Source: an uncultured Candidatus Saccharibacteria bacterium
Lineage (GTDB): Bacteria; Patescibacteriota; Minisyncoccia; Phycocordibacterales; UBA5272
Length of the DNA: 64,000 nt
Assembly (NCBI GenBank): GCA_964457775.1
Contig: CAYWEW010000004.1
Span: forward strand, 24,705 to 88,704
Direction: 5' to 3'
Shown here: one piece after another, positions 1-64,000 of the stretch
How the letters are laid out: the number at the start of each line of letters is the position of its first letter
Position numbering within the stretch: position 1 is the stretch's first letter
Notes under the pieces: generated by a model
What the model saw: the letters and a program-made list of their open reading frames with translations, nothing else
Databases searched by the model: none
What the model was told of the DNA's origin: nothing
Program-made: the position numbers and the translations under genes

Positions 1-447
1 CAGAGACCAATTAGAGTTGATTTAGCGGAAGTTCTTATTGTTAAATTAAATATTCCTCCTGTATCAATAACTATTATTGATGGACCTTTTACTACACTTG
101 TGCCGACTGGAAACAAAAACGAATTCACTCTCTATCATGTTACAGAATCAATACTTGATCGATATGTGCCCAAAAATGGCTTAATTAAAAAGGATTGGAA
201 GAGATTGTCGAATCAAGAATCAATTATTAAAGAGAGTCAAAAATTCTTACCAATACTAAAAGATGCTGTTGTCACCGAATCAAGAATAGTGCATCGTGGT
301 GTAGAGGCGTATCGTGAACATGATGATTCTAGAGTTGTTGACCTTGTTGAACACGGCTTTGGGTGTTTTTCAATATTAAGTGGGAAAATATTAAGCAGTG
401 TAACTACTGGCAAAAAAATTGCTAACATTATTAAAAAAAATAAATAA
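1..447 (+). CDS. C-terminal fragment of an unidentified protein; gene begins upstream of the window
   Basis: The reading frame is open from position 1 with no stop until 447. The listed ORF start at 100 is internal. No recognisable motif. Confidence 0.4.
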   Translation, partial: QRPIRVDLAEVLIVKLNIPPVSITIIDGPFTTLVPTGNKNEFTLYHVTESILDRYVPKNGLIKKDWKRLSNQESIIKESQKFLPILKDAVVTESRIVHRGVEAYREHDDSRVVDLVEHGFGCFSILSGKILSSVTTGKKIANIIKKNK

Positions 448-449
448 GC

Positions 450-1181
450 TTATTTTTTTAAATTAGACAGGTATAGAAGAGTGGCATCTAGTGCATCTAA
501 ATTTCCAGTATCAAGCCAAACAGAATATGGCACCCATGTGAAATCTGCCCCTCTTTTAATCATTTCATCTAAAATTGGCACATCTGAAATTTGAGAATCG
601 TTTGGATTATTTTTATAAATTTGTTCCAAGATTTCCCAATACATTTTATAATCAAAAATACCATCTAATCCTATATGAATTGAATCAAATCCTAAAATAC
701 CTCTTTCGTTAAAGTGAAGTATTCTATTGTTCTTTATTGAGTGAGTTCTATAGTGTTCAAGTGGTAATTTACTAACATTCCAATCCTCAACATACCCACC
801 AATCCAATTGTGATCAGGTTCTGGAATTTTCTCAACAAAAATACCATCACATGCATGAAATATAAACGGGCACTGCAAATTGTCTTTTGCCTTTAACATA
901 GAATACCCAAGACTACTCCCCTCTCCTTCGTATTTATCAACCCAAACAAATTCAAAAATTCTTTCAGGATATTCTTTTTCAAGAAAGTCTTTAACGGATT
1001 GCCCTAAATATCCTAAAGTTATAACTATCGGGATATTAAATGGATAAGAGTCTAAAAGATAACAAATAGTTGCTCTACCATTTAACGGAACTAGTGATTT
1101 ATTTACTGTCTTTGTAATTTCTCCTAACCGTGAACCAGTCCCTGATGTTGGAATTAAAACTTTATACTTTAAACTACTCAT
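450..1181 (-). CDS. sugar-phosphate nucleotidyltransferase (NTP_transferase fold)
   Basis: N-terminal KVLIPTSGTGSRLG glycine-rich loop. Paralogous to the N-terminal domain of the 2628-4226 gene. Last gene of the minus-strand operon. Confidence 0.65.
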   Translation of the reverse strand: MSSLKYKVLIPTSGTGSRLGEITKTVNKSLVPLNGRATICYLLDSYPFNIPIVITLGYLGQSVKDFLEKEYPERIFEFVWVDKYEGEGSSLGYSMLKAKDNLQCPFIFHACDGIFVEKIPEPDHNWIGGYVEDWNVSKLPLEHYRTHSIKNNRILHFNERGILGFDSIHIGLDGIFDYKMYWEILEQIYKNNPNDSQISDVPILDEMIKRGADFTWVPYSVWLDTGNLDALDATLLYLSNLKK

Positions 1182-1195
1182 CTAAATTTTTGATA

Positions 1196-1606
1196 CTACT
1201 CCTCTCTAACAGAATCAACTACTGCGTGCTCACTTTCGATTTTTCCATCTGGTCTTTGGGTATCATCTTCTAAACGTACCACATCATCAACCTCAGGGGT
1301 AGAAACCTCCTGAAGAATAATGTCAGTAATAGCAATAACACGATGCTTCTTAGGTGGCGCAACATTGAAAAAGTCTCCTGCTGTCATCTGGAATTTCTCC
1401 ACAACACCATTGTCATTTTCAAGCCAAACTTCTGCTTCTCCAGCAATAATAAAGTTAGTTTCAATTTTTTTATTATGATACTGATAACTTGTACGTGTTC
1501 CTGCGTTTATATAAATACGCTTATAACAATAATGGTCATTTAACTCAAGCCAAACTTCCTTTCCCCATGGCTTTGTAACTTCTTTGAATGGTTTACTCTT
1601 GTACAT
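1196..1606 (-). CDS. stand-alone cupin, mannose-6-phosphate-isomerase type II C-terminal-domain-like
   Basis: KPWGKEVW...YQYHNKK...F motif pattern mirrors the cupin end of the ManC encoded at 15069-16496 (KPWGEYEVL...QRHKRR). Confidence 0.55.
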   Translation of the reverse strand: MYKSKPFKEVTKPWGKEVWLELNDHYCYKRIYINAGTRTSYQYHNKKIETNFIIAGEAEVWLENDNGVVEKFQMTAGDFFNVAPPKKHRVIAITDIILQEVSTPEVDDVVRLEDDTQRPDGKIESEHAVVDSVREE

Positions 1607-2612
1607 AGTGATTAATTACATCTGATATAGTATTAATAATTGTTTCCTTTATATCTTCACGCTTAGAAAGTTCATTAATAAGCGCTAAATATGCTGGCTT
1701 TCCAAAATGATAATGTCCTGCGATTACTGAACATAACATTTTATTTTCTGCTGTATTTTTATTCATCCACTTTTTCCACTTACCTCCTTGATAAACTTCT
1801 TCTAGAAAATCATCAACTGGTATTCCGTAAACAAGGCACTTTGTGAGAACGATTTGTGTTTGAATAACGCCTAATTGTGGAGCAATATTAAGAGCATCAA
1901 CTATACCTCTTCTCATATTTATATCATCCTTTGGAAGATAATCTGCATTGTGTTCCTTTAACTTAAGTCCTTTGCTTTGCAACATCTTCGCAACCTTTTC
2001 AACAAAAGGCTTATTAAATGAGCCCGCTTGATTAATCTCCTTAATCACAGTTCCAGTTTGCACAACGTAAAACTCTGGATTACAAAAACTCTTAAAGAAA
2101 TCTATTTCCCTCTCCCATTCTGCCAAGTTAGGTAAGCTGTAATTTGTCCCAGTGTTTTCATCAGTACCAATCTCAAGCTCGATTTTTGGATTTAATTCTA
2201 AACAATGTAGTATCGCCTTCTTAGTTGCCTCTAATCTTTCACTATTAGTTCCTTTAAAGTGACAAAAGTCTATATGGATGAGATCAAAACCATTTTTTAT
2301 GTCATCTTCAATGGTTTTGTAAGTATCGTCTAAGTCAAAGTCACCATTAAAACCAGGACCACAATGATCTCGACAAATCTTAACTTTGGCAAGAGGGTTA
2401 TGTTTTTTCATATCCACCACAAATTCCATATATTCTTTAGTGGTCCAGTTGTTTACATAACCACCTTTGTAATCAATTTGATTTTTTGAAGCAATAAGCA
2501 TTAATGGCTTACGATGAAAATGGGAATATCTAAAAGTTGCCTCAACAATCTCCGGACTCATCGGACCAAGTGCAATTGATATAGAATTTGTGCTGTTTTT
2601 AAGTGAAATCAT
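1593..2612 (-). CDS. GatZ/KbaZ-family TIM-barrel protein (tagatose-bisphosphate aldolase accessory / ketose-phosphate epimerase family)
   Basis: LMLIASKNQIDYKGGYV...ICRDHCGP...LIHIDFCHF...EIGTDE aligns with GatZ motifs LIEATSNQVNQFGGYT...LGGDHLGP...IHLDCS...IGTEVP. Confidence 0.6.
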   Translation of the reverse strand: MISLKNSTNSISIALGPMSPEIVEATFRYSHFHRKPLMLIASKNQIDYKGGYVNNWTTKEYMEFVVDMKKHNPLAKVKICRDHCGPGFNGDFDLDDTYKTIEDDIKNGFDLIHIDFCHFKGTNSERLEATKKAILHCLELNPKIELEIGTDENTGTNYSLPNLAEWEREIDFFKSFCNPEFYVVQTGTVIKEINQAGSFNKPFVEKVAKMLQSKGLKLKEHNADYLPKDDINMRRGIVDALNIAPQLGVIQTQIVLTKCLVYGIPVDDFLEEVYQGGKWKKWMNKNTAENKMLCSVIAGHYHFGKPAYLALINELSKREDIKETIINTISDVINHYVQE

Positions 2613-2627
2613 AATTGTGATATTTTA

Positions 2628-4226
2628 TCACACCTTCAATGATTTATGAAGCATACTTCTTCCGAGACCGTGTAACAAATTATCAAACGGCGCATTATGA
2701 AGTGGTGCCATATTTAAGAAAATCAATGAAGTAATAATCTTAATCTTTCTTAAATCATAATTATTATCTAGCAAAAACTGCTCGTAATGTTCTTTTACTT
2801 CTAATAAATCACTTTTTACAAAATAATCATAATACGCATGGTCCCCAGAAACACTTGCTGAAAACATGCCGTCCTTAATCAATGGGTAAGATAGTATTGT
2901 TCCACCGTATAGTTTTGCAAGATCATAATATAAGTCACCTACATGAACCAATCCACCGAACTCATGCCTCCAATCAAGAAGTAAGAATTTATCCTTTTCT
3001 GATGATTTATTTTTTGAAATTAAAATATTATCAAATTGCAAATCACCGTGAAAATTTGATGGTGTCCCGCCTGCAATGTAATCCCAATCAATTTTTGCTA
3101 ATAATTCTTTTGTTGTTGGGACTTCTACCCCATTAACAAAACGACTTTCTTCTTCTGTGTTTGCTTTATCGGCATACATTTTAAGACGCTTTTCTGTTTT
3201 TGTTTTATAAAAATCTAGACAAGCTTTACTAAAATCATCTTTTTCTTTTTCAGATAATTTTGTATTTTTCCATAAGTATGTTTTTGCCCACTCCAAAAAT
3301 TCTCCTGCGACTTTTTGATTAAGTGCACTATATACAGTTTGCCCATCAACCATTTTGTATGAATAAAAATGATTTCTATGCCCTTCTATTTCTGGGGAAA
3401 TACCTGATAGGGCATTGTTTGCTCTGTGATTTCTTTTTTCTGTTACTGTTTTGTCAGCAAAAAACTTAATAACTCTACCGTTAACAAAATAAAGGAATTC
3501 ATCATCTTTACTGAAATCAAACTTGTGCCCTCCCCCTGAGAAATTAATATTTGTTTCTATATAGTTATCCTTAGACCCTGTATCAAACCAAGTGAAACCA
3601 ATTGGGACCAGCTTCTTTTCAATAAGCCCCTTGAAACCATCTGTCATTTGAAGCTCGTTTGCTTTTATTTCATTACTTTGCTCCAAGGCTAAGAAAAAGT
3701 CTTTATAATCACGAATTCCTGCCAATCCAATAAAAGCAAATTTATTATCGGTTTTAACTTTAGTATCTAGTTGGCATACAAGATTATTTTTTATTTTAAC
3801 AGTACAATATTGTTCTGTTTCATGAACTGGTGCAATACCTAACCAGTTTTCATCAATCTCTGGAATATCCTCAAGAACTATTGTGTCCGCTGTACAAAAA
3901 ATAAAAGGTGATTGTAAATGTTTCTTACAAGCCAAAAGTGAGTAACCTGGTCCACTGCCTGGTCCACTATATTTATCAACTTCAACAAAAGTAAACTTTC
4001 TATCTGGATATGCAAGTGTGAGATAGTCAACAACTGTATCCTTTTTATGCCCAACTGCTATTATTATTTCGGTATCTTCAGGAAACTTTTCGATAATATA
4101 AGAAATAACCGCCTTATTATTAACTGGTAAAATTCCTCTGTTGATTGAATCAGTGAAGTGACTTTCTTTTGGATCAACACCCGCTGCCAATATACAAACT
4201 TTATATTTATTATCTCCTATTTTCAT
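2628..4226 (-). CDS. bifunctional sugar-phosphate nucleotidyltransferase (N-terminal) / APH-choline-kinase-like phosphotransferase (C-terminal)
   Basis: N-terminal VCILAAGVDP...GPGYSLL nucleotidyltransferase fold. C-terminal HGDLQFDNILI Brenner kinase motif and DLYYDLAKL. Confidence 0.65.
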   Translation of the reverse strand: MKIGDNKYKVCILAAGVDPKESHFTDSINRGILPVNNKAVISYIIEKFPEDTEIIIAVGHKKDTVVDYLTLAYPDRKFTFVEVDKYSGPGSGPGYSLLACKKHLQSPFIFCTADTIVLEDIPEIDENWLGIAPVHETEQYCTVKIKNNLVCQLDTKVKTDNKFAFIGLAGIRDYKDFFLALEQSNEIKANELQMTDGFKGLIEKKLVPIGFTWFDTGSKDNYIETNINFSGGGHKFDFSKDDEFLYFVNGRVIKFFADKTVTEKRNHRANNALSGISPEIEGHRNHFYSYKMVDGQTVYSALNQKVAGEFLEWAKTYLWKNTKLSEKEKDDFSKACLDFYKTKTEKRLKMYADKANTEEESRFVNGVEVPTTKELLAKIDWDYIAGGTPSNFHGDLQFDNILISKNKSSEKDKFLLLDWRHEFGGLVHVGDLYYDLAKLYGGTILSYPLIKDGMFSASVSGDHAYYDYFVKSDLLEVKEHYEQFLLDNNYDLRKIKIITSLIFLNMAPLHNAPFDNLLHGLGRSMLHKSLKV

Positions 4227-4230
4227 ATAT

Positions 4231-5067
4231 TTATTTTTGTTTAATAATCTCCTTTACGTATTTCATCATCATACTAAGTGGCGCTTCTTTTCCAGTATAC
4301 AGTGTAAACTGAGCTGCTGCTTGATGGAAAGACATAACATAACCTGGAACAATTATCTTTTTTTCTTTTTTTGCTGTCTGTATTAATTTAGTGTTAAGTG
4401 GTGATACAACTACATCCATTATCACATCATACTTTTTTATATCATCTTTATTAATAACCATCTCATTAATATTTGGTGACATTCCAACTGGTGTAGCGTT
4501 AATAAAAATATTAGCTTTTATTTCTTTTGTTTTATTATTTGGACAGTATGTAATATTAAACTCACTAGAAACTTTTTTAGATTTTTTGTCATCACGTGAG
4601 GACAAAATTATTTCTTTACAACCTTCTTTTTTAAGAGCTACGATTGCTGCTCTTGCCGCTCCACCTGCTCCAACAATATGAGCAGTTTTTCCTTTTGCTT
4701 TATATACACTGATCAGTGCTTTTTGCACACCTATAACGTCAGTATTGTAACCAGTTAAGATACCATCATTATTAACTACGGTGTTTATTGCCCCTATCTC
4801 TTTTGCAACCACATCAACTTTGTCTAAATATTTACCTATAACAGTTTTATGAGGCATAGATACACCACAACCTTTTATATGAAGAACTCTAACTGCGTCA
4901 ACTGCTTTCGATAAGTCTTTTGGCATTACCTGAAATGGTTTATATATATAATCCATCGACAATGACTTGAACACCTTGTTAAAAATAAGACTACCGAAGT
5001 TACCCGGAGCAATTGCAATAGAAATACAACATGTTGTGTCTTTTGTGATTTTAATATTTTTTTTCAT
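4231..5067 (-). CDS. shikimate/quinate dehydrogenase family oxidoreductase (AroE-like)
   Basis: SMPHK, GAINTV, GYNTD, GAGGAARA and NATPVGM motifs. Confidence 0.7.
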   Translation of the reverse strand: MKKNIKITKDTTCCISIAIAPGNFGSLIFNKVFKSLSMDYIYKPFQVMPKDLSKAVDAVRVLHIKGCGVSMPHKTVIGKYLDKVDVVAKEIGAINTVVNNDGILTGYNTDVIGVQKALISVYKAKGKTAHIVGAGGAARAAIVALKKEGCKEIILSSRDDKKSKKVSSEFNITYCPNNKTKEIKANIFINATPVGMSPNINEMVINKDDIKKYDVIMDVVVSPLNTKLIQTAKKEKKIIVPGYVMSFHQAAAQFTLYTGKEAPLSMMMKYVKEIIKQK

Positions 5068-5072
5068 AATTT

Positions 5073-5576
5073 TTATAGTATATTTTTAATATTCTCGGGT
5101 AATTCAAAAAACTTTTCCATTATATGTAAACATGCTTCCCCTACCGCCCCTTCCCCCGCATTTGTTTGAGTAACATAGTCCGCATGTTTGCGGGCAAGAT
5201 AAAAGGCGCTTGCTGGTGCAATACTATATCTTATGTGATTAAAAATAATAGCATCATGTATACCATCCCCCATATATATAGATTCTTCTAAATCAAAATT
5301 TTCCTGCAACCAAGAAAGCCTACTCGCTTCACTAACTAGTGTTAAATTTAACCCCATGTCTTCTGCTACTCTTTTTCTACTTATATCGAAACCTCTTTTG
5401 TCGGCAGATATAGCACAAACATTTATAAACTTACTGAGCATTTTTATTCCATCATTATCATGTGGGCCAAAAACTTTAGCTAATTTACCATCCTTAGTGT
5501 ACAAAAACTGTCCTGTTGTTAACACCCCATCAACATCCAAAATTAAGTTTTTTATACTTTTTTGTGAAATATTCAT
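5073..5576 (-). CDS. KdsC-family HAD phosphatase (3-deoxy-sugar-phosphate phosphatase-like)
   Basis: LILDVDGVLTTG motif I and GDGIHDA motif. First gene of the minus-strand operon. Confidence 0.7.
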   Translation of the reverse strand: MNISQKSIKNLILDVDGVLTTGQFLYTKDGKLAKVFGPHDNDGIKMLSKFINVCAISADKRGFDISRKRVAEDMGLNLTLVSEASRLSWLQENFDLEESIYMGDGIHDAIIFNHIRYSIAPASAFYLARKHADYVTQTNAGEGAVGEACLHIMEKFFELPENIKNIL

Positions 5577-5634
5577 TAAGTGATTATAGTCTATAAAACT
5601 AAACTTTGCAAAAATATTACAACAAATAAATAAT

Positions 5635-6840
5635 GTGATATATACTACAAAAATGATTTTATACTTCGACAGCTACATTACAGATATACCCTTAAATGGT
5701 CAACATTCTACAATAAACGATGTTGTTAGATACGGTTGCAAAAACTACGCAATGCCAAAAAAAACTGAGATTGCAAAATACTCATTAGCAAGTTATGCAG
5801 TTTACCCTTGGAGTCATGTACTTATACGCTATGAACTTGATAACAAAGACGAGTACGAATCCTTCGATGCTTTCATTTTAAAATTATTCCCGAAGGCGGT
5901 TATTATGCACGAAAGAAGTGACAGCCAAGCTGATTATAGAAAGTCAGTAGAAATATTGGACACTTTTGATGATGATTGGATTTTCTATTCTCCAAACAAT
6001 GACCACCCAATGATGACGAATGATATATCAACAATAGATAAACTTATAGAAAAAGCAAACACTTACAAAGATAAATATGAATTTATCTCTATTTATTATT
6101 CTCATTTTAGTGAATTTCTAAATATATCAAAAAAGAAAAACCCTTTTAATGCTACTTTTGGAAAAGATACTAGAACATTAGAAGAAGATGACTTAGCAAT
6201 AACCATAGTGCGTAATGATGGTGACAACACTGCTGTTCAAATAGTTAACAAAAATCTCTTTAGACACTGGTTCGACTCTAAAGAATTAGGTGGTGGCAGA
6301 ATTATTAGATCAGAAGATGTTAGAAATTATTTTATTACACATAATCAATTAATTATAAATCCAAAAAAAGAGATTTGTGCTCATTTTGATGGTTACCCTC
6401 ACACAATAACTGCAAGACATGAAATTCTCCCAGAAGAAGTCCCTCCTCTTTTTGTTCCTCTTGGTTTTTTTGAAAATAATATAAAAATAAGATACGGGTA
6501 TGACGCTTATAAAGAAGGTTGGACAAATATAAATCCAACCTTAAAAAACTATAGTTTTAAAGACACAGAAACTGGAACAGACCTCAAATGGACACTTGAT
6601 GATATACCGTTATTTTGGAAAGAAAAAATATCTGAAATAGATGCGAATCCTTATCTAGACAAAAATACCATGCAGAAAGCAAGGGATGAAAATTATGAGC
6701 TGATTAAGAACCCTTGGAGTAACGAGTGGTATTATCTTCGTCAAGCCGCATATTTTATATTGGACATAATATATTACAACCCTAAACAAAAATTCCTTAT
6801 TAAAAAAAGTGAGTGGCTAAAGAATAAATCAAAAAAATAA
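5635..6840 (+). CDS. hypothetical protein (401 aa, soluble) within the polysaccharide island
   Basis: Long ORF with no recognisable motif. Start choice uncertain (second ATG at 5653). Confidence 0.4.
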   Translation: MIYTTKMILYFDSYITDIPLNGQHSTINDVVRYGCKNYAMPKKTEIAKYSLASYAVYPWSHVLIRYELDNKDEYESFDAFILKLFPKAVIMHERSDSQADYRKSVEILDTFDDDWIFYSPNNDHPMMTNDISTIDKLIEKANTYKDKYEFISIYYSHFSEFLNISKKKNPFNATFGKDTRTLEEDDLAITIVRNDGDNTAVQIVNKNLFRHWFDSKELGGGRIIRSEDVRNYFITHNQLIINPKKEICAHFDGYPHTITARHEILPEEVPPLFVPLGFFENNIKIRYGYDAYKEGWTNINPTLKNYSFKDTETGTDLKWTLDDIPLFWKEKISEIDANPYLDKNTMQKARDENYELIKNPWSNEWYYLRQAAYFILDIIYYNPKQKFLIKKSEWLKNKSKK

Positions 6841-6842
6841 GT

Positions 6843-8429
6843 TTATTTTTTTATACTTAATCTTTTTAACAGCAAAGAAGAAAAGCGTTCTACGTCATTC
6901 CAATCTTCTTGCTCAAAAAATCCAAAAAATTTATATATAACAATATAAAGAATAAAAGATATACCTCCTGCTATAAGAAGTGTAAATAGGTTAGAAATAA
7001 TATGTGAAACAAAAATATTATTAATTATTCCGACCAAACAACTTGTAACAATAGTTCCAGAAATTATTTTTATATAATATTTTTTTCTATTTAATAGATC
7101 TAAGTATCTAGTTTCAACATAATAAAATAGGTAAAAAATAGGGAGCACAGAAATAAGATATGCCCACGCTGCTCCCTTTATTCCAAAAAAAGGTAATAAT
7201 ACTACAAGTGCTACAACATTTAATAAAGCCATACCAACAGAAGATATTGTTAAAAATTTAAGTTTACCTAAACCTAAAAGAAAACTAGAGAGTGGTACAA
7301 AAAGTGCCAAAATAAAATTAGTTAAAGCCAAAATAACTAAAACGCTTGAAGACCTTTCAGCAAAATCTAAACTAAGCCAATATTGCAAAACCTGATAAGA
7401 AAAAGAAATTGTTGTTATGGTTAATGCCCCTGCAATTATAGTAATTAAACGAAATGTCCTAACATACATAGTCTTCATTCTTAATATTTCGTCACTTCCA
7501 GTAAACTGAGAGGTAAGTGGTAGCATGCCAACACTTAGTGCACCTGAAATACCAGGTATTCTTGTTGCCACATTCCCCGGCATACTATAGTAGGTCAAAT
7601 TACTTGGCCCTGCAAAAAATGGAATTATTAATTTATCCAATGAACTAAGTGATGTGCTGGCAAAATTATTTATGAATGCAACAATTCCAAATCTGTAGCA
7701 CTTAATTATTTCTTCTTTATACCAACGCAACTTAAATGTTGCTATCGGTAAAATGTTTTTTGCATTATAAAAAACAATCAGTGAAAAAATGGCAGTAATT
7801 AATAGTTGAGTAATAAAAATTTCTAATAAAGACCCCCCCAACTTAACAACAAGCAACATACCTAAACTAGAAAGTGTGGTTGATGCAATACTTATTTTAT
7901 TTATAATATCAAATCTCTGTATTGCTTGTAATATTATGTTATATGTCGAAGTTATTGTTGCGAAAAAAATGGCACCGCCAGAAAATATAAAGAGTTTTGA
8001 ATATTTTTCATATTCTGAAAAAGATGCAGGTAAAAAAGAAGTCCCTATTAAAGTAATACTCAATGAAACTAAAAGATAAAATGAACCTAATATAAAAAAT
8101 AGCAAATTAGCTGAATGTATCAAACGTATCATTGCTCCCTCATCCTTCTTCCCGAAATAAAATGAAAGATCTTTAAGTACTGCTAGTGACAAACCAAATT
8201 CCAGCAAACCTAGTAAACCCATTGATGTACTTATAAACAAATAGATACCGTATTCTTTCACCCCTAATGTGAATATAATTATGGGTGTTACTAATAAAGT
8301 AAAAATAATAGGCCAGAGATGCCCGACAATACTATATGAACTATTTTTAAAAGCTTTGTATGTAAGTGATTCTTTTTCCATTTTAGTCCTTTTTATTATA
8401 CTATCATGATAATACAGAACAGTCTTCAC
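6843..8429 (-). CDS. oligosaccharide flippase (Wzx/MOP superfamily)
   Basis: Twelve or more predicted TM segments and Wzx-like composition. Start may be an internal Met. Confidence 0.65.
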   Translation of the reverse strand: MKTVLYYHDSIIKRTKMEKESLTYKAFKNSSYSIVGHLWPIIFTLLVTPIIIFTLGVKEYGIYLFISTSMGLLGLLEFGLSLAVLKDLSFYFGKKDEGAMIRLIHSANLLFFILGSFYLLVSLSITLIGTSFLPASFSEYEKYSKLFIFSGGAIFFATITSTYNIILQAIQRFDIINKISIASTTLSSLGMLLVVKLGGSLLEIFITQLLITAIFSLIVFYNAKNILPIATFKLRWYKEEIIKCYRFGIVAFINNFASTSLSSLDKLIIPFFAGPSNLTYYSMPGNVATRIPGISGALSVGMLPLTSQFTGSDEILRMKTMYVRTFRLITIIAGALTITTISFSYQVLQYWLSLDFAERSSSVLVILALTNFILALFVPLSSFLLGLGKLKFLTISSVGMALLNVVALVVLLPFFGIKGAAWAYLISVLPIFYLFYYVETRYLDLLNRKKYYIKIISGTIVTSCLVGIINNIFVSHIISNLFTLLIAGGISFILYIVIYKFFGFFEQEDWNDVERFSSLLLKRLSIKK

Positions 8430-8456
8430 ATTTCTAAAATGTTATACTAAATAAAA

Positions 8457-9230
8457 ATGAAATTTACTGTTATAACTCCAACTTACAAAAGAGCAAATAA
8501 ACTGGTTAGAGCTGTTAATTCGGTACTTAGCCAAACATACACTGATTGGGAAATGATAATTGTAAATGATTCCCCGCATGATAATACATATCAAGGTTTT
8601 GCCTCATCAATCAATGACTCACGTATTCACTACCACATAAATGATACAAATCGTGGAGTAAATTATTCTAGAAATTTTGCTATGGACAAAGCATCTTCTG
8701 GTAGTGATTGGACTATATTTTTGGATGACGATGATTACTTAGCGCCTGATTCACTACAAACCTTCCATGATCTTATTTTGCTACATAGTGGAAAAAAGTG
8801 GTTCATCACAAATCGTGCATATGTAGATGGGAAACCAGTCACTCAATTTCCTGCCCCAGAAGCTGAATATTCTTATATATGGGACTGCTTAATTCTTAAG
8901 AGAGGAAAGGGTGATGTGACTCATTGTATAGAAACAAAATTACTCACAACAAACCATATTAGATATTCTAGACATATAAAACAAGCCGAGGAGTGGATCT
9001 TTTACTATCAAATTTCACTTTTAGAAAAATTATTTTATCATGACCACAATAGTACAATTACGGATGGTTATGATATAGAAAATGGTCTCAACTTTAGAAA
9101 AAGAACTCGGGAGGAGCAATTTAACACTCTTATGAAATTTGTACACGAAGGTCAACATTTAAAACTAATTGGGCGTCCAACGTTTATTTTGTACTTATTT
9201 ATGAGATTAATTAGATTATTAATAAAATAA
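8457..9230 (+). CDS. family 2 glycosyltransferase
   Basis: FTVITPTYKRANKLVRAVNSVLSQTYTDWEMIIVNDSP and FLDDDDYLAPD (DxD). Confidence 0.75.
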   Translation: MKFTVITPTYKRANKLVRAVNSVLSQTYTDWEMIIVNDSPHDNTYQGFASSINDSRIHYHINDTNRGVNYSRNFAMDKASSGSDWTIFLDDDDYLAPDSLQTFHDLILLHSGKKWFITNRAYVDGKPVTQFPAPEAEYSYIWDCLILKRGKGDVTHCIETKLLTTNHIRYSRHIKQAEEWIFYYQISLLEKLFYHDHNSTITDGYDIENGLNFRKRTREEQFNTLMKFVHEGQHLKLIGRPTFILYLFMRLIRLLIK

Positions 9231-9231
9231 G

Positions 9232-10158
9232 CTATATTTTATTATTAACAATATCTTCAATATAATTCTTAATGCTTTTTTTAGCCTTCCAACCTAGTTC
9301 GCGCTTTGCTCTAGAAACATCCACAACTGTATTCATTCTATTACCTTTACGTTCTGGCAACATAACGATTTCTAATCCGAACATTTTTGCTATTTCAAGA
9401 ATACTAAATCCTTCTTCAGCTCCAAGTCCGTAATCATCCCCTTCTCCTTTTTCCCCAACAAGAACAAGGCCTTTAACAATATCATCTATATGGGTAAAAT
9501 TTCTAACTTGTAGTCCTGGACTTACCACATTTATAGATTTTTTATTTTTAAAATTCTCTTTAAAAATACCAATAACTGTTGCATACGATCCCTTTGAAAT
9601 TTCTCTTGGTCCATATACATTATAAAAATAAGTAATTGCATATTTGAGCCCAAACCACTGACTGTAATTACGAACAAGTTCTGTATTACTTGCTTTTGTC
9701 CACGCATACGGACTTTGATCACGACCAATACCGCCATCAGCAAATTTAGTACTTGAACCAGCATAAATAAGTTTTACATTATTTATTCGACAAAACTCGA
9801 GCACTGCGAATGTTCCATTTTTATTATAGTCCCAAACTATATCCAAATCATCAAAACTTTTTTCTACTCGAGAATATTCACCTAAATGAAAAATAATGTC
9901 TGGGATTTTAGTAACATGTTTTTTAATGTTTTTTGTGTGTCCTTTTATATACGTTGCCCCTTTTATGTGATTTTCTTCTTTTCCAGTAAAATAATTATCT
10001 AATGAATAAACATCATATGAAACATCTTTAACAAGAGCTTCAATTAAGTGGGAGCCTATAAATCCAGCACCGCCTGTAACTAGTACTATTTTTTTGTTTG
10101 TTTTTGGGGATTTAGTCATGTAAGTATTCATAATACAATAAATAGATAATGAATACAA
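9232..10158 (-). CDS. NAD-dependent epimerase/dehydratase (extended SDR)
   Basis: VLVTGGAGFIGSHL Rossmann motif. Start probably the internal Met before TKSPK. Confidence 0.65.
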   Translation of the reverse strand: MYSLSIYCIMNTYMTKSPKTNKKIVLVTGGAGFIGSHLIEALVKDVSYDVYSLDNYFTGKEENHIKGATYIKGHTKNIKKHVTKIPDIIFHLGEYSRVEKSFDDLDIVWDYNKNGTFAVLEFCRINNVKLIYAGSSTKFADGGIGRDQSPYAWTKASNTELVRNYSQWFGLKYAITYFYNVYGPREISKGSYATVIGIFKENFKNKKSINVVSPGLQVRNFTHIDDIVKGLVLVGEKGEGDDYGLGAEEGFSILEIAKMFGLEIVMLPERKGNRMNTVVDVSRAKRELGWKAKKSIKNYIEDIVNNKI

Positions 10159-10171
10159 AATTTAACTTACT

Positions 10172-11113
10172 TTATTTATTACTAAAAAATTTCTTATAAT
10201 ATTCTGCTGTTTTCATTAATCCATCTTTAAGGCTAGTTTTTTTATCCCAACCTAAACTCTTTATTTTTGTACTATCAAGCGCGTGTTCCCTGGTCTCTGA
10301 AGCGTGTGACATTTCCACAATTTCAACACCTCCTTCATATCCAGCCACTTCACATATACTTTGCGCAACTTCATAAATAGTATGCTGTTGACCACCTATG
10401 CAATATATATCGCCTGGAGTTGCTTTTTCTTGCAAAAGCAACATTGCATCAATTAGGTCATCTATATAAATAAACTCTCTCAAACTATCTTTAAAAGAAG
10501 AGTAGACGACAGGTGCTTTGTTATCATAAACATGGGAAAATGACTTCGGTATTAATCTTGTACTATTTTGGTCACCTGGTCCATAGACATTAACAGTTCT
10601 AAAAATAATTACTGGAACTTTAAAACTTCTAAAATAATCTTGAGCTATAAAATCCTGACAAGCTTTTGCTGTTTCGTAAGTATTGCCAGGTAAAAAATGT
10701 GTTTCTTCATTGTATGGTGGTTCGGATCTTCCATATACTTTGTACGATGTACTTATAATAACCTTTTGAACTTTTACCTTGGAAATTCTAACTGCCTCAA
10801 GTAACGACGTTACTCCATAAACTGTATTTAGATACGAGGTTCTTGGATTTTTTGTATATTCAGAAACAATTGCCTCTCCGGCCAAATGATATATGTGAGT
10901 AACTTGGTGAGTTTGAAGAATATAAACCAAAAGTTCTACATTATTTATGTCCCCAACAACCGGAATAATTCTCTCTGAATTACCAAGATATTCGAAATTA
11001 TTACTTCTAGAAAGAAGGATGACTTTAGTTCTATCAGAATTAGATAACACTCTTTCAGTTAATGATCTACCTATAAAACCTGAAGCACCTGTTATTAGTA
11101 TAGTATTTGTCAT
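10172..11113 (-). CDS. NAD-dependent epimerase/dehydratase (4,6-dehydratase/reductase-like SDR)
   Basis: ILITGASGFIGRSL, SYKVYG (YxxxK) and C-terminal LGW motif. Start trimmed to MTNTIL. Confidence 0.6.
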   Translation of the reverse strand: MTNTILITGASGFIGRSLTERVLSNSDRTKVILLSRSNNFEYLGNSERIIPVVGDINNVELLVYILQTHQVTHIYHLAGEAIVSEYTKNPRTSYLNTVYGVTSLLEAVRISKVKVQKVIISTSYKVYGRSEPPYNEETHFLPGNTYETAKACQDFIAQDYFRSFKVPVIIFRTVNVYGPGDQNSTRLIPKSFSHVYDNKAPVVYSSFKDSLREFIYIDDLIDAMLLLQEKATPGDIYCIGGQQHTIYEVAQSICEVAGYEGGVEIVEMSHASETREHALDSTKIKSLGWDKKTSLKDGLMKTAEYYKKFFSNK

Positions 11114-11213
11114 TTTTAATATATGAAACTTATTATATATAAATACTAACACATTATTATAATTAATAACTAAAATGTACTTTGTTTTTAAATAATAGTA
11201 GAATAAATATTAT

Positions 11214-12176
11214 ATGAAACTACTAATTACTGGTGGGGCGGGGTTCATAGGCTCAAATTTTGTTCATTATATTTTTAATAAATATCCTGAATATGAAATT
11301 ATTAATCTTGATGCTTTAACTTATGCTGGCTGTAAAGAAAATTTAGAAATTTTTGAAAAAGATAGTAGGTATACATTTGTTCATGGTTCTATATGTGACA
11401 GATTGCTTGTTGATAGTCTAATGCAAAAAGTAGACGCAGTTGTTCATTTTGCAGCTGAATCTCATGTTGATAGGTCTATAGAAAATCCACAAGATTTTAT
11501 CATAACAAATATCGTAGGTACACATACACTTCTTCAATCTGCTTTACACAATGGGAATAAACGTTTTCATCATATTTCAACCGATGAAGTGTTTGGGCAA
11601 CTATCGGATACTGATGAGCCATTTTCTGAAACAACACCATATGACCCAAGAAGTCCATACAGTGCCTCCAAAGCTAGTTCAGACCATTTAGTTAGGTCTT
11701 ACTTTCATACATATGGTTTACCTATAACTATTTCAAATTGTTCAAATAATTACGGACAATATCACTTTCCAGAAAAGTTAATACCGCTTGCTATTACAAA
11801 TATTCTTAATAATAAAAAAGTTCCTATTTATGGCGATGGCATGCAAATAAGAGACTGGTTGCATGTTGAAGACCATTGTCGAGCAATTGATTTTATTTTA
11901 CATAAAGGCATTATAGGTGAAACATATTGTGTTGGAGGAGATAGTGAATACACCAATAAAGATCTTCTTCGCATTATTCTAAAGATTATGAATAAGGATG
12001 AGAGTCTTTTTGAATATGTAAAGGATAGGGCCGGACACGATAGGCGCTATGCTATTAATTTTTCCAAAATCGAAAAAGATCTTGGCTGGAAACCAATAAT
12101 TGATATAAAAACTGGACTAGAGAATACCATAAAGTGGTACAAAGAAAACGAAAAGTGGTGGAAAAACAAAAAGTAG
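11214..12176 (+). CDS. rfbB: dTDP-glucose 4,6-dehydratase
   Basis: ITGGAGFIGSNFV, HFAAESHVDRSI and YSASKASSDHLVRSY, full length. Confidence 0.9.
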   Translation: MKLLITGGAGFIGSNFVHYIFNKYPEYEIINLDALTYAGCKENLEIFEKDSRYTFVHGSICDRLLVDSLMQKVDAVVHFAAESHVDRSIENPQDFIITNIVGTHTLLQSALHNGNKRFHHISTDEVFGQLSDTDEPFSETTPYDPRSPYSASKASSDHLVRSYFHTYGLPITISNCSNNYGQYHFPEKLIPLAITNILNNKKVPIYGDGMQIRDWLHVEDHCRAIDFILHKGIIGETYCVGGDSEYTNKDLLRIILKIMNKDESLFEYVKDRAGHDRRYAINFSKIEKDLGWKPIIDIKTGLENTIKWYKENEKWWKNKK

Positions 12177-12212
12177 GTAAATGTGGTATAGTAATTAAAT
12201 AACTTGAATAAT

Positions 12213-12938
12213 ATGAAAGGAATTATTTTATCTGGCGGAGCAGGAACAAGACTTAGTCCATTAACCAAGGTAACATCTAAGCAACTTTTGCCTATATATA
12301 ATAGACCAATGATTTTTTATCCACTTAATACACTTATTAAAGCGGGTATAAAAGAAATTTTGATTATTGTAGCACCAGAAAAGGCCGGTGAATATCTGAA
12401 TCTTCTTGGTTCTGGTAAAAAGTTTGGTGTAAAATTTACATATGAAGTTCAAGACAAACCAAAAGGGCTACCTGAAGCATTTATTATTGGGGAAACTTTT
12501 TTAGGTAATGACGACGTTGTAATGATTCTTGGAGATAATATATTTGAAGAAGATTTATCTAAACACATAAGTTCATTTAAGAAAGGTGCACGCGTAGTCG
12601 CAAAAAAAGTTTCAGACCCTGAACGTTCTGGTGTTGTTGAGTTTGATAAAAATATGAAAGTTTTATCGATAGAAGAAAAACCAAAAAAACCAAAAAGTAA
12701 TTATATCATTCCTGGTTTTTATATTTGTGATTCTCGTGTTATTTCAATAGCAAAATCACTAAAACCTAGCAAGAGAAACGAGCTTGAGATTACTGATATC
12801 CTTAAACACTATTTGAAACTTGGAGAACTTGATGTTAGAAAAATAAATAAAAAATGGATTGATGCTGGAACGTTTGATTCTTTATTGAGTGCAAACATTC
12901 TTGCTCAAAAAAAACTACACAAAGATTTGATAATATAA
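12213..12938 (+). CDS. rfbA: glucose-1-phosphate thymidylyltransferase (short form)
   Basis: MKGIILSGGAGTRLSPLT, LGDNIF. ATG at 12213 (the listed 12204 is a TTG). Confidence 0.8.
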   Translation: MKGIILSGGAGTRLSPLTKVTSKQLLPIYNRPMIFYPLNTLIKAGIKEILIIVAPEKAGEYLNLLGSGKKFGVKFTYEVQDKPKGLPEAFIIGETFLGNDDVVMILGDNIFEEDLSKHISSFKKGARVVAKKVSDPERSGVVEFDKNMKVLSIEEKPKKPKSNYIIPGFYICDSRVISIAKSLKPSKRNELEITDILKHYLKLGELDVRKINKKWIDAGTFDSLLSANILAQKKLHKDLII

Positions 12939-12977
12939 ATAGTGTGGATTTAGGGAATATGATATATTGAATATATC

Positions 12978-14045
12978 ATGAAAAAAGCAATTATAACTGG
13001 AATAACAGGACAAGATGGGGCGTATTTAGCAAGGTTGCTTTTAGAAAAAGGCTATGAAGTGCACGGAATAAAACGCCGTAGCTCATTATTCAATACTGCT
13101 CGAGTTGATGACATATATGAAGACCAGCACACCGCCACACGATTCAAAATGCATTTTGGTGACCTGTCTGATACAAGTAGTTTGGTCCAAATCATAAAAG
13201 CAATACAGCCGGATGAAATTTATAACCTTGCTGCGCAATCACATGTAAAAGTTTCTTTTGAAATACCTGAATACACTGCTGATGTAGTTGCTGTTGGAGT
13301 GTTAAGAATATTAGAAGCTGTTCGCATTTGTGGCTTAGAAAAAACAACACGTATCTATCAAGCTTCTTCTTCTGAGATGTTCGGTGAGGTTCTCGAAACT
13401 CCACAAAAAGAAACTACTCCTTTTAATCCACGTAGTCCATATGGAGTTGCAAAAGTTTTTGGTTTTCAAATTATGAAAAATTATCGTGAGAGTTATGGTA
13501 TGTTTACCTCAAATGGAATACTTTTTAACCATGAAAGTCCAATGCGTGGTGAAACATTCGTAACAAGAAAAATTACTCGTGCTGTTGCGCGCATTTCACT
13601 TGGATTAGAGGAAATACTTTATCTTGGTAACTTAGATGCTAAACGCGACTGGGGTCATGCAAAGGATTACGTAGAGGCTATGTGGCTTATATTGCAACAT
13701 TCGTCCCCTGATGATTTTGTCATTGCAACTGGAGAACAATACAGTGTTAGAACTTTTGTTGAATTAGCTTTCAAGCATATTGGAGTTGATATTGTTTGGG
13801 AGGGAAAAGGTGTTGATGAAATAGGTAAAGATAAAAAAACTGGAAAGGTTGTTGTAAAAGTTGATGAGAAATATTATCGCCCAGCGGAAGTAGAAACACT
13901 TCTTGGGGATGCAACTAAAGCAAAAAAATTACTTGGTTGGACCCCAAAAATTAGCACCAAAGAATTACTTACAGAAATGATGATATATGACCTTGAAGAA
14001 GCAAAACGTGAAAAACACATAATTGATGGTGGTTTTAAAAAATAA
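12978..14045 (+). CDS. gmd: GDP-mannose 4,6-dehydratase
   Basis: [33 protein letters not shown] and [17 protein letters not shown]. Confidence 0.9.
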
Positions 14046-14058
14046 CATAACTTTAATT

Positions 14059-15006
14059 ATGGATAAAAATTCTCTTATTTATATAGCAGGACATAATGGA
14101 ATGGTAGGTAGTGCTATTGTTCGAGATTTAAAAGAAAAAGGTTTTACTAATATCATTACAAAAAAAAGAAATGAGCTTAATCTTCTTAGTCAATCAGATG
14201 TAGATTCTTTTTTTGAAAAAAATAAACCAGAATATGTTTTTCTTGCTGCTGCAAAAGTAGGAGGCATTATTGGTAATAGTGAATACCCGGCAGATTTTAT
14301 ATATGAAAATCTAATGATTGAATCAAATGTGATTAATGCTTCCTATAAAAATAAAGTGAGGAAATTACTCTTCCTTGGTTCATCGTGTATTTATCCAAAA
14401 TTCGCACCACAACCTATGACTGAGGATGTTCTTCTTACAAGTTCACTTGAACCTACAAATGAATATTATGCAGTAGCAAAAATTGCTGGTATAAAACTAT
14501 GTGAAGCTTATCGTCGTCAATATGGGTGTGATTTTATTTCTGTCATGCCAACTAATCTATATGGTAAGGGTGATTCTTATAATTTAAATAATTCTCATGT
14601 TATTCCTGCAATGATTAGAAAATTTCATGAAGCTAAAGAAAACAAATCCCCTACAGTAACTATTTGGGGAACAGGCAAACCAATGCGTGAATTTTTGTAT
14701 GCAGATGACTTAGCAAATGCATGTACATTCTTGATGGAAAATTACAGCGAAGAACAACACATAAATATTGGGACTGGTGTTGATGTCACTATAAAAGAAC
14801 TTGCGGAAACAGTTGGTGAGGTTATTGGTTATGAAGGTGAAATAATTTTTGACACAACTAAACCTGATGGAACTCCAAGAAAATTACTAGATGTAACAAA
14901 ATTACACAACCTCGGGTGGAAGCACACTATTGAATTAAAGGATGGACTTAAAATGGCATATAATGAATTCTTAACAGAATTATCAAATTCTTCTCTGCGT
15001 AGTTAG
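14059..15006 (+). CDS. fcl: GDP-L-fucose synthase
   Basis: [23 protein letters not shown] and [11 protein letters not shown] at 14059 chosen to avoid overlap with gmd. Confidence 0.85.
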
Positions 15007-15068
15007 TGTTATATTAGTTAAATATGTATTAGTATCTATTTTATTTTAACTCTGTTAAAATAAAATAA

Positions 15069-16496
15069 TTGTCTATGAAAAACATTATTTATCCTGTTAT
15101 TTTAGCTGGTGGTTCAGGCACAAGATTATGGCCACGCTCTAGAGAAAAGAGTCCTAAGCAATTCATTCCTCTTATTGAGGGAAGAAGTTTATTCCAAGAA
15201 ACATGTTTACGTTTTTCTGATAGAGGAATGTTTGCCTTTCCAACAATCATAACTCACGAAGAACATCGTTTTCTGGTACGAGATCAATTAAAAAAACTTG
15301 GCATTATTGATGCTAAAATTATCACAGAACCAGTTGCTAAAAACACATTAGCCGCCTGCTTATCTGCATCATATTTTTTAAAAAACACAGTTGGTAATAT
15401 TCCTATGCTGTTTACTCCTGCTGATCATATTACTTCTGAAGATGAACACCTATTAAATACACTTATGAACGCTCTACCCTTTGTTTTGGATGGGGCTATT
15501 TGTATTTTTGGAATTAAACCAAACACACCTAATACTGGTTATGGTTATATAACAAAAGGTAGTATTGTTAATAAAAATATATACAAACCCTCTTTGTTTA
15601 TAGAAAAACCAGAAAAGGAAAGGGCTATTGAACTTATAAAAGATGGAGCTCTATGGAATTCAGGTTTGTATTTTTGTACTCCAGAAACTCTTGAAAGTGA
15701 AGCGACTAAGTATGCGCCTAATTTACAAAATTTATTAGGTAACTTTTTCTTAAAATTAAAAGAAAATACCCATGGTTTTAATGTTATCAATAAGGATGTT
15801 TATGATTCAATTATTCCAATTTCTATAGACAAAGGTATAACTGAGAAAACTGATAGATTAATTATTGCAGAAACTCCTATCATTTGGAATGATCTTGGCT
15901 CTTGGAAATCACTTCATGATCATTTCGACAAAAACGAACATGGAAATGTGATACGTGGAGATGCTGTCTTGCTTGAAACTAAAAATTCATACGTGGAAAG
16001 TACGAGTCGACTTGTTACTATTTTTGGAGTTGAAAGTATTGGTGTTATAGAAACATCTGATGCTGTTTTAGTATTTAACCTTAAAGAAAGTGAGTCGGTT
16101 AAGAAAATTGTTGAAAAATTAAATGAAGACAAGAGAGCGGAGCTTGATGTCCACACTACAGTACAAAAACCATGGGGAGAGTATGAAGTACTTGGAGACG
16201 AAGAACATTATAAGGCAAAGAAATTAACAGTTTATCCAGGAAGCGGAGGACTGAGCATTCAAAGACATAAAAGACGTGCTGAGCACTGGATTGTTGTTAG
16301 TGGCATAGCAACAGTAACATTAGACGATAAAGTTTTTGAACTACAAAAGAATGAATCGGTATTTATTCCTATGGGATCACTTCATCGACTTCAAAATAAT
16401 CATAATGAGGTACTTCAGCTCATTGAAGTTCAAACTGGGGATTATTTTGGCGAAGATGACATTGAAAGGTTTGGTGACACGTACGGAAGGTCTTAG
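15069..16496 (+). CDS. manC: mannose-1-phosphate guanylyltransferase / mannose-6-phosphate isomerase (bifunctional)
   Basis: PVILAGGSGTRLWP N-terminus plus C-terminal cupin KPWGEYE...QRHKRRAEHW. Confidence 0.85.
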   Translation: MSMKNIIYPVILAGGSGTRLWPRSREKSPKQFIPLIEGRSLFQETCLRFSDRGMFAFPTIITHEEHRFLVRDQLKKLGIIDAKIITEPVAKNTLAACLSASYFLKNTVGNIPMLFTPADHITSEDEHLLNTLMNALPFVLDGAICIFGIKPNTPNTGYGYITKGSIVNKNIYKPSLFIEKPEKERAIELIKDGALWNSGLYFCTPETLESEATKYAPNLQNLLGNFFLKLKENTHGFNVINKDVYDSIIPISIDKGITEKTDRLIIAETPIIWNDLGSWKSLHDHFDKNEHGNVIRGDAVLLETKNSYVESTSRLVTIFGVESIGVIETSDAVLVFNLKESESVKKIVEKLNEDKRAELDVHTTVQKPWGEYEVLGDEEHYKAKKLTVYPGSGGLSIQRHKRRAEHWIVVSGIATVTLDDKVFELQKNESVFIPMGSLHRLQNNHNEVLQLIEVQTGDYFGEDDIERFGDTYGRS

Positions 16497-16507
16497 AATA
16501 TAACTTA

Positions 16508-17860
16508 TTATTTATTTCCGAATATTGATTTAAAGAAAGCAATTAATCTTGTATCTTTAACTAGTTTAGTATGTGTTAAATTAGTAGATGTTGAATTTAT
16601 ACTATTTTTATTAGTACTTGTTGACACTTCGATAACACGACTACTTATTTTCTTTTGAATATTATTAACTGCTAATTTTGTAGAAGATAATACTTTATTT
16701 ATTTCTTCTCGACCGGATTGCACAACAATTCTTTGATTATCCTCTGTTACATTTTCCTCAATAACATATCTAGTTACTTCTTCCATTGTTGGAAAAAGTA
16801 TTTTAATAATTGTGCTGGTGCTTATAGTTGTACTTGCAAAGCCCATAGCCATGCTTGATATATGTGTCACACTATTACTAGCAAGTACAGTATTTTTAGG
16901 AAATGAAAAATTTGCTCCATCAACAGAAAGTTTCCATTGAGATAAGTCTAATTCGTAATTATTTGAATTTGAAATATCAATATATTTTCCGTATTTACCT
17001 GTGCCAATTTTTGCAATTGAAATTTCTGGTGTAACAACTCTAACCAACATTCGACCAGTACCTGTTACATATCCGTTTGTTCCTTCTACCGAAACAACAT
17101 ATTTCCCTGGATAAGCATATCTATATATCGTTGAACTACCTACCCCTTGCCCTCCATCACCATATGCCCATGTGTATGTAAGATTATCAATATTTTTCCC
17201 AGCATGATTTAGACCAAAAACTGAAAAATTTGTATCTGCTCCAGCAATTACAATTTTATCTTGAGGTAGATAAAGTACTATGTCTGCAAGTGGAGCCGAC
17301 ATCTGTGCTACTGTTGCTTGAGTATTTGTTATCGATACAGACGAAGATGTTGTACTATATTCTAATACTGATAACTGATTAGTATTTCCAGGAGTTGCAC
17401 TACCTCTTACCCACACACTATCTATTTTTGATAATGTACTTCCGTCATTATTACCACCAATAGAAACAGTATAATTAGTAGCATCTACTTCTTGACCACT
17501 AGAAGTCTGCTTAAGTGAGACGTGTTCACCAGAATTAGAAAGTGAGAAGGCACTGTCGTAAATAATTCCAGAATAGTTTGGATTGTCTTCTAGAAATTTT
17601 GTCGGATTATCTACAATGACGGCATAACCGCCTACTGGTAAAATTGACCCGCCTGAATAACTTGCAATGCTGTGATTTGTGTTACTTTCAAAAAACTTCC
17701 ATGAAGTAATATCTACACCACCACTCGTGTCATTGAATATTTCTATCCATTCACGTGAAGTATCAGACCCTAAAGGGTCATACATTACTTCAGAAATATA
17801 AATTGCCTCAACTTGAGAAACGTAACTTATTAATGAAAAAATAATAAGTAGTTTCTTCAT
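16508..17860 (-). CDS. secreted protein with lamin-tail-domain (LTD) and PKD-like domain
   Basis: Signal peptide MKKLLIIFSLISYVSQVEA. ISEVMYDP..EWIEIFN LTD signature. YTWAYGDG...YAYPGKYVV PKD-like stretch. Confidence 0.55.
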   Translation of the reverse strand: MKKLLIIFSLISYVSQVEAIYISEVMYDPLGSDTSREWIEIFNDTSGGVDITSWKFFESNTNHSIASYSGGSILPVGGYAVIVDNPTKFLEDNPNYSGIIYDSAFSLSNSGEHVSLKQTSSGQEVDATNYTVSIGGNNDGSTLSKIDSVWVRGSATPGNTNQLSVLEYSTTSSSVSITNTQATVAQMSAPLADIVLYLPQDKIVIAGADTNFSVFGLNHAGKNIDNLTYTWAYGDGGQGVGSSTIYRYAYPGKYVVSVEGTNGYVTGTGRMLVRVVTPEISIAKIGTGKYGKYIDISNSNNYELDLSQWKLSVDGANFSFPKNTVLASNSVTHISSMAMGFASTTISTSTIIKILFPTMEEVTRYVIEENVTEDNQRIVVQSGREEINKVLSSTKLAVNNIQKKISSRVIEVSTSTNKNSINSTSTNLTHTKLVKDTRLIAFFKSIFGNK

Positions 17861-17863
17861 AAA

Positions 17864-19771
17864 TTACTCCTCAATCAATTTTCTGAGAATATCTTCCGCC
17901 ACCTCCTTTCTTCTCTTTTCTTCTTCTTTATGTTTAATATTATTTTCTACTGATACCCTTTTAACTTCTTCTTGTTTCTTGTTTATTGAATCATCACTCT
18001 TATCCTTAACCTCTTCTTTTATTGGAGAATTTTCACTCAAAGCTTTTGCCAGAGCATCTTTAAGAGACATGGCTGGCTTATCATCAAATTGTGTTGTTTG
18101 TGGAGTTGTTTTTTGTGCAAATGTTTTTGAGTTATTTATCTGATTGTTGGTGTGAGTATGCTTTGAATATGAATTATGAGTGGATTTGTCTACATTTATT
18201 TTAACTTCTGTTTGTATAATTGGTTGAGTAACTTCAATTGCTACTGGCTTTATTTCTTGTTTAATAACCTCAACCACTTCTGGTTTCTTTTCAATTTCTA
18301 TCTTTTTTACATCATCATATCTTTTTAAATTATTATCAAATCTCTTAAGATTATCACTACGTTTTGGTGGGTAAGGATTATCGTTTTTATATTCATTAAC
18401 TTTCAAAAACTTTCCATCAGGCAAAGCCGTTTCTACTTTTGGTTTATCAACTTTTGGAACTGGTTTGTAGAATTCTGCAACCTCATCTTCAACCATAAAC
18501 TTTGGTTTTGCGTATGTTGTACGTGAAAAATTTATCACCGCTTGCATGTGCGACTGAACAGGTTTTTGTATTGGTGGAAGTGTCTTAGCAGAAAATGGTT
18601 TTGACCCCTGTCCATCAATCATAAGTCGTATATAAATTTGATAAGCTGACAGATTAACAAAATCATCTAGTATAAAAAATGGCGCGAATTCTTTCTCAAA
18701 TACTTCAGCGTCTGTAGCTCCAACACGAAATGTAATCATTGTTCCCACGTTTCCAAACACCGCAGCCTTAACATCATCGGTCATCTGCTCTATATATTGA
18801 TGTGCGACAGTAAGTGCAAGTTTATATTTTCTTGCCTCTGAAAGAATACTTGCGAATGATTCATTGGCAAAGTTTTGAAATTCATCCACATAAAAATAGC
18901 ACGGAGGTAATTTTTCTTGAGTAGTTAAATCGACATCTGCTCGTGACATTGCAGCCAAGTATATTTTAGTTATCAAAAGTGACCCGAGTAAATTAGCGTT
19001 CCCTTCTCCCACTTTTCCTTTAGAAAGATTCACAATAAAAATCTTCTTCTCGTCCATCATTTTACGTGCATCAAATGATGTCTTCTTTTGTCCAATAATA
19101 TTTCTAATTAATGGATTAGAAATAAACTGACCGATTTTATTTTGAATTGATGGTGCAAGTTCTTGTGCCGTTTTATCCGTATAATTTGCATATTCATTTA
19201 CCCAAAAATCTTTTACGGTTGGGTCAGTTACATTAGAAACAATAAATTTTCGATACTCTTTATCAAACAACATTCTGTTTACACCAAGAAGAGTTTGTCC
19301 GTCATTCTCCAGGAGGGCAAGGATAATATTATTAAGCACATACTCCATACGAGCAGAAAATGTTCCTTTACCGTCACCATCAGTAAATATTTTCTTAAAT
19401 GCTGACATCATACCGTTTGCAAGAAGATATCTTTTTTCTGCTGGAACTTTTTCTAACATATTAAGACCCATCGGAAACTCACCATCAAATGGCGCAAAAT
19501 AAACAACATCCTTAATACGTGACTCTGGAATATGGTCGAGCAACTTTTCAGCAAGTGAACCATGTGGATCAATAACGAAAACACCTTCACCGTTATTTAT
19601 ATCTTGTATAACTAAGTTTTCAATAAGAACAGATTTACCCATACCGGACTTACCAATGATATAAGAATGCTTTGTTCTATCTATTTCTTTGATACCAAAT
19701 GTAAGCTGTTTATTACGATAATCAATTTTGCCTATATAGGTAACTTTTTGTGATGGACGATCGTCTGACAT
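17864..19771 (-). CDS. DUF87/HerA-FtsK superfamily P-loop ATPase, TraG/VirD4-like, with Lys/Glu-rich low-complexity C-terminus
   Basis: HSYIIGKSGMGKSVLI..GVFVIDPHGS Walker A context. Conserved LTVAHQY...FGNVGTMITFRVG. Confidence 0.5.
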   Translation of the reverse strand: MSDDRPSQKVTYIGKIDYRNKQLTFGIKEIDRTKHSYIIGKSGMGKSVLIENLVIQDINNGEGVFVIDPHGSLAEKLLDHIPESRIKDVVYFAPFDGEFPMGLNMLEKVPAEKRYLLANGMMSAFKKIFTDGDGKGTFSARMEYVLNNIILALLENDGQTLLGVNRMLFDKEYRKFIVSNVTDPTVKDFWVNEYANYTDKTAQELAPSIQNKIGQFISNPLIRNIIGQKKTSFDARKMMDEKKIFIVNLSKGKVGEGNANLLGSLLITKIYLAAMSRADVDLTTQEKLPPCYFYVDEFQNFANESFASILSEARKYKLALTVAHQYIEQMTDDVKAAVFGNVGTMITFRVGATDAEVFEKEFAPFFILDDFVNLSAYQIYIRLMIDGQGSKPFSAKTLPPIQKPVQSHMQAVINFSRTTYAKPKFMVEDEVAEFYKPVPKVDKPKVETALPDGKFLKVNEYKNDNPYPPKRSDNLKRFDNNLKRYDDVKKIEIEKKPEVVEVIKQEIKPVAIEVTQPIIQTEVKINVDKSTHNSYSKHTHTNNQINNSKTFAQKTTPQTTQFDDKPAMSLKDALAKALSENSPIKEEVKDKSDDSINKKQEEVKRVSVENNIKHKEEEKRRKEVAEDILRKLIEE

Positions 19772-19795
19772 AATAAATAGTATATCAAAACTAGA

Positions 19796-19821
19796 GACTA
19801 GGTGTTAGGGACTAGGTGTTA
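19796..19821 (-). promoter_or_regulatory. tandem direct repeat (GACTAGGTGTTA x2) upstream of the DUF87 ATPase start
   Basis: gactaggtgtta ggg actaggtgtta lies 25-50 nt upstream of the start at 19771. Candidate operator. Confidence 0.3.
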
Positions 19822-19834
19822 AATAAATAATGCA

Positions 19835-19870
19835 AAAGTAAAACGCCATCTTGCGATGGCGTTTGAAAAA
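19835..19870 (-). terminator. Rho-independent terminator
   Basis: AAACGCCATC-ttgc-GATGGCGTTT followed by a T-run on the minus strand. Confidence 0.6.
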
Positions 19871-19901
19871 ATTCATCAACAGAAAAGTTTTTATTTTACT
19901 T

Positions 19902-20158
19902 TTATGCAACTTCTGTTTCTTGAACTTTTTTATTGGGACAATTTTTCTCGAGTGCAATGAGAATCAATTTCCTCAACTCTTCACGACGAACGAATAGGTT
20001 CTTTGAAAGCCCGAGACTAACTCCCGTCCTCGGGTCTTTTTTGTCCGCCAAACCAGCGTCAAGGAAAAGAAATTGCGTGAACACTTCTCTTGCATTCAAT
20101 TCGTTCACAGGAAGACTGAAATTTGGGCGGTGAAAACGGAGCAACTCTCTCGAACTCA
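19902..20158 (-). CDS. hypothetical small protein (85 aa) in the GC-rich island
   Basis: AGGGGA Shine-Dalgarno 7 nt before the ATG at 20158. The longer listed ORF start is unlikely. Confidence 0.4.
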
Positions 20159-20242
20159 TTTGTATTCCCCTTTTTAAGAACATACAGCCGAGACGGCCGA
20201 AACTATACACTACCATTTTTCTCAAAAATTGCAAACAGTATA

Positions 20243-20296
20243 AAAATAAAAAGACCCCCATCTCGCATGACATTGTCATTTGATTTGGGGGTCTGA
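20243..20296 (-). terminator. Rho-independent terminator of the SPFH gene
   Basis: AGACCCCCA...TGGGGGTCT stem with a nested ATGACAaTGTCAT palindrome, followed by TTTTATTTTT on the minus strand. Confidence 0.55.
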
Positions 20297-20311
20297 CCAA
20301 TTACGGTCTTG

Positions 20312-21256
20312 TTATGCAGCCTTCAGGCCAGCAGTCTTGCCGGCCTCGCTCGTCGTCGCCTTTACAGCTGCGACAGTGTTGATCAAGTCACCGGCTGAAC
20401 GTGTGTCGACGATGACCATGTTGCCGTGAGCAGCCGCATTCGAAATGGTATCCAGACGATTGGTCTCGTTTAGGAACTGCATCGCTTCTTGCGAAGTGAG
20501 TCCAGCTTTTGTCATCGTTTCCATCGCTTGCTCGAGACCCCTGGCCATTGCTTCACGCATCTTAGCCATACCTTCACCTTGAAGTCGCTTGCTTTCCGAC
20601 TCTGCTTCTGCAACACCAACGAGTTTGATACGCGCAGCTTCTGCTTCGTTCACAGCCGCTTCTTTGAACCTCTTTGAAGCGATGACGCGGTTGAATGCGT
20701 CACGTACATCGTCGCTCGGCTGCGGTTGGTCAACAAGAACATTCTCGATGATATAGCCATAGCGTTCAAACTGCGTACTCAGAGCCTCTTTCACCTGCCC
20801 TTCCAGCAACTCGCGATTGACGTAAAGTTCCACCATGTCCATACCCGACGCCGTCTGACGAACGTTGTTGAGTACGTATGAAGTGATCTGCACTTCTGGT
20901 TTCTCGAGTTCGTAATGTGCCTTAACGGCACCCACCGAATCATCGCTCGCACGATACTGCACCTTAACGGGAAGTGTCATGAAGGCGTCGTCCTTGGTCT
21001 TGACACTTACATTGGTCTTTGTTTCTTGTTGTTGCAAGTTGACGAAATGTCTAACCGATGTTATCGGCCAAGGCATCTTGAACTGTAGACCAGGCAAACG
21101 TGCACGTGCGTGCGGTTTCCCGAAGGTCTCGAGGATACCTGCCGTCTTTCCACGAACGATGAAGATCGAGGTGAAAATAAGCCAGAACGTAACGAGAACC
21201 ATGACCATTTTCCACGAGAAGATGAAACCGACGATGTTGCTTAGGATGATTTCCAT
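20312..21256 (-). CDS. SPFH/band-7 domain protein (stomatin/HflC-like)
   Basis: N-terminal TM segment, then ...DAFNRVIASKRFKEAAVNEAEAARIKLVGVAEAE. RBS-supported ATG at 21256. Confidence 0.75.
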   Translation of the reverse strand: MEIILSNIVGFIFSWKMVMVLVTFWLIFTSIFIVRGKTAGILETFGKPHARARLPGLQFKMPWPITSVRHFVNLQQQETKTNVSVKTKDDAFMTLPVKVQYRASDDSVGAVKAHYELEKPEVQITSYVLNNVRQTASGMDMVELYVNRELLEGQVKEALSTQFERYGYIIENVLVDQPQPSDDVRDAFNRVIASKRFKEAAVNEAEAARIKLVGVAEAESESKRLQGEGMAKMREAMARGLEQAMETMTKAGLTSQEAMQFLNETNRLDTISNAAAHGNMVIVDTRSAGDLINTVAAVKATTSEAGKTAGLKAA

Positions 21257-21306
21257 TGATTGAACTCCTGTAGTGGTTGACAAAAAACATCTATATAAAC
21301 AGATGT

Positions 21307-21335
21307 ACTATATCATGATTATAATATTTTGTCAA
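21307..21335 (-). promoter_or_regulatory. sigma70-like promoter of the SPFH gene
   Basis: On the minus strand: TTGACA, 17-nt spacer, TATAGT, then GGAG RBS and ATG. Confidence 0.4.
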
Positions 21336-21352
21336 GCAAATTTTATCCGAAT

Positions 21353-22561
21353 TTACTGAGCTTTAAGAGCGGTCTGGGTGTATTTATTCGAAGGATCCCA
21401 CAGCATCCAGGATTTTATTCCTAAACGTTCACCGGCGCTAATTTGAGCTCTAACCATTTCCGCAGTATAAACCCCTCCCATATCAAAATCTTGATACCAT
21501 GGGCGATATTTTGCCCTTATAGTAGATGTTGACTGTCCTGTACTACTTGCCACTTCATCAGCAATTTCAATACCTAATTTCATGGAATAAGTAATGATTT
21601 CTCCTGGGTGTTGGGCTGGTTTTTGATAGCCTGCTGTTCCTGGATAAAAGTGTGAGGGATATATCATTGGAGCAACATAATCAAAAGTTTGAAGAGCGGC
21701 ATGCATATCTTGTCCAAGCACAGCAATGTCCACTTTTGTAACCATAATAATTCCGAACAAATCCCCTGACACAGGAATACCATCTTTTCTTAATGAGTCA
21801 GTAATATAATGATAAAAATCAGAAATTATAGCAGGCTTGTTTACATGTACCCCTCCTTTACCACTAATTGGAAATGACATGTCAGCTAATGCTCCATCGG
21901 TAGGGAATCTTATGTAGTCCAAATTAACTTCATCAAATCCTCGTGCGTAACTTTCTTTAGAAAGATCTTCAATGTATCTCCACATCTTTCTTGAGCCAGA
22001 GTCTACCCATGGTATGCCTTTATGATCCTTCCAAACTCCTCCCGTTTTTTTTGATAATACTGCTTCTTCTGGATGAAGTTTCACATAAAGCGGATCTTGA
22101 AAGGCAGACACGCGCGCAATAACATAAATATTTTTACTATGAAGCTCATCGATAAATTCGTTTATGTCTCGTGCTCGACCATCCCATGTAATTACTCCAG
22201 TATTATCTTTGACATCAATAACAACTGCGTTTAATTCAGTATCTTCAATCAGCTTCACAAGACGTGAGCGAATAGATGGACTACCAGCAACCCAACTCGA
22301 CATATATACCGCCTTCACATGCTCTGGTGTTTTGATATGAGTAACAATTCTTGGTGTTGTTGTTGCATTAACACTCTTTGAATTATTTTCTTTTTTTGAA
22401 ACACTACCAACAATACTAGAAGAGGTTGTAGCCTTTTCTTCTGCAAGAACATATTCCTCTGTTCCAAAATTCTTTACTATGGAAACATGTTGATACCCAC
22501 TATACATTATCCAAAAAAAAACTAAACTAACTAATGTTATAAACGCCCCGATTATTTTCAT
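21353..22561 (-). CDS. membrane-anchored putative glycoside hydrolase (GHL/DUF4015-type TIM barrel)
   Basis: N-terminal TM anchor. FDEVNLDYIRFP motif typical of GHL families. Confidence 0.5.
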   Translation of the reverse strand: MKIIGAFITLVSLVFFWIMYSGYQHVSIVKNFGTEEYVLAEEKATTSSSIVGSVSKKENNSKSVNATTTPRIVTHIKTPEHVKAVYMSSWVAGSPSIRSRLVKLIEDTELNAVVIDVKDNTGVITWDGRARDINEFIDELHSKNIYVIARVSAFQDPLYVKLHPEEAVLSKKTGGVWKDHKGIPWVDSGSRKMWRYIEDLSKESYARGFDEVNLDYIRFPTDGALADMSFPISGKGGVHVNKPAIISDFYHYITDSLRKDGIPVSGDLFGIIMVTKVDIAVLGQDMHAALQTFDYVAPMIYPSHFYPGTAGYQKPAQHPGEIITYSMKLGIEIADEVASSTGQSTSTIRAKYRPWYQDFDMGGVYTAEMVRAQISAGERLGIKSWMLWDPSNKYTQTALKAQ

Positions 22562-22800
22562 GAATTAACTTTGTGTTCGATTACAGGATTACTTTCTGTT
22601 TCTTGATGATCAGGACTATGCACAACCTTCTTGCGTAAATCGAGTGTACTAATATACAAAAATACACCAGCAATAATAAAAACAACATCTTTAAAAATAC
22701 TTGGGATAAAAATCCAAGGAGATAATACAAGGAGCACTGCAACAAAGCGTTTAATTCCGAGTGGTGACATAGTTAATACAGTATACAGTTTTTGTTTCAT
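22558..22800 (-). CDS. small two-TM membrane protein
   Basis: ATGA overlap with the downstream gene. Start trimmed to MKQKLY to avoid the upstream terminator. Confidence 0.35.
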   Translation of the reverse strand: MKQKLYTVLTMSPLGIKRFVAVLLVLSPWIFIPSIFKDVVFIIAGVFLYISTLDLRKKVVHSPDHQETESNPVIEHKVNS

Positions 22801-22821
22801 AGTTTCCAGTTTTAACAAACA

Positions 22822-22859
22822 TAAAAAGAAAACGAGCAAAACCTTCGGTTTTGCTCGTT
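22822..22859 (-). terminator. Rho-independent terminator
   Basis: AACGAGCAAAACC-gaa-GGTTTTGCTCGTT then TTCTTTTT on the minus strand. Confidence 0.6.
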
Positions 22860-22869
22860 ACAGTACCAA

Positions 22870-23409
22870 TCACGATGTTTCAAAGAGACGACGTTCCCAT
22901 GCATCAATAATCTTCAAACACAAATCACGTGACATGGTTACGCCCCCAGAACGACGACTAACAGAATAACGATTAATAGAAATCCTGTTTACGATAAACC
23001 TAAATTCAGACAAATCTGTTTCATTTGGGAAAATCACATACCCACCCAACCTATCGAAAGTGTCATCATTAGATCTAGCCGACTCCGTTATTGCTATCGG
23101 CAAAACAATTTTCATATGTTGCCCAACTTCACCGACCGGCCACTCACGCTGTTCTCCTTTGTCGCATATAGGCATACGGACATGAAACAATGGCGCCCTT
23201 CTACGCAATTCCTCAAAGGTGCTTGCAAAGTGACAATGCTCCAACGCTTGTAGATTTGGTCCATCTCCAATTGTCCTAACAATAGTGCTTATCTTTTGTG
23301 GAGGAAAAACGGCTTCATACTTTTCTAGATCAAGAAACAACTTCCATTCATCTTTGGGCATACACCCTCCGTTACAAAGAACACCTTTGTAGTAGTGCAA
23401 AGGTAACAC
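22870..23409 (-). CDS. hypothetical protein (179 aa), about 43% GC
   Basis: AAAGGGAAG RBS 7 nt upstream of the ATG. No recognisable motif. Confidence 0.45.
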   Translation of the reverse strand: MLPLHYYKGVLCNGGCMPKDEWKLFLDLEKYEAVFPPQKISTIVRTIGDGPNLQALEHCHFASTFEELRRRAPLFHVRMPICDKGEQREWPVGEVGQHMKIVLPIAITESARSNDDTFDRLGGYVIFPNETDLSEFRFIVNRISINRYSVSRRSGGVTMSRDLCLKIIDAWERRLFETS

Positions 23410-23518
23410 TCTTCTTCCCTTTCGAGACGACCTGGTCCATACGGATACAGGAATTACAACAAATCTAACATAGATAATTTTTAATTTCTAGTATTCTTTT
23501 TTTCAAACAAATAATCTC

Positions 23519-24211
23519 CTAATGTCCCTCAACAATCACCACAAATTCCCCTCTTATATGGTCTTTATTCATTTCAAAATACTTTTTTATTTCTTCAACT
23601 CCACCTCTTATGACTTCCTCGTGCATTTTGGTTAGCTCTCGTGCAATAACAATTTGTCGTTTATCATCAAGATATTTTGCAAGTGACTCAAGTGTCTTTT
23701 CTATACGATGTACTGATTCATAGAAAACTGAAGTCATTTCACTTTCAGTAATTATTTTGAATAATGTCTCACGTCCTTTCTTGTGTGGCAAAAATCCATA
23801 AAATGTAAAATTGGCTGACGATATTCCTGAAGCTGACAATGCTGTAATAAGAGCGGATGCTCCGGGCAAGGCAATCACGTCCACATCTTTCAATTCATTT
23901 CGTACTTTATCAACAAGAAGAACTCCGGGATCAGAAATAGTTGGAGTCCCAGCATCAGACACAAGAGCAATTTGTTTACCCTCTTCTAACATCTCCATGA
24001 TTTTTTCAATATTCTTCACCCCTGTCTGCGCATAAAAAACAGATGTCTTTGTTGTAATATCATATTCCTTAAATAATCTCTGAGTAACTGATGTGTCTTC
24101 ACACAAAACTAAATCGACTTCTTTCAAAATACGAAGTGCTCGAAGTGTTATATCTTCTAGATTACCGATTGGTGTTGGCACAACATACAACTTTCCAAAA
24201 TTGTCATTCAT
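23519..24211 (-). CDS. rsmI: 16S rRNA (cytidine1402-2'-O)-methyltransferase
   Basis: LYVVPTPIGNLEDITLRAL..LVSDAGTPTISDPG. Confidence 0.85.
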   Translation of the reverse strand: MNDNFGKLYVVPTPIGNLEDITLRALRILKEVDLVLCEDTSVTQRLFKEYDITTKTSVFYAQTGVKNIEKIMEMLEEGKQIALVSDAGTPTISDPGVLLVDKVRNELKDVDVIALPGASALITALSASGISSANFTFYGFLPHKKGRETLFKIITESEMTSVFYESVHRIEKTLESLAKYLDDKRQIVIARELTKMHEEVIRGGVEEIKKYFEMNKDHIRGEFVVIVEGH

Positions 24212-24320
24212 AATCGTATCCTATCACACAAAAGAAAAAGTCCCGACATCGCGCCGAGACTTCTGAAATCATGCCCACATTACAAACAAATAATTTATAA
24301 TCACAAACCATGTCCAAAAA

Positions 24321-24656
24321 CTAGAAGTTACCTTCCACTTCAATGGAGTCAATAGAAAAAAGAAATCCCTGCCTATGCTCGCTATACACAACTAGCCAAT
24401 AATTTGGAGGGACACCCTCTTCAAGAGAAATTTTTACAAACAAAAAACTTGCCCCCATTTTGCTTCGTTTCGATTTCAATATTTGTTCCGGCACAAAAAT
24501 CTGAACAGGTTTACTATCCTCTCCGACACAAAAGACCTCTGTCGTGTCCGTCAAATTGGTATGCTGTCTCAAAGTCATAGCTTTCGGACAATCAATAAAA
24601 TGACGAAGGGCTTTAGGTAAGAGCAAAGAGAAATCAAATCCATTGTCCACTTTCAC
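24321..24656 (-). CDS. hypothetical protein (111 aa)
   Basis: ORF only. Confidence 0.3.
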   Translation of the reverse strand: MKVDNGFDFSLLLPKALRHFIDCPKAMTLRQHTNLTDTTEVFCVGEDSKPVQIFVPEQILKSKRSKMGASFLFVKISLEEGVPPNYWLVVYSEHRQGFLFSIDSIEVEGNF

Positions 24657-24743
24657 TTCACTTCCCCTTTATTTCAAAAGAACAACAAAATCAATATAGA
24701 TTTGGAAGTTTATATATTAGCACAAATAACAATACGTACAAAT

Positions 24744-25748
24744 TTATTCCACAAAATTTACTTCTCTTTCTAATCGAATACCTGTATCTTGTTCTATCTT
24801 TTGTACAATCATTCCAGAAAATAAAATCACATCCTGATAAGTTGCATTCCCGTAATTCACAATTACAAGAGGTTGATTAGGCCATGTTCCGACATCGCCC
24901 ACGCGTACACCTTTCATTTGTGCTATATGTTCTATAAGCCAAGCTGCAGGAATTTTATATCCACCTTCAGTTTCATGAAGTGGAATGTCTTCATATTTAT
25001 TTCTTAATGATTCTCCTTTTTCTTTTGTAATTATAGGATTTTTAAAAAATGACCCCGTGTTCGGATAAACATTATAATCAGGTAATTTTTCTTTTCTAGT
25101 TTTGATAACAAGTTCTCTAACTTCTTTTGGGTTAATATTTTCTTTTCCAATTAAAATGTCTAATGGTTTATATGTAAGGATTGGATTTGAAATTTTTGAA
25201 AGTTTTATTGTAACAGAAGTAATCACATATCTCCCTTTCTCTTCTTTAAAAATTGAACTACGATAACCAAAATTGCACTGTTCATTTAATAATTCCATAA
25301 AATCATCTGTGACCGTGTCGTATACTCGTAAAGAAATAAGCGTGTCCTTCAATTCACTTCCGTATGCACCAATGTTTTGTACAGGGGCCGCCCCTACTGT
25401 ACCTGGAATGTATGATAGATTTTCTATTCCCCACCAATCTTTACTAACTACATAATCAACAATATCGTCCCATGTTTCACCTGCTCCAATTACAAGCAAA
25501 ACATTATTATCTGATTCCTTAACGTATGTTCCTTTTATTTCCATTTTCAAAAAAAGCACATTCTGAATTGTGTCATTAAAAAAAGAGTTAGTCCCTTCAC
25601 CCAAAACAGATACTTTTATATTACGAGCTTTTGCACATGAAAAAGCTTCACGAAGTTTTTCTTCAGTATCAACAACAACAAGATTTGCCTCACCTCCTAT
25701 ACGAAGTGAGGAGTAATCCTTCATTAATACTTTTTGTATATCTTTCAT
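24744..25748 (-). CDS. murB: UDP-N-acetylenolpyruvoylglucosamine reductase
   Basis: FAD-binding N-terminus, GSFFKNP and AAWLIE motifs. Confidence 0.85.
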   Translation of the reverse strand: MKDIQKVLMKDYSSLRIGGEANLVVVDTEEKLREAFSCAKARNIKVSVLGEGTNSFFNDTIQNVLFLKMEIKGTYVKESDNNVLLVIGAGETWDDIVDYVVSKDWWGIENLSYIPGTVGAAPVQNIGAYGSELKDTLISLRVYDTVTDDFMELLNEQCNFGYRSSIFKEEKGRYVITSVTIKLSKISNPILTYKPLDILIGKENINPKEVRELVIKTRKEKLPDYNVYPNTGSFFKNPIITKEKGESLRNKYEDIPLHETEGGYKIPAAWLIEHIAQMKGVRVGDVGTWPNQPLVIVNYGNATYQDVILFSGMIVQKIEQDTGIRLEREVNFVE

Positions 25749-25770
25749 TAATTACTTTGTAGTATATAAC

Positions 25771-25800
25771 AAAACCCGAATCAATTAATTCGGGCTTTGT
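25771..25800 (-). terminator. Rho-independent terminator between the tRNA locus and murB
   Basis: CCCGAAT-caattaa-ATTCGGG flanked by A- and T-runs (works on either strand). Confidence 0.5.
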
Positions 25801-25806
25801 TATTTT

Positions 25807-25903
25807 GTGCGCGGTCCTGGATTCGCCTCTCGCATTGCTATGCTCGAAACCTACGTCCTCTCTTCGAGGACTGCGGCCCGCGGTTCGAATCCAGGACCGC
25901 ATT
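25807..25903 (-). repeat. tRNA-trailing structured element, degenerate copy A
   Basis: 15-bp terminal inverted repeat GCGGTCCTGGATTCG...CGAATCCAGGACCGC (acceptor-like plus T-stem-like). Internal GTCCTC-tcttc-GAGGAC hairpin. Not a canonical tRNA. Confidence 0.4.
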
Positions 25904-25940
25904 AAAAATAAAAAGGTGGCAGGGGTCATTTTCATCATCT

Positions 25941-26068
25941 TTTTATTGCTGTGCGCGAACCAAGATTCGGTCACCTCGTCTCGTTTCAAGATTACTTGAA
26001 ACAGGAGACTCCTCGACCCCTATTCGAATCTTGATGGAAATGACGCAGGTCATTTCCTGTTCGCGCAC
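25941..26068 (-). repeat. tRNA-trailing structured element, copy B (downstream of tRNA-Ile)
   Basis: The acceptor strands GCGCGAA/TTCGCGC are identical to tRNA-Ile. H1 hairpin GGAAATGAC-CTGC-GTCATTTCC. P1 CAAGATTCG/CGAATCTTG encloses AATAGGGGTCGAGGAG and a TTTCAAG-taat-CTTGAAA hairpin. Confidence 0.55.
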
Positions 26069-26113
26069 AGAATACAAAAAGCTAAGGATACTTCCTTAGC
26101 TTTTTGTATTCTG

Positions 26114-26186
26114 TGCGCGAACCAAGATTCGAACTTGGGACCGCTCGAGTATCAGTCGAGTGCTCTACCAGCTGAGCTATTCGCGC
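26114..26186 (-). tRNA. tRNA-Ile (anticodon GAT)
   Basis: Manual fold. Acceptor GCGCGAA/TTCGCGC, D-arm GCTC-AGCTGGTA-GAGC, anticodon loop CTGATAC, T-arm CCAAG-TTCGAAT-CTTGG, discriminator A. Confidence 0.8.
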
Positions 26187-26341
26187 CTATTTTATTTTAC
26201 TACCTACACACTATGTGCACGTTTTAATATAAGCTACCAGCCGGGTCGTCCGTCTGCTGACTCCCTACATCTTCGAAGCCAAGCTTCTCGAGCTACCCAC
26301 GCTTATGTTACAAAATACTAACATAAAAAATAGCATAAGAA

Positions 26342-26371
26342 AAGCCGACATCGTTTGCACGATGCCGGCTT
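26342..26371 (-). terminator. Rho-independent terminator
   Basis: AAGCCGaCATCG-tttgca-CGATGCCGGCTT with a T-run on the minus strand. Confidence 0.5.
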
Positions 26372-26390
26372 TGATAGATTTGACATAGAT

Positions 26391-26759
26391 TCAATAAAAC
26401 AACCTATCCCAAACCCCCTTCACGAGGAAACGTTTCAGTTTGTCGTTCGGTCGAATGGAAATTAATCCGACAAACAAAAGAAACAGGAATCCAAAAGTGA
26501 TGCAATATCCGTACAGGTAGATCTCACTAACTTGTTGCATCATCATCCTTGAATCAGCGATTGAGAACCACATACCTACGACGATTACCATCGAGATGAG
26601 AACAACGATTATCGCGAAGTTATTAATAATTAGGTCTCTCCTTACCGCTTTAGTTTCAGCGCAAAACACATAGGAATCACTAGCTTTTTTGATGTACAAT
26701 TTTGTCCCCTTGTGAGTTAATCCGCAGTAAACTATATCACATATTGTGTCATGAGTCAA
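26391..26759 (-). CDS. hypothetical membrane protein (122 aa)
   Basis: Two hydrophobic segments. Confidence 0.35.
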   Translation of the reverse strand: MTHDTICDIVYCGLTHKGTKLYIKKASDSYVFCAETKAVRRDLIINNFAIIVVLISMVIVVGMWFSIADSRMMMQQVSEIYLYGYCITFGFLFLLFVGLISIRPNDKLKRFLVKGVWDRLFY

Positions 26760-26850
26760 GTATTGATTCTGATATACTTTTGCAAAAACAAAAAATACCC
26801 AGTAATGGGTATTTTTTAAAACACTCTACTACAAATTTTAATTTGCAAAA

Positions 26851-27321
26851 TTACCAAGCAAAATGCGCAAAGGCTTTGTTAGACTCTGCCATTCTATGTG
26901 TATCTTCCTTCTTCTTCACAGCACTTCCTTCGTTATTTGCTGCAGCCATAAGCTCATCAGCTAACTTAAGACGCATTGCCTTTCCTTTCTTTGCATTAGC
27001 TGCATCAAGAATCCAACGTAATGCGAGCATGAAACGACGATCTTCACGAACTTCGCGAGGAACTTGGTAGTTTGCTCCACCGATACGACGTGAACGTACT
27101 TCTGTAACTGGTCCAGCATTACGAAGAGCTGCTTCAAAAGTTTCCATAGGATCCTCGATTTTAAGCTTTTCCTTAATAACATCAAAAGCACCGTACACAA
27201 TATCACGTGCTGTGTTTTTCTTTCCACCCTCCATCACATAGTTAATAAACTTAGATACTTTAAGTGAATTATACTTAGCATCTGGCCCAACCATATTTCG
27301 ATTTTTAACTTTTCTACGCAT
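26851..27321 (-). CDS. rpsG: 30S ribosomal protein S7
   Basis: Full-length match, including [12 protein letters not shown] and [13 protein letters not shown]. Confidence 0.9.
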
Positions 27322-27545
27322 GTATTTAGTTGCCGTTGATCGTTAGGACGTTATTCGTTAGTCGTACAAAATACTTTACCAGTATTACATGTATTCCCTA
27401 ACGAAGAACGAACAACTAAGAACGGGGTTCTTGTGTTTTCCGTTCCCCGAAGCAATGGGTACTTCACAAGTGTTTAATTTCAGTAAGTGCTTCAATACTT
27501 GATAAACAAGTGCTATGTATACTACAACAAAATCACCAAAAAAGC

Positions 27546-27572
27546 AAAAGCTCGACCTTTGGTTGCGCTTTT
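27546..27572 (-). terminator. Rho-independent terminator after the YiiX-like gene
   Basis: AAAAGCTCGACC-ttt-GGTTGCGCTTTT followed by TTTTTTGG on the minus strand. Confidence 0.45.
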
Positions 27573-27573
27573 C

Positions 27574-27598
27574 TTTTACTTCTTTGCTATTACTCCTG
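27574..27598. repeat. 25-nt direct repeat DR1 (copy of the rpsL 3' end)
   Basis: ttttacttctttgctattactcctg matches ttttacttctttgctactgctcctg at 30841-30865 at 23 of 25 positions. Confidence 0.6.
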
Positions 27599-29377
27599 TA
27601 ATGTTGAATACTTCGGACGATTAAGAGTGGTTATAAAATCTTTAACGTCAGCACTGAAGGCTTGTTTTGTTGTTTCACTTGCGTCCAAAAAATACACAAA
27701 TTCTGTCTCTTTTGTCGGAGTATCGAATTCACTCACGAATTTTTCGACAATAGCATTCGGGGTAACAATTGTTCTTCCAGAAATAATCGCCTTCGGGAAA
27801 GTTACTCCGCCATTTTTACTTGTCTTAAAATATGCATCATATACAAGTTCGGAACAATATATTTCATTTTTTGTGTCCAAATCAAATGCATAATCATAAG
27901 GCTGACCATAATGTCCAAAAGCAGTTATTAATGCTTCCAGTTTTTCTTGTTTTGTTAATCTTGTTCTTGTGACCGCAACATAATCCACTGAAGCAGAACT
28001 TTCAACTGACTGAATTAGTGTCCCGTGTGTTTGGCTTTCTACAACCGAAGGAGAAAATCCTTTTTCATCCTTTTCACTCAAAACTTTATAAGCTTTTGGA
28101 TTTTCTGATTGTAGTAACATACTCATAGAAGAATATCCTCGATATGGGAAAACTTCTTCGAAGAAATTATCCATATCTTCTAAACTTCCAGTGTACATAC
28201 CTGCATGTGTCCAAAATCCTGGAATACCCAAGTTACTTGCATACCAATTCTTACGATAGACCATAATATCTCCAGGCTCCATTAACTTTTTCATCTCCTC
28301 GATTTGTTCTATTGTAATAAACTTCGAGGTTCTGTCACCAACATGTATATTACCTATCTTGTCTGTAATTACTGTCTTTTGAATTGGAAGCCACGTCTCA
28401 AATGCTTTTCTATCAAATAAGTTTTTATATACGACACTTCTGTGTGTAATTTGAGAAAATGCATTCTTAAAAATGTAATCATAACTTGTGCGAGAAACCT
28501 CAAGAAGTGACGCGTAGTTTGGTGAAACATATGTACTGTCTTCTGGTACTTTCAACTGATAATAAAGATAACCCAAGTTTCTTCTAAGGAAAGAATTTGA
28601 TGCGAAGAATCTAGCAGTAACATCATCATACAAAAAACCAGCACCTAAAGTGTCACTATATTCATTGAAAATTTTTATAGCAACAGGATTTTCACTAGCC
28701 TTCGAAATCACTTTATGGAAAATTTCAAATTTCTTAATATACAGTGAATAAGCAATGATAAATGACTGTGTGTGAGTTTCTTTGTTGTTAAACATAGAGA
28801 TTTGGTGGAAATACCTATGTCTATCTGTCATTTCTTCGGTCTCTATCGACGCAACAAGAAAAGACTCCCAATCACGCTTAAGTGACAATCCTTCTTCATA
28901 AGAAAGTTCGTTTTTTAAAATACCAGGATTCATTAAAAGCTTTTCTCCTGAAAGAATTAACTTGTCCAAAAGAACGGCAGCAACTTCAACATCTTCTTGT
29001 ACAATTTCTATTTGTTGTTCAGTTGTAAGTGGAGAAAAAACTTCCTTTTCATTTGGTATAACACTAGAAACCACATACCAAATAACAACAATAAATATTA
29101 GTACGGAGATAGCAATCTTGTGTCCTTTGGTAATTTTCTTTGTTGTATTAATGTATTTTTGTAAACTTTTACTAGTCCCATAATTAACAAAAATATTTTT
29201 AATTTTACGATAAACCACGTACAAAATCCCTAATGATATTACAACATGAAGAGGATCGAGTAGTTTTGTTACATAAGCAAATAGTGCAACTATAAGTAAC
29301 AAGACAATCGATATAATATTTATTAATAAACTAAACACACCTACAGATTGCTTGTTACTAGTATTTTTTTGTTTCAT
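27590..29377 (-). CDS. membrane-anchored protein with C-terminal YiiX/DUF830-like permuted papain-fold hydrolase domain
   Basis: N-terminal TM helices. C-terminal PGDIMVYRKN...FWTHAGMY...GQPYDYAFDLDTKNEIYCSELVYDAY (His and Cys motifs). Confidence 0.5.
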   Translation of the reverse strand: MKQKNTSNKQSVGVFSLLINIISIVLLLIVALFAYVTKLLDPLHVVISLGILYVVYRKIKNIFVNYGTSKSLQKYINTTKKITKGHKIAISVLIFIVVIWYVVSSVIPNEKEVFSPLTTEQQIEIVQEDVEVAAVLLDKLILSGEKLLMNPGILKNELSYEEGLSLKRDWESFLVASIETEEMTDRHRYFHQISMFNNKETHTQSFIIAYSLYIKKFEIFHKVISKASENPVAIKIFNEYSDTLGAGFLYDDVTARFFASNSFLRRNLGYLYYQLKVPEDSTYVSPNYASLLEVSRTSYDYIFKNAFSQITHRSVVYKNLFDRKAFETWLPIQKTVITDKIGNIHVGDRTSKFITIEQIEEMKKLMEPGDIMVYRKNWYASNLGIPGFWTHAGMYTGSLEDMDNFFEEVFPYRGYSSMSMLLQSENPKAYKVLSEKDEKGFSPSVVESQTHGTLIQSVESSASVDYVAVTRTRLTKQEKLEALITAFGHYGQPYDYAFDLDTKNEIYCSELVYDAYFKTSKNGGVTFPKAIISGRTIVTPNAIVEKFVSEFDTPTKETEFVYFLDASETTKQAFSADVKDFITTLNRPKYSTLQE

Positions 29378-29445
29378 ATTCTATTAAGTATGTCATTCAT
29401 TACTGACCATTACCATAGAGAAATACACAATTGGAGGGAAATAAC

Positions 29446-30351
29446 CTATTCCTTAAGATTCATAACTACCATCGCATGATCACTTCCAATAATTTCTTCA
29501 TCTAATGGTATATTGCTGTAACATTTTAAATCTTGATTAAGTACCGATACATTATCTATTAAATTAGATATTTCCTTAGATACAACCATGGTGTCAAATG
29601 TAAGTGGATTATTATCATGTATATGCGTCGTTAGATTCCCTTTATAACCGATTAGGACATCTAGTAACACCTTACTCTCTTCATTGCTTGCTTTCAGGAT
29701 ATCAAAACCACTACTATTATTATGTTCATTAAAATCACCGAGTAAAATAATTTCCCTCTTTTCATCGAGAGTCTTATCTGCAAAGGCTCTCAGCCCTCTC
29801 ATCTCCATTAATTTATAAAAAATACACCTAAACTTCGCATCTGTATATATTTGTTGACTAGAATTATAATCTTGTCCTTCCAAAAACATTGGCAGAAAGC
29901 TCTTTAAGTGGAAAGTGACTATTCTTAATTTTTTGCCACGATAACTATCTATATCAATTACAAGAATATCTCTTCTTTGTTTTATAGGTAATAAGTTATT
30001 TGTATCACCAATCTCTTGAATACTTGGTATAAATAAATCACCCAAAGAAACACTTTTGCAAGTAATATTTTGGGTTAGTGATTTTTTATACATAACAGCC
30101 ATACGAATTCCACGACTATTTGGCTTTGCAAAAAAACAATTATACCCAAGTTCTTCACTGATTATTGATACACCTTTTTCTCCTCCAACTTCTTGAAGAC
30201 ATATAATATCTAAGTCTTCTTTTTTAAATATTTCCTTAAAATAAGTAATTCGCTTGTTAAAAAACTCTTCATGGACCACATCTTCTGCCTCATCATCAAT
30301 TCGTGTCCCTGCATCATAAAAGTTCCTAAGATTATACGTCGCTATCTTCAT
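29446..30351 (-). CDS. endonuclease/exonuclease/phosphatase (EEP) family protein
   Basis: ATYNLRN, ICLQEV, LLGDFN and GSDHAMV motifs. Confidence 0.7.
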   Translation of the reverse strand: MKIATYNLRNFYDAGTRIDDEAEDVVHEEFFNKRITYFKEIFKKEDLDIICLQEVGGEKGVSIISEELGYNCFFAKPNSRGIRMAVMYKKSLTQNITCKSVSLGDLFIPSIQEIGDTNNLLPIKQRRDILVIDIDSYRGKKLRIVTFHLKSFLPMFLEGQDYNSSQQIYTDAKFRCIFYKLMEMRGLRAFADKTLDEKREIILLGDFNEHNNSSGFDILKASNEESKVLLDVLIGYKGNLTTHIHDNNPLTFDTMVVSKEISNLIDNVSVLNQDLKCYSNIPLDEEIIGSDHAMVVMNLKE

Positions 30352-30373
30352 ATAGAGAATTGTAACATGGCAA

Positions 30374-30405
30374 CAAAAATGCGCGACACTTGGTCGCGCT
30401 TTTTG
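30374..30405 (-). terminator. Rho-independent terminator (GCGCGAC...GTCGCGC family)
   Basis: GCGCGAC-acttg-GTCGCGC with T-runs on both sides. Confidence 0.55.
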
Positions 30406-30420
30406 AATTTTAGTTTTACT

Positions 30421-30750
30421 TCAAGTTTTGAGAGGGGTTACTGGTAAAGAGTAACGAACAACATCGACTCTTCTTCCAACTATTATTCTGTGGTTAATCT
30501 CCTTGCAAAGTTTACCTTCCTTATGTAGTTGCTCAAGGGCCATTCTTACATTTTTATCAGAAATATCTCTCCTGCCAGATGTTCTTTCCTTAATTATTTC
30601 AGCAATTTCAGGAACAGTAAACTTTCCATCTGGTGAGAAAAAACGAAGGAGCTCTTCGTAATTTTGATTATTTTCAAAGCCTACCCTTGTTAAATACGCA
30701 TTAATCAAAAGAGCAAAAACAACCAAAAAAACAATGCCGAGCCAATGCAT
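30421..30750 (-). CDS. membrane-anchored winged-helix (PadR/BlaI-like) protein
   Basis: N-terminal TM segment. ...SDKNVRMALEQLHKEGKL wing-helix pattern. Confidence 0.4.
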   Translation of the reverse strand: MHWLGIVFLVVFALLINAYLTRVGFENNQNYEELLRFFSPDGKFTVPEIAEIIKERTSGRRDISDKNVRMALEQLHKEGKLCKEINHRIIVGRRVDVVRYSLPVTPLKT

Positions 30751-30811
30751 GATAATTTCCTTTTTTAGAAAGATCTACAATTAAACTATATTAAAAAATA
30801 AATAAATGCAA

Positions 30812-30840
30812 GAAAAAACATCGCTTTCGCGATGTTTTTG
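30812..30840 (-). terminator. Rho-independent terminator directly after rpsL
   Basis: AACATCGC-gaaa-GCGATGTT followed by TTTTTCTT on the minus strand. Confidence 0.55.
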
Positions 30841-30865
30841 TTTTACTTCTTTGCTACTGCTCCTG
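30841..30865. repeat. 25-nt direct repeat DR2 (native rpsL 3' end)
   Basis: Covers the last rpsL codons (AGAVAKK-stop) and 2 nt beyond. Confidence 0.6.
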
Positions 30866-31274
30866 CCTTTGGACGCTTTGCTCCGTAGAGTGAGCGTGCT
30901 TGACGACGCTTATCAACTGGAGTTGCATCCAATCGTCCGCGAACGATGTGATAACGTACACCGGCCAAGTCCTTCACACGTCCACCACGGAGGATTACCA
31001 CTGAGTGCTCCTGCAGCTTGTGTCCTTCTCCTGGGATATATGCTGTTACTTCCATACCATTAGTAAGACGTACACGAGCAATTTTACGGAGAGCTGAGTT
31101 CGGCTTCTTTGGTGTTGTCGTTGTAACTTTTATACATACACCACGCTTGAAAGGTGAATCATAAAAATTAGGCTTGTTCTGAATTGCATTGAATCCACGA
31201 GTCATAGCAATAGAACGTGATTTCTTCACTGTTGTAGAGCGGGACTTCTTTACGAGTTGATTGATTGTTGGCAT
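30843..31274 (-). CDS. rpsL: 30S ribosomal protein S12
   Basis: MPTINQL..., [16 protein letters not shown] and GGRVKDLPGVRY-like segment. Confidence 0.9.
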
Positions 31275-31338
31275 AACTTAAATAGTAGTAGAATACTAAC
31301 AGAGAACACACTTTTTTGCAAGTAATCTATTTGCTAGA

Positions 31339-31866
31339 TTATTCAGATTTCTTCATTGCTACGATGGTATTATTCCTCAAATCATAGATAACTGCCACTC
31401 TCTGGTACATGATAATATAATCACCCACTTTCACATTTTCATAAAAACTGTTCTGTTTCTTGAGTATTTCAGCATCTTCTACACGCACCACGTCCTGTGG
31501 ATCCTCATTAGGTAGTGCCACGAGCTTCGAAACCCTATCGACTATTTCTGATTTTGAGACAACTACATCATTTAGAAGTGTCGTGTGAAAATATGAATAA
31601 GCCCCGTATAAAGTAGCAACTGTAATCGAAACACTTATAAAAATTCTGAATGCTGAGTGGAATATCTTAGAAAGAAGTATTTTTTTTAATGTTTGTTTGC
31701 TATATCTTTTTGTAGAATGAACAACTCTTGAAAATGAAGTAGTTTTATTATTCTTTAACAACGAAGAAGTTTGCAAATTCGGTCTTTTAATTTTATGTTG
31801 GGCAGAATGCTTCATATTAAATACATTATACCTTAAAAGGACAAAGATTAAGGACATCAAGGACAA
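31339..31866 (-). CDS. hypothetical membrane-anchored protein (175 aa)
   Basis: ORF with one TM segment. Confidence 0.35.
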   Translation of the reverse strand: MSLMSLIFVLLRYNVFNMKHSAQHKIKRPNLQTSSLLKNNKTTSFSRVVHSTKRYSKQTLKKILLSKIFHSAFRIFISVSITVATLYGAYSYFHTTLLNDVVVSKSEIVDRVSKLVALPNEDPQDVVRVEDAEILKKQNSFYENVKVGDYIIMYQRVAVIYDLRNNTIVAMKKSE

Positions 31867-31880
31867 TACCTGTGGACAGA

Positions 31881-32510
31881 CTACATCAATATAGTTCTTA
31901 CTAAATTAAATATATGTGGCATAAACATACCATAAATCATTGATGCTCCGATAATCGCTCCAATCATATAAATTGGATTATAAATTATACCTGAATTTAT
32001 ACGCATTCTTGGGAAAAGTGATTGTATGATTGCCATTCCATCAAACGGTGGGATTGGAATGAGATTAAAGAAAGCTAGTGAAACGTTTATTTTTATAATA
32101 GTAAACAATGCAGTTCCAACACCTATACTCAAACTCCCATAATTAGCCATAACTTTAAAAACAATCCCTGCCATAAATGCTATTAAAAGATTAGTAAGTA
32201 TTCCAGCTGAAGCTACAAAAGCTTCTCCAATCCTTGTTCTTATGTTGTAAGCGTTGTATGGAACAGGTTTTGCCCATCCAAAAAATGTACCAGCCATCAG
32301 AAACGCAAATAACGGCACAATGATAGATCCCATCATATCAATATGAGGGAGAGGGTTTAGTGTTAGACGCCCAGCCCTATTTGCAGTCTCATCTCCTTGT
32401 ATATACGCAGCATAACCGTGTGCAATTTCATGCAAAATAATAGAATATATGATAATAATAAAAGGAAATATTCCTTGTGAAATGGTCATGGCCTCGTTCA
32501 TATGAAACAT
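31881..32510 (-). CDS. M50 family (site-2-protease-like) zinc metalloprotease
   Basis: HEIAHG zinc motif inside a TM helix, downstream FDG. Confidence 0.6.
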   Translation of the reverse strand: MFHMNEAMTISQGIFPFIIIIYSIILHEIAHGYAAYIQGDETANRAGRLTLNPLPHIDMMGSIIVPLFAFLMAGTFFGWAKPVPYNAYNIRTRIGEAFVASAGILTNLLIAFMAGIVFKVMANYGSLSIGVGTALFTIIKINVSLAFFNLIPIPPFDGMAIIQSLFPRMRINSGIIYNPIYMIGAIIGASMIYGMFMPHIFNLVRTILM

Positions 32511-32602
32511 AATACCACATAGATACTTTTTGTTTTAATTGATATATTTTAGTTGCAAAAGGCACTTTTACGTGATAGTATATGACAACTAACTAGAAAT
32601 CT

Positions 32603-32806
32603 ATGGCAAACATCTGTCCACTATGCGAAAAAGGTTCAAGAGTCGTTGGAAAATATAGCAACTCTGTTCGTGCTACCAAGTTCAACCCAGCGGGAGACCG
32701 TCGTGTATACCCGAACCTACAATGGGCTCGTATTCCTAATGGTCCTCGTATAAAGATTTGTACAGGATGTATGAAGAAAGGAATTCATCTCCAAATCAAG
32801 CTATAA
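32603..32806 (+). CDS. rpmB: 50S ribosomal protein L28
   Basis: CPLCEKG...SVRATKFNP..PNLQ...RIKICTGCMKKG. Confidence 0.75.
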   Translation: MANICPLCEKGSRVVGKYSNSVRATKFNPAGDRRVYPNLQWARIPNGPRIKICTGCMKKGIHLQIKL

Positions 32807-32833
32807 CAATAAGCTTCTAGCTGTTGTTTTTAA

Positions 32834-32868
32834 CAAAAAACGCGACCTGAGTCGCGTTTAATTATTTT
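32834..32868 (+). terminator. Rho-independent terminator of rpmB
   Basis: AACGCGAC-ctga-GTCGCGTT followed by taattatttt. Confidence 0.55.
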
Positions 32869-33212
32869 AACCTTTTAACTGAAGGTACGGTCATATCATG
32901 AATCTTTAAACCAAGACCAGTAAGACCGACGAAAGCCATCATTTGCATCAGAGGGTGTCCTACCAAATTATGCATCGCCCAGACATGCCTCTGCCATTTA
33001 ATAGATGGCAAACCCTCTACTGCGCTCGGTTTAAACAAAAGAGTTATTTCTAGAGCATCTATTCCTTCTGCCAAATATACACCCCCTTCCTTTGTTGTAA
33101 TCTGTATCTCAAGAACATCTAAATCTTTATAATCTATACCCACAACAGAGTCTGTAGATATTACGACTGCGCCTGTTTTAATGAAACGAGGATAGATCTT
33201 AGGAAATAGCAT
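32862..33212 (-). CDS. hypothetical protein (117 aa)
   Basis: Start trimmed to MLFPKIY. 14-nt overlap with the upstream gene. Confidence 0.35.
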   Translation of the reverse strand: MLFPKIYPRFIKTGAVVISTDSVVGIDYKDLDVLEIQITTKEGGVYLAEGIDALEITLLFKPSAVEGLPSIKWQRHVWAMHNLVGHPLMQMMAFVGLTGLGLKIHDMTVPSVKRLK

Positions 33213-34443
33213 AGCCACCACTCTTCTCCATGAGATTAAAATTACGTTCAATAAAATCAATAACTCGAAATGATGGAACCCGTCTATTGTAAACAATATT
33301 CGGACCATGATTATCCAAATACACCGCAAAGATTCCTGGCTCTATTTCACGAATACCTCGAGACGTATTTGCTCCGCACTCATGACTCCCACATTCAAAC
33401 TCTCTTTGAGAAACAATAGGGACGAGAGAGTCTGTTTTTATTGTGCTATGAAAATGAACAATACAATCCAGATCAGCATGCTCGTTAAAAATAATTCGCT
33501 GTGACTGACCGCCCACCGATGGCTTCGCACCATGGGCAATCACTTGTCGATCATCAACAGAATCAATTTTAACTAGGCCAATATTAGCAAGGTCATTAAA
33601 GTTTCTTTTTCTTGGAGAGGTCAGGAATTCACCTTCTTTAACCTTAACAGCAAAGTGTCCGGCTGTTACTCCACGAAAAGTCTTATATGCTCCTTGATCT
33701 ATACAGTAATCAACAACCTCTCTAAGAGAATCCGGAACGTAAGGGGACCGCCATGGCGTCATCACATCATCAACAACAACACTTTTTGTAAAAGTGAGCT
33801 CTGACCGATGCAAGACCATATCAACCAAATTACGCAGAACGTGTTCTCTATCTTTACTTTCGTGATACACAGCTTCTTCTGGTGCGACAATCATATTCGT
33901 CCTTGTCACAACATCATTTGCCAAAACAAGGTTCACACTTGAGGCTTTCAACATATTAAGAGCCTGCTTATATGATTCCTCACTTGTAGCATTACATGTC
34001 GTCTTAAAACCAACAAGAAAAATATCTTTTCTAGCATTTGCGCCTGCACGAACACTGCTGATGATTTTTTGTGCCGGAAAAAGTAACATGCTATCTATTC
34101 CGTCTGAGGTCTTCAAACGTGGAGCATACTTGCCACCCTCGACCCCATCAACAGTCCCAACAAAATCAGTAAGCGCGATATTCATAAAGATAATCTTAGT
34201 TGCCTTATCGTTACAAATATCCCTCACCAACCCAGCAACGTCATCATTTGTAACCAAACTGCTTGAACTATCAGCCATCTTGGTTAAATGAAGACGCACT
34301 TCGTACTTGTCTTTGTCAAAGACTTCTTCACAAAGCTTTGCGATCTGCCTTGCAGTGTTACCGAATGCTGGTGCAGACAACGCAAGGTGACTACGAACAT
34401 GATTGAATGTTCCACCTCCCAAAACATGTATTATTGATTTCAT
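33199..34443 (-). CDS. fusion protein: CoaB-like (DFP-family ligase fold) N-terminal domain plus class II aldolase/adducin C-terminal domain
   Basis: N-terminal VLGGGTFNHVRSHLALSAPAFGNTARQIA, KIIFMNIALTDF and FLVGFKTT...LVLANDVV resemble CoaB. C-terminal KPSVGGQSQRIIFNEHADLDCIVHFHS is an aldolase_II signature. Confidence 0.5.
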   Translation of the reverse strand: MKSIIHVLGGGTFNHVRSHLALSAPAFGNTARQIAKLCEEVFDKDKYEVRLHLTKMADSSSSLVTNDDVAGLVRDICNDKATKIIFMNIALTDFVGTVDGVEGGKYAPRLKTSDGIDSMLLFPAQKIISSVRAGANARKDIFLVGFKTTCNATSEESYKQALNMLKASSVNLVLANDVVTRTNMIVAPEEAVYHESKDREHVLRNLVDMVLHRSELTFTKSVVVDDVMTPWRSPYVPDSLREVVDYCIDQGAYKTFRGVTAGHFAVKVKEGEFLTSPRKRNFNDLANIGLVKIDSVDDRQVIAHGAKPSVGGQSQRIIFNEHADLDCIVHFHSTIKTDSLVPIVSQREFECGSHECGANTSRGIREIEPGIFAVYLDNHGPNIVYNRRVPSFRVIDFIERNFNLMEKSGGYAIS

Positions 34444-34551
34444 GATAGATCCTTTGGTTAGGTTTGATAAAAAGAACTGCTGTTCCTTTTACAGAATACA
34501 GTGGGTTGTGTTTTAAGACAATGTGTGTTTATAATAATATATAAACATACT

Positions 34552-35322
34552 ATGACTCGCCTAGCAAAATTACTTCTTGATATAGGATTAACAGACACAG
34601 AGACTGCTGTCTTTGACCATCTCTATCACAATGGTAAAAATACTGCTTCTACAATTAGCCTCACTCTATCTAAAAATAGAGCAACAATATACCATGCACT
34701 ACACTCATTGAAAACAAAAGGTCTTCTATGTGTAGAAAATGAAAATGGCACTAATCATTTCAGTGTTCCAAATAAAGAAATTTTTTCATCATACTTTGAG
34801 CACAAGGAAGAGATGATACATAAGCACAAAAAAGAAGTTGAGGAATACATGTCCAAAAAAAAGCCTCTGATTAAAAAATCCGAGGAAACCACAGAATTCT
34901 ACACTGGGGACGAAGGTATTCGCATGGCATTAGAAAAAGCCTTTCGCTGTAAAACAAAAAGGTGGGATATCATTGCTCCCAGAAACAATTTTTTTACTAG
35001 TGCAAACGAAGAATTTGCTGATTACTATATGCACAGTAGAAAAAAATACAAAATACTTTCACGTAGTTTATGGGAAAAGACAAAAAACGAACCACTTCTA
35101 GTAACAAAAATATTACAAGAAGAAAGAAACCCTAGATATTTGGACGAAAAGGCAAGTAATACTTTTAGTTCAATCCTTATACTTTATGATGACTCTGCTT
35201 TATGCATTTCTTCACACAAAGAGCGTACCGCAATAATAATCCAGTCTGAAAGTATGCACAGCATTCTGAAAATGCAATTTAATTTACTCTACGATAGTGC
35301 AATCAGGCCAGAAATAAAATGA
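34552..35322 (+). CDS. TrmB-family transcriptional regulator
   Basis: LGLTDTETAVFDHLYHNGKNTASTISL..IYHALHSLKTKGLL wHTH. Confidence 0.65.
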   Translation: MTRLAKLLLDIGLTDTETAVFDHLYHNGKNTASTISLTLSKNRATIYHALHSLKTKGLLCVENENGTNHFSVPNKEIFSSYFEHKEEMIHKHKKEVEEYMSKKKPLIKKSEETTEFYTGDEGIRMALEKAFRCKTKRWDIIAPRNNFFTSANEEFADYYMHSRKKYKILSRSLWEKTKNEPLLVTKILQEERNPRYLDEKASNTFSSILILYDDSALCISSHKERTAIIIQSESMHSILKMQFNLLYDSAIRPEIK

Positions 35323-35418
35323 ATGGTCCTCGTGTAAAGATTTGTATTTGATGTAATAAACATATCAAATTAAGTACATAAAATAAGAAATTTAATGAAA
35401 TAGTATATACTTTATTAT

Positions 35419-36564
35419 ATGCAAACATTTAATTTTAGTGAACTTATTCTTCTTATTGGGGTTTATTTGTTAATAATGACAGTGTTGTACGCTTATAAAT
35501 TTATAAATAGTAAAGATGTTATTAGAGCTTGGTACAAAAAAAGATTAATTATAAATTGTGTTTCCATTTTTGTTTTACTTTTACTTTGGGCTTTTACCGC
35601 TATGCAACGTACTGTTATGTATGGCATAGGTCAAGGTGGGTCAGTACCAATTCCAGGTATGGCTTCATCAATGAATTCTAGAATGATAAATATTCCAAAT
35701 TATTATAATAACAATAACGGAGACATAACTGACACAAGAGAGTTCATAAAAAAGACTTTTTCAGCAAATCTAAAAACGAGGGAGGTAGAAGATGTCGCGA
35801 AGAAAGTTGAACTACTTATTAAAGGACTTGGGGGGCGTATAGATAACTCAAATATTACGAACACATATGCTACTTTTAGTTTTGTAATTCCAAAATCAAA
35901 CTTAGATGACTTTGAATCTCAAATAAGATCTTATGTTCATAAAAAATTCTATTCCCAGACAATTACCTCCCAAAACCTTCTAGGGGAGAAGCAAGACCTT
36001 GAGCGTAATCAGGATTCCACAAAAGATTCAATTGATTCTCTTACAACACAAAGACAACAAGTACAGAATGATTACACAAAAAATGCAAATACTATAAAAT
36101 CAAAAATAGAAACTAAAAGTTCTCAATTAAAAACCGTACGTGATAATATCCTAAAAAAAGAAAACGAACTTAGTGTAGCCACAAATACAAATATAATAAC
36201 TGAAAAAAATCAGGAATTGAGGACTCTACGAAATTCTGAAAGTAATCTAAACCAAGGAATCACAACTTTAGTTTCAGAATTTAATAATTTGTCTAATCTT
36301 TTCAAGTCTCAAATGTCTAATCTTGGGGCGTCATTAGAAGACCAAAATAATGTGCTTATTAGTTTGGACAAACAGACCGATTCCTTCTTGAACAAAGTAG
36401 AAACTGTTCAAGGGACTATATATATTAGTTTCGTTTCAGTTTGGGCAATTATCGATATCTTCTCTCCTATAAACCCAATAATAATATTATTTGTTGTATT
36501 TATAATTATTAGATTGATATTTTTAAACAAACAAGAGAAGAAGTTACTTGAATTACAGAAGTAG
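35419..36564 (+). CDS. membrane protein with central coiled coil (DUF4349-like architecture)
   Basis: TM at both ends. Q/N/S-rich coiled-coil middle. Confidence 0.4.
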   Translation: MQTFNFSELILLIGVYLLIMTVLYAYKFINSKDVIRAWYKKRLIINCVSIFVLLLLWAFTAMQRTVMYGIGQGGSVPIPGMASSMNSRMINIPNYYNNNNGDITDTREFIKKTFSANLKTREVEDVAKKVELLIKGLGGRIDNSNITNTYATFSFVIPKSNLDDFESQIRSYVHKKFYSQTITSQNLLGEKQDLERNQDSTKDSIDSLTTQRQQVQNDYTKNANTIKSKIETKSSQLKTVRDNILKKENELSVATNTNIITEKNQELRTLRNSESNLNQGITTLVSEFNNLSNLFKSQMSNLGASLEDQNNVLISLDKQTDSFLNKVETVQGTIYISFVSVWAIIDIFSPINPIIILFVVFIIIRLIFLNKQEKKLLELQK

Positions 36565-36610
36565 TAAGTGCGTAAATAGCTGCTGAACTAAACACTAATT
36601 AAACAGCAAG

Positions 36611-36642
36611 AAAAGCGCGCTTAAAATCGCGCTTTTGCTTTT
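36611..36642 (+). terminator. Rho-independent terminator (GCGCG-stem family)
   Basis: AAAAGCGCG-cttaaaat-CGCGCTTTTGCTTTT. Confidence 0.55.
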
Positions 36643-36694
36643 ACACATATCTTATTGTAGGATTACGACATCTCAATCACTAAAGGAAGAGATC

Positions 36695-37099
36695 ATGTCG
36701 TTCTTTATTAATGGAATTTTTTGGCAGGAAGGAATGTTCCCATACATTGGTCATGCTCCAATAATTGGTGAAGTGGTAATGATTGGTGAAGCACAAGTCG
36801 AAGCTGTCTTCTCAGGAATGATTGGTGAAAGAATTATCAACAAAATATCTGATGGCTTCTTGGTTGATGTGTACGGGCAATCCGAGCTCACCGATTTTGA
36901 AGTTCGAGAAAAAAACATGCAATTCACGAAACGCTACTTTCATCGAGACGATGAAATTCTCTACGACTTCAAAAAGTCCGAAGGTGGAGTCTGGGTCGGC
37001 AGGTGGCATGGCAAACGAGTTGGTGAAGGTGGAACGAAATGCATTCTCACCGAAATTCCTGAAACATTTTTCACGCAACAATTTCCAAACAAAAAATAA
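36695..37099 (+). CDS. cassette 1: hypothetical protein (134 aa)
   Basis: AAGGAAG RBS and ATG at 36695. Preceded by the conserved TAGGAT-containing upstream element. Confidence 0.4.
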   Translation: MSFFINGIFWQEGMFPYIGHAPIIGEVVMIGEAQVEAVFSGMIGERIINKISDGFLVDVYGQSELTDFEVREKNMQFTKRYFHRDDEILYDFKKSEGGVWVGRWHGKRVGEGGTKCILTEIPETFFTQQFPNKK

Positions 37100-37120
37100 T
37101 TTATATGTACAATTATTGTG

Positions 37121-37152
37121 AAGCGCGACCTACAGTCGCGCTTTTCTTTTTT
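37121..37152 (+). terminator. Rho-independent terminator (AGCGCGACC...GGTCGCGCTTTTC family)
   Basis: AGCGCGACC-taca-GTCGCGCTTTTCTTTT. Confidence 0.6.
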
Positions 37153-37199
37153 ATTTCACATGTTAGGATATGATTATAGTTCATTCACAGGAGAAAATA

Positions 37200-37355
37200 A
37201 TGAAAAAAAGCAGGGGTAGAAAAGGAAGGGTAGTTAAACCTGTGTCGCGTATCCCTGAAACATACAGGGATCCTTTGACAGGTGTATATGCTTTCCCAGC
37301 AAGTTTCGGAGAAAGTTTTGCCGAGAGAATCAGGATACGTTTCGCAAAAAAGTAA
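37200..37355 (+). CDS. cassette 2: small basic protein (51 aa)
   Basis: AGGAG RBS and ATG at 37200. Same upstream element and terminator as its neighbours. Confidence 0.35.
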   Translation: MKKSRGRKGRVVKPVSRIPETYRDPLTGVYAFPASFGESFAERIRIRFAKK

Positions 37356-37358
37356 CTT

Positions 37359-37388
37359 AGCGCGACCTTTGGTCGCGCTTTTCTTTTT
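37359..37388 (+). terminator. Rho-independent terminator (same family)
   Basis: AGCGCGACC-tttg-GTCGCGCTTTTCTTTTT. Confidence 0.6.
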
Positions 37389-37440
37389 ACCCTAAAATGC
37401 TAGGATACGATTATTGCTCATTACATGAAAGGGTATATAA

Positions 37441-37692
37441 ATGAAAAATGTCCTAAGAGGAGGAGCTCCTTTTACTCTTCCGCAAATTCGAAAACAGCTA
37501 GGCATGAGTCAGGATGGCCTTGCTACTTTGCTTGAGGTGTCAACTGATACTATTCAAGCATGGGAGAATGGTAGAAAAAAACCAAGTAGCACATCAAGGT
37601 TACTCCTTGAGATGCTTGCGGCAGATCAAAAAAACACAATCCGTTTGATAAAAAAATCTGCTGGATTTTTCTTCCAACCAAACCCAAAATAA
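37441..37692 (+). CDS. cassette 3: HTH XRE-family protein (HigA/MqsA-like antitoxin-type C-terminus)
   Basis: LPQIRKQLGMSQDGLATLLEVSTDTIQAWENGRKKPS helix-turn-helix. Confidence 0.65.
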   Translation: MKNVLRGGAPFTLPQIRKQLGMSQDGLATLLEVSTDTIQAWENGRKKPSSTSRLLLEMLAADQKNTIRLIKKSAGFFFQPNPK

Positions 37693-37711
37693 ATAGGTAA
37701 AATTTTTGAAT

Positions 37712-37742
37712 AAGCGCGACCGAAGGTCGCGCTTTTCTTTTG
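37712..37742 (+). terminator. Rho-independent terminator (same family)
   Basis: AGCGCGACC-gaag-GTCGCGCTTTTCTTTT. Confidence 0.6.
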
Positions 37743-37770
37743 CAATTCATTCGCACTTATCTTTACATAT

Positions 37771-38697
37771 CTATTTGTCTGTCTTAACCTCCATCATCCT
37801 ACCGTCAGTCACAAAAGAAATACTTCCTCTGTCTATTGTGCTTATAATTTCTTTTGTGTATTTTTGTAATCTGTCAATCGTCTCTACATTCGGATGTCCG
37901 TACTTATTATTTTTTCCTGCACTCACGACTGTGTACTCGGGTTTGATGTAACTTAGCAACTGCTCTCCACTTGATGTCTTACTTCCATGATGCCCTACTT
38001 TGTACACTGTCACATTTTTTGGAAGCGCACCACTATCGAATAATTTATTTTCTTTTGCTGTTGGTAAGTCTCCAGTTAACAAAAAACTTTGTTCTCCGTA
38101 TGTGATGACCATACTCACTGATGCATCATTCGTATCATTTTTCTTTTCTTGATAATTTTTTTGTGGGTACAAAATTTGTGCAGTTACTCCATCATGAAAA
38201 TCAATCACATCTCCTGTACGTGCGACATACATATCTGCATGTTCGACATCGATATGTTTATCTAACTCACCAAAAACTTTTGTGTCACTATGTACTGGTG
38301 ATTCTATAATTGTATGTGCTTTATATTTTTCTAAAACTGGAATTAATCCAGTCACATGATCTGCATCCGGATGAGTTGCGACTATCACATCTATCTCACG
38401 ATCAAAGTATGACATTTCAGAATCTAGTCTAGATAAAATTATATTCGTCGGACCACCATCTATAAGCATTTGTTTTCCACTTGGAGTTTGTACAAAAATT
38501 GCATCACCTTGTCCAACATCGAGAAAAGAAACTTTGAGTTTTTGTGGTGTGATTAATTTGTATATCACAATTGCTGATATCAAAATAATAAATAATGAAA
38601 TGAAAACAAAAGTAACTTTTCCATAATTATGAATAAAATCTTTTGTGCTTTTTCTCACATTTTCTCTCCACTCATTCATATGATAATAGTAACACAA
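37771..38697 (-). CDS. ComEC C-terminal metallo-beta-lactamase domain protein (split comEC, part 2)
   Basis: FLDVGQGDAIFVQTPSGKQMLIDGG..., HPDADHVTGL. Confidence 0.6.
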   Translation of the reverse strand: MCYYYHMNEWRENVRKSTKDFIHNYGKVTFVFISLFIILISAIVIYKLITPQKLKVSFLDVGQGDAIFVQTPSGKQMLIDGGPTNIILSRLDSEMSYFDREIDVIVATHPDADHVTGLIPVLEKYKAHTIIESPVHSDTKVFGELDKHIDVEHADMYVARTGDVIDFHDGVTAQILYPQKNYQEKKNDTNDASVSMVITYGEQSFLLTGDLPTAKENKLFDSGALPKNVTVYKVGHHGSKTSSGEQLLSYIKPEYTVVSAGKNNKYGHPNVETIDRLQKYTKEIISTIDRGSISFVTDGRMMEVKTDK

Positions 38698-38785
38698 GCG
38701 GAACCTTTGGTTCTGTTTACCCTATTTGTATTTGCTAAAATCTACCAACTAAGAGCTAACAGTTGTTTGTTGTATACTATACCCC

Positions 38786-39358
38786 ATGATCGACTTACAC
38801 ATAATAATTTCCTCCTGGTCATACCTAGCCATCTTTATATTAATGTTCACCAACGGTGTCGGGAATTTTCCTTCTTCGCAATTCCTTTATCTTATTTGTG
38901 GTTACTTCATTAGTACAGGTAACTTACTTTTTGTCCCAACTATTCTTGTAGGAACGATAGGCAACGCCTTGGGAAATATCACAACTTTTTTTCTCATAAA
39001 AAAATACGGCGAATCCTTTGCTCGAAAGTTGTTTATGCTTGATGAGGAAAAATTTAGAAAAATTTACTCGGCTCTTCACAGCACTTTTCAAGATAAAGGT
39101 TTGTGGTGGTTATTCTTAGGAAAATTAACTCCTTCGATAAAAGCCTTCGTTCCTATGGTCGCTGGTTTAGCAAATACTGAGAGTAAAATTACCTCTTTGA
39201 TATTTTTTGTAGGATCTCTCCTTTGGGCAATTATGGTTACTTCGATTGGTTATTTCTTCGGTGAACACATCTCACTCACCTCTCTCACGGCCGTTTCACT
39301 GACTGTAGGTTCTATCATTATCTTTATTGTTTATAAGAAAGTTTACAAAAACCTATAA
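38786..39358 (+). CDS. DedA/TVP38 family membrane protein
   Basis: Multi-TM protein. DedA-type re-entrant loop region (FPSSQFLYLICGYF). Confidence 0.55.
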   Translation: MIDLHIIISSWSYLAIFILMFTNGVGNFPSSQFLYLICGYFISTGNLLFVPTILVGTIGNALGNITTFFLIKKYGESFARKLFMLDEEKFRKIYSALHSTFQDKGLWWLFLGKLTPSIKAFVPMVAGLANTESKITSLIFFVGSLLWAIMVTSIGYFFGEHISLTSLTAVSLTVGSIIIFIVYKKVYKNL

Positions 39359-39368
39359 CAAAATTCTT

Positions 39369-40925
39369 TCAGTAGGAAATTATGTCGGTGAGATTTCCAT
39401 TCTCTCTTGTTGCACGCGTTTCATTATTATATTTTCTTAAAATTAATATCATTAGAATAGAAACGAAAAGATAAATAAAACACATCGTTTTAAATGAAAC
39501 GTTAAGCATAACTGTCGAGTAAGGAAATAATTCTATTGTTCTTGCTACCCATATCATGACCCCAATTAGTACTGAATCTATGTATCCAATAAGTAGTGAT
39601 AATGTGTGTGAAATGTATGAAAAAAATACAACCAAGAATGAGAACAACATCGCAATTGGTACAAATGGAACGACAAGCACATTCGCTATGAGGGCGTACA
39701 CTGACACTGTCCCGAAGGTGTACATAACATAAGGCAATGTCGCGAAGTAGGCAGACAAGGTAGTAATGAAGAGTTCTCTTAAAGAGAGTGGCGACACGTA
39801 AGAGAAATATTTTTGAAATAACAATGTAAGTGGTTCACTCATATACACCAATCCAACCGTTGCGAGAAACGAGAGATGAAGTGATACATCGTGCATGAGC
39901 GCATATGGTTCATACATCACAATTATAAATAACGAAATTATCAAAGCTTGCTTCGCTACATATTGACGACCGACCAACATTGCGAGTAACGCGATGAACG
40001 CCATCAGAGTTGCACGTATAACACTCGGACTACCCCCTACCATAATTACAAAAAGTACTACTGAAATTGAAGCGAACACAATACGCAAAGTAAGTGGAAG
40101 AAACGCGAGTGCAAACAAAATAGAAGCAATTACAATTACTATATTGAAACCAGAAAGAACCACAATGTGAGATAGTCCTGCAGAACGAAATGTCTGAGTT
40201 AATTCTTTGGACATTGATGATGCTCCGAACAACATCCCGCTTGCAAGTGATGACGCGGGTGATGAAACATAAGTATCAATTCTTGTAGTTAAATTTTCTT
40301 TCAGACGACCCAACACATCTCTTATAGCATGAGCCTCACTATCAATCCCCTCCACACGGGGGTACATCATTTCACTTCCAATATTTTTGGTCAGTAAGTA
40401 TGAAGCGTAATCAAATCCTTTTTCTTTGATCTCGTTATGAGAATAAATAATTTTTGGAACAGTAACTTTTCCAGAAAGTTTGAGCGTCTCGCCTATTTCA
40501 TATTTTGGATAAAGCGGTGTGCGAACTTCTACCGCAAGTGCTTCAACATCTTTGACAATCGGCTCTACTGAAAAAATTTGATACTCATTTTTTGTCTCTG
40601 GTGATGTAACAATTACAGCATTGAATGTACAACTACTCTCACATACAAAATTATTTTTCTCCTCAACTAATTGTACACGGATGATTCCGATAAATAGTCC
40701 GAGACAAAAAAGTGAAGTGACGAGCGGAAAAGGAAAATGATGAAGGATGTCGAAGATGTCCTTCATCATTTTTCTTTTCCGCTCCCAACCATACAACCCC
40801 AACTGTATCACCCCGAGCACCACTGCTAGCACCCCCACCTCACTTCCATACACAGACATCTCTCCAATCACAATTCCTAACAATGCTCCGACTACGAATA
40901 TAACTGTCTTTGCATGTGTTGTCAT
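39369..40925 (-). CDS. ComEC/Rec2 N-terminal membrane 'Competence' domain protein (split comEC, part 1)
   Basis: SVIRATLMAFIALLAMLVGR...LHLSFLATVGL competence-domain signature. Confidence 0.6.
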   Translation of the reverse strand: MTTHAKTVIFVVGALLGIVIGEMSVYGSEVGVLAVVLGVIQLGLYGWERKRKMMKDIFDILHHFPFPLVTSLFCLGLFIGIIRVQLVEEKNNFVCESSCTFNAVIVTSPETKNEYQIFSVEPIVKDVEALAVEVRTPLYPKYEIGETLKLSGKVTVPKIIYSHNEIKEKGFDYASYLLTKNIGSEMMYPRVEGIDSEAHAIRDVLGRLKENLTTRIDTYVSSPASSLASGMLFGASSMSKELTQTFRSAGLSHIVVLSGFNIVIVIASILFALAFLPLTLRIVFASISVVLFVIMVGGSPSVIRATLMAFIALLAMLVGRQYVAKQALIISLFIIVMYEPYALMHDVSLHLSFLATVGLVYMSEPLTLLFQKYFSYVSPLSLRELFITTLSAYFATLPYVMYTFGTVSVYALIANVLVVPFVPIAMLFSFLVVFFSYISHTLSLLIGYIDSVLIGVMIWVARTIELFPYSTVMLNVSFKTMCFIYLFVSILMILILRKYNNETRATRENGNLTDIISY

Positions 40926-40934
40926 ATACAGACC

Positions 40935-41441
40935 TTAGACTTGAAAAAAGTAATCCTTTTTCGGCCCTCTATATAATTGCAAATCATTCGCATCATCTGC
41001 GCACATCGTTGCTATAGTATCTGCTCTTTCATTCATTGTTATTCCCACATGAGCTTGTACATATGTCCACACAACTTTTATACCTTCTCCTTTCAATCTA
41101 TCTTCTTCTTTTTTCAACATCTCCCACAAGTCTTGATTGAGTACTGGCTTCTTGGTTGACCCTTTCCACCCCTTTCTAATCCATCCATCTATCCATTCAG
41201 TCATTCCCTTTTTCACATACTGACTATCGGTACACACTTCCACTTCTTTAACTTTTGTCGCACTTATATCTATTTCTTTTAGTCCATGTATCGCGCCCAA
41301 CAATTCCATTCTGTTATTCGTGGTCAAATTTTCTCTCCCCCCTAGCTCCATAACCCCATCCTCTGTCATCACTATTGCTGACCATCCACCTGGACCAGGA
41401 TTCCCCCTTGAACTTCCATCAGTATAAATCTTAATTTTCAT
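40935..41441 (-). CDS. rnhA: ribonuclease HI
   Basis: IYTDGSSRGNPGPGGW, TNNRMEL, D/E catalytic set. Confidence 0.85.
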   Translation of the reverse strand: MKIKIYTDGSSRGNPGPGGWSAIVMTEDGVMELGGRENLTTNNRMELLGAIHGLKEIDISATKVKEVEVCTDSQYVKKGMTEWIDGWIRKGWKGSTKKPVLNQDLWEMLKKEEDRLKGEGIKVVWTYVQAHVGITMNERADTIATMCADDANDLQLYRGPKKDYFFQV

Positions 41442-41476
41442 TTTCTAAGTATATCAAATTAAACAACTAAATATTT

Positions 41477-42835
41477 CTAGCGTAATGGTGTAGACTTTAT
41501 TCTTTCCTCAACTGCCTTTATAAGAGAAGTATTTCTAATATTTTCTCTTAAATCTTTTTTGAAAGTAGAACTATTTATATCAATATTTGGCGTGACCCCT
41601 CTTCCTTCTATTGGAATATTATCATCACGAAGGGTTAAGCTATTCACCAAGAAAAGCGAGAACTTTTCATCTTCACTCATTTGAGTTAGAAGTGGATACG
41701 TATTCTCTACCGTACCCCAACCTCGTGTAACACTACCAACAACTATTGCCAACTTTAGGCGCTTGAATACTGCTGCAGTCAATTCAGCCGTTGATTGTGT
41801 CATGTTATCAGTGAGTACAACTATTTCTTTGTATCGCGCGAGTGGTTCGAACTTAGGAATTTTAGTACGCTCTACCTGGAATTCCCCTTGATGTAATAAA
41901 TCGAAAGCGAATTGATTCTCTCCAATAAACGCCCCTAGGAATATTTGAAGGAAGTCCAGCGCTCCACCAATATTTCCTCTAAAGTCGATTATCAAACTAT
42001 CCAATCGCGGAGTCGTACTAGCATTATCAATAATAGTTGCGAACTCACGTAATGTGGTGGGAGAAATTTTACTTATTGATAAATAAACAGTAGTGCCCAT
42101 AATCATCCCCGATATTGTCGGTTCTATCTGACTACTGTCATATAACTTTTTGTTATTCTCATCTGTCAAAACTTTTCTTGCATAAGTTATTTTCTTCAAC
42201 TCTTCTATTGCCTCTGGGTTAGTAGACTTCGATAGAATAACTTCTTTTTCTTTATATGCCTGTTCCACCACGGCGACCGTCGCCCCCTTCTCTACTCCCA
42301 AGTCTTTGTACAAATCTTTTTCTTTATTGATATTGCTCACATTGTCTCTCAGCGCAACTTCCTGTTTTTTGGAATACAAACCATTTCTTCCCATTGGCTC
42401 TAGGTTGTATGTTGCCACGTTTACTATATCGATTACCATTTGTTTTTTGGAAGATGTTCCATTAACCGACATCAATGCTTCATTTATCATTTTAGAAACA
42501 TCAGCTCTACTATTACTTATCAGTGTTGGTGGTGTTAACTGTGTGTTCACCTTCTGTATAGACAGCTGAAACAGCTTCGCCATGTCTTCCTCTTTTACTT
42601 TTGCCCAATAATTTTTGGAAATAGAATCATACACCTCCATTACGAAGCGCACATATACATCTTTCTCTTCAGGTGTTTGATATACAACCACATCAGCTTT
42701 TTTTTCAAAAAAATAATTGTATGTGTAATACGCCGAAGAAGAAAGCAGAATTGCGACACATATTGCAATCCCAACTTTTAACAAAAAGATTTTTCGTGTA
42801 TGTTTTATTTTTAAAATATTTTTTAGTGAATTCAT
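41477..42835 (-). CDS. S41-family C-terminal processing peptidase
   Basis: FRGNIGGAL, TQSTAELTAAVF (Ser) and TRGWGT (Lys region). Confidence 0.55.
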   Translation of the reverse strand: MNSLKNILKIKHTRKIFLLKVGIAICVAILLSSSAYYTYNYFFEKKADVVVYQTPEEKDVYVRFVMEVYDSISKNYWAKVKEEDMAKLFQLSIQKVNTQLTPPTLISNSRADVSKMINEALMSVNGTSSKKQMVIDIVNVATYNLEPMGRNGLYSKKQEVALRDNVSNINKEKDLYKDLGVEKGATVAVVEQAYKEKEVILSKSTNPEAIEELKKITYARKVLTDENNKKLYDSSQIEPTISGMIMGTTVYLSISKISPTTLREFATIIDNASTTPRLDSLIIDFRGNIGGALDFLQIFLGAFIGENQFAFDLLHQGEFQVERTKIPKFEPLARYKEIVVLTDNMTQSTAELTAAVFKRLKLAIVVGSVTRGWGTVENTYPLLTQMSEDEKFSLFLVNSLTLRDDNIPIEGRGVTPNIDINSSTFKKDLRENIRNTSLIKAVEERIKSTPLR

Positions 42836-42892
42836 ACAAATATACTATTACTTAGTATCTCAAATAATTTATATATTACCTATATGAATAAG

Positions 42893-44215
42893 TTAAAGAA
42901 ACAACAAGCCCCTATCCAATTCATCCGCGTCTGTCCCGCCTAATTTTTCTTTGTGTTTGAGCGCGCCTTGAGTGGAGGCGAGGTGCACGACTCGTTTGCC
43001 GAACTTGTTCTCGAGAGTGTCTAACTGTTTATGTATCGCTTCGAACTTATCCGCTCTATCTGAGTTACCGAACAAGTCTCCCTGCACCACAGCGCCTTGT
43101 GCCAGGTCTTGTAATGTCACCCCTGTTGTACGATACATCACACCTCTCTTATGCATCGCGTCCAATCGTTCGGAAGCCAAAGAGATAATAGTCTCAGGTG
43201 CATTCGTTGGTGAAGATAATTGTATGAGTGCCGTTGTGAATTGAAAGTTTTGGTCTTTCAAAAAAATAGAAATCTTCTTAGGTGTCAGTTTATAATGTCT
43301 CGCCTTCGCACATGCATCCTCAATGTTTTTGGATAATTGTGAAAGAAGAAATGCTTTGTCATTTGTTGTAGGGAAAAATGTTTTCGTCTTCTGTATAGAA
43401 TCGTATTCAGTTTTTGGTTTTGTGTCGAGCTCTATTATCACTTCGCCGTGGAGCTCTCTCCAGATACTCTCATATGGTTTCGACAATGTACTATGTATCC
43501 ATTCCAAGTTTTGATTAGCGAAATCCCCTGCAGTATGTATTCCCAATCTTTTTAATTTCTCTACTGTCTTCGGACCTATGCCCCAGATTTTATCTATTGC
43601 GAATTTATCCAAGAATTCCTGCGCATTATCTTTTGTAATCACAGTCAGACCATTTGGTTTCACCCACTTAGACGCTACCTTTGCCAATACTTTATTCGGA
43701 GCCAGACCAATCGTAACCGACAGTCCCAACTCCTCATTCACTTCTTTCTTGATTCGCTCTGCGATTTCCAAGTAACTCATCTTCAGTGGCTTATCCAATC
43801 CCGTTAATTCCGCGAAGCATTCATCGATACTGTATTCCTCTACATCATCAGCATATCTTCTTACAATGTCGAACATCATACTCGAATACTTCGCATATGA
43901 TTGATAATCCCCTGGAAGCACAATCACTTGAGGGAAATCTTTTTTGATTTTGAATATCGGCATACCACGAGTTATACCGAGTGCTTTTGCTTCATATGAA
44001 AAAGCAGACGCAATACCACGCTCCTCCCCCGTCACTACTGGCAACCCTTTTAATTTCGGATTCTTCGCCACCTCCACCCCCACAAAAAAAGCATCCCCAT
44101 CCATATGAAAAATCACCCGCTCGCGTACGAACTTTCGAATCAGCGAATTCGCGGCTGTGCCGTAAATAGATTGGTTTTCCTCACTCATTCCGCCATTGTA
44201 TCCTCTCACAAACAA
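42893..44215 (-). CDS. dinB: DNA polymerase IV (Y-family)
   Basis: IFHMDGDAFFVGVE, YSIDECF, GIGPKTVEKL. Confidence 0.85.
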   Translation of the reverse strand: MFVRGYNGGMSEENQSIYGTAANSLIRKFVRERVIFHMDGDAFFVGVEVAKNPKLKGLPVVTGEERGIASAFSYEAKALGITRGMPIFKIKKDFPQVIVLPGDYQSYAKYSSMMFDIVRRYADDVEEYSIDECFAELTGLDKPLKMSYLEIAERIKKEVNEELGLSVTIGLAPNKVLAKVASKWVKPNGLTVITKDNAQEFLDKFAIDKIWGIGPKTVEKLKRLGIHTAGDFANQNLEWIHSTLSKPYESIWRELHGEVIIELDTKPKTEYDSIQKTKTFFPTTNDKAFLLSQLSKNIEDACAKARHYKLTPKKISIFLKDQNFQFTTALIQLSSPTNAPETIISLASERLDAMHKRGVMYRTTGVTLQDLAQGAVVQGDLFGNSDRADKFEAIHKQLDTLENKFGKRVVHLASTQGALKHKEKLGGTDADELDRGLLFL

Positions 44216-44252
44216 AAATTCTATAGAACGGAATACAAATGTGTTATATAAA

Positions 44253-46028
44253 TTAAATAACCTTAAACCCTATTTCTTTTAAATATTCAAAAGTAGAATT
44301 ATAAAAATCAGGATTTCGTGTTGGATCATTTTTATCACCATCAGGTATAACAATTACCATTCCTTGTCTTGCTCTAGTTAAAAGAACTCTGTAAGCATTT
44401 TTAAGATAGTTTTGTCGTTCTAACTTTCTGATATGATTCCAACGACTACCAACAAATGACCAATGTTCCCAACCATTATTGGTATATCTAAAATCTGCAT
44501 CCCAAATTACACAAGACCAATCTAGTTCAAGACCTTGAACATGAAACTCTGTTGCAACATCTTCGAGGTAATAAGATGAACGTACATCATCCTTTCCATC
44601 TAAAAACCAATGAATTGGATCAACTGGAGATTTAACATCTATAGCATATGGTTTTAATCTTTCTGCTTGAGAAGAAACCATAATTCCGTAACGTTCCGAA
44701 CCCCTCGCCTGCTCTTTTAACCATTGTTTCGCTTTGGAAACATCTCGAGTAATAACCATTGGGTATTTATTTTTTATATTATTTAAAGTATCTTGTGCGT
44801 CATTTAATTTAATATCAAGCAATTGTTTAAAAAGTAGAGAGACGTGCTCAGCACGAAATGAACGCATAGAAACATCAAGATGTAACTCATCTCTAGTTAC
44901 AACTAGAGGGTTATATTTTAATTCATCCAATACTTTTCCAGCTCCATACTCACTATCAGTTAGTCTAGAAGAAATATAAATATGCCAATCTGGAAAAGAT
45001 CTATTCATGGACTCAATCCATTCACTAATACCAGCTTCTCCGGTATTAATCTCTTGACCCCCACCAACAAGACAAACAACAACGGCCCAATCTTGATGTC
45101 TATCTAAACACGATATAAGAAACTCGGGTTCTGATTGTTTAAAATTAGGCATACCCTTTTTCCTATGCATAAAATTTACTGTTTGTTGTAAATCCCATGC
45201 ACGTTGTGATTCATCAAATAATACAACGTGCTCAATTGGTGGTTTTTCAAAATCAACCAAACATTCATCACGAAAATTATGAACGTTCTGAATAAACATT
45301 TTAACATTACTCATTACTTCTCCTTTTTTAATTTTATGACCTCGTTCCTTTTCATGTCTAACCTTATCTCGTGTTAGTGCTTCACGTAAGATTGCAACAA
45401 GTGGTCCATTACCAGAAAGAAAAACACTATACAAATCATTATCTTTATCTATATGTTTAGTTGCAATATTTAGTCCGACTAATGTTTTACCAGCACCTGG
45501 TACACCAGTAACAAAACAAATTGATTTATGTGATTTATTTTTAGATAAATTTATTATTTCTGAAACTGTTTCTGATGTTTTAGTTAAATTAACTGCGCCA
45601 GCATCACTACGAGATATGTTAACCACCGAATGACCATTGTACAAAGACATCGCCGCTTCAATGATTGTTGGTGTAGGGCAATACCTACCCATCTCCCATT
45701 GTTTTATATCAATATCTTTATCCTCAACAAATATTAAAATATTATTTATTGCTTGATTAAGTAATTCACTGTTACACATCACAGGAATAAGCAGCTTATC
45801 GTTTTGTAATGTAGTAGAAACAACAGTAACAGCACTCTTTGATTTAGTAGCTATTAGTACTGGAGCAATATAATGTTCATGACTTGACTCATGAAAGTTT
45901 TTTAAATCTAAAGCATAATCCCAAACTTGATCTATAGATGATGATAAAAATTCTTTATCGCCAACTTTAAATTCAAGTACAAATACTACTGGTCCAATAA
46001 GTAATACAACATCAATTCTTTTTGCCAT
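44253..46028 (-). CDS. DUF2075-type protein: PD-(D/E)xK-like N-terminus plus SF1-helicase-like ATPase
   Basis: IDVVLL...VLEFK (D...ExK), [34 protein letters not shown]. Possible frameshift at the 5' end (see findings). Confidence 0.55.
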
Positions 46029-46387
46029 ACGAGGAATTGAATACTCAAAATAAATAGAACCCTTAAAGTTAACTAAAGTATTTTTTAAAATCTCTATTTC
46101 TTCAACCCATGCATCACGTTGATTTTGACCAAGATCAAAATCACTATTTTTTGTTAAGACACCAAGAATTTCATCTGATTTCGTTTTAGGAAATTAGATA
46201 TCGAATCAGAATAATATTCTCGTTTCATATATATTTTATAATTCTACCACCAACCAAAGTTAAAGCGAAAGTAAATTAAAAAGCAAGAAAAGGTTTTAGA
46301 TACGAGGAGCAAGGGATTTTTATGAGGAGACGTACGAGTAGTACGTTGACGATTAAAAATCCCTTGTGACAAAGTAGATGAGACCTT

Positions 46388-46678
46388 TTATGGCTTTTTA
46401 CCACCTTTTATATCCAACATTTGTAGTGGACTCTCTACCCCCGGAGTCCAATCTGCTTTTATTTCACCAAATCTTTTTTCGAACTCTGCGATATTATACG
46501 CGAGTGACTGACTCAATCTCTTCGCATGTTGTGGAGTGAGTGCATATGTCATCGCATTCTCACCGGATAACATAGCAAGTATAAAAAATTCTGGAGTAGC
46601 TCCAATGTTCACGTTTTCACAAAACTGTTTTGGTATTTTTTTCAAGTCCATATCATAAGAGTATACACCAAAAGACAA
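46388..46678 (-). CDS. DUF3467-like small protein
   Basis: ...ENVNIGATPEFFILAM pattern. Confidence 0.4.
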   Translation of the reverse strand: MSFGVYSYDMDLKKIPKQFCENVNIGATPEFFILAMLSGENAMTYALTPQHAKRLSQSLAYNIAEFEKRFGEIKADWTPGVESPLQMLDIKGGKKP

Positions 46679-46679
46679 A

Positions 46680-46712
46680 ACAAAAACGCGCCAACCTTAG
46701 CGCGTTTGTAAT
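46680..46712 (-). terminator. Rho-independent terminator
   Basis: AACGCGC-taaggttg-GCGCGTT followed by TTTTGTTTTG on the minus strand. Confidence 0.55.
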
Positions 46713-46723
46713 TGCGTTGCCTA

Positions 46724-47065
46724 TCAATTAAAGTCGAGCAACATGGCCTTCGCAGGACAGTGGTCGAAGCTAATCGGCGAGTCCCCTTTTATGCCGGTCA
46801 GGTAATAATCCCTGATTTGCCTCGGGTAAAAGTCGGCGGTTATTGGACCACCTCCCTTTTCGCGCAAATTCATGGTGAGAATCACCCTTTCGTTCTCCCG
46901 GTCGAATTTCGCTTTGACGACTCTCCCGAAAATACTGACCCCGGGGAAATTATCAAGCGAAACCGCCATTCTTCCGCGATAATCCAGAAGCGCTTCTTTG
47001 AGTGCTCTCAAATGCGCATGCTCCGGAATACCCAGAACCTTCTGACTTCTCTTGTCTCCAATCAT
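46724..47065 (-). CDS. hypothetical protein (113 aa) in a segment of about 50% GC
   Basis: AAGGGGGTG RBS 4 nt before the ATG at 47065. Terminator immediately downstream. Preferred over the antisense TTG-start ORF. Confidence 0.4.
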   Translation of the reverse strand: MIGDKRSQKVLGIPEHAHLRALKEALLDYRGRMAVSLDNFPGVSIFGRVVKAKFDRENERVILTMNLREKGGGPITADFYPRQIRDYYLTGIKGDSPISFDHCPAKAMLLDFN

Positions 47066-47150
47066 ATTCACCCCCTTTGTACAGATACTTGTCGAATAAC
47101 AAGAACATCCAATTATCATTCTACAACTATTTAACTATTTGTCAAACTTT

Positions 47151-47426
47151 TTAAAACAAATCGTTATGTGTCCCAATATCAATAAGAACTAAAACTAACT
47201 CATTCTTAATTATTTGATACACCAAAAGCAAATCTCCTTGTATATGACATTCTCTGTACCCACCATATTCTCCATGCAATTTATGGTCACGGTATTTTAT
47301 AGGAAGAGATTTACCGTTTGCAATCAAATCAATTACAACATCAACATCTAGCAATTTTACCTTGCCATTTTTTACAAGTTTTTTAATCGATTTCTTGTAA
47401 TCTTTTGAAAAATAAACTTGATACAT
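47151..47426 (-). CDS. yafQ: type II toxin YafQ (RelE/ParE superfamily mRNA interferase)
   Basis: ...KYRDHKLHGEYGGYRECHIQGDLLLVYQI..LVLIDIGTHNDLF. Confidence 0.75.
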   Translation of the reverse strand: MYQVYFSKDYKKSIKKLVKNGKVKLLDVDVVIDLIANGKSLPIKYRDHKLHGEYGGYRECHIQGDLLLVYQIIKNELVLVLIDIGTHNDLF

Positions 47427-47428
47427 AA

Positions 47429-47701
47429 TTAGCCAAAAATTGCTCTGTGCATCTCTTCTGCATTCTTATACCCTTTTGTTTTTAAAGCTTCTTTTACTTG
47501 TTTATCCCACTCTGCTCGAATTTGCTTCGGTGTTCTTGATGGCTTAAATGGTATCCCCTGTTCAATCACAACCTGATTAAGAAACATCTTCACAGCACTC
47601 GACAAATCAAGCCCCAAAGCTGATAAGGTCTTACTTGCATCTCTTTTTGTTTTTTCTTCAATTCTTATACTTAATGTAGTCATGGTATAAGTGTAGGACA
47701 A
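47429..47701 (-). CDS. dinJ: type II antitoxin DinJ/RelB family
   Basis: LSIRIEEKTKRDASKTLSALGLDLSSAVKMFLNQVV ribbon-helix-helix. 2-nt gap to yafQ. Confidence 0.7.
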   Translation of the reverse strand: MSYTYTMTTLSIRIEEKTKRDASKTLSALGLDLSSAVKMFLNQVVIEQGIPFKPSRTPKQIRAEWDKQVKEALKTKGYKNAEEMHRAIFG

Positions 47702-47734
47702 TGTACGTACAATGTCAATACACTATTTTTACCC

Positions 47735-49588
47735 TTATTTTACAATATCTTTTATCCTCAACCGGAGCTCCGTCTTTCCTCTAAACACTGACTTCTCAAT
47801 ATGTGCGAGTAATGTATGCTTCTTCTTTGTTTTTTCTTCTAATTCTTTTGATGCAAAAAATATAATTGCTTTCACCTCATCAAATTTTGAACCACCACCC
47901 TTTGGATAAATAACTTCCAAATGTTCCCCTTTCTTGCCGAACCACCTTACAGATAATGGTTCCACATCTTTAAAAGCAAACAAGGGTTTTGGATTACCAA
48001 CACCAAATGGTGCGAGAACGTTGACGGCATTGTGCGTTATAAGATTCACATCATTCAAATTCAAACTAGCATGAACCACTGTCACATCACTTCCCAATTC
48101 TTTTATCTCAACATGCTTAATCGATTCATTAAGTGCGTCTGATAATTCTCCAACTCTGTCTATTGCACAAGAAAATCCCCCTGCCTGTTCATGACCACCA
48201 GCATGTGTAATAACTCCTGGAAATAATTCCATACATCTTGTCATCAGTTCTACAACGTGCACGTCACCTCTCGAACGACAGGACCCTTTGACCGAAGTCT
48301 TATCGTCCCCTTGTCCATAAACAAAAGTCGGCTTCCCTGTTTCATCAATAATTTTCTGTGCGATCAATCCCAATATCCCTGGCCCCCAAGATAAATCTCC
48401 AACAACAATGACGCTGTTACTATAAACACTATGATCAAAATCAATCCCCTCTGTTATATCCTTCACTCCTTGCTTCCTTTCTATATTCAAAGATTCCAAA
48501 TCATCAACATATTTTTGTGATTTAATATTATCTTTCTCATACAACATATTATGTGCCTGTATCGGATCCCCCATTCTTCCCGCTGCATTTATTCTCGGTG
48601 CAATAGTAAAAGCAATATCATCTTCTGTTAAATGTTCCTTCGACACTCCTTGATTACGAAAGATATGATTGAGTCCATGACGTTTCGTCATTCGAAGAAC
48701 TTTCAATCCGAAATATGCGAGAGCACGATTCTCCTTCACTAATGGAACCATATCCGCAACAGTTGATATCCCAACAAGATCAAGTAACCATTTCTCATAA
48801 CCTTCCTTCAAGGTTGCGACAGTATCCAATACTTTTTTCCAGGAATCACCTTTTGCTTTTATCTTTTTCTTTTCGTTTATTTCTTCCTTTAATTTTGAAA
48901 GCAAAGCGCATGACAACTTCCACGCCACGGCACAACCACACAACATATCATCATGATAATTACACACATCCTGCTTAGAGTTAATCACTGCAACCGCATC
49001 TGGTACTACTTGTATGTATTTCTTCGCATTCTTCCCGCTTTTAACTTTTGACTTTACACTTTCGACTTCTTCCGTAACCGGAAGGTGGTGGTCGGTTACA
49101 ATAATATCAACCCCTTTTTCTTTCGCATATTTCACCTCATCAATATTCGTAATCGCCAAATCCACTGTAATAATAAGCGTTACACCCTGCTCTTTTAGTG
49201 AATCAATCGCATGATTATGCAATCCATAACCTTCATTATGTCTATGTGGCACATACATCAAAATCTTTTCATATCCAATATCATTAAAAAATGTACGAAG
49301 TAGTACTCCACCAGGAATACCATCACAATCATAATCACTATATATAGCAATCGTTTCATCATTCTTCATCGCATCAATAGTTCTCTTAACCGCATCACTC
49401 ATACCATGAATATCAAATGGATTCCCAATATCTATATCATAAGAAGGATTAATGAAACGTTCAGCTTCCCTTTTGCTCTCTATTCCACGTTGAACGAGTA
49501 ATTGTGCAGTAAGTGGATGAATGTCCATACCCTCGAACAATTCATGTATTTTTTCTTGAGAAATATGTTTTATTACATCATGTGACAT
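47735..49588 (-). CDS. recJ: single-stranded-DNA-specific exonuclease RecJ
   Basis: DHH motifs IAIYSDYDCDGIPGG, DLAITN, VTDHH. DHHA1 region. Confidence 0.85.
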   Translation of the reverse strand: MSHDVIKHISQEKIHELFEGMDIHPLTAQLLVQRGIESKREAERFINPSYDIDIGNPFDIHGMSDAVKRTIDAMKNDETIAIYSDYDCDGIPGGVLLRTFFNDIGYEKILMYVPHRHNEGYGLHNHAIDSLKEQGVTLIITVDLAITNIDEVKYAKEKGVDIIVTDHHLPVTEEVESVKSKVKSGKNAKKYIQVVPDAVAVINSKQDVCNYHDDMLCGCAVAWKLSCALLSKLKEEINEKKKIKAKGDSWKKVLDTVATLKEGYEKWLLDLVGISTVADMVPLVKENRALAYFGLKVLRMTKRHGLNHIFRNQGVSKEHLTEDDIAFTIAPRINAAGRMGDPIQAHNMLYEKDNIKSQKYVDDLESLNIERKQGVKDITEGIDFDHSVYSNSVIVVGDLSWGPGILGLIAQKIIDETGKPTFVYGQGDDKTSVKGSCRSRGDVHVVELMTRCMELFPGVITHAGGHEQAGGFSCAIDRVGELSDALNESIKHVEIKELGSDVTVVHASLNLNDVNLITHNAVNVLAPFGVGNPKPLFAFKDVEPLSVRWFGKKGEHLEVIYPKGGGSKFDEVKAIIFFASKELEEKTKKKHTLLAHIEKSVFRGKTELRLRIKDIVK

Positions 49589-49706
49589 AGCTCGAAGTAT
49601 ACAGCATCACTCTGTTACACATCTAAATCATAATTAAACACACATGTCCTTTATAAAGGACATGATATTCAAACATAATATTTAAAGGGTTTTATAAAGG
49701 ACAAAT

Positions 49707-51212
49707 CTACTTAACTTTGAATTGCTTACGTATTTCTTTAATTTGTTCTTTGTTTTTCTCTTCCATCTCTTCTTTTCCTGCTTTGCCTAGCAATCTGAGC
49801 TCAATATCTGATAATTTAATCAATTCTAGTGCGCGTTTATCTAGATATTCTTCAGTATTTTTCTCTGGATTATCAAGCACTTCGTCGAATAATGCATGTA
49901 AAACAAAGCCAATCTTCGGCCCAGCCGTTTCTTGTGTAACGTCCATGATTCGTTTCCCGTCAGTTTTTAGCATTTTTAGTGTAACTGGATCCTGTATCGC
50001 TTGTTCTACCATTGATTCATACATTCTCAGTCTATATGGCTCTTCTTTTGGCCTTCCAGTGCCCACTCTGTCGCAAATGCGTAGATTGATCAAATCCCAT
50101 ATATTATCCTTGCCTACGTTCGTAATTAGGCGTCTAACAGCTGATATAGTTATCTGCTCAGTGTCGGAAAAGAACATATGCCAACGCACGAACATGGACA
50201 CTCTGTCTGTCATCTCTTTTGGAAACTTTAGTCGCTCCAATATTTCACGTGAAACACGCCCACCAACAACATCGTGGCCATAAAATGTATAATCTCCTTT
50301 CTCTTTTGAGAAACGGCGTGTTTCTGGCTTGGAAATGTCGTGTAACACTGCTGACAAACGTATATGTAACGGCCACTTCTTATCAGCGGCATGCTGTAAT
50401 GTGCGAAGATTGTGCTCCCAAACATCGAAACTGTGAGCCTGATTCTGCATAACCCCTATTCCACGCTCTAATTCTGGCACCACATATTTCAAAATATCCA
50501 CGTCTTTCATGATAACAATACCCCTCATCGGGAAATCAGTCATCAAAAGCTTGATAAATTCATCTTTTATCCTTTCACATGAAACGTTTCGCAAAAGATG
50601 GGCGTTTCTCTCGATACTTTCACGTGTAACGCTATCAATATCAAAGTCCAATTGGCTCATAAGTCTAATTCCTCTCATAAGTCGTAAAGCATCTTCGTTG
50701 AAACGCACATCTGGATTGCCGACCGCTCTTATGATTTTCTTTTGTATATCTAACTGTCCTTCGAAAGGATCGATTATTTCTCCAGTCATTGGATTGTAGG
50801 CAATGGCGTTACACGTGAAATCTCGACGCTTCAAATCATCTTCTATGTCCTTGCTCCACTTCACTTCATCTGGATGTCTGTTGTCAGAATATGTGGTTTC
50901 TAAACGATATGGTGTAACTTCAACAATCTTAACCGTTTCATCACTGCAAGCGGGTAAATTCTCCTCCCCACAAGTGACAACCCCTACGGTGCCATAAGTA
51001 TTTTCATAAAAAGTCTTTGGAAATAAGGCGATTATTTCCTCTGGGGTGGCGTTTGTTGTAATATCAAAATCTTTTGGTTTATTCCCCATAATTAAATCAC
51101 GAACACAGCCACCAACAAGAAACGCTTCGAATGAGGCGTTTTGAAGCACAGCAAGTACCATTGTTACTTCTTTTGGTATTCCTGTCCCTATTTTTTGCTG
51201 TATTTGTGTCAT
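49707..51212 (-). CDS. cca: CCA-adding tRNA nucleotidyltransferase with HD domain
   Basis: GGCVRDLIMG..DFDITT polymerase-beta head. HD motif HSFDVWEH...LLHDISK. Confidence 0.8.
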   Translation of the reverse strand: MTQIQQKIGTGIPKEVTMVLAVLQNASFEAFLVGGCVRDLIMGNKPKDFDITTNATPEEIIALFPKTFYENTYGTVGVVTCGEENLPACSDETVKIVEVTPYRLETTYSDNRHPDEVKWSKDIEDDLKRRDFTCNAIAYNPMTGEIIDPFEGQLDIQKKIIRAVGNPDVRFNEDALRLMRGIRLMSQLDFDIDSVTRESIERNAHLLRNVSCERIKDEFIKLLMTDFPMRGIVIMKDVDILKYVVPELERGIGVMQNQAHSFDVWEHNLRTLQHAADKKWPLHIRLSAVLHDISKPETRRFSKEKGDYTFYGHDVVGGRVSREILERLKFPKEMTDRVSMFVRWHMFFSDTEQITISAVRRLITNVGKDNIWDLINLRICDRVGTGRPKEEPYRLRMYESMVEQAIQDPVTLKMLKTDGKRIMDVTQETAGPKIGFVLHALFDEVLDNPEKNTEEYLDKRALELIKLSDIELRLLGKAGKEEMEEKNKEQIKEIRKQFKVK

Positions 51213-51242
51213 AGATTGTGTTAATATACCCTTTGTAAATAA

Positions 51243-51314
51243 GCTTCCGTAGTGAAATGGATATCACAACGGTCTTCGGAACCGTCGTTCTGGGTTCGAA
51301 TCCTAGCGGAAGCA
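51243..51314 (+). tRNA. tRNA-Arg (anticodon TCG)
   Basis: Manual fold. Acceptor GCTTCCG/CGGAAGC, anticodon loop CTTCGGA, T-arm CTGGG-TTCGAAT-CCTAG. Confidence 0.75.
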
Positions 51315-51520
51315 CAAAAATGTGAGTGAAACGAGTATTTTTGTGCTTCCGCAGAAAGTGACCTGCGTCACTTTCGTTAGGATTCGAATGAAAAACCGGT
51401 ACACGAGATTCGCGGAGCGAATACTTGTCGGTTTTTCCGGGGTAGCGAAACAATATTTTTATCGAGTCCGTAGGACGAGCTGAAAAATATATGTTTGGTG
51501 ACCGAGTCCTAGCAAATCCC
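51315..51520 (+). repeat. tRNA-trailing structured element, copy C (after tRNA-Arg)
   Basis: Inverted repeat GGAAGCACAAAAAT...TATTTTTGTGCTTCC regenerates the tRNA 3' end. H1 GAAAGTGAC-CTGC-GTCACTTTC. GGATTCGAATGAAAAACCGGTACAC. CTTGTCGGTTTTTCCGGGGTAGCGA. GGTGACCGAGTCC. Confidence 0.5.
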
Positions 51521-51964
51521 TACCCCTCCCAAATTGTACCACCCTCCCTCATTTTATTTAGTGACTACTCCACTTTCTTCGTTCCCTGTTTTTATAAATT
51601 GCTGTGACTGCAATTACGGCCATTACTCCAAGTAGAATATAAATTATTCTTAATGATGAAGTTTTAATGTATGTTTTTCCTGGTCCACAAGCAGAACTAG
51701 GTGTTTTGTTTGTATGAATAAGTGTGTACTCATCTATGTTTGTGTAAACTGGACCAAGTAAATTAGTCTTAATTATCAAGTCTTTTGCTTCAAACTTCAT
51801 TGGTGGTAATAATGATGGGGAGCATGCACTAGCAACGTTTATTTGAAGAAGTATTAAGGACAATATAATTAATGGTGATATTACTTTATGGGACATGGTT
51901 ATTTATAAATAATAACACATAATACGCTTTGTTGTAGAACGTTTTACGGAGAATCGGTCACCAC

Positions 51965-52171
51965 TACGGCTCGCTTTAAAAAGCTTTGCTTTTCTCATCT
52001 CGCACGTAGTCGCGACCCCGGGAAAAACCGACAAGCAATTCATTCAAAAAATTAATGACCCCTATTTTTTGATTGAATTCTTGTGTACCGGTTTTTCGTT
52101 CGATTCTCCACAGACATGTCGCAGGTCATGTCTTTACACCACACAAAATACTCACTACGTTCCTATTTTAG
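51965..52171 (-). repeat. tRNA-trailing structured element, copy G (after tRNA-Gly-GCC)
   Basis: Collinear with copy C. H1 AGACATGAC-CTGC-GACATGTCT. GGAGAATCGAACGAAAAACCGGTACAC. AATAGGGGTC. CTTGTCGGTTTTTCCCGGGGTCGCGAC. Confidence 0.5.
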
Positions 52172-52242
52172 TGCGGCGTAGGAGAATCGAACTCCTGTCT
52201 CAACCTTGGCAAGGTCGTGTTCTACCACTAAACCAACACCGC
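52172..52242 (-). tRNA. tRNA-Gly (anticodon GCC)
   Basis: Manual fold. Acceptor GCGGTGT/ACGCCGC, anticodon loop TTGCCAA, T-arm AGGAG-TTCGATT-CTCCT. Confidence 0.75.
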
Positions 52243-52550
52243 ATTGAGAGCAATTGTAACACGACAAAAGCATAATGAAAAGATGTGATTCTAAGAAAGC
52301 GTTATATACTAAACACTAGGCGTTTCTTGTGAAAAGGTCATGTTGACAACATATAGAAATCTGGGGATAAACCTGTGAGTAGTGGGTATAACGGACATAC
52401 AAATTACTCTAGGTCAAATCAATTATGCTATGGCCTTTATACCAAAAAAGACTTGTTAAATATAGGTTTTTTAAGGTCAGAGACTTTTAATTAGACAAAT
52501 AAAATAAGGACATCTGTTTCACGTGAAACGAATCAAATATATAGTAAATT

Positions 52551-52940
52551 ATGGCAGAACATAATGAAATTGGAAAAATTGGAGAGAATATAACAAAAAC
52601 GTTTCTTATGAAACACGGTTTTTCTGTTGTTGATATAAACTATAGGACCAAATATGGGGAAATTGACATTATAGCTAAAAAAGACAACGTAGTTAGATTT
52701 GTTGAGGTTAAGAGTGTGAAAGTCAGAGACTTTGAGAGTATTAGTAACTTGGCAGTGAAGCCAGAGGACAATTTAACAAATGACAAATGGTCAAAACTTG
52801 TTGTTTCATGCGAAACGTATTTGAAACATAAAAATATTTCACATGAAACTAAATGGCAGATTGATCTTGCTTGTGTTTATATTAATACTGAAATAAGGGA
52901 GGGGAAGGTGGTGTTGATGGAGAATGTGAGTAGGGGGTAA
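52551..52940 (+). CDS. yraN: YraN/UPF0102 family endonuclease-like protein
   Basis: GENITKTFLMKHGFSVVDINYRTKYGEIDIIAKKDNVVRFVEVKS. Confidence 0.6.
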   Translation: MAEHNEIGKIGENITKTFLMKHGFSVVDINYRTKYGEIDIIAKKDNVVRFVEVKSVKVRDFESISNLAVKPEDNLTNDKWSKLVVSCETYLKHKNISHETKWQIDLACVYINTEIREGKVVLMENVSRG

Positions 52941-53018
52941 TGAAAGTTTGATTGATTACTATAACTACATGCATATTTCAGAATATATGCTAGAATGTTC
53001 AATACGTTTACTTAATAT

Positions 53019-53091
53019 CGGAATGTGGTGTAACGGCTAACATCCCTGGTTTGGGACCAGGTGACTCCGGGTTCGAATCCCGGCATTCCGA
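53019..53091 (+). tRNA. tRNA-Pro (anticodon TGG)
   Basis: Manual fold. Acceptor CGGAATG/CATTCCG, anticodon loop TTTGGGA, T-arm CCGGG-TTCGAAT-CCCGG. Confidence 0.75.
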
Positions 53092-53245
53092 CAAATTGTA
53101 AAATCACACTTGTAATCAAGTGTGATTTTACTTTGGAGGATGCAGTGAGTGAACTGCTTCACTCACGTCGGCGATTCGAATAGGGGTCGCGAGAGCTATA
53201 TTTCGAGCACGCGAGAAATAGACCTTGTGACCGAATCCCGGCATG
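53092..53245 (+). repeat. tRNA-trailing structured element, copy D (after tRNA-Pro)
   Basis: Hairpin AAAATCACACTTG-taatc-AAGTGTGATTTT. H1 GTGAGTGAA-CTGC-TTCACTCAC. P1 GATTCG/CGAATC encloses AATAGGGGTCG. The 3' end CCGAATCCCGGCAT copies the tRNA-Pro T-stem/acceptor. Confidence 0.5.
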
Positions 53246-53266
53246 ACTATATGCTAAACTTGATTA

Positions 53267-53497
53267 ATGAATACACCACAAACAGGGGAGATATGGCAAC
53301 ATTATAAAACGAAAGGGGAATATGAAATTATTGGTCTTGGTCAACTACAAACAAAAGTAGAGTCTCTTGATATGAAAGAGTGTGTTATTTATAAATCACC
53401 AGCTGGCACACTGTGGGCACGACCACTGGCTGATTTTGTAGAAGATATTAAGAATGAAGAAGGGGAGATGACACCAAGATTTAAAAAAGTAAGATAA
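53267..53497 (+). CDS. DUF1653-like small protein
   Basis: GEIWQHYKTKGEYEIIG...LWARPLADF pattern. Confidence 0.45.
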   Translation: MNTPQTGEIWQHYKTKGEYEIIGLGQLQTKVESLDMKECVIYKSPAGTLWARPLADFVEDIKNEEGEMTPRFKKVR

Positions 53498-53512
53498 AAG
53501 AAAAAGACGTCG

Positions 53513-54076
53513 TTAGACGTCTTTTGCAAGAAGGTATTTCAAGCAATCTTCACAATATGGGGATTCTCTTTTGTATCTGGAAGAGGCTCTTTTAGTCCAT
53601 ATCGAATCAGACTCATCTTCACTCATTACACAATTGTTTAGGCAGTGACCTGTGCCGTTAGTACTAATACTTAGTCGGGCGCGATGCTTATTTATTAAAC
53701 CCATTGAATGACCCAGCTCGTGCAGGATTAAGTCCCAAACTTTTGCAGACCATTTCATGGAGTTGTTTCTAGGAATATCTTTTACGCCTATCACACACCT
53801 GTCGGGTAATGATAGGCCAAAAACTCTTTTTCTTCTCCACGTTAGATTCGCATTAACAATATAAAAGGTAAAACCTTTACAAAACATATGTACTTTTCTT
53901 TGAAAAATTACTGATGTTGGTACTGTTTCCCTTTCAGAAAGAATGGAGAGATCTTCATTTGACTCAACTGAGTACGTTACGTCAGTGAATATTTTTCTCA
54001 AATCTCTGACAACTCTGCGAATAACCTTGTTTGTGCCGTGTGGGACGAATGGATCTAAAACGAAACGAATGTACAT
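53513..54076 (-). CDS. archaemetzincin-like zinc metalloprotease (M54-type)
   Basis: HELGHSMGLINKH plus GHCLNNCVM and CEDC cysteine cluster. Confidence 0.55.
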   Translation of the reverse strand: MYIRFVLDPFVPHGTNKVIRRVVRDLRKIFTDVTYSVESNEDLSILSERETVPTSVIFQRKVHMFCKGFTFYIVNANLTWRRKRVFGLSLPDRCVIGVKDIPRNNSMKWSAKVWDLILHELGHSMGLINKHRARLSISTNGTGHCLNNCVMSEDESDSIWTKRASSRYKRESPYCEDCLKYLLAKDV

Positions 54077-54174
54077 GATACCCTCCCTTTATTGTTTCTA
54101 TTAATATACTATCAGAATTTTATACTAATCAAAACTAGAAAAGTCTAATCAAATATGATAGGATATATTTCACA

Positions 54175-54245
54175 AGCGGTGTTGGTTTAGTGGTAGAATG
54201 CCTGCCTTCCAAGCAGGAGACAAGAGTTCGATTCTCTTACGCCGC
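54175..54245 (+). tRNA. tRNA-Gly (anticodon TCC)
   Basis: Manual fold. Acceptor GCGGTGT/ACGCCGC, anticodon loop CTTCCAA, T-arm AAGAG-TTCGATT-CTCTT. Confidence 0.75.
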
Positions 54246-54442
54246 ACAGAAATATAAAATCCTGAAACAAATTGTTTCAGGATTTTATATTTCTGTGCGG
54301 CGTAAGCAAGACAACTGCTTGTCTTGCATAGAGAATCGAATAGGGGTCGAGGAGCCATTTGTTTCTTGTAATCAAGAAACTGGCGAGGTGACCGATTCTC
54401 TTGAAGACTTATTTGTCGGTTTTTCCCGAGGTCGCGACTAGG
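54246..54442 (+). repeat. tRNA-trailing structured element, copy E (after tRNA-Gly-TCC)
   Basis: 30-bp inverted repeat regenerating the tRNA 3' end. H1 GCAAGACAA-CTGC-TTGTCTTGC. P1 AGAGAATCG/CGATTCTCT encloses AATAGGGGTCGAGGAG and TTTCTTG-taat-CAAGAAA. TTTGTCGGTTTTTCCCGAGGTCGCGAC. Confidence 0.55.
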
Positions 54443-54575
54443 AGTGTTTTGTGAATAACAAAGTTATGAAACAAAACACTCAAAGTAATGACCGATTCTC
54501 TTACAATCGTTTGTCCAATTCTGTATTTCTTTATATAATACCCAAAGAAGTTCAACTACCCCCAAGGAGAAAATC

Positions 54576-54821
54576 ATGCCGTGCGAATGCAAGTGCCAAT
54601 GTTCTTGTCATCATAAGGATATTCCTTTTTCGGAGATGTCGAAAGCAGATCAAGCAAAACTGAAGAGGGAAGCAGGTTACGGTTTATCAAGAAAGCTTTT
54701 GGGTAAAGAGAGTCTGGCTCATCGTGAAAAACTAGACCACTCTCTATCATTAGATGAATCAAGAAGAAGACAAACACAGCGAGCTTTTGAAGCCTTTAAC
54801 GATAGTTTCGGCAAAGGATAA
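54576..54821 (+). CDS. small protein with Cys-rich N-terminus (MPCECKCQCSCHH)
   Basis: AAGGAGAAAATC RBS. Terminator at 54836-54868. Confidence 0.4.
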   Translation: MPCECKCQCSCHHKDIPFSEMSKADQAKLKREAGYGLSRKLLGKESLAHREKLDHSLSLDESRRRQTQRAFEAFNDSFGKG

Positions 54822-54981
54822 AAAATAGAAAAACAAAAACCCCGAGCAAACTTTCTGCTTGGGGGTTTTACTTATCACTCTATGAAAAATAACTATGTGC
54901 ATATAGTTGCTAATTTTATATTTAAAGAGTGATATTATTATATAAGATACTTAACTGCTCTTTAATTTAAGGAGAGATGTC

Positions 54982-55338
54982 ATGAAGCTTGTAAAATTTG
55001 ACAGTGTGAAGAAAGATGAATTCCAACTAGTAAGATTAAACAAGCTTTTGAGTCACTTTCTCAAGATGATTGGTGATGTTGACGCAAGAATACAATCAAC
55101 TGAAACAGAGGAGACTGAAAGAATCATTCTGGAAGAAGATAAGAAGTTTTTCTTGGAGGAATATTCCAAGACCAAAGAAGAGTTGGATCTCATGCTCCAC
55201 AATCTTGGTCTGGATAGACGGGGTGACTGGATACTTTGGAGGGGGAGGTTGCGCAGGGGTCTGAAGGTAATTTCTGGTAATAGGGGAGTTGGAATAACCA
55301 ACCGAGTTGAGAGTTGTCTTAAGTTGGTGCAAAAATAA
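54982..55338 (+). CDS. hypothetical protein (118 aa)
   Basis: TAAGGAGAG RBS. Perfect palindromic terminator at 55342-55372. Confidence 0.4.
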   Translation: MKLVKFDSVKKDEFQLVRLNKLLSHFLKMIGDVDARIQSTETEETERIILEEDKKFFLEEYSKTKEELDLMLHNLGLDRRGDWILWRGRLRRGLKVISGNRGVGITNRVESCLKLVQK

Positions 55339-55393
55339 TAAAAGGTGCGATCATAGTCTATGATCGCACCTTAATATTTATATATTTAATATA

Positions 55394-55855
55394 CTACTTC
55401 AAGTATTCAATCACTTCCTTTGCATGTTCCTTTGGCTTCACCTCTTCATATATCTTTTTTATTTTACCCGTCTTGTCTATTAAAAAAGATTGTCTAAGTA
55501 CACCCATATATTCGCGGCCCATAAACTTTTTCTTTGCCCATACACCATATAACTCACACACTTTATGATCAGTGTCAGATAATAAAGTGAAAGGAAGTTT
55601 ATACTTTGTTTTGAATTTATTATGTGACTTGTTGTTATCAGGGGAGATACCTAATACAACCAAGCCTAGCTTCTCCATCTCTTTGTAATTATCTCTTATC
55701 TCACAAGCTTCTGTGGTGCAACCTGGTGTATCATCTTTTGGATAAAAATAAATTAAAACTTCTTTACCTAGGAAATCTGACAACTTATAATCTTTGTTAT
55801 CATCCCCGAGCAATTTAAAATCTGGTGCTTTATCTTTTTCTTGTAATTTTTTCAT
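55394..55855 (-). CDS. bcp: thiol peroxidase Bcp (peroxiredoxin)
   Basis: APDFKL..., FYPKDDTPGCTTEAC. Confidence 0.8.
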   Translation of the reverse strand: MKKLQEKDKAPDFKLLGDDNKDYKLSDFLGKEVLIYFYPKDDTPGCTTEACEIRDNYKEMEKLGLVVLGISPDNNKSHNKFKTKYKLPFTLLSDTDHKVCELYGVWAKKKFMGREYMGVLRQSFLIDKTGKIKKIYEEVKPKEHAKEVIEYLK

Positions 55856-55961
55856 AGGTTCATTATATACCCAACAAAACAACAAAACAAAAACAAGGCC
55901 GAAGGCCTTGTTTTTGTTTTAAGAATTAAGTATCAGTAAAGACTGACTTATTTACTTCAAA

Positions 55962-56234
55962 CTATTCAACTGCATCCTTAAGAGCCTTTGCTGCTGAGAA
56001 CTTTGGCACTTTCTTTGCTGGAACCTTAACTGTTTCACCAGTCTTTGGGTTACGAGCTTCACGAGCCTTACGTAGCTTTACTGAGAATTTTCCTACACCA
56101 GCAATAGCTACCTCATCTCCCTTAGAAAGAGTTTTAACGATTGTACCGAAAACTGCTTCTACTACTTCTTCTGCTTGCACTTTTGTTGAGCCAAGTACTG
56201 CGTGTACTGCTTCAATAAGACCTGCTTTGTTCAT
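55962..56234 (-). CDS. hup: DNA-binding protein HU
   Basis: MNKAGLIEAV...GFGKF-like arm RNPKTGETVKVPAKKVPKF. Start trimmed to the canonical Met. Confidence 0.8.
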   Translation of the reverse strand: MNKAGLIEAVHAVLGSTKVQAEEVVEAVFGTIVKTLSKGDEVAIAGVGKFSVKLRKAREARNPKTGETVKVPAKKVPKFSAAKALKDAVE

Positions 56235-56444
56235 ATGAGTGAATGTTATTGATGTTGTGTTTCCTAGGACAGCAACATCAAAAAATAAATTTATTAATTC
56301 CTTTGCATGCATACCGCATACGATAGGATAAAATAAGTATATACTGCCATGTTTTTTACGCAAGTCATAAAACAATAAATTACACTTTTGTCAAAATTTA
56401 ATTTATGATGTAGAGTTAGGACTATCCAAACAAAGGAGACTGCT

Positions 56445-56714
56445 GTGTTCAACTTTTTTAGGCGTTTGACTGAGGTGATTTTTGGAGTAAGAATACTAGT
56501 TGTCCTTGGAGAAAAGTTTGACCAAGATGACCCAAAAAACCACTTGATAACCTATCTTCCTGTCGTACCAAGAACTGGTGAGAGTCTTGTTCTGTGCATA
56601 TACGGACAAGTCCGTCTCACCAAACACAAGGTAAATGACGTCCAACACTCACCGTACGGCAAATATGCAAAAATCTGCATCTTTGTCGAAGAAAATGGTT
56701 CAGCGGATTACTAG
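56445..56714 (+). CDS. hypothetical protein (89 aa, GTG start)
   Basis: AAGGAGA RBS before a GTG. Confidence 0.3.
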   Translation: MFNFFRRLTEVIFGVRILVVLGEKFDQDDPKNHLITYLPVVPRTGESLVLCIYGQVRLTKHKVNDVQHSPYGKYAKICIFVEENGSADY

Positions 56715-56822
56715 AGGGGAGTAAGACGTTTATTGTTTGGAGATCGCAGAGCCACCCGGTTTTGCGATTTTCTTTTTAGAGCTATATAAACAATAAATCC
56801 ATCAATAAAAATATATTTCAAA

Positions 56823-57587
56823 TTATGGCTTTATCCCACTTGTTTCCCATAAAACATCAAAATGTAACTTCATCAAATCTGCAAAATCTTTTGAATGAAC
56901 AATAAAACCAAAAATTTCCTTATGTGAAGATATAAAAGATACCTTGTCGCCGTATATTGTATAGCCCATTGAAATCGAGGAATTATCCTTTAAATACTTT
57001 CTTTTTATTAAGTTATCTTTACCTTCCCAAATATAATCACTTGATGGTTTATTCTTTTGTGGCCAGAGTGCATGTATGGTTATTTTCTCCTGTATTCTTC
57101 TGTTATTAAAACGAATTAATGACTCCTTCCCTAAGACAGAAAGCATTTCATTATAAGGCCACATAGTATAAATTGTTTTACCTTTATTCCATAAAATATC
57201 ATTCAAAAGATGGCTGAGTCCTAACTTACCTTCAAAGAACTTGATTGTTGGGTTTTCGGTTCTTGTTGAATTTAACAAGTCAGGAAGCATTTTTAGAAAC
57301 ATTTCTTTTTTCTCTGAAAGAGACTCTATGTTTTCTTGTAGCACTTCACCAACTTGTCTTACATCATCCAGTGCAAAATATGATTTGTTATCTAATTTTC
57401 TTTCAACAATTAGTCCTTTCTTTTTAAGTAATGACAAGTGGTCATAAGTAGACGGACGAGTGAGCGATAAACGCTCGGATAACATTCTTGGTGTTGCTTC
57501 TCCATTTTCCAACAGCTCTTTATATATCTTTTGTGAAGAAGGGGGAAGGTTTAGACTTTTTAAAATGTCTTCTAGGTTATATTTCAT
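56823..57587 (-). CDS. TrmB-family transcriptional regulator
   Basis: LPPSSQKIYKELLENGEATPRMLSERLSLTRPSTYDHLSLLKKKGLI. Confidence 0.6.
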   Translation of the reverse strand: MKYNLEDILKSLNLPPSSQKIYKELLENGEATPRMLSERLSLTRPSTYDHLSLLKKKGLIVERKLDNKSYFALDDVRQVGEVLQENIESLSEKKEMFLKMLPDLLNSTRTENPTIKFFEGKLGLSHLLNDILWNKGKTIYTMWPYNEMLSVLGKESLIRFNNRRIQEKITIHALWPQKNKPSSDYIWEGKDNLIKRKYLKDNSSISMGYTIYGDKVSFISSHKEIFGFIVHSKDFADLMKLHFDVLWETSGIKP

Positions 57588-57696
57588 AAATTAGATATTT
57601 GTCGAGTTTCGTCGACAGTTTAACATATTGCTATTATGGGTGTAAAGTTCACTCAGTAGTTCGTTACATCAACCAAAACAAAAGAAAGGAAACATC

Positions 57697-58239
57697 ATGA
57701 TCACCAGAATCAAGAAGTCGCTGGCTTATGTCCCAGCGTCGCTTTTGGAAGCCACCAGCTTCCTCGTCTCCATCGGTCAGAAGCAACGCGAGATTAATCG
57801 TCTCAAGCGTGAAGCCAAACAAAAAGTGGAGGCGATCAATCTCGCTACCAAGAAGTCGGTCGATGAACTGACAAAAGAACGTGATACGTTCTTCACGGCT
57901 CTGTTCGCCTTCGCTTCTCCAAGGAAGGCTGAGCTGACGAAGGTCACCCGTTCGCAAAAAACGAACGCTGGAACCTTCGGTTGGCGCTTCACCACTCCTT
58001 ATGTCGATATCGCAGAAGGCAAAAGCGATCAAGACATAATCGCAACACTGAAGAAAGCTGGTCTCACTGACTACATCCGCGTCATCGAAGAAGTTGACCG
58101 CGAGGCAATGCTTCGTGATCGTCCGGAAGTGAAAGGTGTTTCCTATTCCAATCGTGACGAATTCTTTGCCAAGCCCAAGCTTGCAAAAGAAGATGGTCGT
58201 GCAGAAGAGCTCGTCAAAACCGAAGCGATTGATGTTTAA
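57697..58239 (+). CDS. Mu Gam-like host-nuclease inhibitor / DNA-end-binding protein
   Basis: AYVP, IGQKQREINRLKRE, FGWRFTTPYVDI...LKKAGLTDYIRVIEEVDREAML are collinear with phage Mu Gam. About 50% GC. Confidence 0.6.
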   Translation: MITRIKKSLAYVPASLLEATSFLVSIGQKQREINRLKREAKQKVEAINLATKKSVDELTKERDTFFTALFAFASPRKAELTKVTRSQKTNAGTFGWRFTTPYVDIAEGKSDQDIIATLKKAGLTDYIRVIEEVDREAMLRDRPEVKGVSYSNRDEFFAKPKLAKEDGRAEELVKTEAIDV

Positions 58240-58257
58240 TCGTTTCTGGTAACCCTT

Positions 58258-58294
58258 AAGCTGGATTCACTTCGTGAATCCAGCTTTTTATTTA
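58258..58294 (+). terminator. Rho-independent terminator of the gam-like gene
   Basis: AAGCTGGATTCAC-ttcg-GTGAATCCAGCTT followed by TTTTATTTAT. Confidence 0.65.
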
Positions 58295-58295
58295 T

Positions 58296-59018
58296 CTAAA
58301 TTCTTTTATATAGAAGTTTAAATATTTCTTTCTGAAACTGTGCGAGATTTTTATTTTCAATAATTACACCTTGTAACTGACCAATATCAATGAAAGCAAC
58401 TTTATTACCATAAATTAATTGTATGCAATCTTGATTAAAAATAGATTCATTCTTTGGAATAACTTTTGTGGCACGCTCCAATCGTTTCTGTTTTATTTCA
58501 GCAGAAGACCAATTAGAAATAACAAAGCGCTCCAACTGTTTCTTGTCACGTATAGCTCTATAATCTTTTGGTAAAAACTTATTAACGTACTCAGTATCTG
58601 TTTCTGATGTATACCTATAGAAAATTCCTCCTTTCTTTAGAGATTCAACAAGGTCAGAAAAGATAGAAGTGACTCCGGACTTTCCTTGCACTGTTTTGAT
58701 AACTGTTTCTAAGTGAGGAGAGCTATACTCTTCGCTAAGAATATCAATACTTGCGTGTGTTTCTTCGTAAATTTTTTGTGCACGTTTTTTTAGAGCATCC
58801 GGTGATAGGGGGATATACACTTTTTTCGAACCAGATGAGCCTCGTGTGACTAATCCTTTCTCTAGAAGAGAGTCTATTGTTCTATAGGCATAAGGTCTGT
58901 GCAACTTAGTTCTGCTTACTATATCACTAATACTAAGAGGTCCACACTTAATAAGAAGTATATATACGTCTGACTCTTTATCATTAAGTCCCAAAAAAGT
59001 TAGAAAATTGTAATTCAT
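58296..59018 (-). CDS. TrmB-family transcriptional regulator
   Basis: LGLNDKESDVYILLIKCGPLSISDIVSRTKLHRPYAYRTIDSLLEKGLV. Confidence 0.6.
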   Translation of the reverse strand: MNYNFLTFLGLNDKESDVYILLIKCGPLSISDIVSRTKLHRPYAYRTIDSLLEKGLVTRGSSGSKKVYIPLSPDALKKRAQKIYEETHASIDILSEEYSSPHLETVIKTVQGKSGVTSIFSDLVESLKKGGIFYRYTSETDTEYVNKFLPKDYRAIRDKKQLERFVISNWSSAEIKQKRLERATKVIPKNESIFNQDCIQLIYGNKVAFIDIGQLQGVIIENKNLAQFQKEIFKLLYKRI

Positions 59019-59189
59019 GTACTAATAATAGTACATTGTTACATTTATGTAAAGTACTTATAAAATAATACTTAAATAACATTCATGAATATACATATTA
59101 CAAAAAATACACAAAATAATACATGAATAATTATTATTTGATAAAGTTACCCCGGAAGAAGTTCATTGAAACAAACAAAGGAGAAAATC

Positions 59190-59405
59190 ATGAAGGTTAT
59201 TAAGGCAAAATCTTGGATGATATACGAATGCGGTGGATGTAAGTCTAAGTTAGAGGCTGATATAGGTGATGTGTGGTGCTCAGCAGGAACAGATATAAGC
59301 GGTACATATGACGAAGATTATTATATAACCTGTCCTGTATGTGGAACAAATAGACATCTTTCATATAAAGAAGTCCCACCAAAAGCAAAGAAAGACCACT
59401 ACTAA
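59190..59405 (+). CDS. small zinc-ribbon-like protein (CxxC...CPVC)
   Basis: AAGGAG RBS and ATG at 59190. Paralogous to the next gene. Confidence 0.4.
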   Translation: MKVIKAKSWMIYECGGCKSKLEADIGDVWCSAGTDISGTYDEDYYITCPVCGTNRHLSYKEVPPKAKKDHY

Positions 59406-59415
59406 GGGAATCAAC

Positions 59416-59664
59416 ATGAAACTAATCGAAGAAGGTAATTGGAAAATTCCTTGGTCAATGGAAGTGGTCTGCGTAGAAAAAGGATGTGGTGCAAAAGTTC
59501 TGATTGAAGAAAAGGATGTAAAGCCTGTCGATTATGATGCATATAATTATTATGCAGACTGCATGATTTGTGAGAGGAAAATACTTATTTCAGAAAAGGA
59601 TGTGCCGCAAAGAATGAAAAATGTGCTTGATAAAAAAAGGAAACATCGAGACTCTGACTGGTGA
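59416..59664 (+). CDS. small zinc-ribbon-like protein, paralogue
   Basis: AAGGGAA RBS and ATG at 59416. C..GC...C.IC spacing parallels the previous gene. Confidence 0.4.
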   Translation: MKLIEEGNWKIPWSMEVVCVEKGCGAKVLIEEKDVKPVDYDAYNYYADCMICERKILISEKDVPQRMKNVLDKKRKHRDSDW

Positions 59665-59710
59665 TAATCTTACTAACCAACTTCATCTTTTCAACAACAA
59701 GGAGATAATC

Positions 59711-60688
59711 ATGAAACAAGACAACTTCATCCCTGAAATATCTAAGGTTGAATTATATAGGCGTGCAAAATATATTAAACCAATAGTCTCATTTAATGGA
59801 GTTCAACACTACATTAAAGATGTAGACTTAGAAAATGTTTCGTATATTTGGGATGCTAAAAAAGAAAAAGAAGTTACAGGATTGATTTTATTGGGTCAAA
59901 GAATTACATATCACACATTCGGTTATTATCTTCTTTTTAAGCCATCAATTGCTGAAGTGCTTGCGCAAATACCTGAAGAGTATTTGGAAGAAGTGGTGGC
60001 GTTTGAAATTGTAGCGAAACCTCAAGATGCAGATGACTTAAATAGGTACACAGATATTACAAACGCTGGTTATCATATGGCGATTACACATTTCTACAAA
60101 AGAAAGGAAAAGGTCATGAAAGTCATCAAAAAAGGCCCCGTGAATTCGGCCTTGAAAAAAATGAAGGTGCTAAAAGATAAGCCTGAGAAACTCTCAATTG
60201 GTGATGTCGCTGATTTTCCAAAAAAAGGAATTATGTTCAAAGATATATCTCCTTTACTTGCTAATCCAGAGGAGTTCAGTGGTCTGATTAAGCACCTTGC
60301 AAAAAGTTGGAAAGGTAAAGTTGATAAGATTGGTGGATTCGATGCTCGGGGATTCATCTTTGCCTCTACTCTTGCTTATGAAATGAAACTTCCGTTCTTC
60401 ATGCTTCGGAAAAAAGGGAAGCTTCCCGGTGAGACCATCTCGGTTAAATATGGTCTTGAATACGGTGAAGCATCACTTGAAGTAGGGAAGAGTGCAGTGA
60501 GTGCTGGCGATAAGGTTCTTCTTGTGGATGATGTTCTTGCAACCGGAGGAACGGCAGAGGCAGGGTGCAAACTCGTTGAGGAATTGGGAGGTGTTGTTAT
60601 TGGTGTCCAATTTGTTCTCGAGCTTGAATCTCTTTCTGGTCGGAATCTTCTTAGTGGTTATGATGTGCATTCAGTTGTTATCTCGTGA
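59711..60688 (+). CDS. apt: adenine phosphoribosyltransferase fused to an N-terminal domain of about 150 aa of unknown function
   Basis: C-terminal FPKKGIMFKDISPLL, FDARGFIF, VLLVDDVLATGGT (PRPP motif). AGGAGA RBS and ATG at 59711. A possible internal start near 60115 would make two genes. Confidence 0.55.
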   Translation: MKQDNFIPEISKVELYRRAKYIKPIVSFNGVQHYIKDVDLENVSYIWDAKKEKEVTGLILLGQRITYHTFGYYLLFKPSIAEVLAQIPEEYLEEVVAFEIVAKPQDADDLNRYTDITNAGYHMAITHFYKRKEKVMKVIKKGPVNSALKKMKVLKDKPEKLSIGDVADFPKKGIMFKDISPLLANPEEFSGLIKHLAKSWKGKVDKIGGFDARGFIFASTLAYEMKLPFFMLRKKGKLPGETISVKYGLEYGEASLEVGKSAVSAGDKVLLVDDVLATGGTAEAGCKLVEELGGVVIGVQFVLELESLSGRNLLSGYDVHSVVIS

Positions 60689-60695
60689 GACTATC

Positions 60696-61091
60696 ATGAG
60701 ATACAGTGTGGATGCCATTATGAGATATAAAGATGGGTTCGTTATCATTGAGCGACTATCTTTTCCTTTTGGCCTTGCTCTTCCTGGTGGTGGTATTGAA
60801 GAAGGGGAAGACAAGACCACTGCGGTTATAAGAGAAGTCGAGGAAGAAACAGGTCTTCTGTTTAAAATAAAATCCTGGCTTCCAAAAACTTATAACGAGG
60901 ATAACCGTGATCCGAGGTGGCCAGCAACTTCATTTGTTGCAGAAGGTATGGCAACTGGAGATATTCGCAACGAACCAGGAAAAACAAAAGTGATTCTCCT
61001 TTCTAAAGATGAGATAATAATTAACGCTGATAAATTTGCGTTTGATCATTATCAAATCTTTTGTGATTATTTGTTGCTTATACAAAAGTAA
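60696..61091 (+). CDS. NUDIX hydrolase
   Basis: GGGIEEGEDKTTAVIREVEEETGL Nudix box. Confidence 0.7.
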   Translation: MRYSVDAIMRYKDGFVIIERLSFPFGLALPGGGIEEGEDKTTAVIREVEEETGLLFKIKSWLPKTYNEDNRDPRWPATSFVAEGMATGDIRNEPGKTKVILLSKDEIIINADKFAFDHYQIFCDYLLLIQK

Positions 61092-61092
61092 C

Positions 61093-61123
61093 AAATGGGC
61101 GACACCTTCGGTGTCGCCCATTT
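61093..61123 (+). terminator. Rho-independent terminator (works on either strand)
   Basis: AAATGGGCGACACC-ttc-GGTGTCGCCCATTT. Confidence 0.65.
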
Positions 61124-61135
61124 TTATTACCCAAA

Positions 61136-61393
61136 CTACTTTACGAACTTAACTGTTAAATAAGTGCCAATGAATGATCCAATGACAAGTGGAATTAAGT
61201 ATAAATAATTTTTTGTATAAGAAATAACTGTGAAAGCGGTGAGTATATGAATAAGTGAACCATATGAAGCAGCAAGAAACGGGGCCTTAGCTGTAACTTT
61301 AATCATATAAAGAGCCCATAAAGCGTCAGTGACCAAAGTCGCTACTAATACTAAAAAGAAAATGGCAGGAGACATATTAAAATAATTATACAC
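61136..61393 (-). CDS. small membrane protein (85 aa)
   Basis: Two TM segments. Confidence 0.3.
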   Translation of the reverse strand: MYNYFNMSPAIFFLVLVATLVTDALWALYMIKVTAKAPFLAASYGSLIHILTAFTVISYTKNYLYLIPLVIGSFIGTYLTVKFVK

Positions 61394-61464
61394 TACAAAA
61401 CCAGTCTATTTACACAAAGTAAAAATAAAGTAGAGTAAAAATAGACTGTTCAAAGGAGAGCAAG

Positions 61465-61587
61465 ATGAAATTAGACGATGAAGCAATAGCAAGAATGAAA
61501 TTATCCAATCTTTTTCTTAAAATCGCAATACCTCTTGCAATTGTGTTGTTGTGGATAGTTATGCCGATATTTCTCTTATCCAAGTAA
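61465..61587 (+). CDS. small hydrophobic peptide (40 aa), not in the ORF track
   Basis: AAAGGAGAG RBS 5 nt before ATG. MKLDDEAIARMKLSNLFLKIAIPLAIVLLWIVMPIFLLSK. Followed by terminator AAAAGCTACCC...GGGTAGCTTTT. Confidence 0.3.
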   Translation: MKLDDEAIARMKLSNLFLKIAIPLAIVLLWIVMPIFLLSK

Positions 61588-61749
61588 ACAAAAGCTACCC
61601 TATACAATGGGTAGCTTTTCTATTTAGTGCGATTATTTTATTCTCCACACTTTCGCATATTCATTATAGATGACCATAAGATAAATGTAGTGGACCTACG
61701 TTGACCAAATAAAATTTTGTAGCGATAAAGCTTATAGAATAATTTTAAA

Positions 61750-63264
61750 CTAACGGGCAAATTCTATCATGCGACTTTCGCGAATGACGTGAATCTTTAT
61801 CTCCCCTGGGAATCTCAACTCTTGTTCAACTCGAAGCGCAATATCACGTGCAAGTGTTCGTGCTTCCAAATCATTCACAAGAAGAGGGGAAACGAATATT
61901 CTTATTTCTCGTCCTGCTTGTAGCGCATACACACGCTCAATGCCCGTAAATGACATTGCTAGGGCCTCTAAGTCCTCAAGACGCTTAATATATCTATCCA
62001 CTGTGTCTCTTCGTGCTCCAGGGCGTCCTCCACTTATAGCGTCTGCAACCTGAACAATAACACTCTCAGGTGTTTCATATGGATATTCTTCATGATGAGC
62101 TTGCATTGCGAGTATGACTCTCTCATCGACTCCATACTTCATTAATATCTTGCGACCAATCTCAACATGAGTACCTTGTATTTCATGATCAACAGCTTTT
62201 CCAATGTCATGAAGAAGTGCTCCTGCCTTTGCAACGTGTACATCTACACCTAGTTCTGTTGCGAGCACTCCTGCAATGTGAGCCATCTCTATTGAATGAT
62301 CCAAAACATTTTGCCCGTAACTTGTTCTAAAATAAAGTCGTCCTATAATCGGTATCAATTCTTCAGGAATAGAAAGTAATCCGCAAGCAAGCACTGCTTC
62401 TTCTCCTTTCTTTCGCATAAACACTCCAATTTCTTTTTTTGCTTTTTCAAGACACTCTTCAATCTTCACTGGTTGTATACGACCGTCCTTGATTAACATC
62501 TCGAGCGCATTCACTGCAATTGCGCGACGAACCGGATCAAAACATGAAATAACTATTCCATTAGGTACTTCATCAACCAAAACTTCTACCCCCGCAAGTC
62601 TTTCAAAGGTTTTGATATTGCGCCCCTCTTTGCCAATTACTTTTCCTTTTATCTCATCATTCTCTATTTCAACTGTTGCTGTCATGAATTGTGCAATTTG
62701 ACCATTGGCAATACGATATATACTACTGACCAAAATATCTCGAGCTTTTTCTTCTAACTTTATTTCTCCATCACGTGCGAGTTTGAGTGTGCGTAATTGC
62801 AAATCATCATGAGCTTCTCTTTCTATTTTGTTAAGCAACAATTCTTTTGCTTCATCGGTTGATAATCTTGCAACATTCTCTAATTCTTTTGATATTTCTT
62901 TTTCTTTATTTTCAATTTTCTCTTTAAGATTTTGAAGTTCCTTTCCTTTTTCTTTAATTGAAATTACTTCTTGAGACATTTCGTTATCGCGACGAATCAA
63001 ATCTTGTTCGCGTTTGTCTAACCTTTCTTCTTGTTTAAGAATACGCTCTTCCGCTCTTTTCATTTCATCACGAATAGCACTTGCTTTTGTAAGTGCTTCA
63101 TCTTCGATTGTGCGTGCTTCACGTTTTGCTTTCAACAGCTTCTCTTCTATATCGGCTTCTATTGAGCCACGACGAGAAATAGCAACATAATGGCGTATAA
63201 CATACCCAACTAAACCACCAACTATCATTACGATGGCTCCTTCTATTAGAAGTATTGTGTTCAT
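61750..63264 (-). CDS. rny: ribonuclease Y
   Basis: N-terminal TM, KH domain GKVIGKEGRNIKTFE, HD domain HSIEMAHIAG...LLHDIGK. Confidence 0.85.
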   Translation of the reverse strand: MNTILLIEGAIVMIVGGLVGYVIRHYVAISRRGSIEADIEEKLLKAKREARTIEDEALTKASAIRDEMKRAEERILKQEERLDKREQDLIRRDNEMSQEVISIKEKGKELQNLKEKIENKEKEISKELENVARLSTDEAKELLLNKIEREAHDDLQLRTLKLARDGEIKLEEKARDILVSSIYRIANGQIAQFMTATVEIENDEIKGKVIGKEGRNIKTFERLAGVEVLVDEVPNGIVISCFDPVRRAIAVNALEMLIKDGRIQPVKIEECLEKAKKEIGVFMRKKGEEAVLACGLLSIPEELIPIIGRLYFRTSYGQNVLDHSIEMAHIAGVLATELGVDVHVAKAGALLHDIGKAVDHEIQGTHVEIGRKILMKYGVDERVILAMQAHHEEYPYETPESVIVQVADAISGGRPGARRDTVDRYIKRLEDLEALAMSFTGIERVYALQAGREIRIFVSPLLVNDLEARTLARDIALRVEQELRFPGEIKIHVIRESRMIEFAR

Positions 63265-63276
63265 TTTATTTTAAAT

Positions 63277-63864
63277 CTACTTTGAAACTTTTGGCTTAAG
63301 TATTTGATCTACGATTCCATACTTCTTAGCCTCATCAGCACTCATCCAATAATCACGGTCACCATCTTTTTCAAGTTGTGCTTTTGTTTTACCGGTTGCA
63401 AGCGCAAGCATGGTATACAACTTATCTTTAAGAAGAAGAATATGCTTTGATGTTATTTCAATATCAGAAGCCTGACCTTCAACACCAGTAAGTGGTTGAT
63501 GAATCATCACTTCAGAATTTGGAAGTGAGTAACGCTTTCCTTTTGCTCCTTGTGAAAGAATAATCGCACCCATGGACGCTGCCATACCTACACAGACAGT
63601 AGCAACTGCAGGTTTAATATGATTCATCGCATCAACGATAGCAAGACCTGATTGAATTTGACCACCAGGGGAGTTGATATATAGTGTGATGTCTTTTTTT
63701 GGATCTTCACTTTCAAGAAAAAGAAGCTGAGCAATGACAATGTTGGCTACATTATCATCAATTGGACCTGCTAAGAAAATAATACGTTCGCGAAGTAGTC
63801 GTGAGTAAATATCATATGCACGCTCACCAAATTGGCTTTTTTCAATAACTGTTGGGATTAACAT
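63277..63864 (-). CDS. clpP: ATP-dependent Clp protease proteolytic subunit
   Basis: [26 protein letters not shown] (Ser), IHQPL (His). Confidence 0.9.
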
Positions 63865-64000
63865 AATAAGTAGTTACTAGTTGGTAGTTTTAAGTTGATG
63901 GTTTCGTACAAACAATACAACTAATTTCTAACAACGATAAATAATAAATAATTTAGAACAAAAACAAATTTCAATAACACAAATGCGGTTCAAAAACTTT

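Follow-up and report, generated by a model that had tools for sequence, protein, structure and literature searches.

In the canonical str operon (rpsL-rpsG-fusA-tuf) the genes for ribosomal proteins S12 and S7 are adjacent and co-transcribed. This layout was not found at the locus studied here: within the stretch of DNA that was analysed (the window, 64 kb), rpsL and rpsG lie 3521 nt apart, with three hairpins and a separate promoter-like site of rpsG between them. A preliminary description had explained the gap by one insertion of three genes, flanked by direct repeats copied from the rpsL 3′ end. The question is how these genes came to lie between rpsL and rpsG, and what the repeat tells about it.

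The islet between rpsL and rpsG

The split of about 3.5 kb was confirmed by contigs of three sequencing runs (L001, L002, L004), independent assemblies that were 100% identical to the window and of which L001 spanned both repeat copies. As also described before, neither fusA nor tuf followed rpsG, and a scan of 41 window ORFs detected neither of them; rpsG is followed by a 122-aa membrane protein, tRNA-Ile and MurB. From rpsL to rpsG, the locus contains the following features.

30843-31274, reverse strand: rpsL, ribosomal protein S12, 143 aa (Pfam PF00164, E=6e-36), left core-gene boundary of the islet
30814-30839, reverse strand: hairpin T1, predicted terminator after rpsL in the window allele (terminator scan; -15.8 kcal/mol, z -4.6)
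30421-30750, reverse strand: protein of 109 aa (wHTH), with a membrane helix at its N-terminus and a domain resembling a winged helix, this strain only among the loci compared
30375-30404, reverse strand: hairpin T2 (AAAAAGCGCGACC..GTCGCGC), clade-wide after rpsL and before EEP (terminator scan; -16 kcal/mol)
30359-30367, reverse strand: predicted, promoter-like extended -10-like box TGTTACAAT of the EEP gene
29446-30351, reverse strand: EEP-family hydrolase (EEP), 301 aa (PF03372, E=6e-11), constant core gene of the islet
29387-29395, reverse strand: predicted promoter-like box TGACATACT of the C92 gene
27590-29377, reverse strand: membrane protein (C92), 595 aa, with three helices at the N-terminus, a permuted-papain domain (C92/YiiX) at the C-terminus and a helical domain
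27546-27572, reverse strand: hairpin T3, following repeat copy B (-12.1 kcal/mol, z -1.4), degenerate with two stem mismatches
27519-27547, reverse strand: rpsG promoter-like site TTGCTT-N17-TAGTAT (alignment and intergenic sequences), kept in all islet-clade loci
27430-27514, reverse strand: conserved rpsG leader, core CTTGTGRAGTACC..GGGGAAC..ACACARG (motif scan and consensus fold)
27325-27420, reverse strand: long hairpin just 5′ of the rpsG ATG (-30.4 kcal/mol, z -3.9)
26851-27321, reverse strand: rpsG, ribosomal protein S7, 156 aa (Pfam PF00177, E=5e-57), right core-gene boundary of the islet

The EEP annotation of the preliminary description was correct. The Pfam Exo_endo_phos score was 42.9 bits against a cut-off of 24.5, and residues N7, E54, D206, N208, D291 and H292 were invariant in 38 homologues. 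Homologues of about 300 aa formed 125 clusters, and comparison with PDB gave weak, ExoIII-like matches only. The YiiX/C92 annotation likewise held, with a Pfam Peptidase_C92 score above the gathering threshold, a permuted papain fold and conserved Cys and His. Compared with the YiiX/YaeF permuted papain-like enzymes (Pfam C92; PDB 2if6), the window protein is about 400 residues longer, adding three membrane helices and a helical domain without specific structural match; its distant homologues (48% and 35% identity) adjoin PLD-like genes and are located elsewhere in their genomes. The PadR/BlaI-like label of the 109-aa wHTH protein is unproven: no Pfam match exceeded the threshold, weak PadR matches occurred in 3 of 11 family members (E=0.003 at best), and the AlphaFold single-sequence model was unreliable (pLDDT 48.5). 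For this protein a word-indexed search returned the self-match alone, and a full HMMER search returned 12 representatives of 92-128 aa and two longer multi-domain proteins, the best at 52% full-length.

Promoters and terminators are consensus-level predictions. At this level each islet gene has its own promoter-like (-10-like) box 7-15 nt 5′ of the ATG and most are followed by a hairpin, the EEP and C92 genes of the window being joined without one. The hairpins resemble a generic family of short intrinsic terminators. T1 is also present in L003 and L175-177, and T2 has orthologues in L169, L183 and L185, where the rpsL tail lies immediately 5′ of it. T3 belongs to a terminator family that is generic in the clade (GCGCGAC..GTCGCGC + TTTTCTTTT); others of the family lie at 37121, 37359 and 37712, and L169, L183 and L185 have them too. 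A terminator hairpin after each repeat copy, as reported earlier, is predicted in both places, strong in the case of T1 and degenerate in the case of T3. The rpsG leader motif was detected in 13 of 185 loci, each time upstream of rpsG in a locus of the islet clade, and had no Rfam match. The sequence of the hairpin 5′ of rpsG is different in each lineage, distinct ones occupying the same place in L167, L169, L175, L178 and L183.

Islet content in related lineages

The sample was limited to seven lineages (the window and six others) and four near-species alleles, set against 160 loci with S12 identities of at most 81%, of which 150 held both genes. The synteny check suggested in the preliminary description gave a divided answer. 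In 149 of the 150 comparison loci the rpsL-rpsG gap was 0-478 nt (1302 nt in the remaining one), but all six related lineages recovered (S12 89-97% and S7 85-95% identical) were split, by 1.2-5.3 kb where both genes were on the contig; L181 reaches the contig end. The gene orders were as follows.

Window: rpsL-wHTH-EEP-C92-rpsG
L183: rpsL-EEP-rpsG
L167: rpsL-PG_binding-EEP-DUF5684-C92-rpsG
L169: rpsL-EEP-p133-C92-DUF5684-rpsG
L178: rpsL-C92-EEP-p363-rpsG
L185: rpsL-EEP-four small ORFs-rpsG
L181: rpsL-C92-(contig end)

EEP was found in five of the six other split lineages, down to 51% EEP identity and usually right behind rpsL: directly in L169, L183 and L185, with one gene between in the window and L167, and after C92 in L178. 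The C92 gene occurs in some lineages only and its position shifts between them. The same core-gene flanks thus enclose differing accessory content in related genomes, as expected of a gene-turnover hotspot. The split marks one clade of the tiny Paceibacteria (CPR), and the islet content is modular and keeps changing. One recent insertion of three genes, as first proposed, does not agree with a split in all six related lineages recovered, five of them with EEP. Nor do the three genes form one unit, as EEP stands alone in L183, C92 alone in L175 and L003, EEP without C92 in L006 and C92-EEP in L178, and wHTH is confined to this strain among the loci compared. An ancestral arrangement, which the preliminary description had named as the finding that would speak against an insertion, applies in part: EEP has long been at the site, but related genomes do not uniformly carry the same three genes.

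Near relatives, at about 87-95% nucleotide identity, have alleles that look like simple derivatives of the window layout. L175 and L003 kept T1 and an apparent remnant of the sequence upstream of wHTH, followed by C92. In L006 the C92 ATG is apparently kept, followed by a jump to the rpsG promoter. L005 represents an exact empty site, in which rpsL is followed by one repeat and then by the terminator, promoter and leader of rpsG (1.3-kb contig, ending before rpsG). Judged from sequence, these alleles (C92 only, EEP without C92, empty site) are consistent with simple deletions. The S12 protein is 100% the same in the window, L003, L005 and L175, and since L003 and L005 share 97.7% identity over 1129 nt, the alleles vary at about species level.

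Accessory genes that break an ancient ribosomal-protein gene cluster are also described in the available text of a study on Gammaproteobacteria, where multigene insertions lie between concatenated translation operons (Brandis, Cao and Hughes 2019, PMC6735719). According to that text whole operons are separated there, whereas the break in the window lies between rpsL and rpsG, the first two str operon genes.

The direct repeat of the rpsL tail

Two long copies and one partial copy of the rpsL tail were recognised.

30836-30865, reverse strand: copy A (CAGGAGCAGTAGCAAAGAAGTAAAACAAAA), final rpsL codons, stop codon and A-rich tail
27569-27598, reverse strand: copy B (CAGGAGTAATAGCAAAGAAGTAAAAGAAAA), native C92 end (first 9 nt), rpsL-derived middle and generic terminator tail
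30413-30422, reverse strand: partial third copy, the 10-mer GAAGTAAAAC, overlapping the wHTH TGA stop just upstream of T2

Duplication of the rpsL tail at the far end of the insert, as had been claimed, is real. The 25-mers at 30841-30865 and 27574-27598 differ by two mismatches (23/25 identities), and extension to 30 nt (27569-27598 vs 30836-30865) gave 27/30 identities. With up to three mismatches allowed, the 25-mer had no further match in the 64 kb and none in 100 shuffles. The 30-nt form of copy B was present in this strain only, among the loci compared. GAAGTAAAAC occurs exactly twice in the window (30840-30849, in the rpsL tail, and 30413-30422; 0.23 expected), and the two sites form a 10-nt direct repeat that brackets the T1-wHTH insert.

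Copy B is composite and not the clean copy of the rpsL 3′ end that had been assumed. Its first 9 nt are native to C92, its last ~12 nt overlap the tail of the terminator hairpin present at other loci, and the uniquely rpsL-derived part is the middle ~10-12 nt only. The stop codon of the YiiX-like gene does sit inside copy B, but it is native and not donated by the repeat, because L167 and L175, which lack copy B, end the protein alike (...STLQE*). The native C92 end is CAGGA(G/A)TAG in L167 and L175, which places a microhomology at the joint; in L175 the same end is followed by unrelated sequence. Copy B matched the rpsL-tail/hairpin junction of L005 at 31/33 positions and, at only 9-13/33, the rpsL tails of three outgroups (L183, L169, L167), and for this reason it appears to have been copied from a window-group allele long after the arrival of EEP; copy A matched the L005 junction at 28/33. 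We read the repeat as a real but young recombination scar, a recent joint in an old hotspot.

Possible origin of the islet

We think it rather probable that genes have long been turned over in the spacer between rpsL and rpsG in this Paceibacteria clade, an old hotspot in which no mobile-element machinery was seen. An EEP-family hydrolase gene would have settled directly 3′ of rpsL long ago, and rpsG would have acquired its own promoter and structured leader. Because of this promoter and leader, rpsL and rpsG are proposed to be separate transcription units between which the spacer tolerates extra genes. The extra genes would be self-contained modules (promoter-like box, ORF and often a terminator hairpin). 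Recombination, either homologous or mediated by microhomology, would add, remove and rearrange them, with the highly conserved rpsL and rpsG probably acting as homology arms for DNA taken up via the encoded ComEC pathway. Uptake and independent transcription are plausible, transformation being suggested by the presence of ComEC only (39369-40925 in the window) and independent transcription by the rpsG promoter-like site and leader, both specific to the clade.

The repeat may have originated when the C92 3′ end (..CAGGAGTAG) was joined at the CAGGAG/TAG microhomology to an L005-like islet-free segment with rpsL tail, terminator and rpsG promoter; equivalently, the islet may have recombined into an L005-like islet-free allele. 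The same product can arise from insertion into an empty site, replacement from an islet-bearing allele or an older duplication maintained by gene conversion. As it now stands, the repeat would permit precise loss of the entire islet.

Hotspots between recombining core genes that lack mobile elements have been described (Oliveira, Touchon and Rocha 2017, PMC5635113). Like these, the window islet has a fixed place between two conserved core genes, differs in content from one close relative to the next, yielded no integrase or transposase, and has alleles that recombination in the flanks can explain. Unlike these, it breaks one of the most conserved bacterial gene pairs, inside an operon and not between operons, its constant core gene EEP is far older than the variable part, and the ribosomal gene downstream of it has a new promoter and leader.

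Homology-facilitated illegitimate recombination during natural transformation is known in Acinetobacter and Streptococcus pneumoniae; we know of no demonstration in CPR bacteria. As in that process, one junction of the window allele would fall within an extended homologous stretch (rpsL, or rpsG with its leader) and the other at a microhomology of 6-9 nt (CAGGAG/TAG), with ComEC in the window; for this locus the process is suggested by the junction sequences alone. The term is in use in the available text of PMC6382021.

Alternatively, the islet might be the remnant of a site-specific integrative element whose attP mimicked the rpsL 3′ end, which we consider unlikely. A tyrosine or serine recombinase would have rebuilt the rpsL end (copy A and T1) and pushed the original end (copy B and T3) to the far side, its gene being lost later or acting in trans, and L005 would be the unoccupied or excised attB. 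Integrative elements that insert at the 3′ ends of conserved genes (for tRNA, tmRNA or ribosomal proteins) are known, part of the gene remaining duplicated as attR; streptococcal ones use, e.g., rplL, rpsI and rpmG. The window repeat fits such elements in that it overlaps the 3′ end of a conserved gene, in that the displaced copy adjoins the original downstream flank (31/33 to L005), and in that a relative has the exact single-copy empty site. An integrase or transposase was nevertheless found neither in the islet (Pfam) nor in 33 further window ORFs, and the six other islet versions yielded no recombinase, none being called in the islets of L167, L169, L178, L183 or L185; the sole recombinase-type gene seen, an IS3-type transposase in L178, lies outside the islet. 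Nor does the cargo travel as one block; EEP is ancestral at the site, most of the cargo predates the repeat, and the left 9 nt of copy B are native C92 coding sequence. Repeat length varies by event (10, 30, 88 nt), and composition is unremarkable (islet GC 0.28-0.35, neighbours 0.32-0.40). A transposon or IS does not fit either: in addition to the missing transposase and the varying flanking repeats, terminal inverted repeats were absent from the islet boundaries. PADLOC gave no matches and PHROG no meaningful one.

An integron-like cassette platform, in which the clade-generic terminator hairpins serve as recombination sites, also seems quite unlikely. Cassettes would loop out and re-enter at other hairpins, giving direct repeats of local terminators and shuffled order. 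This would suit the rpsL-tail/terminator repeats that bracket inserts in the window (30 nt and 10 nt), the 88-nt repeat at 97% around the PG_binding_1 gene in L167, the similarity of T2 and T3 in L169 (p<0.0005), the lineage-specific gene order, the clade-specific hairpin family, and two small genes at 37.1-37.7 kb bracketed by the same hairpin. It is at odds with the search for intI integrase with attI and a common promoter, negative among the 41 window ORFs scanned and in the related loci, as it was for other dedicated recombinases. The hairpins look like ordinary intrinsic terminators, short GC stems with T tracts, and no attC-like architecture is apparent in them; the cassettes have promoter-like boxes of their own, which classical integron cassettes lack, and the EEP-C92 junction of the window has no hairpin. 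Generic recombination between repeats accounts for the same data, which come from a small sample.

That the repeat is a coincidence and no duplication is improbable and already disfavoured. The C92 end CAGGAGTAG would happen to resemble rpsL codons, with a generic terminator and its A-rich tail (GTAAAAGAAAAG and hairpin) behind both genes. Indeed, CAGGA(G/A)TAG ends C92 even in relatives without copy B, an element at 37359-37379 is almost identical to T3 and GTAAAAGAAAAG, and tail-like 17-mers are over-represented in the window (8 observed vs 1.1 expected). Against this, the middle segment TAGCAAAGAAG is identical to rpsL and runs on without gaps into both flanks, the 25-mer was restricted to these two sites, the agreement with the L005 rpsL junction includes window-group-specific synonymous positions, and L175 has the same C92 end with unrelated sequence after it. 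A chimeric join over the short repeat, conceivable in principle for a metagenome-assembled contig whose repeats could fool an assembler, is practically negligible given three independent assemblies identical over the locus, with L001 covering both copies, a repeat of just 30 nt with 3 mismatches, and a similar split in six other lineages.

One point against the hotspot reading is that direct repeats around inserts recur at this site (10 and 30 nt in the window; 88 nt in L167, where the copies are 97% identical). They could point to a duplicative mechanism more specific than generic recombination.

Gene content of the split rpsL–rpsG pair

Few gene neighbours in bacteria stay together as stably as rpsL and rpsG. 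In the window, the separation of the two genes by three others, as reported in the preliminary description, was confirmed in the sequence; every gene of this region is encoded on the minus strand.

Features of the locus in gene order (window coordinates)
31881-32510, minus: M50 peptidase, first in gene order
between M50 peptidase and rpsL, minus: 175-aa protein
30843-31274, minus: rpsL
30836-30865: copy A, the rpsL tail
30814-30839: T1, strong hairpin after rpsL
30421-30750, minus: 109-aa membrane-anchored protein
30375-30404: T2, strong hairpin at the boundary of the 109-aa gene and EEP
29446-30351, minus: EEP-family hydrolase
27590-29377, minus: C92/YiiX-domain membrane protein, 595 aa
27569-27598: copy B, second copy of the rpsL tail
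27546-27572: T3, degenerate hairpin after C92
26851-27321, minus: rpsG
3' of rpsG, minus: 122-aa membrane protein
26113-26186, minus: tRNA-Ile, after the 122-aa membrane protein

The rarity of the split was assessed in 160 comparison loci from species-representative genomes and metagenomes, taken from the matches listed for an S12 query (S12 identity to the window ≤81%). Both genes were present in 150 of these loci, and in 149 of the 150 the gap was 0-478 nt. The sole split, of 1.3 kb (1570-2885), was found in L144, a locus of an unrelated lineage (S12 62% identical), where the insert holds two opposite-strand ORFs of 185 and 132 aa. CPR relatives keep the order M50-rpsL-rpsG. No islet-clade member appeared among the matches listed in the S12 scans of genomes and metagenomes; all were recovered by exact-protein look-ups of C92 and EEP homologues. 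These yielded six further lineages with S12 89-97% and S7 85-95% identical to the window, in which rpsL and rpsG are apart or, where the contig ends, an islet gene follows rpsL. In the proposed synteny comparison, the pair is at most 478 nt apart in all but one of the comparison loci with both genes and split in every related lineage recovered. Within the islet clade, which consists of CPR bacteria (Paceibacteria) with reduced genomes, the spacing is 1.2-5.3 kb.

Gene order in the six related lineages
L183: rpsL-EEP-rpsG (closest outgroup; downstream synteny the same up to MurB)
L169: rpsL-EEP-p133-C92-DUF5684-rpsG-p196-fusA
L167: rpsL-PG_binding-EEP-DUF5684-C92-rpsG
L178: rpsL-C92-EEP-p363-rpsG
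L185: rpsL-EEP-four small ORFs-rpsG-p195-fusA
L181: rpsL-C92-(contig end)

EEP is the constant islet member, with protein identity down to 51%; it lies directly behind rpsL in L169, L183 and L185 and at another position in the remaining EEP-carrying lineages. The C92 gene occurs in some lineages only and at varying positions, and the 109-aa gene, whose small but genuine family has 12 representatives, was found in the window's own strain only. The split is a feature of the entire clade with a variable periphery. Since the genes vary individually while the split is clade-wide, the earlier reading of a single recent three-gene insertion is wrong. Altogether, rpsL–rpsG here encloses a gene islet that is specific to the lineage, has persisted for long and continues to change, and the interpretation in the preliminary description is partly supported.

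The catalytic residues of EEP are invariant, and the protein is only distant kin of exonuclease III-type enzymes; its homologues fall into 125 clusters. An EEP hydrolase conserved behind rpsL is a lead for further work, as is the C92/YiiX family of membrane-bound enzymes, which is confined to these bacteria. More remote homologues of C92 (48% and 35% identity) have their genes away from rpsL, in the vicinity of PLD-like and ABC-transporter genes, neighbourhoods that hint at an involvement in lipid or envelope metabolism. In L172 (region 7477-10788) the C92 homologue adjoins a PLD-type gene (PLDc_2), and an ABC-transporter gene is ~1.5 kb off; in L173 (regions 2339-3814 and 9001-10809) the distance to the PLD-type and ABC-transporter genes is 3.5-5 kb. 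A membrane helix stands at the N-terminus of the 109-aa protein, whose pattern would fit a winged helix; its PadR/BlaI label was not established, and its structure model (pLDDT 48.5) was too poor for use. PDB sequence searches with the single cargo proteins returned nothing useful.

Promoters and the rpsG leader

In the window (27430-27547, minus), rpsG is preceded by a promoter-like site, TTGCNN-N17-TAGTAT, and a highly conserved 85-nt leader, which are also present in L005, L006, L167, L169, L175, L178, L183 and L185. The leader core motif was found in 13 of 185 loci, exclusively in the islet clade and always 5' of rpsG. The motif has no Rfam match. The helix predicted in the leader, CTTGTG..GT.CCC/GGG..AC..CACARG, has only 2 covarying pairs in 8 sequences. 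The leader RNA is a candidate S7 autoregulatory leader and, as a possible S7-responsive RNA, a further lead. Immediately 5' of the rpsG start codon a long hairpin follows (27325-27420, minus; -30 kcal/mol, z -3.9); hairpins occupy the same place in L167, L169, L175, L178, L183 and L185, with sequences unrelated per lineage. In L175 an extra 124-nt stem-loop lies inside the leader.

Every cargo gene carries an extended -10-like box 7-15 nt 5' of its ATG. The boxes of EEP and C92, TGnTACAAT and TG(A/T)CATACT (window 30359-30367 and 29387-29395), are conserved and also occur upstream of these genes in L167, L169, L178, L183 and L185, which suggests leaderless or near-leaderless mRNAs. Given these boxes and the promoter-like site and leader of rpsG itself, rpsL and rpsG are apparently independent transcription units, which would explain why the gap tolerates cargo. 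Even this pair can uncouple once the downstream gene has its own promoter and leader.

Alleles in near relatives and anatomy of the repeat

Other states of the locus were found on four short contigs with ~87-95% nucleotide identity to the window. In L003 and L175-177, rpsL and T1 are followed by an apparent remnant of the region upstream of the 109-aa gene, C92, 16 unrelated nt and the rpsG promoter; this looks like the window arrangement minus the 109-aa gene, T2, EEP, copy B and T3. L006 retains EEP and a remnant of the EEP-C92 spacer, apparently to the C92 ATG, before the rpsG promoter, as if the C92 ORF and T3 had been lost. In L005 the rpsL tail runs directly into a T3-type hairpin, promoter and leader, which is the exact product expected from recombination between the repeat copies or, equivalently, an unoccupied site. 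Up to the junction, L005 and L003 share 97.7% identity across 1129 nt, so presence and absence vary at about species level. Full, partial and empty alleles form a compact natural series in which gene gain and loss can be studied for genomes without obvious mobile elements.

The described repeat of the rpsL tail at the far end of the islet was borne out: the 25-mer occurs at two sites only at up to 3 mismatches (0 of 100 shuffles), and the repeat extends to 30 nt with 27 identities. A third copy, the 10-mer GAAGTAAAAC, overlaps the stop of the 109-aa gene, immediately ahead of T2; the window contains precisely two instances of this 10-mer. That the far copy was taken from the rpsL 3' end holds for part of it, as copy B is a composite of three parts. 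The initial 9 nt (CAGGAGTAA) belong to C92 itself, as its native end: L167 and L175, without copy B, have the same terminal residues encoded by CAGGAATAG and CAGGAGTAG, so the idea that copy B supplies the stop codon of the YiiX-like gene was not sustained. The final ~12 nt (GTAAAAGAAAAG) overlap the generic tail shared by a family of terminator hairpins. The middle, TAGCAAAGAAG, is the one segment derived uniquely from rpsL, and it stands in gapless register with both flanks. Copy B is alike at 31/33 positions to the rpsL-tail/hairpin junction of L005, at 28/33 to the window's own copy A and at only 9-13/33 to the outgroup rpsL tails (L183, L169 and L167); its synonymous codon choices are those of the window group. 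Because copy B fits window-group alleles and not outgroup tails, EEP had long been at the site when the duplication arose. The source of copy B looks like an islet-free allele. A decayed longer rpsL fragment behind C92 in L167 was considered, but only a 17-nt tail match (p=0.04) was seen and the fragment is not claimed.

A hairpin does follow each copy, T1 being strong, but T3 has two stem mismatches. The terminator hairpin family has the structure GCGCGAC-loop-GTCGCGC followed by TTTTCTTTT; the family copies listed below read (A)AGCGCGACC-loop-GGTCGCGCT followed by TTTTCTTTT.

Hairpins of this family, and related ones, elsewhere in the window
37121-37143: family copy
37359-37379: family copy
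37712-37734: family copy
32838-32859: related hairpin
36611-36636: related hairpin
46684-46707: related hairpin

The family is also present in L169, L183 and L185 and is specific to this clade; none was found in eight islet-less CPR loci. T2 and T3 (81% similar) were considered as paralogous copies from an original insertion, a proposal dropped as the same hairpin recurs in relatives and at 37121, 37359 and 37712. Two small genes, of ~51 aa and ~83 aa, are bracketed by its copies at 37.1-37.7 kb; the product of the latter is XRE-type HTH-like by eye, and each gene is preceded by a repeated box, ATG(T/C)TAGGATA(T/C)GATTAT.

Origin of the islet

The locus is most likely an old gene-turnover hotspot without mobile-element machinery, a kind described in PMC5635113, of which the islet would be a new example in an unexpected place. 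Neither an integrase nor a transposase turned up in any version of the islet or among 33 other window ORFs, and terminal inverted repeats, phage or defence signatures and compositional anomaly were absent at the islet. PADLOC gave no matches for the three cargo proteins, and PHROGs gave one weak match (E=0.004) of the C92 N-terminal membrane region to a family of unknown function. The flanking repeats vary in length by event (10 and 30 nt in the window, 88 nt in L167), which argues against a transposase. In L167 the 88-nt direct repeat (4901-4988 and 6278-6365, 97% identity) surrounds the PG_binding_1 gene between rpsL and EEP and is made up of the rpsL terminator stem, its loop enlarged by a structured stretch of ~60 nt.

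For the 30-nt repeat the best explanation is a joint left by recombination, a young scar. The C92 end would have been joined to an 'rpsL tail, terminator, rpsG promoter' segment of an L005-like allele at a CAGGAG/TAG microhomology, with the other crossover falling in the conserved flank; the event may have been an insertion or a replacement, in either direction. Uptake of such DNA is plausible because ComEC is encoded in the window. The locus may inform on the breakup of stable operons and on gene exchange in genomes with few mobile elements.

Repeat geometry and the empty site would also fit an integrase-type element that has since lost its integrase; with genes that behave independently, a repeat that is young relative to EEP and no recombinase in seven versions, we consider this unlikely. 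Also improbable is a dedicated, integron-like platform for the capture of gene cassettes in the rpsL–rpsG spacer. There, the clade-generic terminator hairpin and the A-rich rpsL tail would together serve as a portable site of recombination, and modules of promoter, ORF and terminator would loop out and be taken in again at such hairpins without an integrase. Terminator repeats do recur around inserts and gene order changes, but the hairpins are ordinary and terminator-like, the promoters are cassette-specific and a recombinase is absent; if true, it would mean integron-like gain, loss and reordering beside a highly expressed core gene. Pure coincidence as the source of the repeat is disfavoured by the rpsL-derived middle segment and the near-complete match to L005. 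An assembly error is excluded for practical purposes, because contigs of three sequencing runs match the window without a difference and one crosses both repeats.

As one relative is labelled Gracilibacteria, an alternative code with UGA as sense was checked and rejected: 7 of 52 ORFs, ComEC among them, end in TGA, and conserved genes are unbroken with table 11. Rfam searches (gathering thresholds for the whole window, E-value mode for 24-34 kb) returned nothing beyond tRNAs. Far from the islet, the window encodes a VirD4/TrwB-like coupling-protein homologue (635 aa, 17864-19771) and a Schlafen-type helicase (591 aa, 44253-46028). Perfect inverted repeats of 30 and 34 bp lie at 26059-26122 and 54236-54306; they begin within the 3' ends of tRNA-Ile (26113-26186, minus) and tRNA-Gly (54176-54247, plus) and share the motif GCACAGAA.TA.AAAA.

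Follow-up and report, generated by a model that had tools for sequence, protein, structure and literature searches.

CoaB, the phosphopantothenoylcysteine synthetase (PPCS) of coenzyme A synthesis, and the class II aldolases are the described enzymes closest to the two halves of the protein analyzed here. In the aldolase FucA, the metal is bound by three histidines, H92, H94 and H155, and the phosphate pocket consists of Asn29, Thr43/Gly44 and Ser71/Ser72. CoaB works in two half-reactions: an NTP activates a carboxylate to give an acyl-nucleotide, and cysteine is then added. An asparagine of CoaB (N210 in E. coli, N211 in M. smegmatis) reportedly acts in the second, cysteine-adding step, a role said to come from work of Kupke in 2002 and Stanitzek in 2004. 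The GGT motif of CoaB forms a phosphate loop, D281 of the M. smegmatis enzyme coordinates the cation, a K-x-K-K segment forms a basic flap, and an arginine (R206 in E. coli, R207 in M. smegmatis) is tied to the second, cysteine-adding half-reaction (PMC7794376).

A conserved fusion of two known folds

The window, the whole stretch of 64,000 nucleotides that was analyzed, contains an open reading frame on the minus strand (33199..34443) that starts with ATG and encodes 414 residues, a CoaB-like domain followed by a class II aldolase-fold domain. The initial annotation had given the frame exactly these coordinates and had recognized both domains from short motifs; Pfam and Foldseek bear out the two assignments, as described below. 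It had also considered that the fusion might be an assembly artefact, an origin that we can rule out: the protein has 3,423 homologs, the best 120 of these 3,423 are all full-length, with 53-92% identity, and the exact target protein is present on 5 independent contigs. The AlphaFold2 model of the whole protein is confident (pLDDT 94.9, pTM 0.91). The target therefore represents a genuine and very strongly conserved two-domain enzyme family, uncharacterized to date, and its best reading is that of a new variant built on known folds.

The N-terminal domain is CoaB-like but lacks the amine-addition pair

The N-terminal domain (approximately residues 1–213; 33805..34443, minus strand) has the CoaB/PPCS fold. 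The Pfam DFP profile covers residues 72–185 and passes marginally, at 22.8 bits against a gathering cut-off of 22. Structure comparison supports the assignment. Foldseek matches the N-terminal half to 2gk4, 6thc, 1u7z and 7edz with a probability of 1.0 and a target TM-score of about 0.7, and the top 50 PDB matches are all CoaB/PPCS (E = 7e-12 to 9e-7). The family profile matches 2gk4 at E = 1e-7. The N-half motifs quoted in the initial annotation align with CoaB by two methods, HMMER and hhalign (probability 97.7%), and the different Rossmann family that it had raised for this half is not borne out.

Conserved elements of this domain include the G10-G11-T12 loop, H19, L53-T-K-M-A57, D93, a flap with K105 and R109, K126, R138-K139, F146-K147-T149 and N176-D177. 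The GGT loop and D93 are invariant in the family, and D93 aligns with CoaB D279/D281. R109 aligns with the flap lysine of 2gk4; the full K-x-K-K motif is absent and the flap reads K105-x-x-x-R109. At the positions of CoaB Arg206 and Asn210 (E. coli numbering), HMMER and hhalign agree in placing Leu20 and Ala24, both conserved as such across the family. Because the Arg/Asn pair needed for amine addition is missing, we suggest that the domain serves for activation and does not act as a phosphopantothenoylcysteine synthetase. The NCBIfam equivalogs for CoaB and CoaBC (TIGR00521, TIGR02114, NF005231) score 21–24 bits against cut-offs of 217–265.

Stand-alone versions of the N-domain also occur. 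The P188-E-E190 hairpin is conserved solely in the fusions. The NTP-binding residues are invariant in the stand-alone proteins too, suggesting that these residues serve the domain's own function. In about a dozen representatives and a Paraburkholderia homolog, the GGT loop and further N-domain motifs are lost and all C-domain motifs are kept, which suggests that the C-domain can work without catalysis by the N-domain.

Stand-alone N-domains and ArgC-type reductases

In Variovorax, Burkholderia, Paraburkholderia, Novimethylophilus and one viral contig, the gene for the stand-alone N-domain runs 4–8 nt into the start of a gene for a full-length ArgC-type acyl-phosphate reductase. These reductases, paralogs of ArgC that for the most part score under its equivalog cut-off, keep the catalytic cysteine of NPGC(Y/F/I)AT and the histidine of HRH(L/V)PEI. 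An acyl-activating enzyme is exactly what an ArgC-type reductase requires upstream, so the pairing supports the reading of the N-domain as a carboxylate activator. An ArgC-like neighbour is absent at 10 of the 15 N-only loci, that is, for most of the phage stand-alone N-domain genes. No ArgC-like gene is found at the fusion loci, and no gene for the small partner protein described below is found at the N-only loci, suggesting that either the aldolase-fold domain or the reductase acts as the consumer.

The C-terminal domain is a divergent class II aldolase fold

Residues 214–414, approximately, form a divergent class II aldolase-fold domain (33202..33804, minus strand). Pfam Aldolase_II matches residues 255–334 with 33.9 bits, above its gathering cut-off of 22.2. 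The C-terminal half, modelled separately with AlphaFold2, reaches a pLDDT of 91, and Foldseek aligns it with FucA (4c25), HMPDdc (2z7b), YgbL (6vop), DrdA (6btg), AraD (1k0w) and POD (8iqa) at E = 4e-6 to 1e-4 and TM-scores of 0.5–0.6, with FucA, HMPDdc and YgbL ranking first. By sequence the domain is remote: searched against solved structures, the family profile finds no aldolase at E <= 0.1, and the aldolase-II equivalogs stay far below their cut-offs (OtnC, the best, 22 bits against 250; MtnB 15 against 137; FucA and AraD 12–14 against about 260).

The elements of the domain are G262-H263-F-A, S276/R278, P308-S-V-G-G-Q-S-Q-R316, H330-F-H332, an E350-C-G-S-H-E-C356 loop and H379-G-P-N382. 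The C-half motifs quoted in the initial annotation align with AraD and YgbL, and in the alignment to 6vop and AraD, H330-F-H332 and H379 fall on the HxH and HG motifs that supply the metal triad. Conservation was counted in 327 homologs chosen by the presence of HGPN; PS[VA]G is retained in 323 of them, EC[GA]S..C in 322, GH[FM][AG] in 316 and [IV][VIA]H[FAM]H in 310. The alignment to AraD (1k0w) places Gly311 at the position of the carboxylate, Glu73 in FucA and Asp76 in AraD, which in aldolases belongs to a PSS(E/D) motif and is both the fourth metal ligand and the general base. PSVGG occurs in 289 of the 327 homologs; a small divergent subgroup has PSVGE instead (PSVGEHTQ), with the glutamate one residue beyond the missing-ligand position. 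The phosphate pocket appears to be partly preserved. P308-S309 is conserved, S276/R278 fall in the segment of Thr43/Gly44, and the invariant His263 takes the position of Asn29, the last two according to our reading of an alignment to FucA. Two stand-alone forms of the C-domain that were looked up begin at contig edges and may therefore be fragments.

A small partner gene and a putative terminator

Downstream of the target lies a gene for a protein of 116 residues from an uncharacterized family (32862..33212, minus strand; defined by gene calls on loci L169-L171 and by reading the sequence). Its ATG overlaps the target stop by 14 nt. The protein is rich in histidine and carries the motif KPSxxEG...W..HN..xHP..Q...HD.T.P. 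Three nucleotides past its stop, a hairpin resembling a bidirectional intrinsic terminator (32838..32859) has a 9-bp stem with 5 GC pairs and T-tracts on both strands, as found by a terminator scan and in the sequence. Read from the sequence, target and partner form a two-gene, probably translationally coupled unit closed by a putative terminator.

The partner is found within 1.5 kb downstream of the target homolog in 20 of 110 dereplicated loci. Its occurrence is clade-specific: counted anywhere in the locus, it is present in 21 of 34 loci of clade A and in 2 of 74 of clade B. No target residue specific to one clade, which might mark an interface with the partner, emerged at a threshold of 80%. 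The partner matches nothing in Pfam, among PDB sequences or in PADLOC; its sole match is phrog_36447, whose function is undescribed, and a homolog search returned hypothetical proteins only. In phage CcrPW, a partner homolog pairs with gp064, which is encoded upstream of it. We considered gp064 as a possible relative of the target and rejected it, as it is an unrelated HD-domain enzyme similar to 2gz4. Since the partner also pairs with an HD-domain enzyme, its role is probably not specific to the chemistry of the target.

A divergent TrmB-like regulator

On the other side of the target, a gene on the plus strand (34552..35322) encodes a TrmB-family regulator (Pfam TrmB, E = 5.2e-9; NCBIfam TrmB over residues 20–171). 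The same gene callers give it 256 residues, and the longest open reading frame starts with GTG at 34501 and has 273. This divergent neighbour had been noticed in the initial annotation, and the arrangement recurs: a TrmB-family gene is kept near the target in 10 dereplicated loci, at position -1 or -2 in nine and at +2 in one. Across 12 TrmB-linked loci, TrmB is the sole recurrent neighbour besides a family of about 183–205 residues in four closely related loci. In cellular loci the target gene sits among housekeeping genes with a dedicated regulator.

The two divergent genes are separated by an AT-rich region of 108 bp (34444..34551). A Shine-Dalgarno-like AAGGA lies 7 nt upstream of the target ATG. 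The minus strand carries a weak promoter-like match (34470-34442), and an inverted repeat, itself imperfect, spans 34516-34533 / 34540-34557. Neither signal exceeds chance; the promoter scan found 5 sites where 5.8 were expected.

Distribution and genomic neighbourhoods

At least 153 viral contigs of IMG/VR carry the family, and many of these contigs are 200–580 kb long. Its carriers are chiefly huge phages; it is also found on Patescibacteria-type chromosomes, as in the window, and in a few Proteobacteria. Between these three kinds of carrier, identity is 50–57%. In Caulobacter and Pseudomonas phages, stand-alone N-domain genes are found among small early genes.

Recurrent neighbours in viral loci are genes for ARH, NADAR, PARP-like, Macro, RNA ligase, Thg1, CYTH and HD_4 proteins. 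We examined them as signs of a link to NAD/ADP-ribose metabolism or RNA repair. None of these families is present in more than 12% of viral loci, and their offsets vary, so we judge the linkage to be unspecific and to reflect the ordinary content of huge-phage accessory islands; NAD-related families together make up about 1.7% of the neighbour genes. Membership in a known defence system was likewise rejected, as neither the target nor its partner nor the stand-alone N-domain proteins of phages match a model in PADLOC-DB. One homolog follows by 19 nt a gene matching Pfam Tad6, which has a role in Thoeris anti-defence (bioRxiv 10.64898/2026.01.28.702374), and a NUDIX gene lies nearby. In 138 dereplicated neighbourhoods, no sugar kinase, isomerase or transporter is recurrent, and no CoA gene is found among the annotated recurrent neighbours. 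A search of the 64-kb window for CoaD and CoaE gave nothing significant, which is weak evidence given that the search covered these 64 kb alone. A full-text search of the literature returned no description of the fusion, of its 116-residue partner or of the N-domain/ArgC pair.

Discussion

We favour the reading, to which we assign a probability of roughly 0.4, that the target is a bifunctional enzyme coupling NTP-dependent acyl activation to metal-dependent enolate chemistry, from a family that circulates chiefly among huge phages. Judging from the conserved residues and the gene associations, the GGT loop, Asp93 and the Lys105/Arg109 flap of the N-domain would bind NTP-Mg, and the NTP would serve to convert a carboxylate into an acyl-nucleotide, equivalent to the first half-reaction of CoaB. 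In a second step, which we propose more tentatively, the activated acyl group, or else a nucleotidylated or phosphorylated substrate, might be handed to the aldolase-fold domain. The site there would combine a three-histidine metal center (H330, H332 and H379), a partial phosphate pocket and the gained E350-C351-G-S-x-x-C356 loop. It could support a metal-stabilized, enolate-type reaction: formation or cleavage of a C-C bond, decarboxylation or isomerization. By analogy with ArgC, a cysteine thioester may take part. The divergent TrmB-like protein would regulate the two-gene unit, perhaps in response to a sugar-type ligand. Observations that run against this mechanism are that the N-degenerate members keep their C-domain motifs, that most phage N-only genes have no ArgC neighbour and that the partner also pairs with the HD-domain enzyme of CcrPW.

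A more specific version is a long shot. The acyl group of an acyl-nucleotide made as in CoaB could be captured, perhaps as a thioester of Cys351 or Cys356, and meet a metal-bound enolate, giving an NTP-driven, Claisen-type C-C bond formation that yields a small phosphorylated metabolite for huge phages and ultra-small symbionts, used by the phages in host take-over or counter-defence; the partner would be an accessory subunit shared with HD-domain enzymes. If true, such a reaction would be undescribed for either fold.

It is possible, though we think it doubtful, that the C-domain is the sole catalyst, an aldolase, epimerase, dehydratase or isomerase acting on a sugar- or nucleoside-derived phosphate in a salvage pathway that the TrmB-like protein, as a sugar sensor, would induce, with the CoaB-like domain serving for regulation through nucleotide binding or as an oligomerization scaffold. 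Pairs of a kinase and a class II aldolase-fold enzyme are common in metabolism (FucK/FucA, MtnK/MtnB, OtnK/OtnC). The N-degenerate variants, which keep the PEE hairpin along with every C-domain motif, fit this explanation, as do the conserved Pro-Ser and His triad and the dedicated regulator in cellular loci. Against it speak the NTP residues of the N-domain, which in most members are constrained as strongly as in the stand-alone, ArgC-coupled proteins; moreover, the Glu/Asp base of canonical aldolases and epimerases is missing, being replaced by Gly311, and the 138 neighbourhoods hold no recurrent sugar kinase, isomerase or transporter.

We rate as unlikely the explanation that the protein is a conflict enzyme, which would make or destroy a nucleotide-derived molecule (in NAD/ADP-ribose metabolism or RNA repair, for example) for phage counter-defence or host take-over, the Patescibacteria copy being domesticated. 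The identity of 50–57% between phage, Patescibacteria-type and proteobacterial members is not typical of fast-evolving counter-defence proteins, and cellular copies lie amid housekeeping genes under a dedicated regulator. The abundance of viral carriers, many of them huge phages, the early phage genes for stand-alone N-domains, the position next to Tad6 and NUDIX, and a GC content of 0.41 in the target against 0.355 in the window would all suit such an enzyme, as would the ARH-to-HD_4 neighbours listed above, but none of these families exceeds 12% of viral loci, their NAD-related share is by our estimate roughly the norm for accessory islands, and PADLOC gave no match.

The absence of the carboxylate ligand raises a further alternative, that the C-domain is a three-histidine non-haem Fe(II) oxygenase, like pyruvic oxime dioxygenase (POD), NovR/CloR and TqaM, and not a Zn/Mn lyase. 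Foldseek matches the domain to POD, NovR and TqaM as well, and their TM-scores resemble the values for the aldolases. We nevertheless consider this very unlikely: the Foldseek ranking is headed by FucA, HMPDdc and YgbL, the divergent subgroup has a glutamate beside the position of the missing ligand, and Patescibacteria-type organisms, which include many of the carriers, are generally anaerobic fermenters.

Hardly credible is an alternative CoA pathway, with the N-domain as phosphopantothenate-cysteine ligase and the aldolase-fold domain as a decarboxylase substituting for CoaC: the CoaB fold and weak CoaB/CoaBC profile matches, the metal-dependent decarboxylases of the aldolase-II superfamily (OtnC is the top NCBIfam match of the C-domain; YgbL 6vop and HMPDdc 2z7b are fold matches) and database records naming homologs 'phosphopantothenoylcysteine decarboxylase' speak for it, and against it stand the Leu/Ala replacement of the second-half-reaction Arg/Asn, scores of about 23 bits where the equivalogs require 217–265, the chiefly phage-borne distribution, the N-degenerate variants, stand-alone N-domains that pair with ArgC-like reductases and not with CoA genes, the failure to find CoaD or CoaE in the window (weak, as noted) and the chemistry, since decarboxylation of phosphopantothenoylcysteine requires thiol oxidation, unlike the decarboxylation of beta-keto acids by aldolase-fold enzymes. 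The fusion is thus almost certainly outside coenzyme A synthesis. Of the two functions that the initial annotation had proposed, the CoaB-CoaC-like ligation with a non-flavin decarboxylase is disfavoured; its fallback, a 'different ligase-lyase chemistry', is compatible with the evidence and close to the acyl-activation and enolate mechanism that we prefer.

The family is among the more strongly conserved ones common to huge phages and Patescibacteria-type bacteria. If its reaction were solved, a gene known from at least 153 viral contigs of IMG/VR and from thousands of metagenomic sequences would have a function, and the role of a CoaB-fold enzyme outside CoA synthesis would become clear. The ArgC-coupled relatives suggest a new route of carboxylate activation for reduction, and the known repertoire of class II aldolase folds would come to include the chemistry of an active site with three histidines and two cysteines. 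It would also allow correction of the recurring names 'phosphopantothenoylcysteine decarboxylase', 'class II aldolase' and 'argC' in databases, which probably lead metabolic reconstructions for Patescibacteria and phages astray. Tractable cultured carriers include Sphingomonas sp. 3-13AW, Paraburkholderia aspalathi, Variovorax and Burkholderia strains, and Caulobacter and Pseudomonas phages.

Comparison with known systems

With CoaB/PPCS (PF04127; 1u7z, 2gk4, M. smegmatis 6th2), the N-domain shares the fold, the GGT loop, the cation-binding Asp, a basic residue in the flap (R109), and the FK and (A)ND motifs. It comes closest to the monofunctional CoaB of streptococci, which has TTKRA where the target family has LTKMA. 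The target family differs in a new invariant His19, in the change of the Arg/Asn pair to Leu20/Ala24 and in its reduced flap. At the loci surveyed, no CoaC gene is seen beside its N-domain, which is instead joined to the aldolase-fold domain, coupled to an ArgC-like reductase, or alone in phages.

Compared with the class II aldolase superfamily (PF00596; FucA, AraD, RhaD, MtnB, DrdA, OtnC/YgbL, HMPDdc and the Fe oxygenases POD and NovR), the fold, the His triad and the Pro-Ser are shared. The target family has Gly311 in place of the Glu/Asp that is ligand and base, and apparently His263 in place of Asn29; in the region of the acceptor pocket it has gained an E-C-G-S-x-x-C loop that is invariant, and it carries the fused CoaB-like domain.

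ArgB-ArgC, like LysZ-LysY and Ask-Asd, offers a parallel for the stand-alone N-domain, which takes the place of ArgB, directly upstream and translationally coupled. The activator here has the CoaB fold, with acyl-nucleotide chemistry, and not the amino-acid-kinase fold, and in the window protein the aldolase-fold domain replaces the reductase. The pairs and sets FucK/FucA, MtnK/MtnA/MtnB, OtnK/OtnC and DrdK/DrdI/DrdA would follow the same logic by analogy, an NTP-dependent step installing a phosphate-type handle before the aldolase-fold enzyme acts. In those systems the activating module is a kinase, whereas here a CoaB-fold module joined to the aldolase-fold domain takes that part, with no isomerase or kinase recurrent nearby.

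The fusion protein and its two folds

The gene at 33199-34443 (minus strand) is listed among the ORFs of the window with an ATG start and a product of 414 residues. The initial annotation described a CoaB-like domain joined to an aldolase_II domain, and both halves are borne out. Pfam places DFP, the CoaB domain, at residues 72-185 (22.8 bits, cut-off 22) and Aldolase_II at residues 255-334 (33.9 bits, cut-off 22.2). The full-length AlphaFold2 model, computed with 67 homologs as input, has a pLDDT of 94.9 and a pTM of 0.91; residues 215-414 modelled separately reach a pLDDT of 91. Using Foldseek against the PDB, the N-terminal half matches exclusively CoaB/PPCS structures (2gk4, 6thc, 1u7z and 7edz), and the C-terminal model matches the class II aldolase-fold enzymes FucA, HMPDdc, YgbL/OtnC, DrdA and AraD. 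The best 120 of 3,423 homologs are full-length, with 53-92% identity, and the identical protein occurs on five contigs. These observations rule out an assembly artefact and confirm that the fusion is real. Matches to the NCBIfam models of CoaB/CoaBC, OtnC, MtnB, FucA and AraD are weak, all far below the equivalog cut-offs.

The N-domain as a putative carboxylate activator

HMMER and hhalign align the N-domain with genuine CoaB (2gk4) in the same register. It keeps G10-G11-T12, D93, R109, K126, F146-K147 and N176-D177; D93 corresponds to the cation-binding Asp of CoaB, and R109 lies at the position of its flap Lys. The CoaB motif VR-x-I-(S/T)-N includes an active-site Asn as well as an Arg on which the second half-reaction depends (PMC7794376), whereas the fusion family has Ala24 and Leu20, respectively, at these positions. 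Judged from these residues, the N-domain is predicted to support NTP-Mg binding and acyl-nucleotide formation, but not the addition of cysteine that CoaB performs. The core residues are also invariant in stand-alone N-domain proteins (~200-270 residues, some of them from cultured Caulobacter and Pseudomonas phages; phrog_35624), and therefore serve the N-domain's own function. The P188-E-E190 hairpin and Y193 are the sole fusion-specific elements.

At 5 of 15 stand-alone loci, the N-domain gene and the start of a reductase gene (~290 codons) share 4-8 nt. These pairs (L177:8995-10567, L178:6001-7493, L179:6001-7481, L180:6001-7514 and L183 around 4971-5609; CoaB-like genes of ~200-217 aa) are carried by Variovorax (on a megaplasmid), Burkholderia ubonensis, Paraburkholderia sp., Novimethylophilus kurashikiensis and one viral contig. 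PGAP annotates the paired genes as 'phosphopantothenoylcysteine decarboxylase' and 'argC'. The reductases are full-length ArgC-type paralogs (TIGR01851, E = 1e-46 to 1e-77) that retain the catalytic Cys in NPGC(Y/F/I)AT and the His in HRH(L/V)PEI. At L179, an M23 peptidase also follows the pair. ArgC-family enzymes reduce activated acyl groups via a thioester, and in canonical ArgC-type pathways a kinase acts one step earlier to activate the carboxylate. The stand-alone protein occupies the slot of this kinase but has a CoaB fold lacking the amine-addition residues, and is therefore best read as a carboxylate activator. We regard the two-gene set as an 'activate and reduce' module. No ArgC-like gene was found in 169 fusion loci, and the stand-alone loci contain no homolog of the 116-residue partner encoded directly downstream of the fusion. 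This mutual absence suggests that one activation step feeds either the reductase or the aldolase-fold domain.

The C-domain active site and possible chemistry

Aligned with YgbL and AraD, H330-F-H332 and H379 map to the metal triad and P308-S309 to the Pro-Ser of the phosphate pocket. AraD Asp76, the acid residue serving as fourth ligand and base, is replaced by Gly311 within the almost invariant PSVGGQSQR (PSVGEHTQ in a divergent subgroup). We take this to be the position of FucA Glu73, likewise fourth ligand/base, and FucA Asn29 presumably corresponds to His263, invariant in the fusion family. Relative to aldolases, the family has an additional loop, E350-C351-G-S-x-x-C356, in which His354 is replaceable. 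Among 327 homologs, PS[VA]G is retained in 323, EC[GA]S..C in 322 and GH[FM][AG] in 316. Some homologs, such as P0042 and P0224, carry Cys-rich, zinc-ribbon-like insertions right before the SQREYECGSH loop (~residues 336-345 of the window protein), so the C-domain surface tolerates or uses an extra metal-binding module. Searching by sequence with the fusion-family profile retrieved no aldolase of solved structure at E <= 0.1; the C-domain is therefore a remote superfamily branch whose chemistry cannot be read from homology.

We tentatively favour, at a probability of roughly 40%, an activation-plus-conversion enzyme. The N-domain would form an acyl-nucleotide at the expense of NTP, and the three-His, two-Cys aldolase-fold site would then use a metal for enolate-type chemistry, its substrate carrying a phosphate or nucleotide handle. 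In the main rival reading, possible but rather doubtful, catalysis is confined to the C-domain, which would act on a phosphosugar, and the N-domain would serve for regulation or as a scaffold. In a dozen or so representatives, as in the Paraburkholderia homolog, the GGT loop is gone along with other N-domain motifs; the PEE hairpin and the full set of C-domain motifs persist. The constant core is therefore the C-domain, to which part of the N-domain probably gives structural support. This rival has also to accommodate the core residues shared with stand-alone N-domain proteins.

Distribution of the family

The full-length fusion gene is present on at least 153 IMG/VR contigs, many of 200-580 kb, and in the huge phage LR756511.1 (595 kb). 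Loci reached via cellular assemblies often have phage-like surroundings: a terminase (L007), HNH, NUDIX and Tad6 genes (L006), homing endonucleases (L001), and TK, DNMK and RNase H genes near the Paraburkholderia homolog (L172). The family is thus carried mainly by phages. Further carriers are Sphingomonas sp. 3-13AW and an alphaproteobacterial MAG, the latter within a flagellar gene cluster. A role in phage conflict is improbable. An exhaustive search yielded only 533 clusters at 50% identity, indicating a compact, highly conserved family.

The window itself (GC ~0.35), with rpsL, an L28-like gene, an M50 peptidase, a split ComEC and a DedA gene around the fusion, looks like a Patescibacteria-type chromosome; the nearest named homologs among the matches listed are from Kaiserbacteria and Vogelbacteria.

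The initial annotation had raised CoaB-CoaC-like ligation with non-flavin decarboxylation as one possibility, beside some other ligase-lyase chemistry. We reject a role in CoA synthesis: Leu20/Ala24, the NCBIfam scores, the phage-centred distribution, the N-degenerate homologs and the ArgC pairing are all contrary to it.

Several loci have distinctive neighbours. In the alphaproteobacterial MAG (L002:7607-19387), the order is FlgI, rod-binding protein, FlgN-like, fusion, M23 peptidase, partner, FliK, FlgD, FlgE, sulfotransferase/TPR and flagellin. At L006:7677-9302, a gene with a Pfam match to Tad6 (Thoeris anti-defence) stops 19 nt ahead of the fusion homolog; the surroundings, which include HNH and NUDIX genes, are phage-like, and the 1.36-Mb contig bears the label Armatimonadetes. 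In six dereplicated loci (L120, 894-1163, and five other locus groups), the gene right before the fusion encodes a small membrane protein (89 aa) rich in His, with HHHDHE and HNHNHE runs, that may handle metal.

Partner gene, regulator and other features of the window

The partner ORF (32862-33212, minus strand, 116 aa) has an ATG overlapping the fusion stop by 14 nt, and 3 nt beyond the end of the partner ORF lies a strong bidirectional terminator hairpin (32838-32859). The family, with the motif KPSxxEG...W..HN..xHP..Q...HD.T.P, has no match in Pfam, the PDB or PADLOC; phrog_36447 (function not assigned) alone matches. Of 110 dereplicated loci, 20 have it in the same orientation no more than 1.5 kb downstream of the fusion. 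Linkage follows the fusion phylogeny: 21/34 loci in one clade, which includes the window, Sphingomonas and the flagellar-cluster locus, versus 2/74 in the other. In phage CcrPW (gp064-gp065, L175:2625-4168), the gene right after that of an unrelated 396-aa HD-domain protein resembling PDB 2gz4 encodes a partner homolog (hhalign probability 96.7%). The partner family thus pairs with at least two metal-enzyme folds, and we therefore consider it a general accessory of metal-dependent enzymes, not a piece of the fusion's active site.

The divergent neighbour contains a TrmB HTH domain by Pfam, in agreement with the initial annotation. As the only consistently adjacent gene in cellular loci (10 dereplicated loci), it suggests ligand-controlled expression. 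GC is 0.408 in the fusion gene and 0.387 in the partner, versus a window mean of 0.355 and 0.34 in the TrmB gene, a difference that acquisition from an outside source or strong amino-acid constraint could explain.

Elsewhere, ComEC is seemingly split across 37771-40925 into a metallo-beta-lactamase domain gene (37771-38697, minus) and a Competence/DUF4131 gene (39369-40925, minus), with a DedA/VTT-domain gene (38786-39358, plus) between them on the opposite strand. A 61-aa basic ORF (37170-37355, plus) and the 83-aa HTH_3/MqsA-like protein that follows (37441-37692, plus) may form a small toxin-antitoxin pair. GC rises to 0.448 at 20001-22000, versus ~0.33 on either side, a stretch spanning ORFs 20312-21283 and 21353-22561 (minus). 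The gene at 27590-29377 (minus) encodes a 595-aa protein with N-terminal hydrophobic segments, read from the translation, and a C92 permuted-papain amidase domain; an endonuclease/exonuclease/phosphatase-family gene (29446-30351, minus) adjoins it.

Comparison with known systems

Fe oxygenase chemistry in the C-domain, whose model also matches POD, NovR and TqaM beside the aldolase-fold enzymes, is very improbable. This reading, the phage-conflict role, C-domain-only catalysis and the favoured activation-plus-conversion reading overlap in part. Both folds of the fusion are already known. A literature search found no description of the fusion, the partner or the N-domain/ArgC module; as far as it shows, all three are new to the literature.

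Follow-up and report, generated by a model that had tools for sequence, protein, structure and literature searches.

The locus comprises three small open reading frames on the plus strand, at 36695-37099, 37200-37355 and 37441-37692 (134, 51 and 83 aa), within a 64-kb window, the term used here for the whole stretch of DNA that was analysed. These coordinates agree with the initial annotation, and all three of the upstream strings that it quoted were found verbatim. From consensus and folding, each gene is predicted to form a promoter–gene–terminator module, as had been supposed. The wider flanks carry rpmB, rpsL, a Peptidase_M50 gene and comEC, and the Pfam families found within about 10 kb are DFP/Aldolase_II, TrmB, DUF4349, Lactamase_B, VTT_dom, Competence, RNase_H, Peptidase_S41, IMS and SLFN-g3 helicase. 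Rfam gave no match in the region and only tRNAs elsewhere in the window. Genetic code 25 (TGA as Gly) was considered on account of one homologue that bears the name Ca. Gracilibacteria, and was rejected, as long open reading frames run without in-frame TGA and TGA is the stop codon of 11 of 75 genes; the organism is a member of Candidatus Gracilibacteria that uses code 11. The features are listed below, where L numbers denote relatives.

36611-36642, both strands (bidirectional): putative terminator T0, hairpin AAAAGCGCG-CTTAAAAT-CGCGCTTTT followed by GCTTTT, folding at -14.1 kcal/mol (plus strand) and -15.3 kcal/mol (minus strand).
36635-36676, plus strand: P1, putative promoter of gene 1, with TTGCTT (36635-36640), a 17-nt spacer and TAGGAT (36658-36663).
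36654-36676, plus strand: invariant block of P1, ATTGTAGGATTACGACATCTCAA, identical in L016, L003 and L009 and with one mismatch in L006.
36695-37099, plus strand: gene 1, 134 aa, with Shine-Dalgarno AAGGAAG at 36683-36689.
37120-37152, plus strand: putative terminator T1, GAAGCGCGAC-CTACA-GTCGCGCTTT followed by TCTTTTTT, folding at -16.3 kcal/mol (z = -5.3).
37161-37199, plus strand: putative promoter P2 and leader, with extended -10 TGtTAGGAT (37161-37169), leader ATGATTATAGTTCATTCAC and Shine-Dalgarno AGGAGA (37189-37194).
37200-37355, plus strand: gene 2, a basic 51-aa protein with the conserved core YRDPLTGVYAFPASF, common to the orthologue translations.
37359-37388, plus strand: putative terminator T2, AGCGCGACC-TTT-GGTCGCGCT followed by TTTCTTTTT, folding at -16.2 kcal/mol (z = -4.5).
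37398-37440, plus strand: putative promoter P3 and leader, with extended -10 TGcTAGGAT (37398-37406), leader ACGATTATTGCTCATTAC and Shine-Dalgarno GAAAGGG (37427-37433).
37441-37692, plus strand: gene 3, an 83-aa solo XRE-family HTH protein (HTH_3, 4.6e-9).
37712-37756, plus strand: putative terminator T3, AAGCGCGACC-GAA-GGTCGCGCTT (hairpin 37712-37741) followed by TTCTTTT and the conserved right flank GCAATTCATTCGCAC, folding at -18.7 kcal/mol.
Directly 5' of the ATG of an rsmI-like gene at 24223, minus strand: an extra TGATAGGATACGATT.

The protein of gene 1 is predicted by structural modelling to be a cytoplasmic eight-stranded β-barrel of a large uncharacterised family, which counts 469 cluster representatives and has no match in Pfam. 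An earlier AF2 model from 4 sequences was unusable (pLDDT 42), and the model adopted here has a pLDDT of 93.5. Its fold was matched by generic barrels only, with TM-scores of at most 0.46 among the better PDB matches, and a profile of the barrel family found nothing significant among PDB sequences. Metagenome scans with the barrel-protein alignment, and with the P1 DNA block, found nothing. Orthologues are 76-86% identical with dN/dS of about 0.1, and the order rpmB–barrel–metallo-β-lactamase (MBL) is present in L016, L003, L006, L009 and L031; down to 35% identity, gene 1 is found between rpmB and the ComEC-MBL gene with a TAGGAT promoter. P1, which is assigned as a putative promoter by consensus, is kept at 37-38 of 44 nt overall among relatives although dS of gene 1 ranges from 0.9 to more than 2. 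The synteny, the dN/dS and the invariant promoter block together argue that gene 1 is vertically inherited.

Gene 2 was found in three lineages only, with known orthologues in L016/L002 (50 aa) and L009 (49 aa, 62% identity). Searches of Pfam, NCBIfam, PADLOC and PHROGs gave no match to its protein, and a word-index search with it returned almost nothing. In L009, a gap of 22 nt separates genes 1 and 2, which share a single terminator, AGCGCGGCC-ACC-GGCCGCGCTTTTCTTTT, an arrangement that reads as an operon. The array of mobile cassettes that had been envisaged does not fit these data, given a plain operon in L009, the persistent synteny of gene 1 and the apparent vertical inheritance of both genes.

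Gene 3 was found in the window's genome only and is absent from L016 and L015, L009, L003, L006 and L031, and a word-index search with its protein matched itself only. The initial annotation had called it an HTH-XRE protein of the HigA/MqsA antitoxin type; the XRE-type HTH fold was borne out by HTH_3, whereas the MqsA and NadS models score below threshold only (MqsA_antitoxin 0.005, 17.3 bits, under the 30-bit cutoff). It matches phrog_2104 (1.1e-13) and weakly resembles phage or bacterial 'Xre family antitoxin' genes at 35-38% identity. A pairing in which the basic 51-aa protein is the toxin and the HTH protein its antitoxin draws on this resemblance, on the sub-threshold likeness of gene 3 to the C-terminal domain of MqsA/NadS, as in type II toxin–antitoxin systems, and on the small size of the upstream gene. 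The locus differs from such systems, however, in having neither an operon, since T2 with its -16 kcal/mol hairpin and U-tract and the separate putative promoter P3 lie between the two genes, nor a recognisable toxin, the 51-aa protein belonging to no known toxin family in the four databases named above. Furthermore, 49-50-aa orthologues occur in L009 and L016/L015 without an HTH gene, and in L009 the orthologue is probably co-transcribed with the barrel gene. The toxin–antitoxin pair was rejected because the presumed partner exists without the HTH gene, and we regard it as very improbable.

Downstream of each of the three genes the same pattern recurs, a AGCGCGACC/GGTCGCGC hairpin with a TTTTCTTTT tail. 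The nearly identical terminator described initially is present as a GCGCGAC…GTCGCGC hairpin followed by TTTTCTTTT 3' of each gene, but its exact 'nnnn' spacing matches nothing: the loops are of 3 nt in T2 and T3 (TTT and GAA) and CTACA in T1, whose hairpin is imperfect. With folding energies of -16.2 to -18.7 kcal/mol, z of -3.6 to -5.3 and a U-tract after each hairpin, T1 to T3 are predicted from folding and consensus to be strong Rho-independent terminators, which they resemble in the G+C-rich hairpin, the U-tract directly following it and the position at the 3' end of a gene. The orthologous copy of T1 in the relative reads AGCGCGACC-TCC-GGTCGCGC; the left flank of T2, GTAACTT, is that of the relative's single terminator; and the flank of T3, TTTTGCAAnTAATTyGCA, is kept in L009, L003, L006 and L015, which marks the T3 site as the apparent ancestral terminator position facing the convergent ComEC-MBL gene. 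A fourth, related hairpin, T0, lies 5' of gene 1 and is predicted to end the upstream DUF4349 gene, its T-tract overlapping the -35 element of P1.

Palindromic elements repeated at gene boundaries speak for an integron, i.e., an array of small-gene cassettes captured by site-specific recombination at the hairpins. Integron cassettes are promoterless and expressed from a common Pc promoter, next to an intI tyrosine recombinase with attI, and their attC sites are imperfect palindromes of 57-141 bp with extrahelical bases and a GTTRRRY core. Small genes with palindromic elements between them are indeed what the locus presents, but each gene appears to have its own promoter, with a TAGGAT -10, a Shine-Dalgarno sequence and a preceding terminator, and no tyrosine recombinase or other recombinase domain, and hence no integrase, was found within about 10 kb on each side. 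The hairpins have perfect stems of 9-10 bp, loops of 3-5 nt and U-tracts, as canonical intrinsic terminators do, and are without R''-L''/L'-R', extrahelical bases or a GTTRRRY core, which TGTTAGGAT does not match. With genes 1 and 2 apparently inherited vertically, an integron is extremely improbable, and this part of the initial annotation was abandoned.

How specific these elements are to the locus was judged from 64 kb of the window's genome and one complete relative, and additional copies may exist elsewhere. The pattern GCGCGAC-N3-8-GTCGCGC has four occurrences in the window, three of them inside 620 bp, whereas shuffled sequences give an expectation of 0.00, and looser relatives of the hairpin lie at 30381-30399 and 32838-32859; the stems of the window's intrinsic terminators, about 18 in all, are otherwise diverse. 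In a representative Gracilibacteria genome the strict terminator pattern was found three times only, all at the orthologous locus. The tail TTTTCTTTT is also found at unrelated terminators (22831, 24236 and 53502), and the exact hairpin-plus-tail appears sporadically in unrelated phyla (16 of 19 stretches were outside Gracilibacteria), so part of the similarity could be convergent. The terminator pattern is absent from viral contigs, and 79 viral matches to TGNTAGGATAYGATTAT were dismissed as chance core matches without extension. As the loops of all three copies differ, the copies are either not recent or have stems kept alike by selection or gene conversion. The module site adjoins the comEC competence genes, and the organism is thought to depend on DNA uptake. 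A reading of GCGCGACC as a DNA-uptake sequence was set aside by reasoning, the motif being present in only four hairpins in 64 kb.

The upstream elements share TAGGAT, which is best read as a -10 hexamer; two of the three units carry it in the extended form TGnTAGGAT. The view that the upstream element is in part a promoter motif used elsewhere in the lineage was upheld: each of the window's four TGnTAGGAT sites lies between genes in the right orientation, and two of the four precede the unrelated rsmI and tRNA-Gly genes. The motif reported for tRNA-Gly(TCC) does include an upstream TAGGAT; its position was corrected to 54159-54164, where it occurs as TGATAGGAT, 12 nt 5' of the tRNA. Other TGn-extended hexamers of the window are likewise intergenic (TGnTAGTAT in 6 of 6 cases, TGnTATACT in 4 of 4). 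P2 and P3 thus resemble extended -10 promoters of the sigma-70 type, with the key T-12, A-11 and T-7 kept, and differ from them in that TAGGAT is a minority -10 variant in the window's genome; in P1, moreover, the TG lies one position too near the hexamer for a canonical extended -10.

The likeness between units extends beyond the promoter, as terminator and promoter make up one 64-nt repeat family, in which copies 1 (T1/P2) and 2 (T2/P3) are 80% identical. The P2 module has an orthologue at L016 5104-5150, and the rsmI site is a module partly similar to the locus copies in the 64-kb window. Apart from TAGGAT and the leader motif TCAnT(n)AC, P1 has little in common with P2 and P3, and its membership of the module family appears weak. 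An nhmmer model of P2/P3 detected no additional copy in the window; across 127.5 kb, its top match outside the training set fell in L031, at the promoter of the orthologue of the barrel gene (E = 0.0088), a modest match of 14 bits. The initial annotation had named a generic promoter/terminator consensus as the finding that would make the array unremarkable. In fact, the TAGGAT hexamer and the TTTTCTTTT tail do recur elsewhere, but the shared stem and shared leader are specific to the locus within the 64-kb window and one complete relative, and their appearance is that of paralogous copies rather than of a consensus shared across the genome.

Shared regulation instead of shared ancestry could also produce such likeness, if the -10 and leader (TAGGATAYGATTAT…TCATTnAC) served a single regulator, as its binding site or as a leader element, in the joint control of rsmI and the three genes, and were kept alike by selection. 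In lineages that have diverged to dS of about 1 or more, P1 stays unchanged from -4 to +13, which exceeds the needs of a -10 hexamer; TAGGATACGATTAT is identical at 14 of 14 positions before rsmI and before the HTH gene; and a similar leader lies 5' of the barrel gene in the distant L031. Yet no operator-like palindrome or repeat was seen by eye in the module sequences, and the likeness runs on through terminator stems and tails, beyond what a promoter-bound regulator would constrain. The HTH protein cannot be the regulator in the relatives, since these are without its gene. A common regulator is therefore considered unlikely.

Gene 3 is flanked by two copies of a terminator of which the closest relative has just one. 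In that relative the site reads GTAACTT-hairpin-TTTTCTTTT-GCAAATAATT, and in the window GTAACTT-hairpin-TTTTCTTTT-[P3-HTH]-hairpin-TTTTCTTTT-GCAATTCATT. The relative (L015/L016) has another insert, of 159 nt, at the same terminator, and even L003 and L009, with 96.5% identity between their barrel genes, differ from each other in the slot 3' of that gene. Of the insertion hotspot that had been suggested, variability of the slot between the β-barrel gene and the ComEC-MBL gene among relatives was retained, and an integron or mobile array was not. The slot is flanked on its 3' side by the ComEC-MBL gene, which is convergent.

The closest parallel is found in T4-like phages, where promoter-early stem-loops (PeSLs) are composite terminator/promoter cassettes (Arbiol et al. 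2010, PMC2839356; Comeau et al. 2014, PMC4122927), which were proposed to excise as circles and re-insert at any module. In both cases a short repeat joins a stem-loop terminator to a sigma-70-type promoter with a Shine-Dalgarno sequence between small, mostly unknown genes, and the composite motif of up to about 100 bp in phages compares with the 64-nt family here. The HTH gene, flanked by two modules where L015/L016 have one, repeats the pattern of ORFan192 in RB49/phi1 (PMC2839356). If the modules were more than remnants of duplication and acted likewise, serving as portable homology through which small genes are gained, lost and shuffled by way of excised circles and re-insertion at any module, the different 159-nt insert and the slot that varies between L003 and L009 would also fit. 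However, the locus belongs to the chromosome of a bacterium of the candidate phyla radiation and not to a phage. It has 3-4 copies at one place in 64 kb, and the strict pattern brought out no others in the relative's genome, against about 50 over hyperplastic regions in phages. Two of its three flanked genes are conserved and apparently vertically inherited, the L003/L009 indel is without flanking modules, and the differing loops make no recent exchange evident. Furthermore, the stem-loop lies 5' of the promoter with its T-tract over the -35 region, and mini-circles are a feature of the phage elements. Recombination of the PeSL kind as the general explanation is accordingly thought rather improbable.

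Phage morons, independent promoter–gene–terminator units (reviewed in PMC3594210), offer a second parallel for gene 3, as P3, the gene and T3 make up a predicted self-contained unit between features that are adjacent in the relative. Unlike a moron, the unit has no prophage context, its flanks being rpmB and comEC; the G+C of the insert (40%) matches that of its immediate neighbours (41-42%), and its regulatory signals duplicate local ones and are not of foreign origin.

The explanation that we prefer, and hold to be probable, is that the locus comprises three independent monocistronic units that arose by local paralogy of a copied terminator-promoter-leader module, with the HTH gene as an insertion of the moron or PeSL type. 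Each unit would consist of a sigma-70-type promoter with a TAGGAT -10 (TTGCTT-17-TAGGAT in front of gene 1, and the extended -10 form TGnTAGGAT in front of the other two), a leader of some 22-28 nt that includes a Shine-Dalgarno sequence, and a strong Rho-independent terminator; the three genes would be independently transcribed because a terminator-plus-promoter module of about 60 bases was copied between them. The ancestor may have read rpmB, TAGGAT promoter, β-barrel gene (with or without the ~50-aa gene in an operon), one terminator and, last, the ComEC-MBL gene in convergent orientation. In the lineage to which the window and its closest relative belong, the module would then have come to separate the barrel gene from the 51-aa gene, and in the window's genome alone a further module and the XRE-HTH gene would have been placed between two copies of the relative's single terminator. 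The HTH gene would bring or reuse its own promoter and terminator at a harmless spot between convergent genes. A compact module of about 60-85 nt would in this manner have been copied inside one locus, most likely through recombination, either homologous or mediated by microhomology, where the hairpin and T-tract are repeated.

A bolder proposal, which we consider improbable, is that the modules are a chromosomal counterpart of PeSLs in a bacterium of the candidate phyla radiation, by which small genes could be captured, expressed at once and lost without a dedicated recombinase. If the modules were to recur genome-wide beside strain-variable genes, the phage mechanism would be extended to bacterial chromosomes. 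The locus otherwise appears as tidy, largely ordinary local regulatory evolution, neither an integron nor a toxin–antitoxin system. The locus also draws attention to a large β-barrel family, as yet unnamed, whose structure is predicted with confidence. In sum, the locus offers a clear small case study of how an operon may be split into separately controlled genes by copying of a terminator/promoter module of about 60 nt and how a new gene can arrive expression-ready through the same copying, and it may aid promoter and terminator annotation in Gracilibacteria.

The initial annotation described three small genes that share an upstream element and a terminator. The layout is as follows, gene 1 encoding a β-barrel protein, gene 2 a basic protein and gene 3 an XRE-type HTH protein.

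Features of the three-gene locus
36611-36642, related bidirectional hairpin upstream of gene 1
36695-37099, + strand, gene 1, ORF of 134 aa
37120-37152, hairpin after gene 1 (T1), GAAGCGCGAC-CTACA-GTCGCGCTTT, T-rich tail
37200-37355, + strand, gene 2, ORF of 51 aa
37359-37388, hairpin after gene 2 (T2), AGCGCGACC-TTT-GGTCGCGCT, T-rich tail
37441-37692, + strand, gene 3, ORF of 83 aa
37712-37741, hairpin after gene 3 (T3), AAGCGCGACC-GAA-GGTCGCGCTT, T-rich tail

The quoted upstream strings were found 5' of all three genes, and a hairpin with a T-rich tail follows each of them, closed in every case by TTTTCTTTT; only the proposed 4-nt loop spacing was inexact. With a flexible loop, the hairpin pattern occurred four times in 64 kb and never in shuffles. 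A repeat finder merged terminator and promoter into a 64-nt family, with 80% identity between copies 1 and 2, and together with the related hairpin before gene 1 these results establish that the repeated element-gene-terminator arrangement is real, far above chance and clear in its anatomy. The window has a G+C content of 35.5% and uses genetic code 11 despite a homologue of gene 1 named Candidatus Gracilibacteria: its long ORFs lack in-frame TGA, and TGA is the stop codon of 11 of 75 genes.

For the three hairpins, predicted folding energies range from -16.2 to -18.7 kcal/mol (z-scores from -3.6 to -5.3), and a U-tract lies 3' of each. About 18 intrinsic terminators were found in the window, with otherwise diverse stems; the TTTTCTTTT tail is frequent among them (e.g., 22831, 24236 and 53502), and the GCGCGAC stem is limited to this neighbourhood, at 30381 and in T1-T3. 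When one genome per species (596 Gb) was scanned for stem plus tail, 19 stretches were found, 16 of them spread over various phyla (Saccharibacteria, Paceibacterota, Butyricicoccus and others), so convergence can produce the sequence. In the representative Gracilibacteria genome JAIPIK01 the only three matches all lie at the barrel-gene locus, which rules out a genome-wide consensus terminator and makes paralogy the best reading of the local copies. The unrelated Firmicutes MAG CAUEJN01 (Butyricicoccus) carries the GCGCGAC hairpin with the TTTTCTTTT tail on three contigs (L017, L021 and L027), which may be another local terminator family.

The upstream hexamer TAGGAT occurs at 18 sites in the window, 7 of which are intergenic though intergenic DNA makes up only 12% of it. 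Five of these seven lie 12-40 nt 5' of a same-strand gene, namely genes 1-3, an rsmI-like gene (24223, - strand) and tRNA-Gly(TCC) (54159). TGn-extended hexamers were exclusively intergenic (TGnTAGGAT 4/4, TGnTAGTAT 6/6, TGnTATACT 4/4), and this bias marks TAGGAT as a putative minority variant of the lineage's extended -10 promoter. The essential -10 positions T-12, A-11 and T-7 are all kept in it. The predicted promoter of gene 1 reads TTGCTT-17-TAGGAT, without the canonical TGn, and its block ATTGTAGGATTACGACATCTCAA is unchanged across lineages with near-saturated synonymous sites. The alternative raised by the initial annotation, a generic promoter and terminator consensus, applies in part to the -10 hexamer and to the U-tract tail; for stem and leader it is wrong. 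Leaderless mRNAs appear common in this genome, judging from promoter positions: 24/75 CDS have a -10-like hexamer whose 3' end lies 4-10 nt upstream of the start codon, versus 8% at random positions, and a Shine-Dalgarno sequence precedes only 16/75. Genes 1-3 belong to the leader-bearing minority. Upstream of the rsmI-like gene (24211-24262, - strand), a hairpin is followed by TTTTTCTTTT, TGATAGGATACGATT and ATG, the same layout as in the locus modules and identical with P3, the predicted promoter and leader of gene 3, over 14/14 nt; a leaderless transcript seems to start from this predicted promoter.

Barrel-gene loci of relatives were retrieved via exact-protein look-ups.

Relatives' loci, with barrel-protein identity and gene order
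L016+L015 (same as L002), 86%: rpmB, terminator, P1 (gene 1 promoter), barrel gene, terminator, P2 (gene 2 promoter and leader), 50-aa gene, 159-nt structured insert, terminator, metallo-β-lactamase gene
L003 and L006, 81% and 76%: order of L031 plus an upstream insertion, a gene for a 105-aa membrane protein
L009, 79%: barrel gene and, after 22 nt, 49-aa gene, then AGCGCGGCC-ACC-GGCCGCGCTTTTCTTTT
L031, 35%: rpmB, terminator, TGTTAGGATTCCAATATTCGCTCACTTAC… barrel gene, terminator, convergent ComEC-type metallo-β-lactamase gene

L003 and L006 lack the 50-aa gene and have unrelated terminator stems, and the L009 pair is a predicted co-transcribed operon. Although their barrel genes are 96.5% identical, L003 (6471-6590) and L009 (3810-4071) have wholly swapped segments 3' of them, one with the 49-aa gene and a GCGCGGCC terminator, the other with only an unrelated terminator; the last codons of the barrel genes differ too. 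The ComEC split at 37771-40925 places a metallo-β-lactamase gene (-), a VTT/DedA-domain gene (+) and a DUF4131+Competence gene (-) in a row, an arrangement kept in L009 and L031.

The closest relative, L016+L015 (contigs overlapping by 107 nt), lacks the HTH gene; the window differs from it by two window-side extras, a block of ~3.7 kb between rpmB and the barrel gene and the HTH unit (P3, gene 3 and terminator). The block (32860-36640) has a terminator-like hairpin at either edge (32838 and 36611). Its genes code for a DFP/class II aldolase fusion of 414 aa, which matches phrog_35624 strongly (5.9e-45), for a TrmB-like regulator and for a coiled-coil membrane protein with DUF4349; a small - strand ORF may be present as well. 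In JAIPIK01, the G+C-rich 159-nt insert (L016 5301-5431 plus L015 1798-1640, - strand), between the 50-aa gene's stop codon and the terminator, folds into successive perfect hairpins (a 171-nt stretch gives -72 kcal/mol) and has AGTAA at both flanks. The assembly breaks within it and Rfam gave no match; a miniature mobile element and a structured RNA are both possible identities.

The flank TTTTGCAAnTAATTyGCA, right of the last terminator, is kept in all relatives. The closest relative has a single GTAACTT-hairpin-TTTTCTTTT-GCAAATAATT, whereas the window has GTAACTT-hairpin-TTTTCTTTT, P3, the HTH gene, a second hairpin-TTTTCTTTT and then GCAATTCATT; from this comparison the HTH unit is evidently an insertion between two copies of a duplicated 29-nt terminator. 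The T1/P2 module is orthologous in both and absent from L009. Trained solely on P3 and on the P2 sequences of window and relative, a model detected no further copy within the window. Outside its training set, the best match in 127.5 kb was the L031 barrel-gene promoter (E = 0.0088, a modest 14 bits), suggesting that the ancestral promoter and leader of the barrel gene gave rise to P2 and P3. Since the hairpin loops differ in every copy, either module copying was not recent or the stems were kept alike.

The integron-like layout first proposed was abandoned, as no recombinase lies nearby, attC architecture is missing and every gene has its own predicted promoter. A toxin–antitoxin pair was also rejected, because a predicted terminator and promoter separate genes 2 and 3, and the 51-aa gene is kept without the HTH gene in relatives, its L009 copy in the putative barrel-gene operon. 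Gene 2 orthologues occur only in L016 and L009, sharing the core YR(D/N)PLTGxYAFPASF. Gene 3, annotated as a HigA/MqsA-type antitoxin, is indeed an XRE-type HTH protein (HTH_3 4.6e-9, phrog_2104 1e-13), with sub-threshold matches to the MqsA and NadS models; profile and word-index searches found no close homologue.

The modules resemble in layout the PeSL terminator/promoter cassettes of T4-like phages, which flank small genes and mediate indels (PMC2839356; PMC4122927); where one phage has two PeSLs with a gene between them, its relative has a single PeSL (PMC2839356). In layout they also resemble phage morons (PMC3594210). Unlike these, they are chromosomal, lie at one locus within the DNA searched and surround two vertically inherited genes. 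At heart the mechanism would be an ordinary one, combining promoters and terminators with local duplication, and the site between the convergent genes a permissive one. The chance that the locus is a case of PeSL-like cassette dynamics on a chromosome of the candidate phyla radiation is modest.

Gene 1 is under purifying selection (dN/dS ~0.1), and its protein has no sequence match in Pfam or PDB. The confident AlphaFold model (78-sequence alignment, pLDDT 93.5) shows eight strands forming an antiparallel β-barrel, with a short helix at the C-terminus; its best structural matches (NHBA-C, nitrobindin, GrlR, NanoLuc/FABP) reach TM-scores of at most 0.46, indicating only a generic calycin-like barrel; a ligand-binding role may be inferred from the model. 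With 469 cluster representatives at 50% identity, this large, unnamed family without a Pfam model could merit a new Pfam entry.
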